This document shows positions 1 to 64,000 of a stretch of 64,000 nucleotides of DNA, piece after piece (the first letter of the stretch is position 1; each line of letters begins with the position of its first letter). The notes below the pieces were generated by a model. It worked only from the letters and a program-made list of their open reading frames with translations, was not told the DNA's origin and did no database searches. This stretch comes from Cenococcum geophilum (lineage: Eukaryota): assembly GCA_050273025.1 (NCBI GenBank), contig CP158635.1:4092001-4156000 (forward strand), in the 5' to 3' direction. Both the position numbers and the translations under genes were made by a program.

Positions 1-240
1 TTTGTACAATAATTAATAAGATTAAAGCCTTATTAATTATATCCTAATCTAGTTATTTTTAAAAGACCTAGGTATCTATTTCTATTGTTTAACCTAAAGA
101 CTCTGCTTTAATATATAGTTGCTAAAGTTTTTTAAGTATCTCTAATTGTATTAGGCTAGTATCTTTTTTAACCTAAAGTAGATGTTTTAAATTAAGATGC
201 TTTTAAAAATTACTAGTAACTAGGCTACTATATGGCAATT
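1..240. mobile_element. AT-rich, RIP-like degenerate repeat edge
   Basis: Very AT-rich, TpA-rich, few CpA/TpG, no ORFs; same texture as 60-64 kb. Family not identifiable. Confidence 0.6.
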
Positions 241-328
241 CTTGTGGATAGTGAATGCAGTAGAGAATATGATTTTGACCTAAATATTCTGGCTCCGTGC
301 CAAGCGCCGTATGAGCATGGGCCTATGT

Positions 329-600
329 TGTAACGGCTGTTCGGGCCCTTATTGGGCGAGTTAAGGCCGAATTAACGGTAGTTGAAGGCGTAAGAAGAGA
401 TGATTCTGCTTTAGAATCCATATTTGTACGATAGGGTAAAGGGAAGGTAAAAGCTGAGAATTTTTCTAGCGGTGAGGAAGTAGGGATAATATTTGTAATC
501 CATATCGATAAGATCCATATCGATAAGATCCATATCGATAATGGATCGATAAGATGGACGATAAGAGAATGGAAAGCCAGCCTGCACACGTCTTGCCTCA
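329..600. mobile_element. Possible solo LTR containing a CCATATCGATAAGAT tandem repeat
   Basis: TG(taac)...CA ends; about three tandem 15-bp units at ~500-545; flanks TATGT/TGTGC differ by two transitions, so the TSD is imperfect. Confidence 0.35.
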
Positions 601-1559
601 TGTGCTTCGCTGAAACATTTCGCTACTCTAAGCTGCTGCTTTCCGGCTTGGATATACAAAGAATCCCCATAGCCCCTTGTTAGTCAGTTCAGCGTTGTTG
701 GATCTGTAGGCTTGTTCTTCGTCCCCCGCCCCTGTCTAATTTTCTCCCTTCGCTACCGGATACCTTCCTGGGTGTACCGTTCTGGAAGTGAATAATACCG
801 CTCCTGTTTTGTCAGTCAGCATCTCCACCAAATAAACGTGTGGCAATTTCCAACGAACAAAGATTGCATTCGATGGAACCCATTCCTCATCAATCTAGCT
901 GTCGTAGATAGAATATTTACCGTTTATTTCCAATATCACCAGGACCTTCGCGCCGATCATGGCCACCTTGTTAGCTCTGTCAATGAGGCCGAGCTTTCAC
1001 TTACGTCTTTTATCCGTTTCGTTCTTTTCTGTTAGATTGAGATGAAGCCATCATTAGCTATTTGGAGCTGCAGTGAAAGGACAGATGTTTCCCGTGGACG
1101 GCTACAGAATGGGATTTAAAGAGAGGTTAGCTGAAATGTCCTGAATGCTGGCGGTAAACGAAGGGTTCCCAATACTATAACTAGGGTCGCCGGCGAGGCC
1201 TCTTTTCGGACTCACGAGTTGGGGCATCGTTCTGGGTCATTTATGGGAGTTTGTTTGGGGACACTGCTAGGGCTCCGCGGATCCAGTTTGGAAACCAACG
1301 CCCAGAAATTCTATGGGAGATAGGCCCCACATGAGTGTTTGACACATAGAGAGCACAGAGCGTTTCTATCAGCGGAACAGATTCTAAGTGTAAGAAATGC
1401 AAGAATTATAGAGCGAGGCGGTTGTGGTTACGGTACGGGGATGAAACGAGTTCTAAAAAATGACCTGGAGATATATGCTTCACAAATTCCACCCTAAAAA
1501 TGAAACGTCAAGTCCAATATTCTGCAGACCAGCCGCCCTGTTCCCTTGTGGTAGTGATT

Positions 1560-4500
1560 CAGATATAGCCACGGCGTTTATCGGTCTTCAAGGACCGTCT
1601 CAGTAGTTTGCGCGCCAAGAGGCTTAAACGGGGGGACAGTCTCGGTGCATACAGTAAGGCATCTACTAAGGCGTGCCTGGCATTGCGATATCCGTTGTCG
1701 AATCCGCCGTCGAGTCTGTCGTTGAATCCGATGAGGAATCTGTTGTCATCTTGATTTTCAGCTCCCTCATCGACCAAACATCTGCAGAGCGGGGATGTCG
1801 ACGTCGCTGAGGATGATATGGCCGTATTTTGGGATCGTAATCATGAACTGTTGCTGCGTAATGTAGGAAGGTTGTCGTCTCGGTAAAGCCACGCTCAGTC
1901 TGAGAGTGGAGGGTACAGTGAATAGCGGCATCGTTAGTCATGCGCTTGAAGTGCACGTCTATCAGATGACGCCTCAGAGAATCGTTGCGCCGGAGCTTGC
2001 ATGGGCGGCGGCCGGAATGGATGCAAAGGCCTAGACAGATGATGCAAACATCAACCGGACATTTGACCATGCTGGGGCTAAGGGGTGAATCCTCATGCTT
2101 CAGTTTATCATTAGTATCATCCTCCTTGTTCCAGTTAACTATCATTCCCCAACGGTTAGGCTCCCGGAGCCTGCAAAGCGTCGTCATATCCTTCATAACT
2201 TGAATCCGTCTCGCGGGAGCTAGATCTCCTTCCAATATCTCGGCCTCCGGACCATAGAACGCTTCCACGATACGGGCTCGTTCCGGAAACACGTATTCAG
2301 GAATCGGAGGATTCTGGTCTTCATCCATATGTTCACTGTCCGACAAATCTGCATCTGGGTTGTCCACAAGTTGGTCGATCTGCTTGTCGACTTCGATTGT
2401 CGGCATGGTATCGTAGTACTCCTCCCTCATCTTCTCCTTGGCTTCCTGACGGAGCGTTCTCCTTACTTTCTCCAGCTTCTTACAGACCTCGTCGTGCTTC
2501 CAATAAAGCTCCGGATACTAGTTCTAAGCTGCTTCGATCGTACCCGCTAATGATTATATCTCGTCCCTTAACCCCAATCTCTCCTTCCTCAGCTCGGCAA
2601 CACGAGGCATACGGTAAATAGCCTCTAGTTGCTCATCGCTAAGGTAGGTCGGTGCTAAAGGATCTCGCTTGCTTTTCCATGCCTCTCGGCATAAAGCCGC
2701 CTGCGATGGCTGGAGCAAGACGACATGCTGAAGACCGCCGATGAAATTGGACTAGTAATGTTTCTCAAAGACCACACTCTCTAACTGACCGAGAGCTCCC
2801 CTGCGTTCAGCTTCGGCGAAATGACCTGCGAGACATGGAAAACATTAGTATTAGAGTTAGAAATCGCGGTAGCGGGAACGTGAAGGCTCTGCTTCGACAC
2901 CCGAATGGTAGATGGTAAAGAAAAAAAGAGAAGGAACACCTACGATTTACCTCATTTGCAGCTCAGCGCCTAAAATTGTAGTAATTTAGCAGATCCTCAT
3001 ACCCCAAACCTTCTCTAGTGTGTTTGAGTGCCAGATTGCTCGAATCGTAGGTCATCGGTAGGGTCGGATCCACTTTAACGCCGTACGGAGGCTGCTTTAT
3101 GCGCCGGAGGACTGGAAGTTTCAGTTTATCTTTCTTCCACCTGAGAGGTAAGCTAGTTGAACGTTTGGAAACGCGGAACTTCCAGATAAGATCCGGCGTT
3201 AAACGCTCGTTTTAGAACGCGTTATCACGGAATGCCATGGTGATGATATGTAGGATGGGGCAGAACGTCAGCTGGTAGTTGCGATGCATAAAGAACCTTG
3301 TCCTGTTGAATAATACATGAGCAAAATCCCATACTATAATCTAAATTCGACATGGGAGGCAAAATCTTACCCGTCTGTACCTTCTGCCCTTCCCTTTAAA
3401 TTTATGAAGTTGATGATCGCACAAAGCATGTCTCTACCCCATCTGGATTTCGAAGGTAGAAGAGCTCGATGTCTTCCCACAAGACCGTCTTCGGCGTGTC
3501 ATGGATAAAAGCATACTTGAGAAGGTCACTCTTGAATGCCTCGTTCCGCTTCCATCCTCGTGTTGTAGAAGTGGTTGGCGGATCTTGGCCTTGGCTTAAG
3601 GTGCCATCCACCGATTTGGCGCTACTCGTAGACTGAGCTGCTAGGAGCTGAGGCAGAAGTACACCAGGTCGGGTCCCGGTAATAGAAGACCAGGGCATGA
3701 CCGTGGACTGCTGGGCGAGCATGTTTCCAAATTGGAAGAAAAGGAGTACATCCAATGGTATCGTTGGAAAAGGCTATACTCCTCAACAGTCAGGGTATTC
3801 TTCTTTTTGGTACGCCCGGAGATTTTGCGTTCAGCCGGAAAGACATGCTCAAGGAACCATTCTGTCATCAGTTGAACATTCATAGAGATAGTAACTTAGA
3901 GTTATGACTGGGCAAGGGAAAGTTCGTCTGATCTGTTGGAGGATGTGATTTCTCATTGAACGGCGAGCGAACAATGACTTTATTAATTCGCTCATGTCTC
4001 TATTTGCTTCGACGCCAATAGCACTGTAAGTAGTTAGTGTCTAGAATATCGTATACTTTCGGCAAGCGCTCTTTCTTCTCCAAAAATTGGTATTGTAGTT
4101 AAATCTCTAAATTGTGATGGGCGATCATAAAACCGCAAACTGTTTGGGTATCAGGCCGTTTTTCAGATATCCGGTTCACAGACCAGAGTTTAAAGCAGGC
4201 TTTAAAGCTCCCATCAGCCTCATGATGAGCCGACGATATGGTTTCTATGCTCCTCTGGGCATCTCCAGGGCCGTGATTTGCAGTCATGGTCCTCTAGAGG
4301 GTTTCGATTCTGGATTGCCCTTAGAGGTGGAAGTAGATTGGAGCAGGGGTTAAAGCAAGACGGTAGCTACAGAGAACGGCTCAGCTGGCGCTGTAGAGAG
4401 CAGACCTACCCAACTAGCCAACAGTGAAGAACTTGTGGCCATAGAGTACGAGGCTAGTTCCACTGAAAGAGTGCCGAGCTTGCCTGCCTTTGGGGATGCG

Positions 4501-4560
4501 CGGAGCATTATAATAGCCGCCAGCCCCAAGTTTTGGAGGCTTTCTATGGAGTTCATAGGA
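1560..4560 (-). pseudogene. DUF3435 tyrosine recombinase (Starship captain-like), disrupted by stops and frameshifts
   Basis: Manual minus-strand translation: SITGTRPGVLL (~3660-3690); LKGRAEGTDG|TRFFMHRNYQLTFCPILHIITMAFRDNAF (intron ~3303-3370); LPLRWKKD; YYNFRR*AANEVN (intron ~2826-2943); ALGQLESVVFEKHY*; RDPLAPTDL; REEYYDTMPTIEVDKQIDQL; C-terminal Cys/His region CIICLG...LRRHLIDVH. Start position approximate. Confidence 0.85.
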
Positions 4561-4800
4561 CAGAAAAGTTTCTGGTAAGCTTCACCTCACGTTGATTGCT
4601 GTAAAAGTACTTCTTGGCTTGCTTTCAAGCGCACACGTAGTGATCCTTAGTCACACCTCTATACGAGTCTCGCGTCGGCCCTGTTGGAAATTCAGTTCAA
4701 AATCAACCCAAAATCAAGCGTTCAACTTGACCTTTCATCACCCAGATGTAAGTTCTATGCCTAGTCATACCTTCGCCATGCAACCATCGCAAGCTTGCTC

Positions 4801-5765
4801 CTAAACTGCCACCTTGACCGGACAATCGTTCTGCACCTCTACCTTCACTACTTCTCCGATCAACTTCTCCTCACCTCCTTCACGTTGCAAAAAGCCTGCC
4901 TCTTCCCACGTCCGCTGAGCCGCCTCCATCAGATTTGTCTGTTCAGCCTCGGTAAGCGGGATCTCGCGGCCTTTCCGCCTCTGCCGACTCTCAGGCGTCT
5001 CAATCAACGTAGCATTATCGATGCTCTCCGGAGTCGCATCATCAAAGGCGTACGAGCGGAACTCGCAATTCGCCCAGCCGGTCCCTAGCATCCTCGTTAG
5101 CGCGCACACGAACTCCCAACCCCTCAGCCGATCCAGCGCAACAAAAAGTAGCGAGCAGAAAGAGACTGAGGAAGAGAGGGGGGGCGCCAGTTGCCTTCTA
5201 GCGGCACTCCCCATTCCGCGCGGTATTTACCGGTGAACTTGGCATGGTCGCTCCAGTCCTTAGTCAGGTAGTGCAGCATGCCTCCGTGCGTGACGACGGC
5301 GATGCTGCGCTCCTCGCGCGCCAGCAGGAACCTCCGCGCCGCCCGCGCCCGCGCCATGATGTTCTCGGCCGTCGGGGCGTAGATGCCGGTTTTCTCGTGC
5401 CAGCCGGGTGTCACGAGGCTGAGGTCGACGGGCTGGTCGCTAAACTCCCGCTGCAGCTCTGCGAGCGGCGAGCCCGTGTCGCAGGGCAGGTCGCTGATTT
5501 CTTGCAGCCAGGGCAGCGCGATGATTTTTAGATTCTTGTGCTGCTCGAGGAGCGGGCGGAAGGTTAGGAGCGCCGTGTAGAGGGTTCGCTTGATGGGCGA
5601 GGCGACGATGAGGTCGATGGAGGAAAGAGCCGGGAAGGATTGGCTTAGGTCGCGACATTGCTGCTCTCCTAATGGCGTGAGGGTTGGGTCGGGCATGGAG
5701 TGGTTGGCCACGCAGAGGTTGTGGTAGCCCTGTGCGTGGCGGATGAGGTGGATTTGCGGCGGCAT
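4801..5765 (-). CDS. Histidine phosphatase / phosphoglycerate mutase-like protein (2 exons, intron 5085-5230)
   Basis: HLIRHAQGYHN motif (RHG-like), SPIKRTLYT, VVTHGG; splicing joins KFTG to TGWANCEFRS. Confidence 0.9.
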
Positions 5766-6266
5766 CTTGGTGGTCTGGAGAGAAAGTCAAGACAGCCTGT
5801 AGAGAATATCAAAATTGGTGGAGGTGCTGCGAAGGGTTAGTAGCACCGACTGTGGGGTTTCTGGGCGAGCTTTATAGGGAAGTGCAGTCTAAAAGATGTA
5901 GGTTGATAGGTGGCGCGCATTATAGGTCTTTTTGTACGTCCTGAGAGTTAAGTGACTCGATTGCGATTGTTTAGAATATTTCATGCTGCACGAACCGATC
6001 AGGACATGAGATCCGCGGTTTCCCTAATCGGCAATTCGGTGCGGGCTCGGCATACCTTCCCGTTACGGACTGCGAATCCGGACGTTGCCCCTCATTTGAC
6101 CTGTCGTGGGGAAACGTGGACGACGTTTTGGGGACGACGAAAGGTACGGCGCCGGATATCGGAAGCGATCGTGTCTGCTTTGGGGTTTTCAGGTAGGTGC
6201 TGGGCCTCTTAGCGTTGGCCTTACTCTGCTGCTCAATTGAATGCGTTGTTGACTTGGGAGGACGGT

Positions 6267-6391
6267 GCAAAAATGAATTTATCTTTCCTTTTTGGGACTA
6301 GTGGGTACCCCCCATAAGGTCGGCAACCTTATGGGCACCCTATGGGGGGAAAGCCGCTAGTCCCAAAAAGGAAGAGAGAAACCACTTTTGC
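6267..6391. repeat. About 125-bp nested palindrome (MITE-like foldback)
   Basis: Perfect arms TTCCTTTTTGGGACTAG (6285-6301) / CTAGTCCCAAAAAGGAA (6357-6373), imperfect outward extension, and an inner hairpin CCCATAAGGT..ACCTTATGGG. Confidence 0.75.
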
Positions 6392-6490
6392 TGTCTTCTG
6401 TATGTATTCCCACGATTGAGTAGGGTGGACGAATCAGTGAAGTGTTAGGATCCAAGTTTTTGGGTGGTTTTAATAGCATTTCTATATAAG

Positions 6491-6724
6491 TGTAACGGGC
6501 TCTCCCAAAAGGTACATATTAGATGAGATATAGTCGGACAGATAAGGTTTCACCAAGGAGACATGGTCAGACAGATAAGGGGTGAAAGTTTCACTAGTGT
6601 CTCAGAAGGATCATAAAAGAAACCGGTTCTCCTCTAGAGAAGAACCAGCGATTAGTCTCTAAATAGAAGAGGTCACAAAGCGGTTGTCCTTCGAGCAGGT
6701 CGGAAGTCTTACTGGCCTCTTACA
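6491..6724. mobile_element. Solo LTR (234 bp)
   Basis: TGTAA...TTACA termini with perfect 5-bp TSD ATAAG (6486-6490 / 6725-6729). Confidence 0.85.
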
Positions 6725-7837
6725 ATAAGACTTGAGGACAGGAAGGAAAGGCATAGAAGATTCTTTGGCTTTAGTCACCGAGCTGTGCTAAATAGCCTTC
6801 GACTCTATGTCGTTAGATTCACGATTTCAGACCATTGTGATGGTTAATTTGATGATTGAAACTTGGTGTTTACTACCAGTGTTCACAAAAGTTGGTGTTC
6901 CGAAACTCTGCACACGGGCCACATTCGCATGGACTCTATCTATGCAAGGGATAATAACATTTGGTTGGCAGCTGTGGTGACACACCTTCTATCACGTGCG
7001 GCTGGGTTTGTCGTAATCACCACCGTAAACGGCAAGCACGTAGTCGGCCGGGGTTTGTTACTTCTACTTAACAAATGATGATGTGCTTTAAGAGTATAGA
7101 AGCCATAATACGAAGTTCTCTTGAACTACGAGCAGCATTCCAGGCAGGAAATTGTGTCCGAAAAAACGTACAGAGTAATGCTGATACAGCTGATCATTAA
7201 AGGAAGCGTATTGATGACATCTAGGCTCGTTCAGCTAGAATGGGTTTCGGCCTTACCTACAGTTTGTTTTGGTTATCTGGTTGCTTTTGCTTCATTGCGA
7301 CTCTGGTCTCACCTCATCTCTAGATTGCCTAAGCAAAGGTTCTCCTTCATGATTGCGCAGTTGGACATCAGTTCAGCTTTGTGGACACGATATACGAATG
7401 CCTCGGATTGCGGGTCTTCTCTCTTCCGGTAAAAGGTGGTGGAATCTCTCGAGTTTCGGGACCGTGTCCAAGATCTCTCGGCCCAGCCAGGGTGGTAGGA
7501 TTGGCGTCAGGGATCCGCAGATGTGGCTGAGGGAACTGCACCGCCTCTGTAAGCGCTTGTTGATCTTGGCGATCAAACGGCATAATTTCATGCCATTTTA
7601 AGTAAGCATGACTCGTTTTAGCGTATTCCTGCCTATTTTAGGTTATCGTATTTGTGGCTTTAGAGCTAAAAATAATGGGGTTGCATGATCATCAGCAGGG
7701 CCACGACACAACAAGCTAGTGCCATCAACGTCACAGGATCCGGTTTGTCGAGGCCCTGGCCTTCCTTTATATTCCCTTGCGACCTATACTTACCACCTTC
7801 ATTTATCTAGAGTAGCAATTTAGCATTTTGAACTATC

Positions 7838-9995
7838 ATGAAGACATCTTCTATATTCAACCATTTTTTAAGTGCATCAATATTAGTGATTGAAGCTAGT
7901 AGTAGGCATTCTCCCGAGGTTCCGAAAGACACGCGACCATTAACTGACTTGATCCAGCATCCGCCATAACCCGACGAGAACCTATAATAGATGGAATTTC
8001 TTCACTCAATCTCGCTACTTGGAAACGTGCAAGTCCGGAGGCTCCAAATGGCTATACGCCTGCTTCAGTAAATTGTCCATCGACTCGCCCGAGTATTCGC
8101 GATGCTTCGTCACTTTCAGATCAGGAGACGGCATGGCTGGAGAAAAGGAGGAATAACACTGTCACACCTATGCGCGAGCTCCTTGTGCGCTTGAACATTA
8201 CTGGGTTTGATGCAGCTGGCTTTTTTGACAGCAATGGAAACAATGCATCAGCCTTGCCGAACATTGGTATCGCAGTATCTGGTGGAGGTTATCGAGCGCT
8301 GATGAACGGTGCTGGCGCTCTTGCCGCTTTCGACAGCCGTACGCCAAACTCTACAAATATCGGGCAACTTGGTGGCTTAATGCAATCTGCCACATACCTT
8401 GCGGGTCTCTCTGGTGGGGGTTGGCTGGTGGGGAGTATTTTCGTGAATAACTTCACATCTGTACAAGATATTATTAACACAAACTCGAGCTTTTCCGGCT
8501 CCCTGTGGCAATTTGGAAATTCAATTCTTGAGGGTACGTTAACTGAAAGGTTATTTCAAGGTTCGATTGACCAAGTGCTAACTTGCTACAGGCCCGGCAA
8601 CTGGTGGGATCCAGGTGCTATCCACAGTTGAGTATTATGACGATCTCTACAACACGGTAAATGGAAAGGCCAATGCTGGTTTCGACTTCAATAGCTCACT
8701 TACCGATTACTGGGGACGTGCACTGTCCCACCAGCTGGTAAATGCCTCGGACGGTGGCCCAGGTACGGCTCTGAAGAAGCCGCAAGTGCTAGTGTATTTG
8801 AATAGTTAGCTAACATGCGTTAGGATACACGTGGTCATCTATTGCGGATGATGCTGAGTTCGTGGCTGCCAATGCACCGATGCCTATTCTTGTCGCTGAC
8901 GGTCGAGCTCCTGGGGAGGTTATTATTTCTAACAACGCCACTGTGTACGAATTCAACCCGTGGGAGATAGGTAGTTTCGACCCTACAGTCTATGGATTTG
9001 CACCTATGCGCTATGTTGGTTCGAACTTCACTGCAGGCGTACTTCCCAATGATCAGAAGTGCATCGAGGGCTTCGACAACGCGGGCTTCGTAATGGGAAC
9101 CAGTTCTTCGTTGTTCAATCAGTTCATTCTCAATTTAAACACGACAACAGGTGTTCCTGACGTTGTGAAGAATGCCATTGCTAGTATTCTTACGGATCTA
9201 GGCCAAACCAGCAACGACATTGCAGACTGGACTCCGAATCCCTTCTATCACTTTCACAACGACACGAATCCGAATGCGCAGAGCAAACGTTTGACTCTTG
9301 TCGACGGTGGGGAGGATCTTCAAAATATCCCTCTGCACCCCCTGATCCAGCCCATCCGTAATGTCGATGTCATATTTGCGGTTGACTCCTCAGCGGACAC
9401 CATCTCACCGAATGCTCAGAACTGGCCTAATGGCGCTGCTTTAGTTGCAACCTACGAGCGTTCTCTTAACCAATCGATGGGGAATGGAACTGCGTTCCCC
9501 TCAATTCCAGATCAGAACACTTTCGTCAATCTGGGGCTCAACACACGCCCGACCTTCTTTGGATGCGACACTAGCAATCTTACTGGTCCTGCACCTTTGG
9601 TTGTTTACATTCCTAACCACCCATATGTCTACAACTCCAATGTATCGACCTTCACCCTATCGTATAACAACAGTGAACGTAACGCCATCATCGAGAACGG
9701 ATATGACGTCGCTACCATGGGAAACGGGACGGTGGACAAGCAATGGCCAACCTGCGTCGGCTGCGCTATCCTATCAAGGAGTTTGGACCGTACTGGGACA
9801 GCCGTGCCGGACGTCTGTAAACAGTGCTTCAGCCGGTATTGCTGGAACGGGACAGTCAACTCGACTACACCAGCGCCCTTCTTCCCGACTCTTATTTTCT
9901 CTGAGATTAAATTAACAAGTGGCGTTGAACACTTCACTCCTAATTTGTTTAGTTTAGTAGCCGTCATTGGCATATCGATGGTTTTAGTGTTGTAA
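7838..9995 (+). CDS. PLB: Lysophospholipase / phospholipase B, secreted, probably GPI-anchored (introns ~7902-7957, ~8535-8591, ~8763-8823)
   Basis: N-terminal signal-like peptide; SGGGYRA, GLSGG and LVDGGED motifs; hydrophobic C-terminal tail. Confidence 0.95.
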
Positions 9996-10578
9996 GATAG
10001 TTCTTTTAGTTGAATTTTGGCAGCCTTGTGGAGGAGTTGGTGTTCCATGGCTGGAGTTTTGGACCTGTGTGGAAGGTAGGAACATTTTGAACGACGTTAT
10101 GAGTTATATGTACGGCTCTTAGATATTGAGTGAAACTAAACAATTAGAGCGAATTTGTCAAAAGCTACACGGTATAATATGCGTGGTACAATACGTGAGT
10201 ACGTGGAGGCTTGACGGTTGACTGATAGCGTGACGCCCGCTCACGTAATGACCCGATTTGCGGAGTGGAATTCTCTTATCTTAGTAAACGACTCAAACGA
10301 CACCTGCCCCGCGCGCTGCGTTTTTTATAATTTGATTAGCAACGCAGGCCTGTCCTGCCGTCTGGCCTATGGTGCGAGTTTTGGTAAGGCTCGACTTAAA
10401 TTTTCGCAATTTTGTATAAGAGACCGTTTCTTAGTATATTTAACTACTTTAACAACATTAAATTTTAATCTAGTAAGTTAATAAAGTAAGTTATTTTAGT
10501 CTCTTCTATAATTTGATTAGATTTTTATTAAATATAAAGCTATTAGCTAGGTAAGGTTTAGGTGGATTTTATGACGTT

Positions 10579-10904
10579 TTATCCCTAACCCGTCGACTTG
10601 GGCCCGTAGCTTATCGATAAGCGCCAGCTAATTAGATTAACTAGATTCGATAGCCGTGCTCAGATATTTAAAGCCTTTGATATTACTTAATTCTTATACA
10701 ATATCTCCATGCAAGCTTATCCTTTGGAGTTAACTCGCTTAATATAAGGCTGCCGGCAGGCATCGTTCCAGCAGAACAGTATCTTGCAGATACTGTAGCC
10801 AAAATTGAGTCAATGGTTGAATTCTATATAGAGCACGCGTAGTCTTGATCCTGGTGTTCGCGCATAGACCACATACTCAACGGACCCCGACGGTTAAGGG
10901 ATAA
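10579..10904. mobile_element. MITE-like element with TTATCCCT...AGGGATAA ends
   Basis: Imperfect TIRs TTATCCCTAACCCGTCG / CGACGGTTAAGGGATAA; internal TTATCGATAAG...AGATATTTAAAGC segment shared with 60466-60540; AT-rich RIP-like flanks. Confidence 0.6.
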
Positions 10905-11109
10905 CGTTTTGCGACGTTTTGCGGTAAAATCGCGCCCAGCCGAGGCTCTATAAGTCGACCTAAATAAATTTAATAACTTACTTTTATACTATAGGGTTTT
11001 TATATAAATATTCTTAAAAGCAGCTTTAGTTATATAATCAATTAAATTTTAAAAATGCGTTATTTAGGGTAGAAGTAGGGCATTAAAAGGGGTAGAAAGA
11101 AGATACCAG

Positions 11110-11288
11110 TTATCCCTTGCACCGTTGAAATCGCGCGTGGAGTTGTAGCCTAAGCTCAGCCAATTAAACCTACTTGTTTATGGGTGGTCAGCAATTCTGT
11201 CGCAACACCAATTGGTAGTGGAGGTTTTGATGTTTTTGAGGTCGCGCACGGGCTATATCTGTACGGCTGACGACAGTGCAAGGGATAA
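11110..11288. mobile_element. Second MITE-like element with related TIRs
   Basis: Perfect 13-bp inverted arms TTATCCCTTGCAC / GTGCAAGGGATAA; possible 3-bp TSD AGT. Confidence 0.55.
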
Positions 11289-11497
11289 GTCGATCCTCCT
11301 CTATTTTCGTGCCAAAGACCCTTAGACGGCAACCGAGACAGTATTATTGGCTGACCCTAACTAGCCATAATTTGTCTGTAAAGTATACTAGTTAAGTACT
11401 AGCGAGATTTACTGTCTTGGCTTACTGAGATAAGAATTTTCGAAGTTTCTACCTTCAAAGCTATAAAAAGAACACGAACCCGCGCAAAAGCCAAGAA

Positions 11498-13234
11498 ATG
11501 GAGGCGCTAACCCTGGGAACTGCTCCCGTATTATCCACCCCCGATATCCACATATTCGAAGATACGACTCCATCAGTCGACGTGTCAAACCTCCCCCGAC
11601 TTTCAGATGAGCAGCTAGTCCTCACCTACGAGATTGAGCGGACAGTAGAAGAAATTCGGGCCAGAAAATGGCGAAGGGTAGCATTACAATTCCCAGATGA
11701 CCTGCTTCCGGATGCGCCGCGGATATATGAGTTTTTGAGACGAGGATTAAAGCGTGCTAGGGATACACACAGAATTTCTTCCAGCACGGCTGAGAAGCAA
11801 ACCTCAAGGAACAGTAATGTCACGCGGGACCTGGAAACGATCGTGGAAGCACTCAGTATATCCGGCAAGGATGAAGTAGAGGAAAAGCTTTTTATACTAG
11901 CAGATACCTCTTACGGCGCTTGTTGTGTTGATGAGGTCGCCGCAGAACACGTCGACGCTGATGTCGTGGTTCATTATGGTAGATCGTGTCTATCTCCAAC
12001 TGCAAGGTTACCGGTCATATATGTCTTTACAACTAGACCGATATCCTTAGATATGGTTTTGGAAACATTCAAGGAAACATTCATGGACAAGGATCAGAAG
12101 ATTATACTAATGGCAGATGTCCCTTACTCCAACCATATACCAGGCGTTTATGAAAAGCTGAGGGAAGAGGGCTACACGAATGTCTATGCGACATCAATCA
12201 TTCACAACCCATCTTCCCCATTACCAAATCGTACTGTTCCCGCTGACGTGAGTGAATCGAAGGATGCGCTGCGCAACTACGAGCTTTTTCACATATCAGA
12301 ACCTCCAACTTCTTTATTGCTCTCGCTCTCTTCTCGGGCAGGCGCTATTCATATATATCCAACCAACTACACTAGTTCCGACCCTCCCAAGGCTCTTCTG
12401 GCCACATCAGTCATGACTCTGCGTCGCCGTTACGCTCTCCTTACATCCCTTAGTACTGTTTCGGTATTCGGCATTCTCATAAACACACTCTCAGTAAAGA
12501 ATTACATGCACATACTGGATCATGTTAAGAAAACGATCGCGTTAGAAGGCAAGAAAAGCTACACATTTGTTGTTGGGAAAGTGAACGCGGCTAAAGTGGC
12601 AAATTTCAGCGAAGTTGAAGGTTGGGTAGTTATTGGCTGCTGGGAGAGTAGTCTAATTGAGAGCAAAGATTTCTGGAGACCTATTATAACCCCTTTTGAG
12701 CTCAGTCTGGCCCTCAAAGGCGATGCCGAAAGAGTCTGGACGGGGGAATGGACCAGTGATTTTCAGGCAATTTTGGAGAATACAGATACCTCTGCTGAGA
12801 CACGATCCAATAATGATAAGGTTGGGGAAGCACCCGGGGAAAATCAACTGGTTGATGGGGGCGACTTTGATTCAGAGGAGGAATCAGCGCCGCCGGAGTT
12901 CGATCTGCGTACTGGCCGGTATGTCTCACACTCGCGCCCTATGCGCACTTCGGCGACGCAACCCAATAGAAGGCAAGCGAGCCAGAGGGTTGGAGCCTCC
13001 GCGAATCAATCCCTAGTCAAGCGTGCCAACGGCGATATCGCCCAAGTGGGTGGAGTAGCGTCTCCTGGAGCAGAATTCTTTCGGTCTCAACGAACGTGGC
13101 AAGGCTTAGGTAGCGACTTTGACGTCTTGAATGAGGCCAACGGAGAAGCGGACACTTCTGGCGCTTCGATGGAAGAGGGCAGAAGCGGTCTCGCCAGGGG
13201 ATATGTGGTGGGAAATGATAGGTCTGAGCGGTAG
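11498..13234 (+). CDS. DPH2: Diphthamide biosynthesis protein 2
   Basis: ALQFPD, LADTSYGACCVDEVAAEH, VHYGRSCLS, VGKVNAAKVANF, C-terminal RTWQGLG and EEGRSGLARGY. Confidence 0.95.
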   Translation: MEALTLGTAPVLSTPDIHIFEDTTPSVDVSNLPRLSDEQLVLTYEIERTVEEIRARKWRRVALQFPDDLLPDAPRIYEFLRRGLKRARDTHRISSSTAEKQTSRNSNVTRDLETIVEALSISGKDEVEEKLFILADTSYGACCVDEVAAEHVDADVVVHYGRSCLSPTARLPVIYVFTTRPISLDMVLETFKETFMDKDQKIILMADVPYSNHIPGVYEKLREEGYTNVYATSIIHNPSSPLPNRTVPADVSESKDALRNYELFHISEPPTSLLLSLSSRAGAIHIYPTNYTSSDPPKALLATSVMTLRRRYALLTSLSTVSVFGILINTLSVKNYMHILDHVKKTIALEGKKSYTFVVGKVNAAKVANFSEVEGWVVIGCWESSLIESKDFWRPIITPFELSLALKGDAERVWTGEWTSDFQAILENTDTSAETRSNNDKVGEAPGENQLVDGGDFDSEEESAPPEFDLRTGRYVSHSRPMRTSATQPNRRQASQRVGASANQSLVKRANGDIAQVGGVASPGAEFFRSQRTWQGLGSDFDVLNEANGEADTSGASMEEGRSGLARGYVVGNDRSER

Positions 13235-13605
13235 ACAAAAAGGATATTTGATAGAGAAATAAGCGCGATTCACGAAGTCACGGGCTTATTGTAGCTGAAA
13301 GCGAAGCTGCAAAGAAAGGAATATGCCCATATACTGTTCCCCTATTTCTTGAAAAATTTAGGCGCCTATATTACTTTTTTCGCTTTCGGTGACTGTCATG
13401 CCACCCTTGCCAAGCGCGGCGTTTCTTCTTCGCAGGGCGCGATCAACGCCTGCACCTCGCAGGTTCTGCTAAGCGTAGGCGGAATCCAAGCACTCATTCG
13501 AGCAAGGCACACGACAAGCTGAACGCCGACGAAACCTCCAACACGCGAATTCTCTGCAATATATTGGCGCTACTGCCGCCCTCTGCATCTGCATGACTCT
13601 CTCGT

Positions 13606-16600
13606 ATGTTTCCTTGCCTACTCCATCGCGAAGACTGTCTTGAAGGGCCTGGGTTTGCTAAAAGACTCCGCCTCCAGCCAGAAGAAAGTATGAGCAGTCA
13701 GCTTCTCGCCCAAGATCTCTTCTGGGACCCAGAAATCCACCCAAAGGCGACTTCTTCGACCTCTACCGACGATGCGGCGTCTCAGCGGAAGGCCGCCAAC
13801 TCACTTGTCTCTCTTAGCCTTTTCGAAGCCGTTATAACGTCCTATCCGCCTATCCTCGAGTCCCTACTCGCCCAGATACCCACCGCATCCATATTCGATC
13901 TCTACCATACTTCTAGATATCTTCGGGAATTTCTGGAGTCCTATCCTCTGGCGTGGAAGACGCTGTCGTTCCGATTACCGCAGCCGGCCCTCGTCCTAGG
14001 CTCACCGGGGAATGAAACACCGGATGGGAGGGAGAGGCAGTCTAAGACGTATGCGCTCGATGCATTGCTAATACAAGTTGTGGTACCATTCGGAACGAGG
14101 TTGAAGAGTTTGGATTTATGCAACACAGCCGTATCCGGCGTGGCCTTGATATCAAGGGTCCTGCAACCACGGATAAGGACCTTACAACATCTTTCCGTAC
14201 GAGGCTGCAAGAACGTCTCTATCAAGTACCACGTCGTACCTTTCCTGGAACCTTATATCCAGAAAGATTCACCATGGGCTCAAAAAGGTGACTTGGCCTT
14301 GAAGAGCTTGTATACCTACCGCTGTCGACATCACCGACGGCGACCATATCTACCATCCTCGCTTATCCGGAGAGATTCCGACTCAGATCCAACACATCAG
14401 CTCATTGAGATATGCCATCAGCTAGGTATCTGGACAGACACAGCATGGTGCCCAACACCTGGTGGGAGATGTTTCCGCAGGAAAGACTACCATTCTGGAC
14501 GGGCTGGACCTGGGAACATGGAGGTTTGGGTGCCTTTTGATAGGCTATGGCGATCCGGGAACCGTATAGGCCCGGGAGAAGACAATACAGAAATTGGCCA
14601 TGCTGACGGGAGGCTTTGGGAGATCTGCGAAACCGGACAGGACGGGGAACCACTGGGGACCGAAGACGGACAATTTAAAGGAGAAGGGAAGGATATCCCG
14701 GCTCACGTTCGGAGAAGCCATCGCACTTTTGTTGAGAAGATCAAATGTGCTCAGTGCAACGATGTAATATTAGAGCGTTGCGAGCAGTGCAGTGTCCGGA
14801 TGCATTGCATGGGATGCCGGAAAACGCTGTGTGCGAGCTGCGCTTTCAATCGGCCAATACCTAGGAAGCGAACGAAGACACGACACTTCACAAGTCTAGC
14901 TTTTGGGAACAGCATACCAGTGGGTACGACAATGAGCGATTCGTCTTTATCCTCTGCATCCTTGGAGACCCAAGGCAGGAATCCCAAGTCTCCCAAGAAC
15001 AACCGCTTTTGGTGGGCTCCTGGTGCAACACGATCACCAAATCTCATGAATGAGCAGTCTAACGCCGACGATTCTTCCGATTCCGATGATGGTAATGCCA
15101 ACAATGGTGGAGTGCTCCCGGCGCCTACTGCACCTCCAAAACTTAACATGCATTGGTGTTGCCTAGAACCAATATTCTCGGGGGGTGGTGGGATAGCATT
15201 TCTTGGTCCTGGACTTGGCGGAAAAGGTGCTGACAAGATCCGGGCAGCGCCTCTACCACGCATAAAAGAATATGAAGATCCTGACTTCTCATCTCAACTT
15301 CGACCAATCGACTATGTTCGCGAGCTAAAGAATAATGGCCTCTACGAATACGTCCTAGGTGAGGACGCAGATATCCTAGCTTACTTAAAACAAGATAGTT
15401 TGGATTTGCAAGCTTCAACTTGCCCTCGAGGACTCTGCCAGGACTGCTACCGCACATTCAGGTGGAAGGTATCGTGCAGAGGCTGCAAGAAACCATTGTG
15501 CAAAGAGCATGATTTCAGAGGGCTCAAGTTGCGGAAATGCGGATTTCGAGATTTGCATGTCGAGCGAGAGTACGTGCGTAATCATTCCGAGCCACCTCAA
15601 CTCATCATCCCGGCTTTCAAGTCTGGTGCATCGAAAACTGCAGACGAGAGCGAACATAATGGGGAAAGTTCATCCTCAACAGATACAAACTCTCTAAATC
15701 TGCCGGACATAGATCTTGATCTGATCGACACAACCCCACTATCACAATCTCAAATCCTTCCGCCTACCCCTGGATCGCCAACACCCGCGCCTCCACCTAC
15801 ACCTGCCGCTGTAGACATGTCCACTTCCACGTCCCTCACCTCCCACCTTTCCAGCACCCCCGATACTCTTAACATCTCCACTCTCAACTCTAGTTACACG
15901 TTCCACCCAACACCCTCTCGACCTCGATCTTTAAGCGTCTCAGGTCTTCGCAGCCGGAACTCGTCCTCGTGGCCCAGCTCCCCTCGCAATTTGAATCCAA
16001 TATCCAACACTCTCCCTTTACCATGTACTCCGCGCCACCCCGTGCAATGGGAGGGTTGTGGAGCATATTTCTGCCAGACACCTCGCCCCATCGGAGACTC
16101 GCGACCAAGATGCCCGGCCGTGCTAAAAGAGTGCGGGGAATGTGGAGTGTTTGTTTGTGAGGTAAGTCTCCTACTTTATGCCTACCGCTGAACGCTGAAC
16201 ATAGAACCACTGACATATTCTTTCCAGGCTTGTGCATCCGCGAATCCTACATGTCCTTGCACCTTCTGCACAACACACTTCCACTGTCCACACTGCGTAG
16301 CTAAGCCTACTGTCAAGGCTCAATGTCGCATGGAAGAGGAGTTGAAGGCAAAGAAAGAGGCGGAAATCAAGGCTAAGGAGAGAATGGAACACGAGAAAGA
16401 GCAAAGGGAGCAGGCAGATCAGTTGGCGGAGACCGTGTGGGAGTTTTGGGAAGGGTTGCTGGGTGAACTTAGTGGTGGGGAAGACGAGGGAGGTTCGAAC
16501 GTAGACACGGAAGGAGAACAAACCCCCACTCAGCCCGTAGAAGCGGTTACAGGAGACGGTGATGCAGAAATGCAGTCGGACGTGGTTGCAGAAAACATTT

Positions 16601-16662
16601 TGGACACAGAGGGCTCGATGATTGACGAGATCATTGCTGAAGGCGCCCTCGCGACAGTATGA
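13606..16662 (+). CDS. Conserved fungal protein with F-box-like N-terminus and Cys-rich Zn-binding segments (intron 16162-16227)
   Basis: 861-aa ORF spliced in frame to the 16330-16662 ORF; ILESLLAQIP..SIFDLYHTSR..WKTL, LRR-like LKSLDL/LQHLSVRGC, many CxxC pairs. Confidence 0.75.
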
Positions 16663-18240
16663 TCGTTTGCTTCAGCAGTTACCTAAAGATGGCTCACATA
16701 TGGTTTCGAACAGGCGCAAATTGTTCTTCGTTAGCTTGTTCAAGAGGGGTATTCATGGGAGGATTCGGAGGCGTCTTTTCATCAGTTATGCCCAGGATTT
16801 TGGTTTTATAGGGAGGCAGCAGCATGGCTTATCTGGATTGTTTTATCTACTGGCAGATTTTGTTTTGGGATGTTGTAAACTTTATAGCTTGATGCAGCCT
16901 AGCATGGGTGATGAAACCTAGCGATGTTCAGCGTTAGCTCTTTGAAAGATGAGAAATTGCATTATGTTCAAAGGTCTACTTCGGCATTCAAATTTCATAC
17001 GTAGGCGAAGTAAAACATGTTGATAGAAAGGATCGGTATAAGATGCTGAAGTTCGGATACTCAGTGTGTTAGAGAGTTCATTACCCGTGCCGCTGTCGCG
17101 ATCCACTTACCTCGTTACCGAGGTAAGTGCCGGCCAGCTCAACGAGTAGAGCCCACCTCAACGTCAGATTTGCCAAGACTATGATTTTAAAGCCGCAGAA
17201 CTCTACCAAAAAGTCGAATGTTTAGAATTTTGTGGTGTAGTACTGGTTTCTTAATAGAAGGAGTCTCTATATACAATAGGTCAAGGCTCTGGCCGCCTTA
17301 TGGCGTCCTAAAGAAGCTGCTTCGCAGTTGCCCGTTCCTTCCTCAGTAATACACGTGCAGCTTTTAGAGCCTCCTCCTGCTCGCGCTTTTGTACAATTGA
17401 CCTTACATTTGCTGCATATATAACCCCTCCCTTCTATACAACCTTTCTATTACTTTTTTGGCGTTGCCAACGAGCTCTAGCAACTACTTGTGTATTTATA
17501 AGCTCGCGTTTAGCATAGTCGTACATGCATATTTACCAAACTACCTCTTACGAATTTCATAAAGATATCCATAGCCTCCTTATTATCTTTGTATACCTCC
17601 TAAGCTAGCAGTAAAACTTTCTTCCAAACTATATGCAAAGATCTTAGTGTATATGGTGTAGATGGCTCACAAGGTAGTGGAGGGGGGGGGTAGTAGGACG
17701 CGCCTCGCGCATAGAATTAAGGATAATTTAAGGGTTATAAGGAACGAGGCCTGCCTGCCAGAAGGCTGATTTAATTATACTCAATTTAAATGTTTAGCGA
17801 CGAATTAATTTAATTACATAGAGGAATTTAACTTTATTAAAGTTGGTGCAGCCCGTCCGTGTTACTTACTCAACTGCCTCACTATAGTGGTGTTTATACG
17901 GCTAAAATACAACAATATTAAAAGGCTGTAAAAGGTGGCTTGTATGCGGAGGTAAGGTAAATAGTATAATCTTTTAATTGTCGTAATACTTAATAAACTC
18001 CTTTATAAGGTAAGAGCCGTGGCTATTAAAAATTAGGAGCCTATATGCACCTAGCTAGCGCTAAGAGCTATACGCGTTAAAGTACTTAAGCTAATTAAAG
18101 GCTAATTTATTATTTAAATAGCCTATTTCTAATAGGCCTAATAAATAGTAGTTAGGAAGGGCTAAATTCTTAAACCACTAGTAGAGGAACTATGCGCCCA
18201 CAAGTATAATCATAGGTAGTAGATTAACTCTGTCACTACT

Positions 18241-18452
18241 TGTTAGCGACTCAGTCAATCGAGGCACGAGCACGGCAAGAGGGGCGCGCAAGCCTGTACG
18301 ATTGGTAGTCTATAAACGAGGATCTAAAGCTAGAGAAAGGAAAGGAGAAGAAGAGCAGCGCTGGTCGAAGTAGGGTTCTTTTTATGCGGTCTTCTAGTCA
18401 CGTGACCGCGAAGTTCTGCCAAGTTCTGCCAGGTTCTGCCAGTGCCGTAACA
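18241..18452. mobile_element. Solo LTR nested in the transposase
   Basis: TGTTA...TAACA termini; TSD CTACT (18236-18240 / 18453-18457). Confidence 0.9.
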
Positions 18453-18466
18453 CTACTTATCGTTTC

Positions 18467-18638
18467 TGTCTGAACAATTTCGAACAGGAATTTATGGTCG
18501 CAATCACGTGAGCTAAGCGAGCTCAGGAAACCCCTTAAATTGCACCTCTTCATGTACGATTAGAAAACGATCATACAACCTAACAAGACTACGATTACGA
18601 CATTACGTGATATTAGCCTTAGGTCATGTGTTCCGACA
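18467..18638. mobile_element. Second, unrelated solo LTR nested in the transposase
   Basis: TGTCTGAACA...TGTTCCGACA termini; TSD GTTTC (18462-18466 / 18639-18643). Confidence 0.9.
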
Positions 18639-20397
18639 GTTTCTATTATAGTAACTAGCTCGCGATTTATATCCGTAGAGATATAAGCTTTTTAATAAGG
18701 CTTCCTTATAATAATCTACTGGTTTTTACTAATACTAACGCGGAATCCTAACTTATTAAAGTTATATATATCCGTGGGCATAACTATATACTTAATTATA
18801 ACATCGCGGTATTAATAAAACCACGCCTTAATATCCTTCGGCTCGTATACCGCTGTACGCTTAAGCTCTATTATCTTCTGCCTACGCTTATAGTACTCTA
18901 GGTAGCGGCCAAGCTAGCGTTTAACAAAGTAAGAGCTAATAGGAGGTGGTAGCTAATCTAGATTTTCGTTAGCTTAATCTAAGATCTAATTTACTATAAA
19001 ACGTATTATTAGTAGTTAAGCGGCGGTATGTAAGGAATCTAAGCGATTAATATAGCTACAAAGAGCAAGATCTTAATTGTTAGTAAGCCTTCTACTTACT
19101 GCAGGCCTCTTATAACGCGATTAACGTCCTTTCCACTAAGCGCGGAGGCGTGATTCAGGAACACCGTGTTGGCGCGCAGCCTCTGCAACATTGGGCTTGG
19201 TAGACTCTTGGAGTTCTTTAAGAGCCTCCTAGATCTTATTTTCGACGCGAATATACTCAGTAGTTATGGCGTTGATAATATATAATAAGAATATTAATAG
19301 TATTTGGGTGTCTTGGCAAATCTGACGTTGAGGTGGGCTCTACTCGTTGAGCTGGCCGGCACTTACCTCGGTAACGAGGTAAGTGGATCGCGACAGCGGC
19401 ACGGGTACTGTTATCTCATAAATCAGACCCTTCGTGGATCGTTGGTGCGCACGGATGAACTGCTCCTTATTAACTGACGAATCCTCTAAGAGCTTATCTC
19501 CCACGCTGGTTTACGTCCACGCATATCGATAAGGATTTAACCAATCACAGGCTCTCGTTCAAATGAGAGCTTAGCGTTGATACTAATGTTCATAGGCTTG
19601 GCGCCAAGTTGTAGACGCCAGCGTGGGAGGGGATAGTCTTAGCTTTAGTAGTAGCTAAAAGTTCTAGAACCTTATAATATTGACAAATCTTATATATTTT
19701 TCTAAGTTTAATTGTTTTTTAAGGACAGCGGTAGAGGACGCCCCCCACTGATTGGGTTTAGTTCCTTCCTGATCAAGTTAGAATATCATGTGAATTTAAA
19801 TTGTTTATCTGCATCGCGAAAATTAAACTGCTAAAATATAACCCTTATGACTGTAACACCTCGATTGCGCAGTACTCTATGAGGCGCCGCGTGAACTTAT
19901 TTGGGTGCTGCTACCTCTGCTTGATGTCTACAGACTGCCTCTGCGAGCACGCCCACGCCCACGCGTAGTACACCCGGTATTCTGTTCAAATTCTGAGACT
20001 CGCGGTGAGTCGATGTATCAACGCGAACAGAGCCAGCCAGGCGGCCGCGGCGGCGCTCAACAGTTAGAGGCTGGGGGGGGGATAAGGTAAGACAAATGCG
20101 AGGCATGGGCGCGCGACGGTCACACACTGATGCACATGTCAGGAAGGAACTAAACTCAATCAGTGGGGGGTTCTGCAGATACATCGAAAGAAGCCTCGGA
20201 ACACATTTTCTTTATCACTAATCTTTGACGTGCACAACAGACTGAAATTGGCGAAGCAGCGCTCATTGCCCACCACCTTATTCTTTTTGAGGATCATTCG
20301 TAGACGTTATTGCGAGTTTCCAACATTTTCTCGCCAACATTCAACGAACCAATATTAAACCACTTTTGGGCTCGGGAGTCTAGCAACTCTCCCGGGC

Positions 20398-21366
20398 ATG
20401 TCAGCGCCACTCACAGATCAGTTATCTTTGCGGGAGATCTCTCCTGGAGAATTTGAATCAAACTGCAATCCGAGGAGGATGGGAAATACTGCCAACATAG
20501 CTTACGGGGGTTGGACATTGGCTATTGCTGCTAATGCCGCTTATCAGTCGGCTCCACCAAGCTATCACCTCTACTCCATGCTTGGGCATTTTCTTGGGCC
20601 TGCTTTAACGGATCGGAAATTGTTTTGCACGGTTCGAAAAATACGCGATACTCGCACTTTTGCGACGCGGCAGGTGGAGGTTAGCCAAGCCCAAGATGAT
20701 GGTTCCAGGCGACTTGCACTTTTCGTCGTCGCAGATTTCCAGGTCAGAGAGAAAGCGTCTCTATTGACCTACTCAGCGCCACCGTCTAAGCCCTACAGCA
20801 ACTTCGAAAACAGCCCAACAATGGAATCCAGACTGCAATCAATGATACAAGCCAAAATTATCCCGCAAAAGGTTGCAGATGTGCATAATGTAGTTTTCAG
20901 TCTACTCGCGCAATTCTTCGATCAGAGACCCTGTCCAGAGAGCATTTCCACACAAAACCTCAAAGGCATGGCCAAGCATGTCAAGACGGCCCAGGATCAT
21001 CTACCTTTGACATCGAAGACGTCTGCGGATTGGTTCAGAGTCAAAGATACTTTGGAAACCGAAGCGCAACAAATTCCCACGCTTGCTTTTGCAATGGATG
21101 CCGCAATCCCCCTCGTGCCTCTTACACACAGCCACAAATTCCTAGACGATGCAGCCGCTTGCTCGTCTCTGGATTTCGCGTTGAGAATCTTTAGAAACGA
21201 TGTAAACTTAAATGGCTGGCATCTGAGAGAGCAAGCAACCGTAACAGGTGCAGAAGGCAGGACATACACAGAAGCTCGACTGTGGGATCGAGACGGAAAC
21301 ATGGTTGCGAGCATGACCCAGCAGTGCATCATGCGGCCGAAACCTGGCGTAAAATCAAGTCTTTAA
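20398..21366 (+). CDS. Acyl-CoA thioesterase II (TesB-like double hotdog)
   Basis: AYGGWTLA, GHFLGPA, VRKIRDTRTFATRQV, SSLDFALRIF, GRTYTEARLWDRDGNMVASMTQQ; intronless. Confidence 0.9.
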   Translation: MSAPLTDQLSLREISPGEFESNCNPRRMGNTANIAYGGWTLAIAANAAYQSAPPSYHLYSMLGHFLGPALTDRKLFCTVRKIRDTRTFATRQVEVSQAQDDGSRRLALFVVADFQVREKASLLTYSAPPSKPYSNFENSPTMESRLQSMIQAKIIPQKVADVHNVVFSLLAQFFDQRPCPESISTQNLKGMAKHVKTAQDHLPLTSKTSADWFRVKDTLETEAQQIPTLAFAMDAAIPLVPLTHSHKFLDDAAACSSLDFALRIFRNDVNLNGWHLREQATVTGAEGRTYTEARLWDRDGNMVASMTQQCIMRPKPGVKSSL

Positions 21367-22390
21367 TGGCTAGGAATGACGGTAATAGATTGTAACAGCA
21401 TAGATGAGGATGCCCTCGACTTCTGAATATTCACCGCCTCAAGCGCTTTGGACCTGGCTGCACGGATGATCTTGCCGTTCTACATTTGAAGGCTGTATGT
21501 ACCATATTCACATATATCCTCTAATACGTCAAGTTTTGCTTTCAAAGAAAACTAAATAATTGACTCTGTGTTTGTTCAGTTTCTATGCGTATCGAAGAAA
21601 GATGATGCTCGGCATATCCACACTCTACCTACTCCTCTCCCAAAAGAGCTTTTGGACAGCTGAGAACAATCAGCATCGCTCAACTACGGAATACCGCAGT
21701 CAAAGGAACACTCTTTGTGCCACGATAATCTAAGCGCTTGTGGCAATCCCATTGGAAGACCTGAAATCTTACCTATCCTAGATTCGGATACCGCTCACCC
21801 CCCGTAATCCTAATTTATCTTTTGTCCACAAATTAGTGACCATATAAAATGACGTAATATTAATGGCTCCGGTGAGATATACCCTGTTCGTATCTTAGCT
21901 TCCTTTTTTGTTATTTTCTTCTCGTATGTGTGGGTGGGCTGCATCTTACTTTTCCCGGCGTTCCTTACACCGCCACCGGAGGAACAGGATTCAGTGGCGC
22001 GGCAGACACGACGAACTACCAATGTTGAAAATTTTCCCTAGCTGAGATGGCTATGTTTCGGAGTTCGGCGTTTCAGCTCATTCAATCTCTTATGAAGAGA
22101 ACCCTCTACTGAAATTTAAAATAGCTCCCTTACAGCTCTAACTAGAATTATTTAGGTCTGCAGAGGTTTATATTCGCCGATTAAAGTCATGCTCATGTTA
22201 TAGGTAGAAGCCATCCAGCTAAAATGCTTACCTATTATAGTCATTCTGGACGCCTGAACTTTCGGCGTGCATCATCTTCGGCTTCTAGGGCCATATGCGC
22301 ATGACTTATGCGCCTCGAGGATCTCATACCTGTTCGCTTTGGACTGCGGCATGCATCGGCCTGATACTGATTTGATGATATAGCTTTGGC

Positions 22391-22397
22391 TATATAA
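22391..22397 (+). promoter_or_regulatory. TATA box upstream of the LysM-lysozyme gene
   Basis: TATATAA about 130 bp before the ATG at 22523, followed by a pyrimidine-rich leader. Confidence 0.5.
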
Positions 22398-22522
22398 GGG
22401 TAGACCTTCGCCTCCGCTTTGGATTATTCTGCATCAGTAACATCATCTGTTCCCACATATTCTCTTCTTATTACGTCCTCGCACTATCCTGCCTTTAGCT
22501 ATCCAGTTCAAATATTTCAATC

Positions 22523-23428
22523 ATGTCTACCTACAAAGTTGTCGCTGGTGACACTGGCGAAGCCATTGCCAAGAAACTCCACATTACCTTTAGTCAGCTC
22601 GAGAAACTCAACCCCGGCGTCAACTGGAACAAGCTTCAAGTCGGGCAAATTCTTCATGCTTCCAGATCTTCTACTGGGGCCTCTAGGACTTACAAAGTTG
22701 TCGCTGGTGATACCGGCGAAGGCATAGCGAAGAAGCTTGGTGTGGCCTTCTCCGAGCTCGAAGCTGCAAACCCGGGTGTCAACTGGAACAAGCTGCAGCT
22801 CGGGCAGACCCTGCACGCGCCCGGTCGTCGCCCGGGTACCCCGATGAACCCACCTAGCGCTGGAGATGGCGAGGGCACCAACGGAGGCGGCCCGGTTGTC
22901 GCCTACTCTGGTCCTGCGTCGAACTTCCCAGATTCCAAGCACTGGCAGAAGTGGTCCTTGATGTGGGCGCGTAACGAGAAAGTCATGCTCATCAACGACA
23001 CCCCCGAGTACGTCAAATACATCAAGCAAGCCATCGAGACCGTCGCCAAAGAAACAAAGATCGACAGGCGTGTTATCCTGTGCACCATCATGCAGGAAAG
23101 CCAAGGCAACGTCCACGTCCGCACGACCATCTCTCCTGATGGATCAGTCCGCAATCCCGGCCTTATGCAAACCCACAACGGCGTTGAGTTTGATGCGGGC
23201 AATGCGAAGGGTAGTATTCTTCAAATGGTCAGGGACGGCGTGGAGGGAACCAAATTTGGCGATGGTTTGACGCAGCTCCTTGCTCGTTACGATAACAACA
23301 TTTATCAGGCTTTGAGAGGCTATAACTCTGGAAGCGTTGATAAGAGCAATTTGAGCAATGGCCTGGGAGCTACGAATAGCTATGTCTCGGACATTGCTAA
23401 TAGGCTTACCGGTGCTCCTCCAAATTAA
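22523..23428 (+). CDS. Two LysM (CBM50) domains plus a lysozyme-like/SLT (GH23-type) catalytic domain; no signal peptide
   Basis: Two YKVVAGDTGE.IAKKL...LE..NPGVNWNKLQ.GQ repeats; IMQESQG, NPGLMQ and ALRGYNSG match the three SLT/goose-lysozyme motifs. Confidence 0.85.
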   Translation: MSTYKVVAGDTGEAIAKKLHITFSQLEKLNPGVNWNKLQVGQILHASRSSTGASRTYKVVAGDTGEGIAKKLGVAFSELEAANPGVNWNKLQLGQTLHAPGRRPGTPMNPPSAGDGEGTNGGGPVVAYSGPASNFPDSKHWQKWSLMWARNEKVMLINDTPEYVKYIKQAIETVAKETKIDRRVILCTIMQESQGNVHVRTTISPDGSVRNPGLMQTHNGVEFDAGNAKGSILQMVRDGVEGTKFGDGLTQLLARYDNNIYQALRGYNSGSVDKSNLSNGLGATNSYVSDIANRLTGAPPN

Positions 23429-23869
23429 ACGGCGTGGACAAAGGAGGCCGGTGCATTGAGTGAGAATATATTACACCTGAGGCCCAACCTATTATTAATT
23501 AAAGATGTTCGAGAGTGAAGTGATCAGGGCGTTATATTTAGATGTTAAGAACTTGGTTTCCATTGTTATGTATCAATAGTGTTACCTTTGTGCTTTAGTT
23601 TTCCTTTACCCGCAGATAGATACGTAGTATTCTTTATTTTATTATATTTCTTATCGGGTTGAGAGTTAATTATTTTCGGACAGGATCCGGACAGTAACTC
23701 GTGGCAGTACTTTACTGTCCGAATCTTCTGCCAAGCTAGTGGCCTAGCAGGCGGGCGGTAAAGGAGGCTAAGGCACTACCTCTTATCTATGAGTAGTTAA
23801 ATTCAGCCCTTCTACTTCTATTTTTACCCTTATCTCCGCTCCCTCTTATGCTCTACACGTATTCCTATG

Positions 23870-24010
23870 CAAGAGAGACGCAAGCAGAGACGCAAGCAGA
23901 GACGCAAGCAGAGACGCGGGTAGAGACAGGCAGGGACGTGGGCAGAGACACGAGCAGAGACACGAGCAGAGATATGGGTAGAGACGCAGGCAGGGACACG
24001 GGCAGAGTTA
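23870..24010. repeat. 12-bp minisatellite (GAGACGCAAGCA / GAGACACGAGCA variants)
   Basis: About 11 degenerate tandem units, 3' of the ankyrin gene. Confidence 0.85.
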
Positions 24011-24201
24011 AGAGAGAAGCAGTAGAAAAGGGTAGGAAAGGGGAAATGAATCGAAGCGCACACACTTTTGAACTGGAGCAAAGAGACGCTCTTGCGCGCC
24101 GCCGCGCCAAAACAAATAATAAACTTAAGACGAGCAAAGAGCATGCTACTTGCAAACCATATATAAGAGGAATAAAAGCCACAAGCAGAAAGTGGACGAG
24201 G

Positions 24202-26835
24202 TCAAGTAAAAAGGTGCCGTTCTAGCAATGCTACACCAGCTTTCCACCCGCGTCTCTTCGCATGGTCTAGCGGCGTCATACCATTATTATCCTTCAATTT
24301 GGGATCAACCTTGTTCGTTCCTAGGAGCAACTCCAACATTTCTCGCCTTCTATAGGTCCGTGCTGCTACTGCTTCACTTAGCAGTGTCAACCCTTTATTA
24401 CTCTTCGAGTTGGCCTGAACATCGTCACGCGCTAGCAGCAGCTGCGCTACCTCCATTTGCCCTCCCCGTACCGCTTGCAATAGCGGCGTTGAACCGTCTC
24501 TGTTCTTGGAGTTGACGTCAACCTTGCCCGTTGCAAGGAGAAGTTCTACTATCTCCTTGTGTCCACGATCCACTGCCGTGAATAGCAGCGCCTTACCCCG
24601 CTCACCCGCCACATCAATATCATCCTTGCGTCTTGCTAGGAGTAGCTCTACTATCGATGCGCGAGCACTTCCCAATCCGTAACCCCCCACCGCCAACCAT
24701 AGTGGTGTTGGTCCTTCTTCGTCCTTCGAGTTGGGGTCGACCTTGTTCGTTGCGAGGAGTAACTCTACTATCGCCTTTCTCCCTTTCTTCGCCGCTAATG
24801 ATAGCGGCGTTGATCCTTTTTCGTCCTTTGAGTTAGGGTCGACCTTGTTCGTTGCGAGGAGTAACTCCACTATCTCCCCTCTTCCTTCTTCCACCGCTAC
24901 TGATAGCGGTGTTAATCCTTTTTCGTCCTTTGAGTTGGGGTCGACATTGTTCGTTGCGAGGAGTAACTCTACTATCGCCTTTCTCCCTTTCTTCGCCGCT
25001 AATGATAGCGGCGTTGATCCTTTTTCGTCCTTTGAGTTGGGGTCGACCTTGTTCATTGCGAGGAGTAACTCCACTATCTCCCCTCTTCCTTCTTCCGCCG
25101 CTAATGATAGCGGTGTTAATCCTTTTTCGTCCTTTGAGTTGGGGTCGACATTGTTCGTTGCGAGGAGTAACTCTACTATCGCCTTTCTTCCTTTCTCCCC
25201 CGCTAATGATAGCGGCGTTCTGCCGTATGTGTCCTTTAAGTCTACATTAACTTTATTTGTCGCGAGGAGTAGTTTTACTATTGATTCATGCCCTCCCGCC
25301 GCCGCTTGCGATAACGGTGTTTGACCAAACTGGGCTCTTGTGTCAATCTCAGAGTTGTCGCGTGCTAGGAGCAGTTTCACGATAGACTCGAAGCTTCCCG
25401 CCGGTTTCCATCTTCCCTCCGCTGCCCACTTTTCTGGTGACCACGTTGAGTAACTTGGGTCAATCTTTTCACATAACCCCTGTCCACTTGCCGCCCACGA
25501 AAGCGGAGTTTGATTGCACTTATCCCTCGAGTTCACGTCAACATCGTCGCGATCTAGTAGTAGCTGTACTATAGATCTACGCCCCCCCTTTGCCGCCCAT
25601 ATTAGTGGTGTCCGACCATGGTTATCTTTTGAATCAGCTTCAACGTCGCCGCACGCTAGTAATAGCTTTACTACTCCCTCGTGCCCTCCTGCCGCCGCAA
25701 ACGATAGCGGTGTCCAATTGAATCTATCCTTTGCATCAGGGTCCACGTCACTTCTCGAGAGTAGTAGTTTTACTACCCCTTCGCACCGTCCTACTGCCCA
25801 CCACAGCGGCGTCCAGCCCAACGTATCTCTCGAGTTAGCGTCAACATTATCTATCGTTAGTAGTAGCTGTACGACTGCCTCATGTCCTCCATCTGCCGCC
25901 CATGATAGTGGCGTCCGGCCATCATTGTCCCTAGAGTCAACCTCGACTTCGCCCCGGGTCAGTAACTGCTCAATTACAGCTTTATGCCCTCGTCCAGCTG
26001 CAAAGGATAGAGGCGTTCGACCATTACTATCCTTTGAGTCGGGCTCAACGTCATGCCGTGCTAGTAGTAGCATTACTACTGTTACGTAGCTTGCCCCTCC
26101 CGCCCATTTCCCCTCTGCCGTCCATTTCTCCTCTATCTTCCGTCGTTGCCCAGAAAGATAATGGGTCTCCCCTGACACACTTCTATGCCAAACCCCATGC
26201 GCTGCCCAAGATAACGGAGTCCGAAAATTCTTGTCATTTGAGTCGGCTTCCACGTCATTTCGAGCCAGTAGCAGCTTTACTATTGACTGATAGCCTCCCA
26301 TTGCCGCCCACGAAAGTGGCGTCCGGTCGTTATCGTCCTTAGAGTCAGCTTTAACTTCCCTCCGGGCCAGTAGCCGCTCAACTATTGCCTTATGACCACC
26401 CCCAGCTGCAAATGATAACGGCGTTCGACCGTCATTGTCCTTTGAGTTGATATCAACGTTATCATGGGCTTGCAGCAGCGCTACTATAACCTCCTGCCCT
26501 CCGCCAGCCGCAAATGACAACGGTGTCCGACCGTAGTTATCCTTCGAGTCGGGCATGATGCTGTCATTCACCAGCAGCAGTTTCACTACCCCTTCTTGCC
26601 CAAAAATTGTGGCGTTGTGGAGAATCGATCTTCCATAATTGTCTCTTGCCATAATGTTGGCCTCTCCATTTAAAAGTGACTGCACCATATCTTCATTCCC
26701 ATTCATTGCGGCCACGTGCAGCGCTCTTATCTCTGCGTCCAGCTTTGTCTTGATGTCCGTCCCATGGTCAGGTGGTAATCGTACTGTTGAGTTGTACCCA
26801 TGAACCCCTGCTAGTGCCAAGCTCAAATGCTTCAT
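24202..26835 (-). CDS. Ankyrin repeat protein (about 20 or more repeats)
   Basis: 877-aa ORF of GRTPLSxAAxxGxxxIVxLLL repeats; near-identical 102-bp units at ~24720-25215. Confidence 0.92.
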   Translation of the reverse strand: MKHLSLALAGVHGYNSTVRLPPDHGTDIKTKLDAEIRALHVAAMNGNEDMVQSLLNGEANIMARDNYGRSILHNATIFGQEGVVKLLLVNDSIMPDSKDNYGRTPLSFAAGGGQEVIVALLQAHDNVDINSKDNDGRTPLSFAAGGGHKAIVERLLARREVKADSKDDNDRTPLSWAAMGGYQSIVKLLLARNDVEADSNDKNFRTPLSWAAHGVWHRSVSGETHYLSGQRRKIEEKWTAEGKWAGGASYVTVVMLLLARHDVEPDSKDSNGRTPLSFAAGRGHKAVIEQLLTRGEVEVDSRDNDGRTPLSWAADGGHEAVVQLLLTIDNVDANSRDTLGWTPLWWAVGRCEGVVKLLLSRSDVDPDAKDRFNWTPLSFAAAGGHEGVVKLLLACGDVEADSKDNHGRTPLIWAAKGGRRSIVQLLLDRDDVDVNSRDKCNQTPLSWAASGQGLCEKIDPSYSTWSPEKWAAEGRWKPAGSFESIVKLLLARDNSEIDTRAQFGQTPLSQAAAGGHESIVKLLLATNKVNVDLKDTYGRTPLSLAGEKGRKAIVELLLATNNVDPNSKDEKGLTPLSLAAEEGRGEIVELLLAMNKVDPNSKDEKGSTPLSLAAKKGRKAIVELLLATNNVDPNSKDEKGLTPLSVAVEEGRGEIVELLLATNKVDPNSKDEKGSTPLSLAAKKGRKAIVELLLATNKVDPNSKDEEGPTPLWLAVGGYGLGSARASIVELLLARRKDDIDVAGERGKALLFTAVDRGHKEIVELLLATGKVDVNSKNRDGSTPLLQAVRGGQMEVAQLLLARDDVQANSKSNKGLTLLSEAVAARTYRRREMLELLLGTNKVDPKLKDNNGMTPLDHAKRRGWKAGVALLERHLFT

Positions 26836-26851
26836 TGAACCCTTCCACTCG

Positions 26852-27235
26852 TCAAGTGACTGGTTGTAAAGTGAGTGGTTTGTGTTCTGAATTTCTTGGC
26901 GTTCGCTGCTCTTTAGGCCGTGGGCGGCACGCAGATGCCTCTTTAAATTATCCTTACGAGAGGCTCCTGTAAACGTACATCCAGGCGATTTGCAGTAAAA
27001 TTTCGGCTCGATACCTTGATGTTTTGATCTGTGCCGATCAAGGTCGGGCTTTCGCCCAAATGCTTGGGGGCATTTATCGCAGCGGTACGGTCGACGGTGA
27101 GTATTATAATGTCGGCTACGGTAAAAAGAGCATTAGTTTTTTTAGCTTTTCCAGCGTAGCACCGGTGAATTACTTCAGTGTTCCTCGTGTAGGGAAGGTT
27201 TTGTTGCAGAATTCGCACTCGTGAAGCCCTTCCAT
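26852..27235 (-). CDS. Three C2H2 zinc fingers directly upstream of the ankyrin ORF (intron 27116-27173); probable frameshifted N-terminus of that gene
   Basis: Spliced translation: MEGLHECEFCNKTFPTRGTLNRHYNTHRRPYRCDKCPQAFGRKPDLDRHRSKHQGIEPKFYCKSPGCTFTGASRKDNLKRHLRAAH...QPVT*. Absent from the ORF track. Confidence 0.8.
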
Positions 27236-27391
27236 ATTCGACTACGAAGTGATTTTTTGCGCGTGTTCAAGTAAGCAGGAGTCAATCAAAATATTACATA
27301 TAAAAGTCAATAGCCCGCCCTTCCTGGAGAATTTATTTTGGCGGTTCCATTTTGGCTTTGGTGTAGTGAACCTCGCATACCTCCATGCTGA

Positions 27392-27427
27392 TGGTTGGTT
27401 GGTTGGTTGGTTGGTTGGTGGTTGGTT
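27392..27427. repeat. (TGGT)n microsatellite
   Basis: About 8 TGGT units. Confidence 0.85.
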
Positions 27428-27699
27428 CTTTCATTTGGCTGTCTATAAGCCACGTCAATGTCAATGCTAACCTCTTACCGCGTTTCGACGGTGCCCCGCA
27501 CCTCTCGACCATCCGATTAGTCGAGAATTACGCCCTGTAGATGGAGTGGCAGCGATGAAAATTTATGCAGGTTAGCCCAAATATTTAGAAGAGTATTCCC
27601 ACCTCCCTCTTCGAAAGACGTTTGGTGGTTAAACGCGACTCCCTCGAAATTTCTCTGCTTCTCTAGCCCTTGAAATTTCACCGATTCGACACTTTCGGA

Positions 27700-27780
27700 G
27701 CCCTCCTAACGCCCTCCTGATGCTCCTGACGCCCTCCTAACGCCCTCTCGACGCCCTCCCAACGCCCTCCCGACGCCCTT
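27700..27780. repeat. 11-bp tandem repeat (GCCCTCCTAAC variants)
   Basis: About 6-7 degenerate units. Confidence 0.75.
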
Positions 27781-27901
27781 CGTATGTTCTTCTGACGTGT
27801 CATCTCACTGCAAGATGTCAAATACGATGAACGAGGATTTCACACGGCTATTTACGGAACCCGATATTACGTAGGGTTTTTTTTTTACTGCGCTAACGCA
27901 A

Positions 27902-29228
27902 GGACGCCTCAACGTTAGTTCCGGTGAACGAGAACTTCGGCTCACGTTACTCTCGCTTCCCCGGATTTACGATAGCCATGACGTCACTGTTGTAAACGAG
28001 AGCCGGCCCAGCCCTATCCCCTTCCTACCTCCCCAGGTCCGCAATAGCTATCAGCTCGCTGCTGCAAATGGGAACCAGCTTAGCCATAACCTCTTCCCAC
28101 CTTCCCAGGCCCATGATAGCTACCAGCTTGCTGCTATAAACGGAAGCCAGCTTGACCCTGCCTTCTTTCCACCTCCCCAGGTCCATAGCAACAATCAATT
28201 CTCTAACGCAAACGGAACCCAGCTCAATCCCACTCTCTTCCCATCTCTCCAGGTCTATAATGGCTCCCAGTTTGCCGCTACAAATGAAGTCCAGTCTAGC
28301 CCGACCTTCTTCCCTCCTCAGGCCTGTAGCGGCTCTCAGTTCACTGCTACAAATGAAAGCCAGTTCAGCCAAACCCTACCTTCTCAGCTGTATAATGGTT
28401 CTCAGTTTGCTGCTGAAAATGAAGGCCAATCCAACCCGACCTTCTTACCTCCTCAGGCCTGTAGCAGCTCTCAGTTCACTGCTACAAATGAAAGCCAGTT
28501 CAACCAAACCTTCTTACCTCACCAGGCCTATAATGGCTTTCAGTTTGCCGCTACAAATGAAGGCCAGTCTAACCCGACTTTCTTACCTCAGGCCTATAGC
28601 AGCTCTCAGTTCACTGCTACAAATGAGAGCCAGTTCAACCAAACCTTCTTACCTTCCCAGGTTTATAATGGCTCTTAGTTTGCTGCTGCAAATGAAGGCC
28701 AGTCCAATCCGACCTTCTTCTCACCCCCTAAGGCTCATTATGCCTCTCAGCTCCCTGCCGTGAGGATAGACCGAAGTGTAGGGTATGTTGCATAACGAAT
28801 TTTTTTTACACCCCTTAGTTTTGACATATCAAATTCACCCGCAAGCGTTAGTTGCATTAAAAAAAGTAATCGTCACTTTCACATAGTTTTTTTTTGAGAT
28901 AGATACCCCTTTAGACTCTTGGACTTGGCTAACCAATCCTATATCAAACAGCCCGTCTACTGCTATCACTACCAGTGGTAACACTACGACCGCAAGTCCT
29001 AGAAAGCAAGCAAGCCGCTTTATATGCAACCATGGTGGTTGTCACAAAAGCTTCAGTCGCCGTTATGACCTCCAGCGCCACCATGAAGTACATTCACCCT
29101 TACATGCCTATTGGTGCCGTGCTCAAGGTTGTAAGAGAAATGAGGCGGCCATCGGCGCGAAGCCTTTCCCGCGCAAGGACAAGAGGGATGAACATGAGCG
29201 GAAGGTCCATCCCAGTACAACTCAATAG
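27902..29228 (+). pseudogene. Protein with about 12 tandem 20-21-aa Q/N/S/F-rich repeats and C-terminal C2H2 fingers; one in-frame TAG
   Basis: A Met-less frame reads (SQFTATNESQFNQTFLPPQAYNG)n; TAG at 28676-28678 where sister repeats have CAG; after an intron (~28780-28902) FICNHGGCHKSFSRRYDLQRHHEVH..YWCRAQGC..FPRKDKRDEHERKVH, stop 29226-29228. 5' exons and exact splice sites uncertain. Confidence 0.7.
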
Positions 29229-29847
29229 TTTTACGAAGAGCAAGATTCCGGAGCAAGGCGAAGATGATTAGAAGCGAGGGATACTCTGAGCAACGAGCGA
29301 CAGAGCAGATGGAGGAGGTGGAGCATAGTAAGAGCACACTAGGAAATTTGTGGGCTTTTGGGGACTATGCGCTTTTGCGTATAGGGGCGTGGGGGGGTAT
29401 TTTGTTGAAAGGACAGAATGGACTCTTCAGCCAAATTGGATTGTTATATGTTTCGCTCTCTTCGCTGTTCAACTCACACTCTCTAAGCTACACAGCTATT
29501 CTCTTAGATCCAGCACAACCCACCCAATATAGTTCCACGGTTTACTCTCATGCATATTATTTGCCCGATCCCCTTTCATGCAGGCATTGTTTTGATGGGT
29601 CTCTTGTAAAAGGCTATGAAGACTATGGTAATGGTATTGCCGGGTGGATAATACGGCAGGTAGTCGGACTATTAAGCCTCCTTTCGCAGTTGAATGTCAT
29701 AATCTACGGAAACCGAGTTGAAGATAAATGCATTGAATCATGCGATACGTACCGACAAAACCAGCTAGTAGTTTTATAGAAAAAGAGAGTATATAGAAGT
29801 GGAAAGGAACGTGCACGAAGTTGTAAAGAGAACGGAATGAGCCACAA

Positions 29848-29976
29848 GTACCAGAGCATCCAGACACGCTAACCGCCATAGTCAACGTTGTGTTAGTAAT
29901 GAAGATCAAGGGCAAGTATGAAGAAGCCGAAGCAATGTATCGGCAAGCATTGAAAGGCTGGGAGAGAGGGGCTTAG
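29848..29976 (+). pseudogene. Single TPR repeat remnant (type found in fungal NLR / kinesin-light-chain-like proteins)
   Basis: VPEHPDTLTAIVNVVLVMKIKGKYEEAEAMYRQALKGWERGA*. Confidence 0.7.
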
Positions 29977-30516
29977 GTCGGAGGCCTTCAACTGGTCTTG
30001 TTCCATTAAAGTTTGAGAATGCATAATCACGAATATACCCACAGCATAATATCTCATATTAGAGATGTACCTAGGTAAACCTTGTAAAGCGGTGCTACCT
30101 TTTACCAACAGTCCGTGTTTATACAGACCCTTCCCGTAACTCGTGTTACTTCTAAGTGTTAGCTAGTAATATGCAGCCGGGAGAGCGTTGTTCCATGAAA
30201 AGTGTGCCCCCGGCTAACTATAATTTTCTTGGTTCTGCTACTTTTGTTAAGGTTACTAGGAGAGGCCGCCAAAGTCTACCAACTACCGGTAGAATTCCAA
30301 GGAAAATTTGTGGGTTTAAATGGAAGTAAGAAAGGATGGTTTTCCTGCTCCCGAAAAATTAGCCACCTATATCCCGCTCTTCCGGCTGACTGACTCTTAC
30401 ACCACTGACGTTATCATCTTGAAAAATTTTGTATATTCCTTCAAAACCATATAGAAATGCCTTCGTGGCCACCTAGTGCCCCCGAGAGATGCAAGCACCT
30501 TATTTCATGTGTTTAG

Positions 30517-31866
30517 ATGGATAAACAAGAGTTGGAGCGGCTGGCGTCGGATAATCCGGCCGGGACCGTTCCCGCTAGCCAGACAGTTTCTCGTGGAAAA
30601 TTACAACGCCAAGTATCGAACCGTCAAGCCGTCGAGTCCTCAAACCCTTCCGGTGAGCAAGGGACAGTTATTGAAAAACCGCCACAGCAGCTAACAAAGT
30701 ACGACGTGGGATGGCGGCGGGTTGTACGCAATTTCAGTCCGTCATGGTTCTCGGTCACGATGGGCACCGGAATTGTGTCAATTCTTCTCATCGCTATTCC
30801 TTTCAAATCCCGCTGGCTCTACTGGATTTCGGTTTTCTTTTTCGTCCTGAATACGCTACTTTTCTCTGTCGCTTTCCTTACTTCGGTGCTCCGCTACACC
30901 TTGTACCCGGAAATCTGGTCCGTCATGATTGCAGATGAAACCAACTCACTCTTCCTTGGTACAATCCCTATAGGCTTCGCCACGCTGGTGGAATGTTGGA
31001 TCTTCCTTTGTGTCCCTTCCTGGGGGGCGTGGTCAATCACCTTCGCTTGGACTTGTTGGATGATTGACTGCGTCGTAGCAGCCGCCGTAACAGTTTCGCT
31101 CACCGTTCTACTTATATCGAAATCGCATCAACAACCCCTTCACCATATCACAGCAGCTCAGCTTCTCCCAATTGCAGCTACGATCGTCGCAGCAGGTACT
31201 GGCGCTGAAGTTGCTGAGGTGCTTCAGAATCCTGACCACGCTTTGGGAACACTGATTGCATCTTACGTGATGTGGGGCATGGCTACTCCTTTGGCAATGG
31301 CGGTGCTGGTCATGTACTACCAACGTCTTGCGCTCCATAAATTGCCCCCACGCGAAGTAGTGGTGTCGTCCTTTCTTCCTCTTGGGCCTCTTGGCATGGG
31401 TGGCTACACGATCATGTATCTCGGCAAGGTTTCTCGGGAGGTGTTCCCGCGTGTAGAATTCTTTCATAACCTCGTCATCGCAGGCGACGTTGTGTACATC
31501 CTTGGAGCCTTTGTCGCACTAATCATGTGGGGTTTTGGACTGATGTGGCTCGCATTTGCGCTTGCTACAATTTACAAGTCTCGGCCGTTCCCATTTAACA
31601 TGGGCTGGTGGGGATTTACATTTCCATTGGGCGTTTTTGCAGTGAGCACGATCGAGTTTGGAGTAGAGATGCCCAGCTTGTTCTTCAGGGTCTTAGGAAC
31701 GATTTTCAGTGTGGCGGTCATAATATTGTGGATGGTCGTTGCTGTGGGCACTGCCAAAGGTGCGTGGAGTGGGAGGCTCTTTTATTCACCATGTTTAGCA
31801 AATTTGAAGAAAGAAGAGAGACAACCAAAAGGAGTAGAGGATAGGGAAAAGGAGGCGTCGAAGTGA
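30517..31866 (+). CDS. TDT/SLAC1-family anion transporter (Ssu1 sulfite efflux / Mae1 malate transporter-like)
   Basis: RNFSPSWFSVTMGTGI, SLFLGTIPIG, SFLPLGPLG, FNMGWWGFTFPLG; about 10 TM segments; intronless. Confidence 0.92.
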   Translation: MDKQELERLASDNPAGTVPASQTVSRGKLQRQVSNRQAVESSNPSGEQGTVIEKPPQQLTKYDVGWRRVVRNFSPSWFSVTMGTGIVSILLIAIPFKSRWLYWISVFFFVLNTLLFSVAFLTSVLRYTLYPEIWSVMIADETNSLFLGTIPIGFATLVECWIFLCVPSWGAWSITFAWTCWMIDCVVAAAVTVSLTVLLISKSHQQPLHHITAAQLLPIAATIVAAGTGAEVAEVLQNPDHALGTLIASYVMWGMATPLAMAVLVMYYQRLALHKLPPREVVVSSFLPLGPLGMGGYTIMYLGKVSREVFPRVEFFHNLVIAGDVVYILGAFVALIMWGFGLMWLAFALATIYKSRPFPFNMGWWGFTFPLGVFAVSTIEFGVEMPSLFFRVLGTIFSVAVIILWMVVAVGTAKGAWSGRLFYSPCLANLKKEERQPKGVEDREKEASK

Positions 31867-33132
31867 GATAGAATATTTTAGCTCAGAGATTCAGAAACTA
31901 GAAAGAGAATGGCAATGAGGAAAGTAAGATTCTGCAGTAGTCCAGCTTCGCAAAGCTTTAGGGTGTACTATAAGAATGCTCGAATCATGAAATTCGGTTC
32001 CATACCAACAGGGCAGTTGCCTTACACCCAATGTTTATTAGAAATCGCATCAAACGCCTCGTCAATCCAACCCGGATATGCCATATCCCTCGGTTCTTGT
32101 GTAGGTCTACTAGGAGAAGATCTCTCGAGTCCCTATCGTCGACGCCCAGATACCCTGTTTTGTATTTGTCGTATCCATATCCAGCCAAGGGTTGGTCTGG
32201 TCCCTCCCCATATCCATGCACTACTCGAGTTTGGAGCATTTTTGTGAAGGACTAATAATCCGTAACAGTCGAAATGGGGAAGTTGACAGGAAATTAAAAA
32301 AAGCGTTATAAACGAAAGTACTGAACTTCAGCACAGTCTGAAGTCCTTGATGGAAAAATTTAACGCGGAGAGTAGTGTTTCGTACACGTGGAGGGACGAG
32401 GAGTGTAATGGCCAAACTCCTTCATAGCTTAGTTATGATGTCAGTGGCCCTAGTCCGTCCAGCATGGTTAGGCTATAGTGGAGTATCGTGCAAAAGCGCA
32501 GCAAAGGGTCCATAGCTGTTGATCCTTCTCTCCCAGCTGGCTTATCTAGGATGGTTAAGCCTTTGACAAGGCGAGGAAGCGTTTTCCAAGCCGATGGAAT
32601 TGCGCATAAACTTCTCCAAATAGCAGGGCTAGGGACTTTCCGATCGTGGCACAGCCAAATCCTGGAGATGGTCTGTAGGTTGTAGCCGTGCTGATCCCGG
32701 AACCAACATTGGGGGCGGTAACGAGCCAGCTGCTATACCTAATAGAGGAAGCTGTGCGAGGCCAATCAAAGCTCACTAATGAACAAGCTTCTGGTGCACA
32801 TATCCACGAAATGCTTAGTGGAGACCTTGTATCAAGGGGAATTGCCTTGACCGCACGGACTTCGGCGTCGCCAGCCTCCCTGTCCATTTGAGCTAAGATT
32901 ACGCTCGCCCTTCTGCAGGAAGGAGAACCACCAATAACGAGTTCGGGAAACGTGCTGCCGGGCCAGGAATTTGTCTGTGGCAGCATGCTGCGAAGAACAC
33001 ATATGCCCCTCACCGGTCGCTGTTCATCGTCACGCATTCCGGTCCACTCCAGTTGCTAATTTCGACTTTTAATTTTCAATTTCGCCCGACTGCTTAGTTA
33101 TATCCTCCGCGCACCCTCATACACGAAGCACA

Positions 33133-33738
33133 ATGATAATAACCGCTCGGTATGTGTACAAGAAGTACAAGAAGCACAAGCAGACAAAAGAAGCAGCTCT
33201 TGCAAACGACTCCGCGAATCATGATCAAGTCGTTCAAGGCACAATGGATGAAATCGCAAACACGCCGGCCGAGGAACTGTGTGTGGACACAGCATCCCCT
33301 TCAGATCCACCGCCAGGATACTCAAGTCTTGATAAAGCTTCGCATTCCTCTCCAGCATTGAATCCAGGGCTCAATGAGAATACTGCTTTTTGGCCGCACC
33401 CTCATCAGCCTCAGATTTCCGCTGTTCCACCTACTTCTCCATCACCTATGTCCTCGATACCTATGTCTCCAGCAGGCCTACCCCAGCAGCCGCCGACAGA
33501 GATCGAGGTGCGCGGAAAGTGGATATGGATACCCGAAACCAATCCAGCACCGAATGTCTCGGAAAGTAAATCTCAGTATAATCCACATGATCAAGGCCTA
33601 GTGATTGCGGAGCTGCCAGCTTGTGGTACACCAAAAGAGATGGCCGTCACATCCACATCGCCTAACGAGGAAGACGAACTTGATGGCATTCCTGAACTTG
33701 ATGGGACACTCGTTACGGATAAACAAAAGATTAACTAG
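33133..33738 (+). CDS. Hypothetical Pro-rich protein
   Basis: 201-aa ORF with a basic N-terminus (YVYKKYKKHK), PPPGY and terminal AELP/ELDG motifs; no recognisable domain. Confidence 0.55.
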   Translation: MIITARYVYKKYKKHKQTKEAALANDSANHDQVVQGTMDEIANTPAEELCVDTASPSDPPPGYSSLDKASHSSPALNPGLNENTAFWPHPHQPQISAVPPTSPSPMSSIPMSPAGLPQQPPTEIEVRGKWIWIPETNPAPNVSESKSQYNPHDQGLVIAELPACGTPKEMAVTSTSPNEEDELDGIPELDGTLVTDKQKIN

Positions 33739-34196
33739 CTTTCTTTGAAGTCGTGCAAGCGTGTAAAGTCGCGGTGATATATGGAAGCGTTGAAATCGCT
33801 GACCGTGTAAAGACATGGTCCATTACTTGCTACAAGAGTTACTGCGCGAACGTAGTATTGTACGGTATACAGCGTTGGCCGTCTTTGATAAGAGATCTGC
33901 CCTCTGGGACGATCTCCTGAGGTGACCAGCCAACAAGCGTCGAATACTTCGTGTGGCGTTAAGCAAGAAATCACAGATTGCAGTGGGAAATGTAGCAAAG
34001 ACGTTTCTTAATTTACGCGAATTGATATTGAAGACATACAACGTAGCGAGTTGGGCCAAGTAAGTTGTCAGGCTCGCGTGCTGAAGGCGATTTTTTGCGG
34101 CCGTTTCGAAGGCAGGGCCCGAATTCAAGCCCGTTCGGCTCAATTGTATTTTACATCCATAATATAACCTTCCCACAAGACCTCACTACTTTGCCG

Positions 34197-34918
34197 CTAA
34201 GTACCACTTGACGTCGCGGACGCAGCACCGAACGTAAAACTCTGAGCCACATCCGCGGTGTTGCAAGCCGCTTGGTCGAGCTTCTGGCCATTGGCGATGG
34301 TCATACAGGTGCCTGGCGCATTGAGAGGTGTCAATGACGGTAGCCCAGCGGAACCATTGAAAGAAAAGAGCTGGGAATTCGTTACTGTTCCGCTGCCGTC
34401 CGCACGACCACCGCAGGAAAAGAGAATCACTTGGTTTCCAGCAGCGCGACGGGGGTCGAAGTTTAAGCAGGCTTGTGTCTAGGAAAATTAGAAAAGCTCG
34501 CTATACCCTTTGAGAATGTGATTTGAGAACTGTAAAGCGAGATTGCTCGGCATACCAATGTACTGACAACCAGCATTGCCCCAAGCTGATCATCGTGCTC
34601 CCCACTGGTAATGACATCCCAGCCCTGACCGGGGCTTCCATTGCAAGTTGTCACTTGCACGGGAGTCAAGTTCGCGCGGAAGTCTCCAGATAACTCATCT
34701 ACGAATAAACATTGGCCGCTTGATGTTATGATGGGGACTGATGAAAATGCCCGAGTGGCAGTATCATCTCGTTTGTGGGCCTCCGCGAAGGCTGCTGGAT
34801 CAAGCTGCGTTACGTTTCGTTTCTCAAGGTTGGCAATGGTTGGAATTGCAAAAGATGAAGCTGATAATGCTAGGATAGCTAACAGCAATGCGCGCGGAAC
34901 CATAGTCCTCCTAGTCAT
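34197..34918 (-). CDS. Small secreted Cys-containing protein, ricin-B/beta-trefoil-like (intron 34479-34555)
   Basis: Signal peptide, KR propeptide sites, GQCLFVD..QGWDV, QACLNFDPRR, three Cys pairs; splicing joins two ORFs in frame. Confidence 0.75.
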
Positions 34919-35703
34919 TAAAAATTCTGAGACGATGCAAGACGCTGGATAGAAATAGGTATAAGATACTGCGCTGCAGGGAAATTTTAAATCTATGAGT
35001 GGATGGAGGAACCAGGGAATGACTGAAGAAACCGGACGGTTAGGGAAAAGACATCGAATAAAAACTTGGAGAAAGGGAAAAAGGCGATCAACACCGTTGC
35101 CAGGTCATATCTCCAAAAAGCAGAGCAAAAAAGGACTTTATACTCAATTTCCAAAAATAAAGTTAGAGCAGGATCTATGGCGTTACGTCAAACAACTAAA
35201 GACCGTGGTGGAGCTGTTTTAATGTAGACAATGGCATTCCGCGCAACGCCAAGAACATCTCAAGATTTGGCTCGGAGGATTACCAGGAATAGGTTTGTTG
35301 TATTCGTTTCGAAATCCTAGATCCAGTACGGTCAAGTGATTGTCGTTGAACCCCCCGTTTGTTCAGCGCTTAGGCGCCTGCTCGTCTGGCCCCCTGAAAC
35401 AGGAACGGTTTGGCCCCTTGCCCCCACGACTGGCATCGCAGCGCTATATACAAATAGCTAGATCCGAAAAGGACCTCTTAAGGGTACTTTTTTTTTTTTG
35501 GCTGCCTATGTAGGAGGCGTGCTTACTAGTCTTACGAGGCCATACACGTTGTTGCATCAGCTCCACTTGCCAAATGTAGCTTAGCGAAAATTTACGGTTG
35601 TCTTGGAGTTGGATCTCCCAACCACAATACTAACAAGCACATCAGCAACCAGTGTTTACTCATGTCAAGTCCATCCCCATCTCCGTGAAATATGCTTGAG
35701 GGT

Positions 35704-36413
35704 ATGGTAGGGGTAGGAGGCCGGTCTAAAGCATGCGAATCATGTCGCCGGCGGCGCATTAAATGCGGATAGTGACATCACTGCAAGGAAGTCACGTTCC
35801 TGTCTTTGAGTGGGCGCTAGCTAACTATATGTGGGAACGACTGTAGATGAGAAGCGCCCAAGTTGTTTGGGATTTATCAAAAGCAAGCTCAGCTGTGGAG
35901 GATATCGTGAGATGAGGTTTCCAATTCAGTGGCCATACGAGCACCAATCAACCTTTGTCCCCATCACAACATTCAGACTCACCTACGAAAATCAACGAAA
36001 CTCCTTGCAATCCTTCTGCCACAACACAACGCACTGCATCCCCTCTAGGCTGGCCTTCGTTAGGAGTCTTGTCTTCCGTTCCGCCTGGCGTTATCCTGTC
36101 GTCCTTTCGGGTCAATATTTATGTATCGTACACGATGGCAAATTTACTAAGCGGAATCAGCTATGATGGAGACCAGCCGGTGAGGTCAGAAATTTCTGAG
36201 CAGCAGCTTTTAGCCGAACGTTGCTTCTTATCACTTGCAACAACATATTTCGGAAGCCAGCGCAGGCAGAGTAGTATTACTCGAAAAGGTCTCCAGCTAT
36301 ATGGTCTCGCACTAAAAGATCTAAACAAGGCATTGAATAACTCATCTCAGCATAGATCTCTGGATCTTAATTCAGTGGTGACTATGGCTTCATTTGAAGT
36401 AGGTGTGCACTAA
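35704..36413 (+). pseudogene. Truncated Zn2Cys6 transcription factor
   Basis: MVGVGGRSKACESCRRRRIKC|DEKRPSCLGFIKSKLSC: the fifth Cys is replaced by F, the intron donor is non-canonical, a frameshift follows, and there is a GLQLYGLALKDLNKAL remnant. Confidence 0.7.
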
Positions 36414-37104
36414 TAAACTCCTCGGCGAGCTCGAGCCTGAATACCGAATTTCTTTTGGGGTTCGTGTTGGGGTCAAGGTCATGGTCATACGGGTACGAAG
36501 CAATATGACACATTTAGCGATCTTACTGCTCAGTCTCTAAGCTAGAGTGAGGGCTGAGTCGTAGTTGTTAAATTACCTTGCAGTTGTATGCGCGGTTAAG
36601 CCATTGTGAAATTATGTTAGTGTAAACGTCCAGTGGCCTGAGCCACCTGCGTCACCATCCTAAATTTCGTCTGGTGCCACCGTTGCGTCCAGTTCTAATC
36701 TCACCCCCAGGAACCTCTTTGGGCTCTTTGGGGCCCTCAGAAGCCTTAGAAATACTTTCTTTGCAAAATAACGCGCGCAACAATTTGTACCCATTCTATT
36801 AATAAAGGTTTTTCTTCCATCTCACAGCTGAGCCGAAGTAAGCGGACTGAGAACGCCAATAGTTTTAGGAAATAAGCCAAGAAAAAGCTTCGTAAACACT
36901 TGAGTGTCTGGGCTTCAGTTTATTAGAGATACGAATCCGGGTGCTCTGTTTTCCATCCACTTGGGCCCCCATTAAGCTTACATGCAGTCATTGCAAAGGG
37001 TAGATCTCAGCGCTACTCCCACAAGCTTCTTCTTGAAGCCTACACTACAGCCACAATCTCGCCTTGGCCTTGGCCTTCGTCTCTTGTATAAAATAAAACT
37101 AATT

Positions 37105-39330
37105 ATGGCAATAGGAGGCGGCTCGTCAAGAGCAATAGGATACTCTAACGGAACTCCCCAACTAAGCTGCGAATTGTGCCGCGAACGCAAGGTCAAATGC
37201 GACAAACTCAGTCCCTGTACCAACTGCAGCAAAGCAGGAGTAGCTTGTATACCCGTTCGTCGCAAGAGATTTCCCAGAGGTCGACACGTACACAATCCTT
37301 ACTTTGGAAATGACCTGAGAGATCGAATTGGAAGGCTAGAAGCGCTAATATCCAATTTGGACTCTACTGGGGCTTTGCCGACATCACCCTCCATCCAATC
37401 ATCAGAACAGGTAAGGACACCATTTAAGCACACTGCTGAAATGCAAATCTTGCTAATTCTTGGCTAACAGGTTTCCAGTGCCGATGAATTATCATGTATT
37501 AGGGTCAGAGCAAGTCCAGGGAGCGGAAGCTCATTGACTCCCACCCGGCATAAGACGCCAAAGGAAACCGGTGCGGGAATGTACATGGCCAAACATTTTT
37601 GGGGAGACCTTGTTGAAGAGGTAAATACCGCGCCATGATTTAAATGGCCTCATGCTACACATTTGGCGTAGAAACCTAATATGACGTAGGTTCGTGGGCT
37701 GCGCGGTATCATAGATCAGCCAGCTGATGGCGACGAAAACCATGATAACAATCCGCACAGTGGTCAGCATCCACACCACAGCATCAGTAGCAGCATTATT
37801 GGAATCGGTGCTAGTCATACTGGGCCAGTGAGATTCTTTGTTTCTGATTCCTAGTATTTCGGCCTGTGTCTACGACTTGCCGCTGGCTTTACCAGGCCCA
37901 TCTCCGCCAAGAACATCCAATCATAAAGACAATATGGTCCACCATTGAAGCGGTTCATGCTGGACGGTAAGTCATACTTGGGATACGAAGAAGGCCATTT
38001 TGCGGTCGAAGCCTTGAGTTCTGCCGTATGCTACCCAGCCACCAGTAGCATGACTGAAGAACGATGCTAATCAATGTTTCACGCAAGCAGGACTTCTGTT
38101 AGCGCCGACCATCGGGTAGCTTGCGAAGGGACGTTTGAGCCAGCAGGCTTCATCACAACTAAAGATATCACTATCCTACAAGCCTTTGTCCTATATCTGG
38201 TAAGTAAATTGATCATATCACACAAATCCTACTTATCAACGATGAACTTCACGCAATGACTGACGTCTACCTGATTTACAAAGATTGCCACTCGCATGCA
38301 GGAGCAGAGCCGTGGTGTCTGGACCTTGGTATCCGTCGTCGTCAGGATTGCTCGAACGCTTTCCCTACACATGGATGATCATATACCATCTGAATCCTTC
38401 TTCAAGCAGCAGGTGCGGAAGCGCCTTTGATACACCATCTGTTTGCTGGATCTGTAAACTTCATTTGATCAAGCCTCAGAGCCTCTTATTACCCCCGAGT
38501 CGCCCCGCCTAGGATGCCCAAAAACGTGAATGATGCAGAATTTGAACCAAAATTCGACGGCGATCTGCTAGATAGAGAAGGCTTAATGGACATAACATCT
38601 ACACTAATAGCTTATTGCGCGCAAGCAAATGGTAAAATATTAAATTTTATTCCTACTAGTGAGACGGCAAAGAGCCCCTTGGGCGCCACGTACAACTGGG
38701 AAGCCCGCCAGGGTTACGTTGAGAACTTTGAGCAAAATACAATAAAGCTTCTACAAAATCGTGAACCTAGTGCGAGCCCTTATGCATGGCTTGCATTCCA
38801 CCGGTCTCAGGCTATGGTTGCTGCAACGAAGCTATCCGCTCTCCGCCCGCTGCACCGTGCTGGCAGTGGAGCACCACCGTGAGTTCAAGGAAGCACTCAC
38901 ATCCCGGAATTTATCAGCAAGCGTTCTGGAAGAGGCTTACCTAATAAAGACCGACCCACGCGGCCAGAGCTTCAGATGGTATGTTGTCCTTCAATGGCAT
39001 GCCTTTGCCATTGCCATTGCAGAGTGCTACGCGTGCAATGATGCTGCGCTAGTGAGGCGGCTTTGGCCGTTGATCGAAGCATCTTTTGAGCACCACAGTA
39101 ATTACATTGTCGAATATGGGTAGGGCGTGTTTTGGAGGCATATGGAGAGGCTTATGGGACGAACAGGAGGCAAAGTCGCCGCTATTTTGTTGCCCGGCAA
39201 CAAATTAAGCCAGGATCATGTTGTGAGGAGCTTTCGCAGCTGGTTCAAGAACCAGTTCTTGTCCCAATGACGACAAGATCCAGCTTTGCCGAGTGCATTT
39301 CTCCAATACGGATGACTTTACAGCAGATGC
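37105..39330 (+). pseudogene. Zn2Cys6 transcription factor with fungal-specific TF domain; multiple stops and frameshifts
   Basis: [22 protein letters not shown]; fragments DITILQAFVLYL, MPKNVNDAEF, FRWYVVLQWHA interrupted by TAA/TGA. Confidence 0.8.
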
Positions 39331-40221
39331 CCATGTGTCCCAATTTCACGATAGCCGGAACCGTGGACATGACAATAATCAATTATATAAGGCGCCAAGG
39401 GCATAAAGATATTTTTTTTATAAAAAAAAAACCCAACGGCTTGGCAACAACTTTAACTATGCTTTAGTTAAAGAGATAAAATTACTGAAATTAGTTCTAA
39501 TCGTGGGAAGTCTTGAGATGACAATATTTGAGTTAAAAATATATGACACTAGAATTAATCCCCTTTTCCTCTCCGCAAAACGTTTTGTTATGCCTCCTGT
39601 GTGTAAGTTGCAATTTCCAGGCTTAATCGACGGACAATCAGAAACTTCCTTGCCTAGTCCGAAAAAAACAGGAGCCCGTGTAACACAACCTAATTCATCA
39701 TGTGACGGACGGTTTCCGAAATATGGCCCTACGTGAGCTACATGAACGCTTCTTTTCACTGATCATAGCGAGAAGTGAAGCTATCAGAGATTGGCATGCA
39801 TTGAAAATGATAGGAATGGTAGCTCACACTACACCTTTGCTCCCATATTGTTGTGGTGTTCATGTTAGTGAAAACGCGACCAATGAACGTCGTTGCTATG
39901 GGACGGCTGACAAAGCTTAGCGCGAAAGTCGAGCATTGACATCGCCAGTCCATGCCAGCCAACAACAATCACAAACCGCACTTCCAGTGTGAGTCAAACA
40001 CCATATTCGAGTTAATTTTTCCTCTCATTCACCCAATCTTGTGCTGGTGGTGGTGCCAGGTCATCTCGATCCTCATTTGAGCCAGCATGTTTTAAGCTTT
40101 CTGCTAGTAACGCCCTGACGTGTAGCAAGTCGCGTGCAAAGCTGTTCACTGTGCCCCTCCCTCTCTCAACTCTTCTACCTCCTCCACAGCAGGCATACAT
40201 TGCCGCTGAATATCCTTACGC

Positions 40222-42303
40222 ATGGCAGCAGTATCGATACCTCCCTCACCTCAGGTTCTCTCCAACATGACGGGTCGACGAGTGCCTCTGGCGAACGTTC
40301 CCAACGCCACAAACTCACCCTTCCGAGCCGTCGCCGCGGCTGCTACCAAAAGACAGCGATCATACGCCAGCGACCAGCGCGAACTAACATATGGCCAGCC
40401 ACCACCAGCTAAGAAGCAAATGGTTGAAGTTGACGATGCGGAGGCTCGTCGCAATGGTCTCGTCCGGAAAAGTGGCTACAATCCTCCGAACGCCTTTCAA
40501 AGAAGGCTAGAGGCAGTTCGAGATACTAAGGCGCATGCAAAGCCTTTAGAGAAGACCCAAAGAGCCACAAGTGAGAACCTGGAGACCATACGACAATGGC
40601 AAAAGCATTACAGAAAGATGTTCCCACAGTTCGTCTTCTACTTCGAGAGCATTACGGAGGATGTCCGTAGCAGAGTATCAAGGCAAGCACAGCTGCTTGG
40701 TGCTGTAGGTCACTCTTCATGTTGCCAAAAGTTGTGTCTAGTATAGATGCTAAGAATACTTCATACAGCGCGAAGAAAAGTTTTTCTCTAAAGCAGTAAC
40801 ACATGTCGTTACAACGCGTCCGATACCCCCCGAAATCGATACCTCCAGCTCTGCAGGAGCTCACGCACTCTCATCTAATACTGGCTCTCACGGCAATAAT
40901 GGTCAGTCTCGGACCATTAACCCATCAGTTCTTGATCGCTCCGCAGAATCCCAAAGTCAGATACAGCAACTGAAAGGAAGATTCACATTTGAAGCTCCGT
41001 CACATAAGGGTAATAATGGTGACATTCTCTACAAGGCCAGAGAAATGGGTATGAAGATTTGGTCAGCAGAGAAACTTCAACGAATGCTGAATACCATGTT
41101 TAATACCGATACTGGGGAACAACTACCGGATGTCAGCAATACGCGTCGCCACGGTACTACTCTTGCACAGTTGAAGGCTGGACGGGAAGCCGATCTTCAA
41201 CAAATGCTGCAAAATGAAAAAGTCAATGGACCGGCCGACCGAGATCTGACAGTGGCGACCCAGGAGATGGTTCAATTACGCGGATACTACATCTACATTC
41301 ACGACATGGATGAGAAGACTCGACCGGTTATGGTTAGGGAGTATCCCAAAACAGCGACTAAAGAGGAGGGCAAGTGGCCGCAGTTTCGAGTTACGGGCCC
41401 TGGAAAGTGTCCATTTCTTGAGGATACCAGTCACATGAAGCGTGTACAAGAAGAGCAACAGGAGGCTAAAGCCGAGAAAGCTTCAGCCGCAGCTCCTAGG
41501 ACGTGTGCTGCTGCTTTAGAGGCTGCGAAGGACAACGGCTCGGCAAGCGTCGGTGAAAGGCGAGCGTTGGGTGAGAACAACAACTTGGCAAGACGTCCGA
41601 CAAGCGCCGCCGGACAGGCAGGAAACATCCAGAATGCGTCTAAGCCCTTGGACCCACCGAAGCTGATTCCAACCAAGAGAGGGAATCCAGACAGCATGCC
41701 GCCGCTCTTCGGAAGTGCTCAAGCCAGTATTCGGGCCCTACCTAGGTTTGCTGGCGGCGAACCAGTTGCTTCAGGAATTCAGCCATCGAACATTACCTCT
41801 GCCATCAGGTCACAGATGATTTCATCCACTGCTGCGGCTCCTGGAGCCCGAGCAGGAACCAGCAAGGAAGTACATCAGCTGAAGAGAAAAGTCCTAGAAA
41901 AGAACAGCGCACATTCAGCAAACAGTGTGCCATCATCATATATGAATGACGTTAGAGCGGCGATCAATGATTGTGGACCACTACGGGTAGCAAAACGGAA
42001 GGCCCAAGAGACTCTTGCAAATATTCACGAAGATATGACTCTATCCGAGGAGGAGAAGAATATTCGAAAGATAGTAACCGTTCGCCGGCAGAAGACCTCA
42101 GAGAAGGAACTTAAGCCTGGCTTCTGCGAGAACTGTAGAGAGAAATTTAATGACTTTGATGAGGTACGCATCCTCCCATTGATTGTTTTACGCAGCTAAC
42201 TCTGTTATAGCATATTGTATCTCGCAAACACCGCAAATTCGCTTTAACTCCAGGAAACTGGAGAGATCTAGATAACCTTCTGAGCCATCTAGTACGTCGA
42301 TGA
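40222..42303 (+). CDS. DBF4: Cdc7 kinase regulatory subunit Dbf4/Dfp1/NimO (introns 40705-40768, 42164-42210)
   Basis: WQKHYRKMFPQFVFYF..REEKFFSKAVTHVVTTR (motif N), YIYIHDMDEKTRPVMVREY (motif M), KPGFCENCREKF..HIVSRKHRKFA (Zn finger). Confidence 0.95.
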
Positions 42304-43027
42304 CCCTGTGCAAACAGTCTTCGACCAATTTCAGACGGCTGTTTGCAATTCCAGCATAGACTTTATCCATCATATTCCACAAGTGTGCGAACCGCTTATA
42401 CACTGGCGTCCTGTTTCATATATCTTTTATTCACTTCATTCGAGTCCTCCGGCATATGGAAGCGTGTTCACGTTGCGAATACCCTACTACACTGCATTTC
42501 CATGGCGACTTGCTGCATTTTCCGAGGTGCATTATTTTCTCGTGGGTGCGTGGCTTGGCTGTTATAAGTGCGTGTATGATGTTATGGGCTGCATGAGCTT
42601 TCGCTTTGCTAGTGGTACCCTACAAAGTAGCTGTAGATACTTGTTAGCCTGCTACTTGATGTTGGCGTGGCCGGGAGATGTTAGAGCGAAGAACCTATCA
42701 TCGTCGGCATAGCTTAGAGCTAGTGAGCTAAAATATGTAGTGTCTTATAAATATTCCGAGAGAAACAGCAATATTTGCTAAATCTCCATATACTCATCTG
42801 AGATAAAAGCGGGTTAGGAATTGTGATCATTCACCAAGTTGAAATTCAGCCCTACGAAGCATGACGGGGGATGAATTCTAGGCTCCACTTCCATTAAATC
42901 GCAGGCGAACCTCAACGTCACATCTACAACAAAAAGAACATAGAAGAGAATCAGTCATTACCCTAACTTCATCCCTTACTCTGCCTCCATCCTCTTTTGT
43001 TCTCCTCCTAAGAACCTTATCATAATC

Positions 43028-43811
43028 ATGGCCTCCGCACCATCAGAAATACAAACGCCACCTCCCGCACCCATTTCGGACGACGAAGACACGGCCGCCG
43101 ACCTTCCCCTTACGATGGCCGCATCCGTCGTCCTGACATCGCTCCCGCGCGACGCAGCCAAAGCACTCGAGGGAGCGGGCGAGCTGAAGCAGGACAAGGG
43201 TATATACTTTGTGCCCTTTTCGTATTCCAGCCTTGACCTGCCCGTCTGGCGTCCGCGCCCGCTGATGGCGTCCCCATCCTTTTCCGCCCGTCCTTCAAAT
43301 CCGCCCCGCAGCGGTGTCCAGAATTTCGTCTCCATGTGCTTTCCCTTTTATATATTTCCTAATTAGTTATTTCTATCTTTTTCTCGTTTCTGTTGTCTTT
43401 TCCGCCCCCTCTCGCCTAGGCTGGCTTAGCCAGCCCCTGTTGGTGGAGGGGCTATCTCGCTGATATCGGCCTGCCGCAGTGACGGTGCGCTTCCAACCCG
43501 TGGGTTCGGCGCCGCACCTGCAGCAGCGCGTCTTCAAGGTGTCATCGGCGCAGCGCTTCGAGACGGTGGTGCGGTTCCTGCGGCGGAGGCTGGGGGTCCG
43601 AGATAGCGACAGCGTGTTTTGTTACGTGAACAGCGTGTTTGCGCCGGGCTTGGACGAAGGCATTGGGAATTTGTGGCGGGTGAGTTGGCTGATGCTATTA
43701 GTTATGTTTGTGGGACTGAAGGGCTGGCTGAAGCTGACTTTTATGCGGTAGTGTTTCAAAACGAAAGATGAGCTTGTGGTGGCGTATTCGATTACACCGG
43801 CTTTTGGGTAA
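43028..43811 (+). CDS. ATG12: Ubiquitin-like autophagy protein Atg12 (introns 43200-43479, 43680-43751)
   Basis: [45 protein letters not shown]. Confidence 0.95.
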
Positions 43812-44056
43812 TGAGATGTCCTAGGTACGATGTTCCTGAGTGGGGAGATGCTAGTGGTAACAATCACGAGTCTCAAGTGAAGAAGATATTGGTAAGGATG
43901 GGTTATAAGCATCTACTTTCTTATTACTAAGACTTGGTAGAGCCTAAGCATCTATTGGAGCTGGAACGCTAAAACAAAGACCGCCTACAAACATAAAATT
44001 TGCCCAAATATATTGGATGAAAATCATCCAATTGCAGAACATCAGTATGGATATGA

Positions 44057-45151
44057 TTACTCCGGTTCCAGTCCCGTCCTATTCTCTCCAATCAGCCTTT
44101 CAAATTCAGATAGTTCTTCCTTGGGCATCGGGTAGGTGTGTTCGGTTGCAGGGTATGCTCGGCTTTTCACATCCTCTTTATATGCCTGGATGGCACGCAT
44201 GCTTTCACCCCACACATCACCGTACTTTTTGACAAATTTGGGTAGGAATCGGCCAGGAGGAAAGTTGCCGGACATGTCCACTTGAACTAGAACCTGTCCT
44301 GAACATCCATTACCAGCACCGATGCCAATAGTAGGGATACTGAGCTTCTTAGTGACAATACTAGCAACTTCTGCAGGAACAGCTTCCAGAACCACAGCAA
44401 AGGCGCCAGCTTCTTGCACGGCAAAAGCATCGTTAAGAAGCTTGAGAGCGCCGGCGGTGGATTTGCCTTGTACGCGGAATCCACCAAGGGAGTTCTGGCG
44501 TTGCGGGGTGAGGCCAACGTGGGCAAGTACAGGTATGCCGGCGCGAGTTATTTTTGCGATTGTCGGTGCCATTTCAATACCGCCTTCCAGCTTTACGCTC
44601 TTGACTCGGCCTTCCTTGATCATGCGGATGGCGGACTCGAGGGCCTGCTCGGGAGCGATTTCATAGGTGCCCATGGGGAGGTCGCCAACCTGAGGGAGTA
44701 ATTTAGTAAATGGTCTTTGTGGAAGGATATCAGGATAGTGACATACTGTAAAAGCAGACTTTGTAGCTCTAGCAACAGAGCGGCAGTGTAGCAGCATCTC
44801 TTCCATCAGCACCTCACTTGTGTCCTCCATGCCCAAGGCTACCATGGCCAGGCTGTCGCCAACCAGCATCATGTCCATACCAGCATGGTCGGCGACGTGA
44901 GCGCTCGGGAAGTCGTGGGCCGTCATCACAGTAATAGGCTCATTTTTGCGGTATAGCGACTGCAGGGTATTTATTGTGACTGGCTTGCGGACTTGCGCTG
45001 GAGCAGCGCCCAAAGGGGAGTGTGAGCTCTGCCTAGCCTGAGCGAGCGGTAGCAATGCGCGCGAGGCTGCGATCGGCAGGGAGGACCGCCATGAGGGCGA
45101 CCATAAGATGCGTGAGGATGTTGGGATGAGTTGGGTCAAGGCACGCGACAT
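44057..45151 (-). CDS. ECM31: 3-methyl-2-oxobutanoate hydroxymethyltransferase (57-nt intron 44690-44746)
   Basis: LVGDSLAM, GDLPMG, VKLEGG, HVGLTPQ, IGIGAG; N-terminus resembles a mitochondrial presequence. Confidence 0.95.
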   Translation of the reverse strand: MSRALTQLIPTSSRILWSPSWRSSLPIAASRALLPLAQARQSSHSPLGAAPAQVRKPVTINTLQSLYRKNEPITVMTAHDFPSAHVADHAGMDMMLVGDSLAMVALGMEDTSEVLMEEMLLHCRSVARATKSAFTVCHYPDILPQRPFTKLLPQVGDLPMGTYEIAPEQALESAIRMIKEGRVKSVKLEGGIEMAPTIAKITRAGIPVLAHVGLTPQRQNSLGGFRVQGKSTAGALKLLNDAFAVQEAGAFAVVLEAVPAEVASIVTKKLSIPTIGIGAGNGCSGQVLVQVDMSGNFPPGRFLPKFVKKYGDVWGESMRAIQAYKEDVKSRAYPATEHTYPMPKEELSEFERLIGENRTGLEPE

Positions 45152-46162
45152 GGCGGCGACGGGCGAAAATGCAGAGTTCTGGTGATTCTGCGAGATTGCC
45201 AGAGGAGGCGAGAGGAGTCAGACAGTCAGCCATTGTGGTAGCGGTGAAAGAGCTTTTAAGTGTCTTGTTCGTGATGTTTTCTGCTGCGCAGAGCAGAGAA
45301 CGAAGGTGGAGAGCGAGCCGTGGTTTTTTTTGGTTCAACCATTTGCCTTCGCTCCGACGCTGACTACGGAGAAGGCTGTCAGCATCTTGCACGAACCGTG
45401 GACCTCGGTCTCCTTTGCGAAGGTCCGATGTCGATGACTCTGGGGCCGCGTACAGGTAGTTAGAGGTAGTCTGGGGATAATATCTGGAGATATATGCACC
45501 TGTTGGACAGTCTGGAGATCTTGTGGTGTGTTGAAGCGGCGCCCCTGCTTCTTGTTGCGTCTGCGGGCGCTACCGAGAAGAGCAACGCCGCATCTGCGTA
45601 CCCTCAGCCCTTGAAACTAACATCACTCAGCGTACACAGTCTAGAATTGTTTTAATATTTTAATAAAAGCATTCTACTCACTGCGAATAAGATAACTTCG
45701 GACTGAAACGCTCCCATCTCCACGTGATGAATCGTAGGCCTTTATGCCTATAGTGGCGGTACACGTCCCTACCAAACCGGGAATGAGGGGAATGACTTCG
45801 CTGGCGCGCTGCTTGCGTGACTGCCCGCCACCATGACCAGACATCCTTCCCTGCAGTCCACCGCTTCAGCCTCTGCTTCAACATCTTCCTCTTCTGATTT
45901 GAAGTCGCTTCCTGTACGCTCCAGCCTCTCACTACAGCCATCTCACTCGCTCCAGCAGTCTGTGACGTAGCAACCCCGCCAACAAAGCACCCCTCCCCCG
46001 CTTAACAACCACAACATCGCATCAGAAAGTCGACAGCTCCTTCGTTCGGCCTTCCAGTCTGAGCAGAGTCATCCAGGTCTAAGGAAGAGCCTTCACTCGT
46101 ATCGCAAAATCCAGTGCCAGGAAGTCCACTGGTGGAGAAGTGGATTTAGAACAACCAGCAAG

Positions 46163-47312
46163 ATGAGCAGCCCCAAGAGACGTATCGAGACGGATGTAGG
46201 TTTCCATGAATGCTTTGAAAGGCTCTACGAGCTTCAATGAGGACAAGGACTGACAAACTGCTGCGTGTGGTATTCAGGTCATGAAGTAGGTCGGAGACAT
46301 TCACAGAGTTCGCTGCACTTTGACTAACAGGAGCGCAGGATGTACGTCCACCGCCAAGCCTTCCAGGTTTCATAATAGTTTTGGGAGTTGTAGTGCAGGT
46401 TGACTGAGGCTTGGGCAGGTTGATGAGCGACTATGAAGTCACTCTGGTCAATGATAATAGTACGTTCGAGAAGGCATGTTCGATTTTATACGCATTTACT
46501 AACCACACTTATAGTGTTCGTCAATCCATTTGACTACATTCAGCACATTGCGTCTATCAACATACTACTAATACATCCGCAGGCAGGAGTTTTATGTCCG
46601 TTTTAAAGGCCCTGATGAGAGTATGCATTTCTAGTAATAAATTCTCTTTTTAGCATATTAACACATGGTTACAGCACCCTTCTCTGGTGGTCTTTGGAAA
46701 ATTCACGTTGAGCTCCCCGACCAATATCCATATAAAAGTCCCAGCATCGGCTTCGTGAACCGAATCTTTCACCCGAATATCGACGAGCTGTAGGAAACCC
46801 TTACTACTTCCACAACAGAAATTTCATTTATGAAAGCTCGAGTTGCGTATACTAATATATTCTCAGCTCTGGCTCCGTTTGTCTGGATGTCATCAACCAG
46901 ACTTGGTCTCCGATGTACGACATGATCAACATCTTTGAAGTGTTTCTGCCTCAGCTGCTGCGTTATCCCAACCCCACAGACCCCCTGAATGGCGAGGCTG
47001 CTGCGCTCCTGATGAGGGAACCAAAGAGCTACGAGGCGAAAGTGAAGGGTGAGTCCCTCTTCCTTCCTTTTTAAACCTGCATTCGATTCAAATCATCTCT
47101 GAACTATCGTGTTTCAGCTGTTCTCTTTGGGCTCGAAGTGTCCTGTAATTAGTTACTAATGAATTCTTACAGAATACGTCATGAAATACGCCTCTAAGGA
47201 CGCCGCAGACGAAGCCGACGAGGAAAGCGACCTCGACGACGAAATGAGTTCCGTCGGCAGCTACGAGTCCGGCGACGACGAGGAGCCGGCTGGGAACATG
47301 GAAGAGATCTAA
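46163..47312 (+). CDS. UBC8: Ubiquitin-conjugating enzyme E2 (Ubc8/UBE2H type), 9 exons including 8-, 3- and 1-nt micro-exons
   Basis: Exons 46163-46195, 46278-46285, 46339-46341, 46419-46459, 46515, 46583-46620, 46675-46789, 46867-47048, 47173-47312 give [71 protein letters not shown] plus an acidic tail. Missed by the ORF track. Confidence 0.93.
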
Positions 47313-48840
47313 CTCAACCCCCTTTCCCATGCATGCGTGCTCCTTCAGTTCCTAGCACGAGCGTTTTTGCATTCATCAATCCCCTATTTTTCCAGCCAGT
47401 ATATCCAAATTCGTTTCACCCCTTTTTTTTTGCTTTTTTGCTTTGACCCCGCGCAGCAGACTGTGCGGGCCGGTGTTTGTACGGATCTGAATCATAGGAG
47501 GACACGAACGACAAGGCGCATGGGGAAAATGGCGATGGCAAATTGAATTGCCTTGATTTCTTGCTTACTCCTTTGTGACTGCTTCTTGTAGATGAGCATC
47601 TATCCATTGAGAGGAGGTATTGGGCTGGGCTGAGTTGGGCTGGCGGTAGGACCGTCACCCGTGGTAGCTTTGATAGGGATGGGAGCGGGTGAAATTGGAG
47701 TTGGTAATGTGGAGATACGTTAGTAGCCGATATAGACCATTTCCTCACTCTGCTTTCTCGAGAGCCTGAATTGCTTTGCCAAAGGCCCCGGTAGCTGCAG
47801 GAGCACACATGTCTACAAGTGCCGTAGATGATAAAGAGGCGAAGGAGATGCCTCCGATCGCGTAGTTACCGCCTTGACTGGTCACGTCTGGTTTCAGCCT
47901 AGGCCTGATGTCTTGATCATGACAGCTGCGCAGCCTGACTGGGCACCGGCACATGTTTCTAATGGCGGTGTGCGCTGTAGGGCAGTCAGACTACTCTGAC
48001 GACATGTCTTGAGGCAGTGAACTGTGGGTCTGACCTTGGCGCTCTGTCTTCCATGCCTGATCTAGAAGCTCAGAAGAAAGCGGGCATGCTCAGAAGAGGC
48101 TAGAAGGTTACAAATAGTGCAGGCTGGGGGCCGATAGATAGGCGAGAAGGCATTCTGGATTGCGTATGCACTATGTACGATGCGCGGCTTGCGGCTTGTC
48201 AGACGTCCATCAGATGCATAACGCATGGAATCTGAAGGAAGTGAGGTTGCGTGATGAAAACAAGTTTGGGGAGATGCAAGGAGGGACGTGCTGCTGCATG
48301 TGGCTTACACGCCGATGCTGGACGCAGCATCGGCAGCTTATACGTGTGAATACGAGGAAAGCGTAATGCTATGAGACAGACCTCGGGAAGACGAGCTGCG
48401 AGAACACTAGGCACGCCGTAGTTAGGTATCGGCAAATACTTTCATCCTCAAGTTGCTTTTCGTTGAAAGCGAGAGGATCTGATCGAAGCGCCTTGCGATG
48501 ATTCAATGACACATGCCGAAGTGCTTCGAAGCGATGACTGTAACAGTATCCCGTACTCGTATGCGGAACGTGCTCCGCCTGACCGTCTCCTCTCTGAACG
48601 CTTTGCCACACGGCGAAATTTCGGCAGAGAGGCGGTGCCTGCCATGAGATACCAAGCGGGAAGGGCTGAAGCGGACGGGACGGCCGAGGATACGGCGGGC
48701 GGAACGCCACAGAGTTTGTTTTTTCGGGCGGGGGAGGGGGGAAATCGCTGGGCCGGTCTAGACTTCTGTGCTGTTTTGGCTGGGGTTTCCGTGAAGCCTT
48801 GCGCTGGAAGCTTGGAACGTAAACAAAAGTTTAATGGCAC

Positions 48841-49075
48841 AGCGGGTGAAGTTTGTCATTTCGTATAAGGCACCAACGCTGGAATTTTACCCTCTACAAA
48901 TATATCCACGACAACATCAAATAAAGGGCCTAAAGCAAGCAAACAGGCATAATAACCCTGTTTTAAGATTATAATATGGTTTTTTATACATTATAAGCCT
49001 AGTGTGATATTTAATTAAGGTGGCAAATTCCAATACATTTTGATACCTTAGACGAAATGACAAACTTCACCCGCT
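48841..49075. mobile_element. MITE (235 bp)
   Basis: TIR AGCGGGTGAAGTTTGTCATTTCGT(A/C)TAAGG, 29/30 match, with an AT-rich interior; no clear TSD. Confidence 0.8.
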
Positions 49076-51585
49076 TGTGTGTAGGTGTCCTGACGCCACG
49101 CAACAAAACGGGAAATACTTTCCCGCTGCTCAGGAGTGCATACGGAACTTACAGGTGCCGGATCCGCGTCTATCTTTTATTTTTATATTTATTTTCTCCA
49201 GGTGGCACCTGCTTCACCAGGTAGGTGGGAGGAAATGTGCAGCAGTGCGGACGTTGTAGTGAGATGCTGGGATGTGATGGGAAGCGCTAGGAGATGACTG
49301 ACATTAGGGTACTATTGCAAACCAACAACACCCCCAGATCCTCTATCTAGCACCTGCTCATTGTCCATACTAACGGTCCGTCAACTTTTTCTCCCATGTT
49401 GGCGACGTAGCCGACAGCTTGGTCCAATGCAGCAATAAAGCTGGATATTATAGGGTGTATGAGACGTGCGCATATACGGCAATGCGCCTTTTTTTTTTAA
49501 AAAAAAAAGCATACTCCGTTTTAGCTGCCGGGGGGGGCGCCATGTCTTCTTTTATAGTAGAATTATAGAGAGCTCGCCTACAAACAATGGCTTAACCAAT
49601 AGACGGAAGAGATCTAAGTCTTTCTCTCCATTATACCCTACCCCCCTAAGGGGACTTTTGCCGTATAGTGTATCTAAAGTGACACGTACTGTATACCGAC
49701 TCCACCCCAATCAAATATCCCCTAAGTAGTAATGTCAAGGCCCCCACCCCTTGCGTACCGTGGCGTGTATTTATATCAAAAGGATGGCGAATCTAATAGA
49801 GGCAGGGGCTGTGGGTAAGCAGCTTAGCGCCGCTAAAACCATGGTGTTTAACACCAAAACGTGGTTTCTCTTTGTTGTAGACTAGCAGTCGTAGTGCAAC
49901 GGCCGTTCCTCTAAGTCGTTGACGGCTGTAGTCTTGAGCGCTGAGGTTCGAGGTATTCGGAGAGACCAGTCGTATTCGGTTAGGCCCGTAGACGCGTTCG
50001 AGTTGATCCGTTCGACGGAGGGGAGACTGCCTTCCTCTCCCTCCCCCTATTGCGTGAACGCCTGTCCACTCGAGCTCGTCTTAGCTTCTCAAAACAAATC
50101 GGTTCACGACCCCGATAAGTAAAGATGCTAGACACCGGACGCTACGTGAAGGTGCGAGCCCATCGTCCGGCTACGGCAATGCGCTGGATGTTGGAAACAC
50201 GCTGTACGTAAGGCACAGAGGTAAAGATGGTGGAGTGGGATGCGACCGGTACTATGAATTTAGGCATAGGAAGGTTAATACTTGCTTTTTATTGTGGGGC
50301 TGTCAAAAGTCAAAAGACCTGCTGGGCCCAAAAATGGTGACTTGTACGACCAGGTACCGTGATGCTGGGGATCCAATCTCGCAGGTGTTGAGACGGTTTC
50401 AGCAACTGTCAATATCCAGATGTCCCCAAACCCGTCCCAACTGTTCCCGAATGTCCCGACAGAAAATTTTCGAGACATGTCACCGTAGGATCACTCATGG
50501 CAAATTCAGCGTCTCCACAAAATCGTCACCACCTTCTTTTGCAACCGCGTCAACGGTCGGAAGGTTCCCGAGGGTTGTGGGGGGAGAGGGGCCCGCTCGG
50601 CGTTGCTGAGAGCGCAGCAAAACCTTAATCGATGCTTTTTCCATCTATACGGAAGCCGACTCAAGACTATCTCTGTGTTTCTGAACCTCTGTGTTTCTGA
50701 ACCAGGTGCCAGAAGCCTTCACCCTAGACCGCACAATTAAAATATTGGCTTGCAACCATTCGGGATCCAAAAAAGCATCAAGTCGGCGGAACTCGGCACC
50801 TGGGCACCTCTTGGCACCTGGGCACGGCGGGGCCGACGAATTGCAGCTGCCGGCGACATGGTCCGGGTGCTTTCAAAGGAGCATCATGCCCACGTGGAGG
50901 CGCTGGGGCTCGGCAGATTGACAATGGCGATGATCTCTCACGCCTCTCCGCCATGAAAAGCGTTGTTAGCGAACGACGACTTTTGGGGAGCTAAGTGCCA
51001 GGAACCGGGTGTCAACACCCACGATCAGACCCGTTAGTCGCGATTTTAAGAGATAGCTCCCGCATCAGGCGAGATACGACGCCAGTGAGATGCTTGTTTT
51101 TGGTCTGGCAGCTGCGTGGCAGCTGTGTGGTCGTTGTCGGAGAGCGTTTCGCATAGAGCACCGGCGCGTAGTATATCGACGGGAACGAGACGTGCCTCTT
51201 ATATTGATCCGAGTCTTGTAACTTGGGCAAGGTGAGTTTAGTACCAGTCGCACTGGGATTAGAAAGTACGGGTAGCTAGCTGGGGTAGAGGCGGCGAGGG
51301 GGCAAGAGTCATTGATGGTGCTGACTGCGCTGCCCACGAGTTTGGGGAAAGGCGACGGAAATTCTCATGTCGGGCACGCACAAAATGAGCGGAGACTAAT
51401 CCGCCCAGCGACAGGGATTCGGGGAGTATGCCGGCAGAGACACACCCATTGCGAAATAGCGAGAAGCTCATACAGTAGCACACCAGCACGCCCATTGTTG
51501 CTCAATGTTGCTCATTGTTGCAGCGGTAGAATATGTGGTGCAGGAAGCGTGGCGTCCCGTCTCGCACGGTTTAAGGTGGTGGCAG

Positions 51586-51660
51586 TAGCATGAACAGCAT
51601 GAACAGCATGAACAGCATGAACAGCAGGAGCAGCAGTGACAGGAGCAGCAGTGACAGCAC
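51586..51660. repeat. Short tandem repeats (AGCATGAAC x4; AGGAGCAGCAGTGAC x2)
   Basis: Read directly; upstream of the kinase gene. Confidence 0.75.
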
Positions 51661-52287
51661 CAGCAATCGTCTTTTGTCGGCAGACAGCAGCAGTTTCGCT
51701 CGCCAGCAGCTAGTTATCACGGACTTTAGGGCGTCTCGGTGGTGTCTTTGAGGACGGAGTCGCATCGCTAACCTCGGTTGGAGTGTGAGACAGGGTTCCT
51801 GACTCTCCAACCAGCCTTAGCCCCACTGGCGCTGTCCCCCCGTTCGCTGCATCCAGTGCGTCCGCGGCATGCGGCAGCATGCTCCCCCAAAAAACGTGGC
51901 GATCCCTGCTCCGTCGCTGGTACTAAGCTCTCCGCCCTATCGTGCATTATTTCCCATTTCCCATTTCCCAGCTGCCTGGTGACCTCCAACCACGACTCCT
52001 GGACCCGGCGACCACCGACAAGCACGATTACCACTGCCCCTACGCTGCTGTGTACCCCCTCCCCATCGCTGACTTTGGTGACCCTCGCATTCATCTTATT
52101 CATATCGTTCCAAGACCAGGCTCTGCATCCACTGTGTCGTATTCGCCCCCGTTTGGCAACCTCAATAGTCCGTCGTCCCCGCCATCAGCAATCCTGCTGC
52201 CCTGGTCTTCACGCCTCATTTGGGGACCGCCCATGAGTTCATGAACATCTGCTTCATTCTGGCCGCCATCTACACTCGCCGTTGCCA

Positions 52288-54354
52288 ATGGGCAATTCCA
52301 ATGGGAAACCGGTAGTCTTTACCGACGAAGGTTGGTCGCCGTCAGCCGCATCTGTCTTGTCATCTCCAAATTATTTCTTTGCTCCTTTCTCTGCACCACG
52401 GTCGATCTCATGGCTGGACATGTCTGCGAATTGGCAGCAAGCCCATGAACAAATATGACTAACTGGGCATCCCCTCCACAGTAAACCTCAACCACTTCCG
52501 CCTATTGCGAGTCGTTGGCAAAGGAGCGTTTGGCAAGGTGCGAATCGTCGAACGAAAAGACACCGGCCTCACATTTGCGCTCAAGTATATCAGGAAGGAT
52601 GAAGGTCAGGCACTGCAGACCAGGTTTCGGGACCGTCCTGGCAGCACACGCTGACCAAGACCAACCTGATGGGCTGTCAATGCTAACGCTGTGTAACAGT
52701 TGTACGATCAGAGAGCGTGCGGAATATTATTCGTGAGCGGCGGATGCTGGAACATCTCAACCATCCTTTCCTTTGCAATCTCCGATATAGCTTCCAGGAT
52801 ATTGAATATTTGTACGTCGCATGTGACTAGGCTGAGATTATCACATAAGTTAATTAAAGTGATAGGTATATTGTTGTTGACCTAATGAATGGCGGCGATC
52901 TTCGATTCCATATTTCTAGAAAGACATTTACGGAGGAGGCAGTGCGATTCTGGATAGCAGAGCTTGGTTGCGCCGTGCGTTACATTCATAAACAGGGTAT
53001 CGTACATAGGGACATTAAACCAGACAACGTGTTACTCGACTCGGATGGACATGTCCATTTAGCGGACTTTGTATGTTTTTGTCTCTATTTGCACGGTGTG
53101 TCTGGCTGACTGCTATCAGAATGTTGCTTCAGATTTTACGCCAACTAAACCCTTGACCAGCAAGTCAGGCACACTAGCATACCTCGCGCCAGAGGTATAT
53201 GAAGGGAAAGGCTATTCCTGCGAGGTGGACTGGTGGTCACTTGGTGTATTATTCTACGAATGCATATACAACAAGGTAGGTTCCCTAAAACCTCATCCGT
53301 ATTCTCATCTAACATAGTTTGTTAGCGACCATTCGAAGCAAGCAACCATGATGGATTATCTCAGAAAATCTTAAAAGGAGAACCCACCTTCCCGGTCACC
53401 AGCCCACAGGTATCGATGCCTTGCTTGCATGCCATTAGCTCGCTCCTAGAGAAGGACAGGAAACAGCGAATTGGCGCCATTGGATTTGGCACATTCTCAG
53501 ACAACCCCTTTTTTAGGCCAATTAACTTTGAAGCATTAGAAAGAAAGGAGATTGAACCTATCTTCATCCCGTCGAGCGACAAAACTAATTTCGACGCAAC
53601 TTACGATCTCGAAGAGCTGCTGCTAGAAGAAGCACCACTGGAAGCTCGTGCAAGGAGGCAAAAGCCACGTGAGCAGCTCAAAGAAGACGCAACGGAGCAA
53701 GAGATTCGGGCCGAAGAACTGCATAAAATGATTGAGACGCTTTTTGAACCCTTCAACTACACTGTAGTTGCTAATGAGCGGCCGGCTATTGTGACGGACG
53801 ATCCGACGGCAACGCATCTCAGCAACAATAGCACCAACACGCCCACGTCCACCTCGTCTCCTAGCGAATGGCCCCGACCGCTGTCCCAACCCAAGACGTC
53901 GGCGGACGACACCCTGCGAGTCTCACGTTCGACCGCAAACCTACGGTCCACGACACACTCTCCAAGTGGTAGTCCACCGCTCCCTACCACCGCTCTTGGC
54001 GCAGCATCCCCCTCCGGCTCCCCTTCCTCGCAACGCGGCGAATGCGGCGACTTCTTTCCGACCGACGAAGCAATCCGGCCCTCTTACCCACGGTCCATTA
54101 ACCGGCAACGCGGTAGCACACGCAGTACCAGCATGGGCGGCGGGGTGCAAGTCGTGCTCAACGAGACAGGCTCGTGGTCCGAGATGGCGAACCAGAGCTC
54201 CGCGATGCTGGCCGACAAGAACCAGACGGCCGAGAGGCCGACAGGCATGCTCGGCTTCCTCACCCGGAAGAAAGGGCGGGACAGGAGCCCAAAGGCGAAG
54301 GAACGGGGCGTGCTGGGCAAGGAGGGAGCACGGGTCATCATCAGTAATACTTAA
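52288..54354 (+). CDS. AGC-group Ser/Thr kinase, YANK/STK32-like (multi-exon)
   Basis: [76 protein letters not shown]; Gly2 is a possible myristoylation site. Confidence 0.92.
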
Positions 54355-55559
54355 ATTGGATTTCGTGGGTGGATTGGGGCTAACAGAAAGGCAGAGGGTG
54401 TTTCTACGGAACGAAAGGCGTTTTCGGTGATTCGGGGCAGCAAATCCTTAGCCTAGCACTCTGGTTTTTTTCCTCCCCTTGTTTGGGAAGAACTTGTGTG
54501 CTTGCCTTTTTGGGGGGAACTTCTCTCTCATCTTCAGCCCTTGGTTATTGATTACTTTTTATTGGCTTTCGGCGGCACCCGGCGTTTAGGAGCGTGCATG
54601 GTGGGCAAGGATGGAAGGAGCATTTCAGAGGATATCCGGACCCACTATGTCTGGCTTTCTCTGTGCGCTTTCCTTTTTCGTTTTGGCCTTCTAACTATCT
54701 ACATTTGTCCCGAGTACATTTAGAGAGATGGGGGGAGGGAAGTGTTGCTGTTGCTGTTGCACTTTCATTTTTTTTCATTCTGAGAGTGGAGGATGTTTCA
54801 GGGGATTACAAAAGTGCGTCGGGAAGCGATTTGATGGTGCGGTAGAATTTGCAAAAAATGGCAGATTCGAGAAAGTGGATTTGGGCTCCTGGATTGTGGA
54901 CTGGATTGTGGATTATGTACATGATCGGCTGTTGCTTTGACAGCTTGCCCCTCTATCCGCGCTACGACAACGGGGGGACCGCCAGGTTTGAAGAGACTCG
55001 GGCAAAAAAAAATATTGTAATTGAGGCATGTTCGTCACTCATGCCTGCTTTGCTTTGAGCTTTGGTTTGGTTCCTGGTGCTGTATGATATGAGATAAGAT
55101 GAGGAAACGGGAGGTTGTAAGATATGCTTGGTGCAGGAATAGAATTCTTGCTTTAAGCTGTTAAGACAAGGTTTTCGCTGGGTTAGGGCATTGGTCATTT
55201 CAGGGCCACCAAAGTTCGAGGCTATCACATATTTAATTCTGGAAGCTGCAATGTTGGCGTGGAAGTCTCTTCAACCTATCATCAAGGGTACTAAGGGGTT
55301 TCTATAGTCCCGCTAGGCACCTCTCGTGTGGCAATAAACTATGAAATATTCTACACGCTTATTTGGCTCAGAATTGCGCTGTTACGCTGTTGCTTTCCAC
55401 GATTAAAGGTTTGCAATGCGCCGGAGGTTGTGCTCTTTGGCAAGGCGTGAGAAAGTGGTGATTCTGGCAACGACACATAATATTGATCAAGGTTGCATGT
55501 TATAAAAAAATACTTTTGTACAGGCGCTACACACTATTTCAACAATATACTCCGGTCCG

Positions 55560-57550
55560 TTAGTCACGCAGAGCCTCAATATCAATAACCTAAAAATAAC
55601 ATTAGCATCTAATAAAAGTTTTTTGGCGCAAGTCGGGGTATACAAACCTCCTTGACCGCCTCCGTTGTGAGAATTAACGGACTTTCCGGTTGAATGCACA
55701 CACTGTCCTCTATGCGTATGCCAATACCTCTAAAGTGAGTTGGCCAGCGGGCATCGTTGGGAACGTAGATCCCACTGTTTTTCATTAGCAATTGCCGCTT
55801 AAGGGAAAGCCTTGAGATGCAGCTTACGGTTCAATCGTAATACATTGCCTTGTTTTTAACTCGCGATTCCTTGGAGATCCTGGAGAGTCGTGAACATCAA
55901 GGCCAATATAATGGCCGAGATGGTGTGGAAATAGAATTTGCAGGGCCTGGAGCATGGAATTAGCCGAGTTATAGTGATAACCACGCCGAAAGACGTACGT
56001 TTCCGGACATGTTGAAGCCAAGCTGTTTCAAACCGTCTCCCAAACTACTAGCGGCGATGTTGTGTAACTTATCCAAAGTCATATCTGCATCCTCACGGCA
56101 AAGTGAGACACAGCTTCTTTGTACATTGAGAATCATCTGATAAAGATCTCGCTGAGGATCTGTGAACTTGCCGTTTGTGGGCCAAGTTCTCGTAATATCA
56201 GTTATGTAGCCACCGCACTCCTGCAACAAATTGTAAGATAAGGCACGGTGACACGGAAATTGGCATTCTTACCGCCCCTGCATCAACGAGTACAAGCTCA
56301 TCACCCCTACGCATGATTAATAAATTTTGTTGAGAAGAGGTGAAGAGGGACAGAAAGTCTCTTACTCGAAAAGCGCATCATTGCGAACATAATGAATAGT
56401 CAAAGCGTGCTAACTAGTTAGACTCTCAATTCTATCTGTTTCAGGTGATGCATACCTCACCTCCCGCAATTACAGGAACATATGCGGGCCCGTCGCAACC
56501 ATTCATTTTGAACCTGTAATCCAAAAACGATTCCAGGTCTTTTTCTCCCGAAAAGTGATTTCGCATTGCTTCTGTTATGGCTCTGCCAGACACTTTCCCA
56601 GCCTTTCTCATATTTATTATCTCTGCTTCACTTTTGAATATCCGGAGGTCATTCATTAGCGGTCGAAGAGGTTTCACAGATGTCCCTTGATTATCCTGGA
56701 AAACTTGCGCAAGGCCTTTCATTTTCGAGGGATCGAAGCCACCCAGATATCTTGTAAACATTGACTTAGTATGAATTGTGCCGGGTAGATCAGTGTAGAC
56801 CTCTTTCGCTCTTCGGATTATTTCCGGCAGTATCTTTGGAAGATGGTTCACGTCCCCTGCCTATGAATATTTAGTCGTATGCCCAGCATTCCTCCTTTCC
56901 TAAGGCTTACCTCGTCGGCGTTAAAGACGTCCTGGGCAGCTTGGACTCCGGAGCGAGGCCCGTCCCATAATTCCGCCTTCGCGTTCTTTGGACGGACATA
57001 TAGGTGGAAGTTATGTTCTTCGCCGTCCCCCAACTTTTCTAATGTCCATCAACACCAAATATATGCAGGCCGGATGACTGCCGTACCTATGACTGCCAAA
57101 GCTTCCGGCTCATTGAAGCCTATTGCTCACTCAGCATTCAAGGAACCAACTCCACTGTGGAAGAATCGTACCAGTCAAGTATAAGAAATCTGGGTCCTGG
57201 TGGTATTTGTAAAAGACAGACCCTGAACGATATTTCAGATCCGAGGCAGCGAGAACCGCGATGGAATTGGGAGGAAGAGATTTTGCTAGCTTCGACCTTC
57301 GGTGAGCATATTCAAGAGCGCTGATTCCCGGCGTCACTGCAATGCTACGTTAGTTTGGGGTCTGGGCAATTGCGAGTGAATTACGGTTACCTTCGCCAGG
57401 TTGTAGCAAATGCGGATGCGTCTCATGAAGGGGCTGACCAAACTGGAGGTCCGCAGCAGACACTAAGGTCCTACGACAACATGGCACCAGATTACGGCGT
57501 GCTCGCACCCTTGAGGCGGAGTGCGATGCGCGCAAAGCTAGTCCCATCAT
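55560..57550 (-). CDS. ICP55: Xaa-Pro aminopeptidase (M24B), mitochondrial intermediate cleaving peptidase 55-like (multi-exon)
   Basis: Presequence-like N-terminus, FGQPLHETHPHLL, YHQDPDFLYLTG, GGYITDITRTWP, HHLGHYIGLDVHD, TIEPG, GIRIED. Confidence 0.92.
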
Positions 57551-57829
57551 CTAATGGTGCTGCTGCTTGGGGAGCATTGTAAGCCGCGTTTGGACGAAAA
57601 GTTCCGGGCTTATCGATAGCGAACCGGAGCCAAGAGTGGGTTCTGATGTCGTCGGATGGGGTACCCAAGTCAAAGATACTTTCTTCCACAGCACTGTTGC
57701 CTGCCAGGCTGCTAGGTACTACATAAATATCCATGCCACCATTTCCTTTCCAACTGGAATTTCCAGCTGACTGAGTCGTATCACCAATTTTATTCCATCG
57801 TCAAGCTGCATCTTCGTCAGTTCGTTAGG

Positions 57830-58877
57830 ATGGCCTCATCGGCCAAATCTTCAATTGTTCCACCAGCGGAGCTGGAGTCCTTTCGACAGTACCTCAAGTC
57901 TTCGAATCGGATACTGGCCCTCGTAGGAGCAGGTCTCTCGGCATCATCAGGCCTTCCTACGTTTCGGGGTGCTGGAGGACTGTGGAGGACACACGAAGCG
58001 ATGGAACTCGCAACTCCTGAAGCATTCAAAGCAGACCCGGCGCTCGTCTGGCAGTTTTACTCCTACCGGAGGCACATGGCGCTCGGGGCGAAACCGAATA
58101 GGGCTCACTATGCGTTGGCCGAGCTGTCAAGACGAAAGGAGGGATTCATGACTTTAAGCCAAAATGTGGATGGTACCGTCACTATTTCCCAACTCAACCA
58201 ACACCGTTTAGCATCACTGGGCTGATGCGGAATATCCAGGTCTGTCACAAAGAGCTGGCCACCCTCCCGAAAAGCTCCAGCTCCTTCACGGCTCGCTGTT
58301 CGACGTAGAGTGCTCCGAGTTCTTCTGCGATTACACCGAGAAGAATAACTTCATCGACCCTATCGTACCAGCACTCGCGATCCCTGTCGATGAGTCCGAT
58401 CCCACAACTAATGAGGCACGACAAGCCCTTTCGGATGCCCTCGATAAAAAGAAAGAAGCGCCTAGGGAGTTGGATATATCGGACGAGAAGGTCCAGCTGC
58501 CAGAGCTTGCAATCCGCGACCTGCCACGCTGTCCCAGGTGTAAACATGGCCTGCTACGGCCAGGAGTGGTTTGGTTCGGGGAGTTCCTCCCGTCAGATGT
58601 ACTAGCCGAAATCGAGAACTGGATGCGCACCTCTAACAAAATAGATTTGATAATGGTCATCGGTACAAGCGCCAAGGTGTATCCAGCTGCTGGATATGTT
58701 GACAGTGCCAGAGCAAAAGGTGCAAGAGTTGCAGTGATTAACATGGATCCAGGGGACACTCCCGCAGGTGGCATGCGCTCTGGAGACTGGTTCTTCCAGG
58801 GTGACGCAGGGGAAATCATGCCTGAGATTTTAAAGTCTGTGATTGGAGAGATTCCGGATCCTGCAGAACAGCTTTGA
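57830..58877 (+). CDS. Class III sirtuin (SIRT5/CobB-like NAD-dependent deacylase; intron 58173-58239)
   Basis: GAGLSASSGLPTFRG, FYSYRR, QNVDGL, LHGS, two CxxC pairs, RPGVVWFGE, GTSAKVYPAA. Confidence 0.92.
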
Positions 58878-59420
58878 TTTTTCAAATTATGCATTATCAA
58901 CTTGTACTGTCATTGATAATTCATCGCAGCAGCGCGGTTCGGAGTAACTGGGTGTTATAAAGCGACATTCGTACACGTATTGTAATACGCGAAGTTCTTT
59001 GGTTTTATCTCACCCACCAGCTTGCGATGCTAGCATTTGTGATCCCTTTTGTTAAGCGCCTAGTATCTTAAAACTTCAACGCAGCGAATGGAGGTGGATC
59101 ATGTTGTGCAACCTAACACATATTTTCTCAAATAAAGATAGCTCTTATCTAGGTTAGGAGCCTAAAAGGGCTGCTCTGTCTAACCCTCTCCCATAGGAAC
59201 AGCCACATTCATTACATTCTGCGTCTTGGATAAGGGCCGAATTGCTTGCAATATGTTATCTGCTATAACAAAAGGATCAAAAAGACAAAAAGGGCTCGTT
59301 CACTTCAGAAACAAACTTCACATCAGACTCATTTGTACCTACTCTGTGCCCCAACAACGGTATATGATGCAACAAGAGCTGTTCACCCTGAACTTCGAAC
59401 CTTTCAAGAGAAATGCAGTC

Positions 59421-60050
59421 TCAGTATTTCCCCTTGGTGGCTCCAATGACCATGTTTTCCACCTTCGCATCATAAATTTTCGAGGGCGTGTGGATGTTTG
59501 CTTTGTACCTTTTCCCAACCTGGACGCCTTCTAACTCTGCATCTGGTTCCATACAGCCTTCCCTGCGAGGGAGTGTAGAGTCTACGAATTTACCATCGAC
59601 ATCTTTAAGACCGCACATGTGTTTATCCCTTGCACCGTTGAACGCATCCAATAACTTGTGGACCGAGCTTGACCAATCAATTAACTGCATTAGTTGGCGG
59701 CATGCTTGATTTGGCGATTGGCGAGACGTAGAAGGTGCTGCTCCTTGAAACGCAACATGCGGTCAAGAGAGAACCCAGAATAGATGATTTTGAATGCTAA
59801 AGCATCGCATGCTTTCATTAAAACTAGTTCCTTGTAGATCAGGTTTTGAAGTTCTCCTAGTATCTTGAAGAAGGTAAATGGTGATTTAAATATCTGGAGT
59901 TGGCTCATTTTCGTTGTCAAAATTTCAATATCTTTGCAGTATTTGTCGACATTCACGACGGGACTGTTAATATCTATGCCTAAGTAGTCAATGTGCATAG
60001 CTTTGAATCAGACGAATGCACTTCGCTATATATTATCATTACTTATGTCT
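59421..60050 (-). pseudogene. Decayed hypothetical gene with an F-box-like segment
   Basis: FTFFKILGELQNLIYKELV...LRLANRQIKHAA resembles the fungal 'FLxLPxELRxxIY...LLxxNRQI' pattern; split across frames and adjacent to the RIP zone. Confidence 0.4.
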
Positions 60051-60099
60051 ATTCCGTGATATTACGTTACGTTATCTTTATATACTACCCTCTGAAATA

Positions 60100-62090
60100 T
60101 AGAACGACCCTAAAGCCCCTATGTTAGCCGCCAATATTATATCCGCACTCTAAGACTAATTAGTAAGTATATAGAAGTCCTTTATAGATACCCTTATATA
60201 GTATTAAGCTACTATAGCTAAATAATAAGCCGAATAAAAAGTACAGGGCTAGTAACTAATAAGGTAGCGTTAAACACTTTAAAAAGATTTCTCTAAGTAT
60301 AAAGATAGAAACCGCCTAGCGTTTTTTGGGGGCAAGCTGGCCATCCAAGTATCCTTACCACCCTAAAAATTAGAAAAATTATACTTTAATATCTTAATAA
60401 CCACTTAATAATAAATTCTAATTATTTAGTTTTAGACTTTTATATACACTCTATCCCTTCTAACGGTTATCGATAAGGATTAACCAATTAAATCGTTAGG
60501 GTCAATAAGCCGTAATAAGATATTTAAAGCTTTTAATATGTATATAAAACGCTATAAGAGCTTAATTTTTGGTAGAGAGTCGTGTAATATATCCCTTGCA
60601 ATATTAGGGTCGTTAAAGTAAGTAGTCCGTATAGGAATACCACTAGTTAGGTAAATATTACTCCTACTAGGGTAGATATCCTAGATCTCTTCTATTATAC
60701 AATTATCTACCCGCTATTATTTACCCTATTTATCTCCTTCTCCTTATATACGTTTCTCTATAGTATAGCTATAATCTAGTATAGCTAGGCTTATCTTATC
60801 TTAGTGGCTTCTAGGTATACCTAGTATATTTTATACTCCAGCTTCTACTATACTCTATATTCTTTACTATAATTTATATATCTAACTCCTTTATCCTTAA
60901 GGCAGTCCTTTATATTTAGATATTAGTATACTCTCCGCATCTTACCTACCTCCTATATATACTTTAGGTATATCCCTACTATTAGTATTTAAAGTATTAT
61001 TAGATTTAGACTCCGTAGTAGTATAGCTAAGCTTTATACTAGAGGCTATTTATAACTACTCCCTTATAGGCTAGGACTATCTATATCTCTTAAGTTAGTA
61101 GACTAATTATTAAAGTACCGCGCGTTTTAACCCTTTAGACCCTAGGTAATTCTCCTATATATATTATACGTTCTTTATTAAGCTATATAACTTTAGTTAA
61201 TATAATTTCTAGAGCTAGCTTTCTAGTGTCCTCTATAATTTCCTAAATAAGCTATATATTTATGGCGCCTTGCCCGCTTTCTATATATAAAGGGGTACCC
61301 TAATTACTTTAACTAGGTAGTCTTAATAGAGGATTTTACACTTAGGGGTATCTCCCTAGGTAATAGTTTAGTCCTTTACCTGCCGGTTAGGGAGTATAAC
61401 CTCTATATCGCCACTTTATAGGACCTTTACTACTACTACTTTTAGTATATATACCTTAATTAATATAAAGATTTATTCTAGTTCTGTTCCCACTACCTCT
61501 AATATTTTAACCCTAATTATAGCTCTAACTAGAGCTATACTAGGTAGGCGTTAGAGAGTTACTAGGTAGGCGCTTACTATAATATTAGCCTATAATAGCT
61601 TTACTGCCTATACTATTAGTATTCCCTTTATAGCGTCCTTTATATGCTTAAGCCTATCCTCTACCGCGTTGTAGTTTCTATTATACTTTGCCTAAAGCTT
61701 TTAGGCAATTTGTCCTGCTTATTATGCCACTTATACTACCCCTACGCGTAGCTGTTCGTCCTCTCCCTTCCTTAAATCTTCCTTAATATCTTTTAGGAGG
61801 TCTACGAGTTTCTACCATTTTTAGTCGATATTCTATAATTGTTATAGTTAGGTTGCCCCCTACTAGGTTTATTATAGTATCGCAATTTCTATACAGCGTC
61901 TACCCTTTAAGTCTACTATAATCCTCCTATATTGCGTAGGCTTTTCGGCTATACTATATATATTAGTTTTAGGGTATAATATGTGGTAGATTTAATTAAA
62001 GATGGTTATTTCTTTATTAGATAATTAGTAGGCGTATTCTACTACTATAGTAGCCGCCTTTACTACTTATTAATTAATTACTATATACTA
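60100..62090 (-). mobile_element. RIP-mutated LINE (Tad1-like) ORF1/gag relic
   Basis: Reverting transitions at ~60900-61000 gives CFKCQQWGHTQSVCRRQVRCGECA (CCHC knuckles); SGDIEV..DY.V.V segment at ~61310-61420; extremely TpA-rich. Confidence 0.65.
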
Positions 62091-62092
62091 TA

Positions 62093-63625
62093 CAGAGGCC
62101 CCTACTAAAAGTCTTTACTTACCGCCTTTAAGCGTATAGGCCTTTAGTACAATATTAAGCTACTAAAATAATATTATATTTAATATATCTATAAAATAAC
62201 TTACTGCCTTAGAGTCTTCCATCATTATAATTAATCTTTTATATCTTCTTTATAGTTATTGTCTCCTTCTAGCCAAATAACCTTACAGATATATATCTTA
62301 ATCCTTTTAATACAAGCCTAAATTCGCTATTACTTAAGCTCTACCTAGGCCTTACGCTATGCCTTCTTAGTAGCTATACGCGAAGTTAGTGCTCTTTTCT
62401 TAGTAGTAACTCGCTTAAGATATATCTAGTAAGGCTCGAATATATTTAAATTAGGTAAGTTACCTAGCTAAAGAAGTTAAATAATCTTAGCGAGGCTATA
62501 AACAACTCCCTACTAATAAGCGTTATATAACGGAGCTTTATCTTCTTATATAATTGTTTAAGGCCTTATTTCTATATACTCCTTTATAAAAGGGAGGAGC
62601 TTTAGCTTTAAAACGAATATTTAATAGCAATACTAATCTACTCCTTTACTTTTGCCTTATATAAGCTTTCCGTAATTAACGTCCCATTTCTATTAAGGCT
62701 TTATACTAGGAAGATTCCTTATACTTATTCTTCTTATACTAGTATTAAGCTCCTACTACTCCTTTATTACCAGCTCAAGCTCCTTATTAAGGCTTTGTTA
62801 ATTCTTATTAGCTGTTTTTCTTTCTTTAATAGTTTTTAGTCGCCAAATATAATAAGGGCCCTTTTTATTATATAAGAAACAGCCTTAAAATATAAACTCT
62901 TAATATCCTTTCTATCTTTTATATATACAACTTTTAAGAAAGTGTTTATTTAGTGTCCACTAAACTTAATATCTACCCCTTCTATGGCCAAGAACAACGG
63001 ACATCTTATTACTCTAAATTATATTCTTCCAATCTTCTAATATCTAATCTTGGTATTATATAGCAAACTTAAGTCTTTCCCTCTTTATTTCTTGTATAAG
63101 TCCTAGCTTTCTTATTAGTTTAGTCTTCTTAAGATTAGCAGATCGTAATATTCTCTATATAGTTATACTCCCTATTCCCTACTCCGCAGCAATTTAGTCG
63201 CAAGTCTTCTCTCTTCTATACCAATCTTAACGTACTACCGCAAGAACCCTCCCGTTTATATTATCTATTCGGATAAAAAAAATAGCCAGATTAGGTACTG
63301 TTAATAACGTAAACGTCGCGAAGGACTCTATTAATAACAGGATTAAAGCCACGTTATTCGGCTTTCTTAAAGATATAGTTAAGAGCTCGGGTTTTAACTC
63401 CAGTGTAGCGCCTAATCTCCTTATTTAACGTGATATATACTTTAAGGGCAAGGGTAGTAGCCCGCTGAGCAGTGTTATATTAAACTATAGTATATTAGGT
63501 AGTAATAGATAATAAAAATAAAAGCTCTTATAATAATACACTTATATAAATAGTAATGCGTTAGCAAATTTAATTCTACTAGTAGAATTAAGGCGGTAAG
63601 TAAAGACTTTTAGTAGGGACCTCCG
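62093..63625 (-). mobile_element. RIP-mutated Tc1/mariner DNA transposon (1533 bp)
   Basis: About 36-bp TIRs C(A/G)GAGG(C/T)CCCTACTAAAAGTCTTTACTTACCGCCTT with TA TSD; decayed transposase RILRSANLKKTK..ERLKFA..LEDWKNII.S. Confidence 0.88.
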
Positions 63626-63627
63626 TA

Positions 63628-64000
63628 GTTTCCTATATCTTAACTATCTCCTTATACTACCTCTTATAGATTAATATATACCCTATTTCCTCCCTAGGGC
63701 CTATTAAAGGCATAGGGGTATTTATTTATAACTAGCTCTATAATACTAAAGGTGAGCGAGATATATATATCCATTATATAAATAGGGTCCTTAGAGCTAT
63801 AGCCTGTACATATAATCAAGAATATTAATATTTTCGCGTTAGGTTAAGAACAGATAACCTCATTAATTAAGTACACTACTATAATGGTTTGCAATTCTAT
63901 TTCCAATAACATAGATCTTATGCAGCCTACTTAATACCCTATTTTTAAAAGTTAGGGCCTAAAAAAGCCACCGCTAGTACCTAAACCACTGCCTCCCTTT
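63628..64000. mobile_element. RIP-like degenerate repeat, continuation
   Basis: AT- and TpA-rich, no ORFs; probably the remainder of the element interrupted by the Tc1 insertion. Confidence 0.5.

Follow-up and report, generated by a model that had tools for sequence, protein, structure and literature searches.

The closest described systems to the locus analysed here are Starships, giant transposons whose captains, for example HhpA of Hephaestus (PMC10104507, PMC11162782), are DUF3435 tyrosine recombinases; the portion of PMC10104507 used here describes a conserved catalytic pentad, R-K-H-R-Y, for these proteins. According to the sections of PMC11162782 drawn on here, the upstream boundary of published Starships lies at most 7 kb, and usually no more than 2 kb, from the captain start, and in a survey with starfish boundaries were predicted for 559 elements, as opposed to 10,212 "solo" recombinase genes, many of which, per the same survey, may be pseudogenes. 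The same sections present the captain of Wallaby as a likely pseudogene.

The captain relic described here shares the Pfam domain and the motif order of Starship captains. Unlike them, its reading frame is closed and lacks the N-terminal ~110 codons, and unlike Starships it yielded no upstream terminus, direct or inverted terminal repeats or presence/absence polymorphism in this analysis. Like derelict Starships such as Wallaby, as characterised in those excerpts, it has many premature captain stops and no self-mobility, but Wallaby keeps a definable element whereas all that is recognisable here is a 3.3-kb fragment missing both ends. Our preferred reading, to which we assign a probability of roughly 0.8, is that positions 711-4004 of the window (the whole stretch of 64,000 nucleotides analysed) are a fixed, inactive piece, ~3.3 kb long, of a Starship-like giant transposon, with both of its genes now pseudogenes. 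It rests on the window, examined from its base 1, together with five other haplotypes, namely sequencing runs X5, X9, X11 and X13 and the metagenome contig L001; runs X1-X4, X6-X8, X10, X12 and X14-X24 were left out of this count, X16-X24 having smaller word shares. A second comparison was provided by L002, a metagenome contig (also represented by L005, with a second copy in L006) that carries a collinear captain, spacer and small, putatively MADS-box-like gene, matches the window at 70-77% DNA identity over 732-3973 and has the same three intron positions. The main features of the locus are as follows.

Positions 1-584, no strand assigned: AT-rich high-copy repeat forming the left limit of the collinear block, from GC content, read depth and contig starts.
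Positions 711-1056, minus strand: decayed two-exon small gene (exon 1 ~1056-847, exon 2 ~809-711), from L002 homology.
Positions 1277-1678, minus strand: non-coding spacer together with the element's 3' region, from blastn to L002.
Positions 1578-4004, minus strand: 5'-truncated pseudogene of a DUF3435 (Starship-captain type) tyrosine recombinase, from PF11917 matches, relatives and L002 homology.
Positions 4005-4800, no strand assigned: single-copy spacer that is not captain sequence, from the lack of a Pfam match, a shuffle-level DNA score and read depth.
Positions 4801-5765, minus strand: intact histidine-phosphatase (PGM-family) gene with two exons and an intron at ~5086-5228, from PF00300 and tblastn.

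A Pfam profile search of the minus strand, run on 11 stop-to-stop fragments, matched PF11917 in three, all of them above the gathering cut-off of 25.8 bits: 1666-2517 (E 4.2e-9, 36.3 bits, profile 319-417), 2554-2751 (E 3.4e-6, 26.7 bits, profile 243-303) and 2963-3211 (E 6.4e-13, 48.9 bits, profile 125-202). Full-length relatives aligned by tblastn as collinear pieces from 3974 down to 1768, with 40-56% identity to DUF3435 proteins of Aspergillus, Penicillium and Talaromyces (P0001-P0016) and 58-86% identity to closer relatives, including P0168 (85%) and P0169 and P0170 (both 64%). All motifs quoted in an earlier sequence-only reading were recovered on the minus strand in the order it gave, with TGTRPG in the piece 3740-3438, YNFRR ending at 2966, LGQ...VFEKHY ending at 2755 and a C-terminal Cys/His region (CPVDVCIICLGL...RRHLIDVHF...FLHYAATVH). 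The first three of these segments presumably hold the catalytic residues. Both the profile check on the fragments and the relatives thus bear out that reading's decayed captain, and sequence comparison confirms that the minus strand at ~1578-4004 carries a DUF3435 tyrosine recombinase gene of Starship-captain type in a decayed state. Clusters of captain relatives at 90% identity span genera, with Aspergillus sydowii grouped with Penicillium rubens/chrysogenum, and also unite many Penicillium species; because such clusters cross species and genera, the captain family behaves as mobile. No paper came up in a literature search with six accession numbers and locus tags belonging to the nearest relatives, and hence no tie to named Starships.

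The open reading frame of the captain is incomplete, owing to stops, frameshifts, a deletion, the loss of one splice donor and the absence of the N-terminus. There are six in-frame stops on the minus strand (3212-3214, 2963-2965, 2752-2754, 2554-2556, 2524-2526 and 2518-2520), two frameshifts (at ~3741 and ~3436) and, relative to L002, an 88-bp deletion near 1673-1678. The disruptions noted earlier are real, with the correction that three of the apparent frame changes are introns:

Positions 3923-3857, minus strand: intron A of the captain, from the L002 alignment, with its donor site lost in the window; in L002 it reads GTATGC...GCAG, the window is without 5-6 bases including the GT, and L001 retains them.
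Positions 3370-3303, minus strand: intron B, GTAAGA...AACAG, at a position conserved in L002; relatives are contiguous across it, between ADG and TKFF.
Positions 2943-2826, minus strand: intron C, GTAGGT...TCGCAG, with a branch-like CTAAC/TACTAAT, at a position conserved in L002; relatives are contiguous across it, between NEVNR and NFT.

P0168 reads Q-D-Q where the relic has stop-N-stop, and a less decayed copy, ortholog or paralog, therefore exists somewhere.

The sequence-only reading had taken the relic to mark a possible giant-transposon boundary. Across the haplotypes we instead found fixed synteny: the relic is joined to the same phosphatase gene in all five others, and no empty site occurs among them, which is the outcome that the sequence-only reading had itself named as refuting. 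Contigs bridge the right edge of the relic and the phosphatase stop in X13 (585-6320), X11 (3096-5794), X9 (3784-4724 and 4709-5921) and X5 (3901-5658), read depth over this junction is single-copy, and none of the contig ends listed lies loose at 3900-4900. The captain was dead before the window and L001 split, since the two have in common two of its stops (2524-2526 and 2518-2520) as well as the pair of frameshifts, the truncation and the deletion of 88 bp; each also has private lesions, those of L001 including deletions of 129, 38 and 19 bp. Divergence from the window in X9, X11 and X13 is ~3-6% for the relic and ~1-3.6% for neighbouring genes, a higher value for the relic that fits unconstrained decay. 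An unchanged location in every haplotype examined is what a host gene derived from a recombinase, whether domesticated or still functional and with its synteny held by selection, would also display, but the six internal stops, two frameshifts, deletions and missing N-terminus speak against such a gene, as do the different extra lesions of L001 and the greater divergence of the relic relative to its neighbours, and we consider it extremely improbable.

Divergence between the window and L001 steps sharply at ~5200, from 0.3% to the right to 2-8% to the left. Differences between the two in 585-5200 are transition-rich, with CpG at 39% against a background of 22% and CpA at 21% against 25%, and their direction is evenly split (75 to 70). 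Classic CpA-type RIP as the cause of decay is unsupported by this preference for CpG and balanced direction. Two further suggestions, both of which we regard as doubtful, are that the small gene, which follows the captain in both the relic and L002, regularly belongs to this captain lineage as its conserved second gene, with a regulator or helper role, and, separately, that the relic and the repeats around it make up a haplotype block that is methylated, fast-mutating or introgressed.

On its right side, recognisable captain sequence ends at ~3974-4004, where homology to L002 breaks off abruptly (~3973-4004), and does not extend to ~4560 as first thought; the gap to the phosphatase stop at 4801 is consequently ~800 bp of unrelated sequence. 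The truncation is read from comparison with one related element, L002, at ~70% DNA identity: the ~110 first codons of the captain and the upstream terminus are absent from the window, whereas L002 retains N-terminal exons, with ~390 bp more of coding sequence that is well conserved (identity to P0002 72% and 63%), and ~500 bp upstream of the captain. The captain N-terminus was also sought in 4005-4800 and rejected there, as low-stringency tblastn gave only E values of at least 0.64, a weak and non-significant protein resemblance reaching 4092 (E 0.64), and the DNA score equalled that of shuffles (3975-4800 against L002 7600-8611: local score 12, shuffle mean 12.0, largest shuffle 16; a control segment scored 91 against a shuffle mean of 9.6). 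The fragments 4099-4293 and 4350-4586 had no Pfam match. Since captain start and upstream terminus are missing, that place has lost the original 5' boundary, and the suggestion of an element edge within ~240 bp beside the PGM-family gene does not hold. GTAA/TTAC sites, which had been put forward as candidate junctions, are likewise ruled out as a signal, TTAC(N7)A occurring at chance frequency (128 observed, 123.7 expected; 29 of 100 shuffles gave 128 or more). A repeat search of 1-7000 returned no terminal repeats, only short, chance-like matches, and for a 5S rDNA or tRNA target site in 1-12000 Rfam gave 0 matches at the gathering score and ARAGORN 0 genes. The adjoining phosphatase matches PF00300 (histidine phosphatase superfamily branch 1; E 1.1e-18, 68 bits); its exons, 5765-5229 and 5085-4804, are free of stops, its frame ends at the stop 4801-4803, and P0052, P0065 and P0081 align to it at 5765-5229 and 5085-4885 (tblastn).

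Leftwards, element sequence does run on as had been proposed, for ~1 kb past the captain and through a second decayed gene; within the window this one small gene is all that follows the captain before recognisable homology ends at ~711, and the high-copy repeat begins at 585. In the spacer, blastn aligned window 1277-1374 with L002 11452-11369 at 70% and window 1471-1678 with L002 11134-10928 at 77%. The small gene has 77% DNA identity to L002 11590-12071, and the intact L002 ORFs match it by tblastn at 65% (E 1.8e-22) and 70% (E 1.6e-9); its stop at 997-999 is found in the window only, and those at 895-897 and 753-755 are common to the window and L001. No Pfam or SRF-TF (PF00319) match at E<=10 was obtained for the small downstream ORFs, including the open one of L002. 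In the ESM Atlas the best feature match of the small gene scored 0.89, with 206 features in common, in clusters labelled "MADS-box domain-containing protein", and structure matches fell below the threshold; we use the predicted MADS-box likeness as a lead only. Beyond lies the repeat, with a GC content of 0.34 in 1-500 and a read depth in bin 1-400 of 117-171 in three of the four runs and 12 in X11, against ~5-27 in the single-copy flank. Contigs of all four runs start at 556-585, and L001 matches the window as far left as 585, beyond which it has 2.1 kb of unrelated AT-rich sequence.

L002 has far fewer lesions than the relic in the window, and its small gene is open. Its captain also carries stops, however, and L002 is thus no proven active reference. 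L002 and L006 are 99.3% alike, and their likeness stops at L002:7717, which may be the element terminus. DNA of the small gene is better conserved between L002 and the window than that of the captain (77% vs 70%), and beyond it L002 encodes a subtilase and ankyrin-repeat genes. These putative cargo genes, and the presence in the window of a second gene of the same element downstream of the captain, in the order seen in L002, argue against a decayed "solo" captain-type element that never had cargo, such as a small recombinase-only or Crypton-like transposon. We judge this very unlikely, even with recognisable element sequence of only ~3.3 kb here and with "solo" genes far outnumbering bounded elements in the survey figures cited above (PMC11162782, in the sections used).

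A larger element may also be considered, in which the relic would be the first gene of a big, possibly derelict Starship lying to the left of the window, with its boundary between captain and phosphatase. The captain does point left, away from a housekeeping block of lysophospholipase, diphthamide synthesis, Dbf4, ketopantoate hydroxymethyltransferase and Sir2 genes, element-internal homology does continue for ~1 kb downstream of it, and the boundary distances in the quoted sections of PMC11162782 would suit such a position. For a captain placed first with a boundary ~2-7 kb from its start, however, start and terminus are both gone here, and none of the five other haplotypes lacks the relic. 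L002 homology moreover stops at ~711, the next 2.1 kb of L001 are unlike L002 cargo, the flanks of L002 (1-7716 upstream and 12100-20840 downstream) find no counterpart in the 64-kb window by blastn or tblastx, and TTAC(N7)A stays at chance level, all of which makes this larger element unlikely.

Under the preferred reading of a fixed, inactive fragment, a Starship-like element would have inserted here in the ancestor of these lineages, and a later deletion or rearrangement would have removed the 5' terminus together with the captain start. The remainder would then have decayed neutrally, with repeat insertions at 585 now probably bounding or interrupting the fragment on the left. The fragment would have no present function and no self-mobility. 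Pseudogenised "solo" captains being common, as the sections of PMC11162782 used here indicate, the relic matters little by itself, and its lesson is that a DUF3435 relic beside core genes does not alone mark a transposon boundary. It does stand as a dated marker for a Starship-like insertion that happened long ago in this lineage of fungi, and it points to the related, less decayed L002 element, with ends and a small second gene.

Stop-to-stop frames on the minus strand at ~1560-4000 are pieces of one gene, which a sequence-only reading had described as a decayed captain, a Starship-type tyrosine recombinase. All motifs named in that description (TGTRPG, YNFRR, LGQ...VFEKHY, and a Cys/His tail) were found in the proposed order, and the family assignment was upheld by the Pfam DUF3435 profile (PF11917), which matched three of the 11 stop-to-stop fragments scanned:

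1666-2517, minus strand: PF11917 match, E 4.2e-9, profile positions 319-417
2554-2751, minus strand: PF11917 match, E 3.4e-6, profile positions 243-303
2963-3211, minus strand: PF11917 match, E 6.4e-13, profile positions 125-202

As described in PMC10104507, captains always come first in their elements and carry an RKHRY pentad. Sixteen longer protein relatives from Aspergillus, Penicillium, and Talaromyces, named as FluG-domain or DUF3435 proteins, displayed 39-46% identity to the C-terminal captain fragment, and tblastn with these longer relatives yielded a collinear minus-strand series from 3974 to 1768 (42-63% identity per piece). Closer copies were recovered in a near-length search, namely P0168 (85% identical, with Q-D-Q at the stop-N-stop of the window) along with P0169 and P0170 (64%), while short Logan or JGI ORFs that are 83-86% identical have frame breaks of their own. 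Among the closest full-length captains, the 90%-identity protein clusters of P0004 and P0012 place Aspergillus sydowii together with Penicillium rubens/chrysogenum and also group seven Penicillium species, which is compatible with this captain lineage having spread horizontally among Eurotiales. Six accession numbers and locus tags from the closest Eurotiales relatives returned no mention in a full-text literature search; supplements might list such captains.

A scan of metagenome contigs identified nine loci (L001-L009). L001 is the window locus in another haplotype, with L001 1730-9100 equivalent to window 10972-3607 (98.6%) and L001 9098-11938 to window 3477-585 (92.3%). L002, on a 101 kb contig, is a related element collinear with window 732-3973, at a DNA identity of 70% in the captain and 70-77% in downstream pieces. 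At 99.98% identity, L005 covers the L002 place itself. L006 resembles L002 at 99.3%, but the resemblance is lost upstream of L002:7717 / L006:927. This break, ~506 bp upstream of the captain ATG at TCACAAG(T/G)CAAATCTGAGTACCTG, is a candidate for the 5' terminus of the L002 element, unless a transposon has inserted into one copy. L002 further encodes a subtilase and an ankyrin-repeat protein; neither these genes nor its upstream flank have a counterpart within the 64-kb window.

The captain had also been read as carrying several stops and frameshifts, and the stops and two frameshifts are real. Three other apparent frame changes are instead introns (A, B, and C), at positions matching introns of the L002 gene and where the protein relatives are unbroken:

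3923-3857, minus strand: intron A, donor site lost in the window
3370-3303, minus strand: intron B, GTAAGA...AACAG
2943-2826, minus strand: intron C, GTAGGT...TCGCAG
~3741 and ~3436, minus strand: frameshifts, both common to window and L001
3212-3214, minus strand: in-frame stop TAA, window only (vs L001)
2963-2965, minus strand: in-frame stop TGA, W in relatives, window only (vs L001)
2752-2754, minus strand: in-frame stop TAG, Q in relatives, window only (vs L001)
2554-2556, minus strand: in-frame stop TAA, window only (vs L001)
2524-2526 and 2518-2520, minus strand: in-frame stops TAG, both common to window and L001

With L002 as reference, the captain also displays an 88-bp deletion near 1673-1678, owing to which its C-terminal tail (1679-1578) lies in a different frame. 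A gene with these lesions cannot be functional.

The element had been proposed to start in the ~240 bp between the captain and a neighboring PGM-family gene, a position that the right edge of the relic does not support. Two extra N-terminal exons of the L002 captain, matching P0002 of Aspergillus at 72% and 63% identity, are the best conserved part of the captain protein, and nothing of them was found in the window. Similarity to L002 ends at 3973, low-stringency tblastn upstream of the captain returned only non-significant matches (best E 0.64, at 4092-4009), and local DNA alignment of window 3975-4800 to L002 7600-8611 scored 12, no higher than the average over 200 shuffles (mean 12.0, maximum 16); an adjacent control segment scored 91 vs 9.6 for shuffles. 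The captain is therefore truncated at ~3974-4004, and ~800 bp of unrelated single-copy sequence lies between it and the stop codon of a phosphatase gene, for which the closest named relatives, at only ~64% identity, belong to various Pezizomycotina:

5765-4801, minus strand: histidine-phosphatase (PGM-family) gene, intact, intron 5228-5086

In Starships, the upstream boundary is usually no more than 2 kb, and at most 7 kb, from where the captain starts (PMC11162782); here, these alignments indicate that the captain-phosphatase interval no longer contains the element's original 5' end. TTAC sites, suggested earlier as candidate junctions, fared no better: TTAC(N7)A, the insertion site of Hephaestus (PMC10104507), occurs 128 times in the window (123.7 expected), and at least as many occurrences were seen in 29 of 100 shuffles. 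The lone such site in the spacer (4593-4604) was given no weight as a junction, since the motif is at chance frequency.

Directly downstream of its captain, L002 encodes a small gene with two exons (11752-11979 and ~11994-12098), which is open even though the L002 captain has stops, and the window contains a decayed copy:

~1056-847 and 809-711, minus strand: small gene, 65-70% identical to L002
997-999, 895-897, and 753-755, minus strand: stops in the small gene, two of three common to L001

Because this decayed gene lies downstream as in L002, the relic is more than a lone captain, even if recognizable element sequence spans only ~3.3 kb. The small gene had no Pfam match at E<=10. In the ESM Atlas, the clusters closest to the L002 protein are from Ascomycota and named "MADS-box domain-containing protein" (feature score 0.89, 206 shared features), a lead rather than a membership, suggesting a MADS-box-like gene. 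In one preprint, a MADS-box transcription factor is mentioned as cargo of a Starship in A. fumigatus (10.1101/2024.06.28.601215). No such small gene was detected behind the captains of L003, L004, L007, L008, and L009, with L004 and L008 offering only ~340-440 bp downstream.

Parts of window 1-10000 are present in 20 sequencing runs, four of which (X5, X9, X11, and X13) were compared here. All four displayed single-copy read depth over 800-6000 and contigs bridging both the right edge of the relic and the phosphatase stop codon:

585-6320: X13 (342 substitutions, 101 gap letters)
3096-5794: X11
3784-4724 and 4709-5921: X9
3901-5658: X5

No loose ends or joints were among those listed at 3900-4900 in these runs. 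None of the five other haplotypes (the four runs and L001) lacks the relic, and lesions are shared with L001; fixed synteny with no empty-site allele, as in these haplotypes, is what the sequence-only reading named as refuting a boundary. Divergence from the window is ~3-6% in the relic and ~1-3.6% in neighboring genes (X9, X11, and X13). The lesions that window and L001 have in common are the truncation, two TAG stops, both frameshifts, two small-gene stops, and the 88-bp deletion, so the fragment had died before the two lineages separated. The other four captain stops and the loss of the intron A donor are specific to the window, and deletions of 129, 38, and 19 bp to L001. Divergence between the otherwise near-identical L001 and window haplotypes steps sharply at ~5200, inside the phosphatase gene, from ~0.3% on the right (5201-12099) to 2-8% on the left (585-5200), where transitions are CpG-enriched (56/145, 39%, vs 22% background) and evenly split between lineages. 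This step could mark a block that is recombinant or introgressed, or else hypermutation linked to methylation beside repeats.

On the left, element homology stops at ~711-732, an AT-rich high-copy repeat extends leftwards from 585 (depth 117-171 in bin 1-400, three of four runs), and contigs start at 556-585 in all four runs. Past its equivalent of 585, L001 continues into 2.1 kb of AT-rich sequence without match to window or L002. Elsewhere, a very high-copy short repeat at 6260-6800 (depth 1100-3300 in bin 6401-6800 vs ~5-29 in single-copy flanks, four of four runs) has imperfect inverted arms (6267-6313 and 6345-6391) with many contig breaks and joints, and looks MITE-like. A dispersed repeat (10300-11400, depth 80-290) separates lysophospholipase and diphthamide-synthesis genes, and L001 has an extra ~594-bp insert (1136-1729) at window ~10965-10972, partially resembling window 19755-19964. 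The window also includes a 976-aa open frame of ankyrin repeats (24202-27132, minus strand) with a 102-bp DNA period (the word TTACTCCTCGCA at 24751, 24853, 24955, 25057, and 25159), housekeeping genes in its right part, and, at its right end, an AT-rich block (60000-64000, GC 0.30-0.34) that is probably degenerate repeat sequence; the left end is similar.

Decayed captains have been described elsewhere: Wallaby has a captain that is probably a pseudogene, elements with boundaries (559) are fewer than "solo" recombinase genes (10,212, many of which may be pseudogenes), and "derelict" or "degraded" are the terms recommended for inactive Starship copies (PMC11162782). The relic is a real but ordinary fossil: a captain that is fixed, truncated at its 5' end, and broken in several places, beside a small neighbor gene that has also decayed. 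It is a derelict piece of a Starship-like element and not a usable marker of a giant-transposon boundary.
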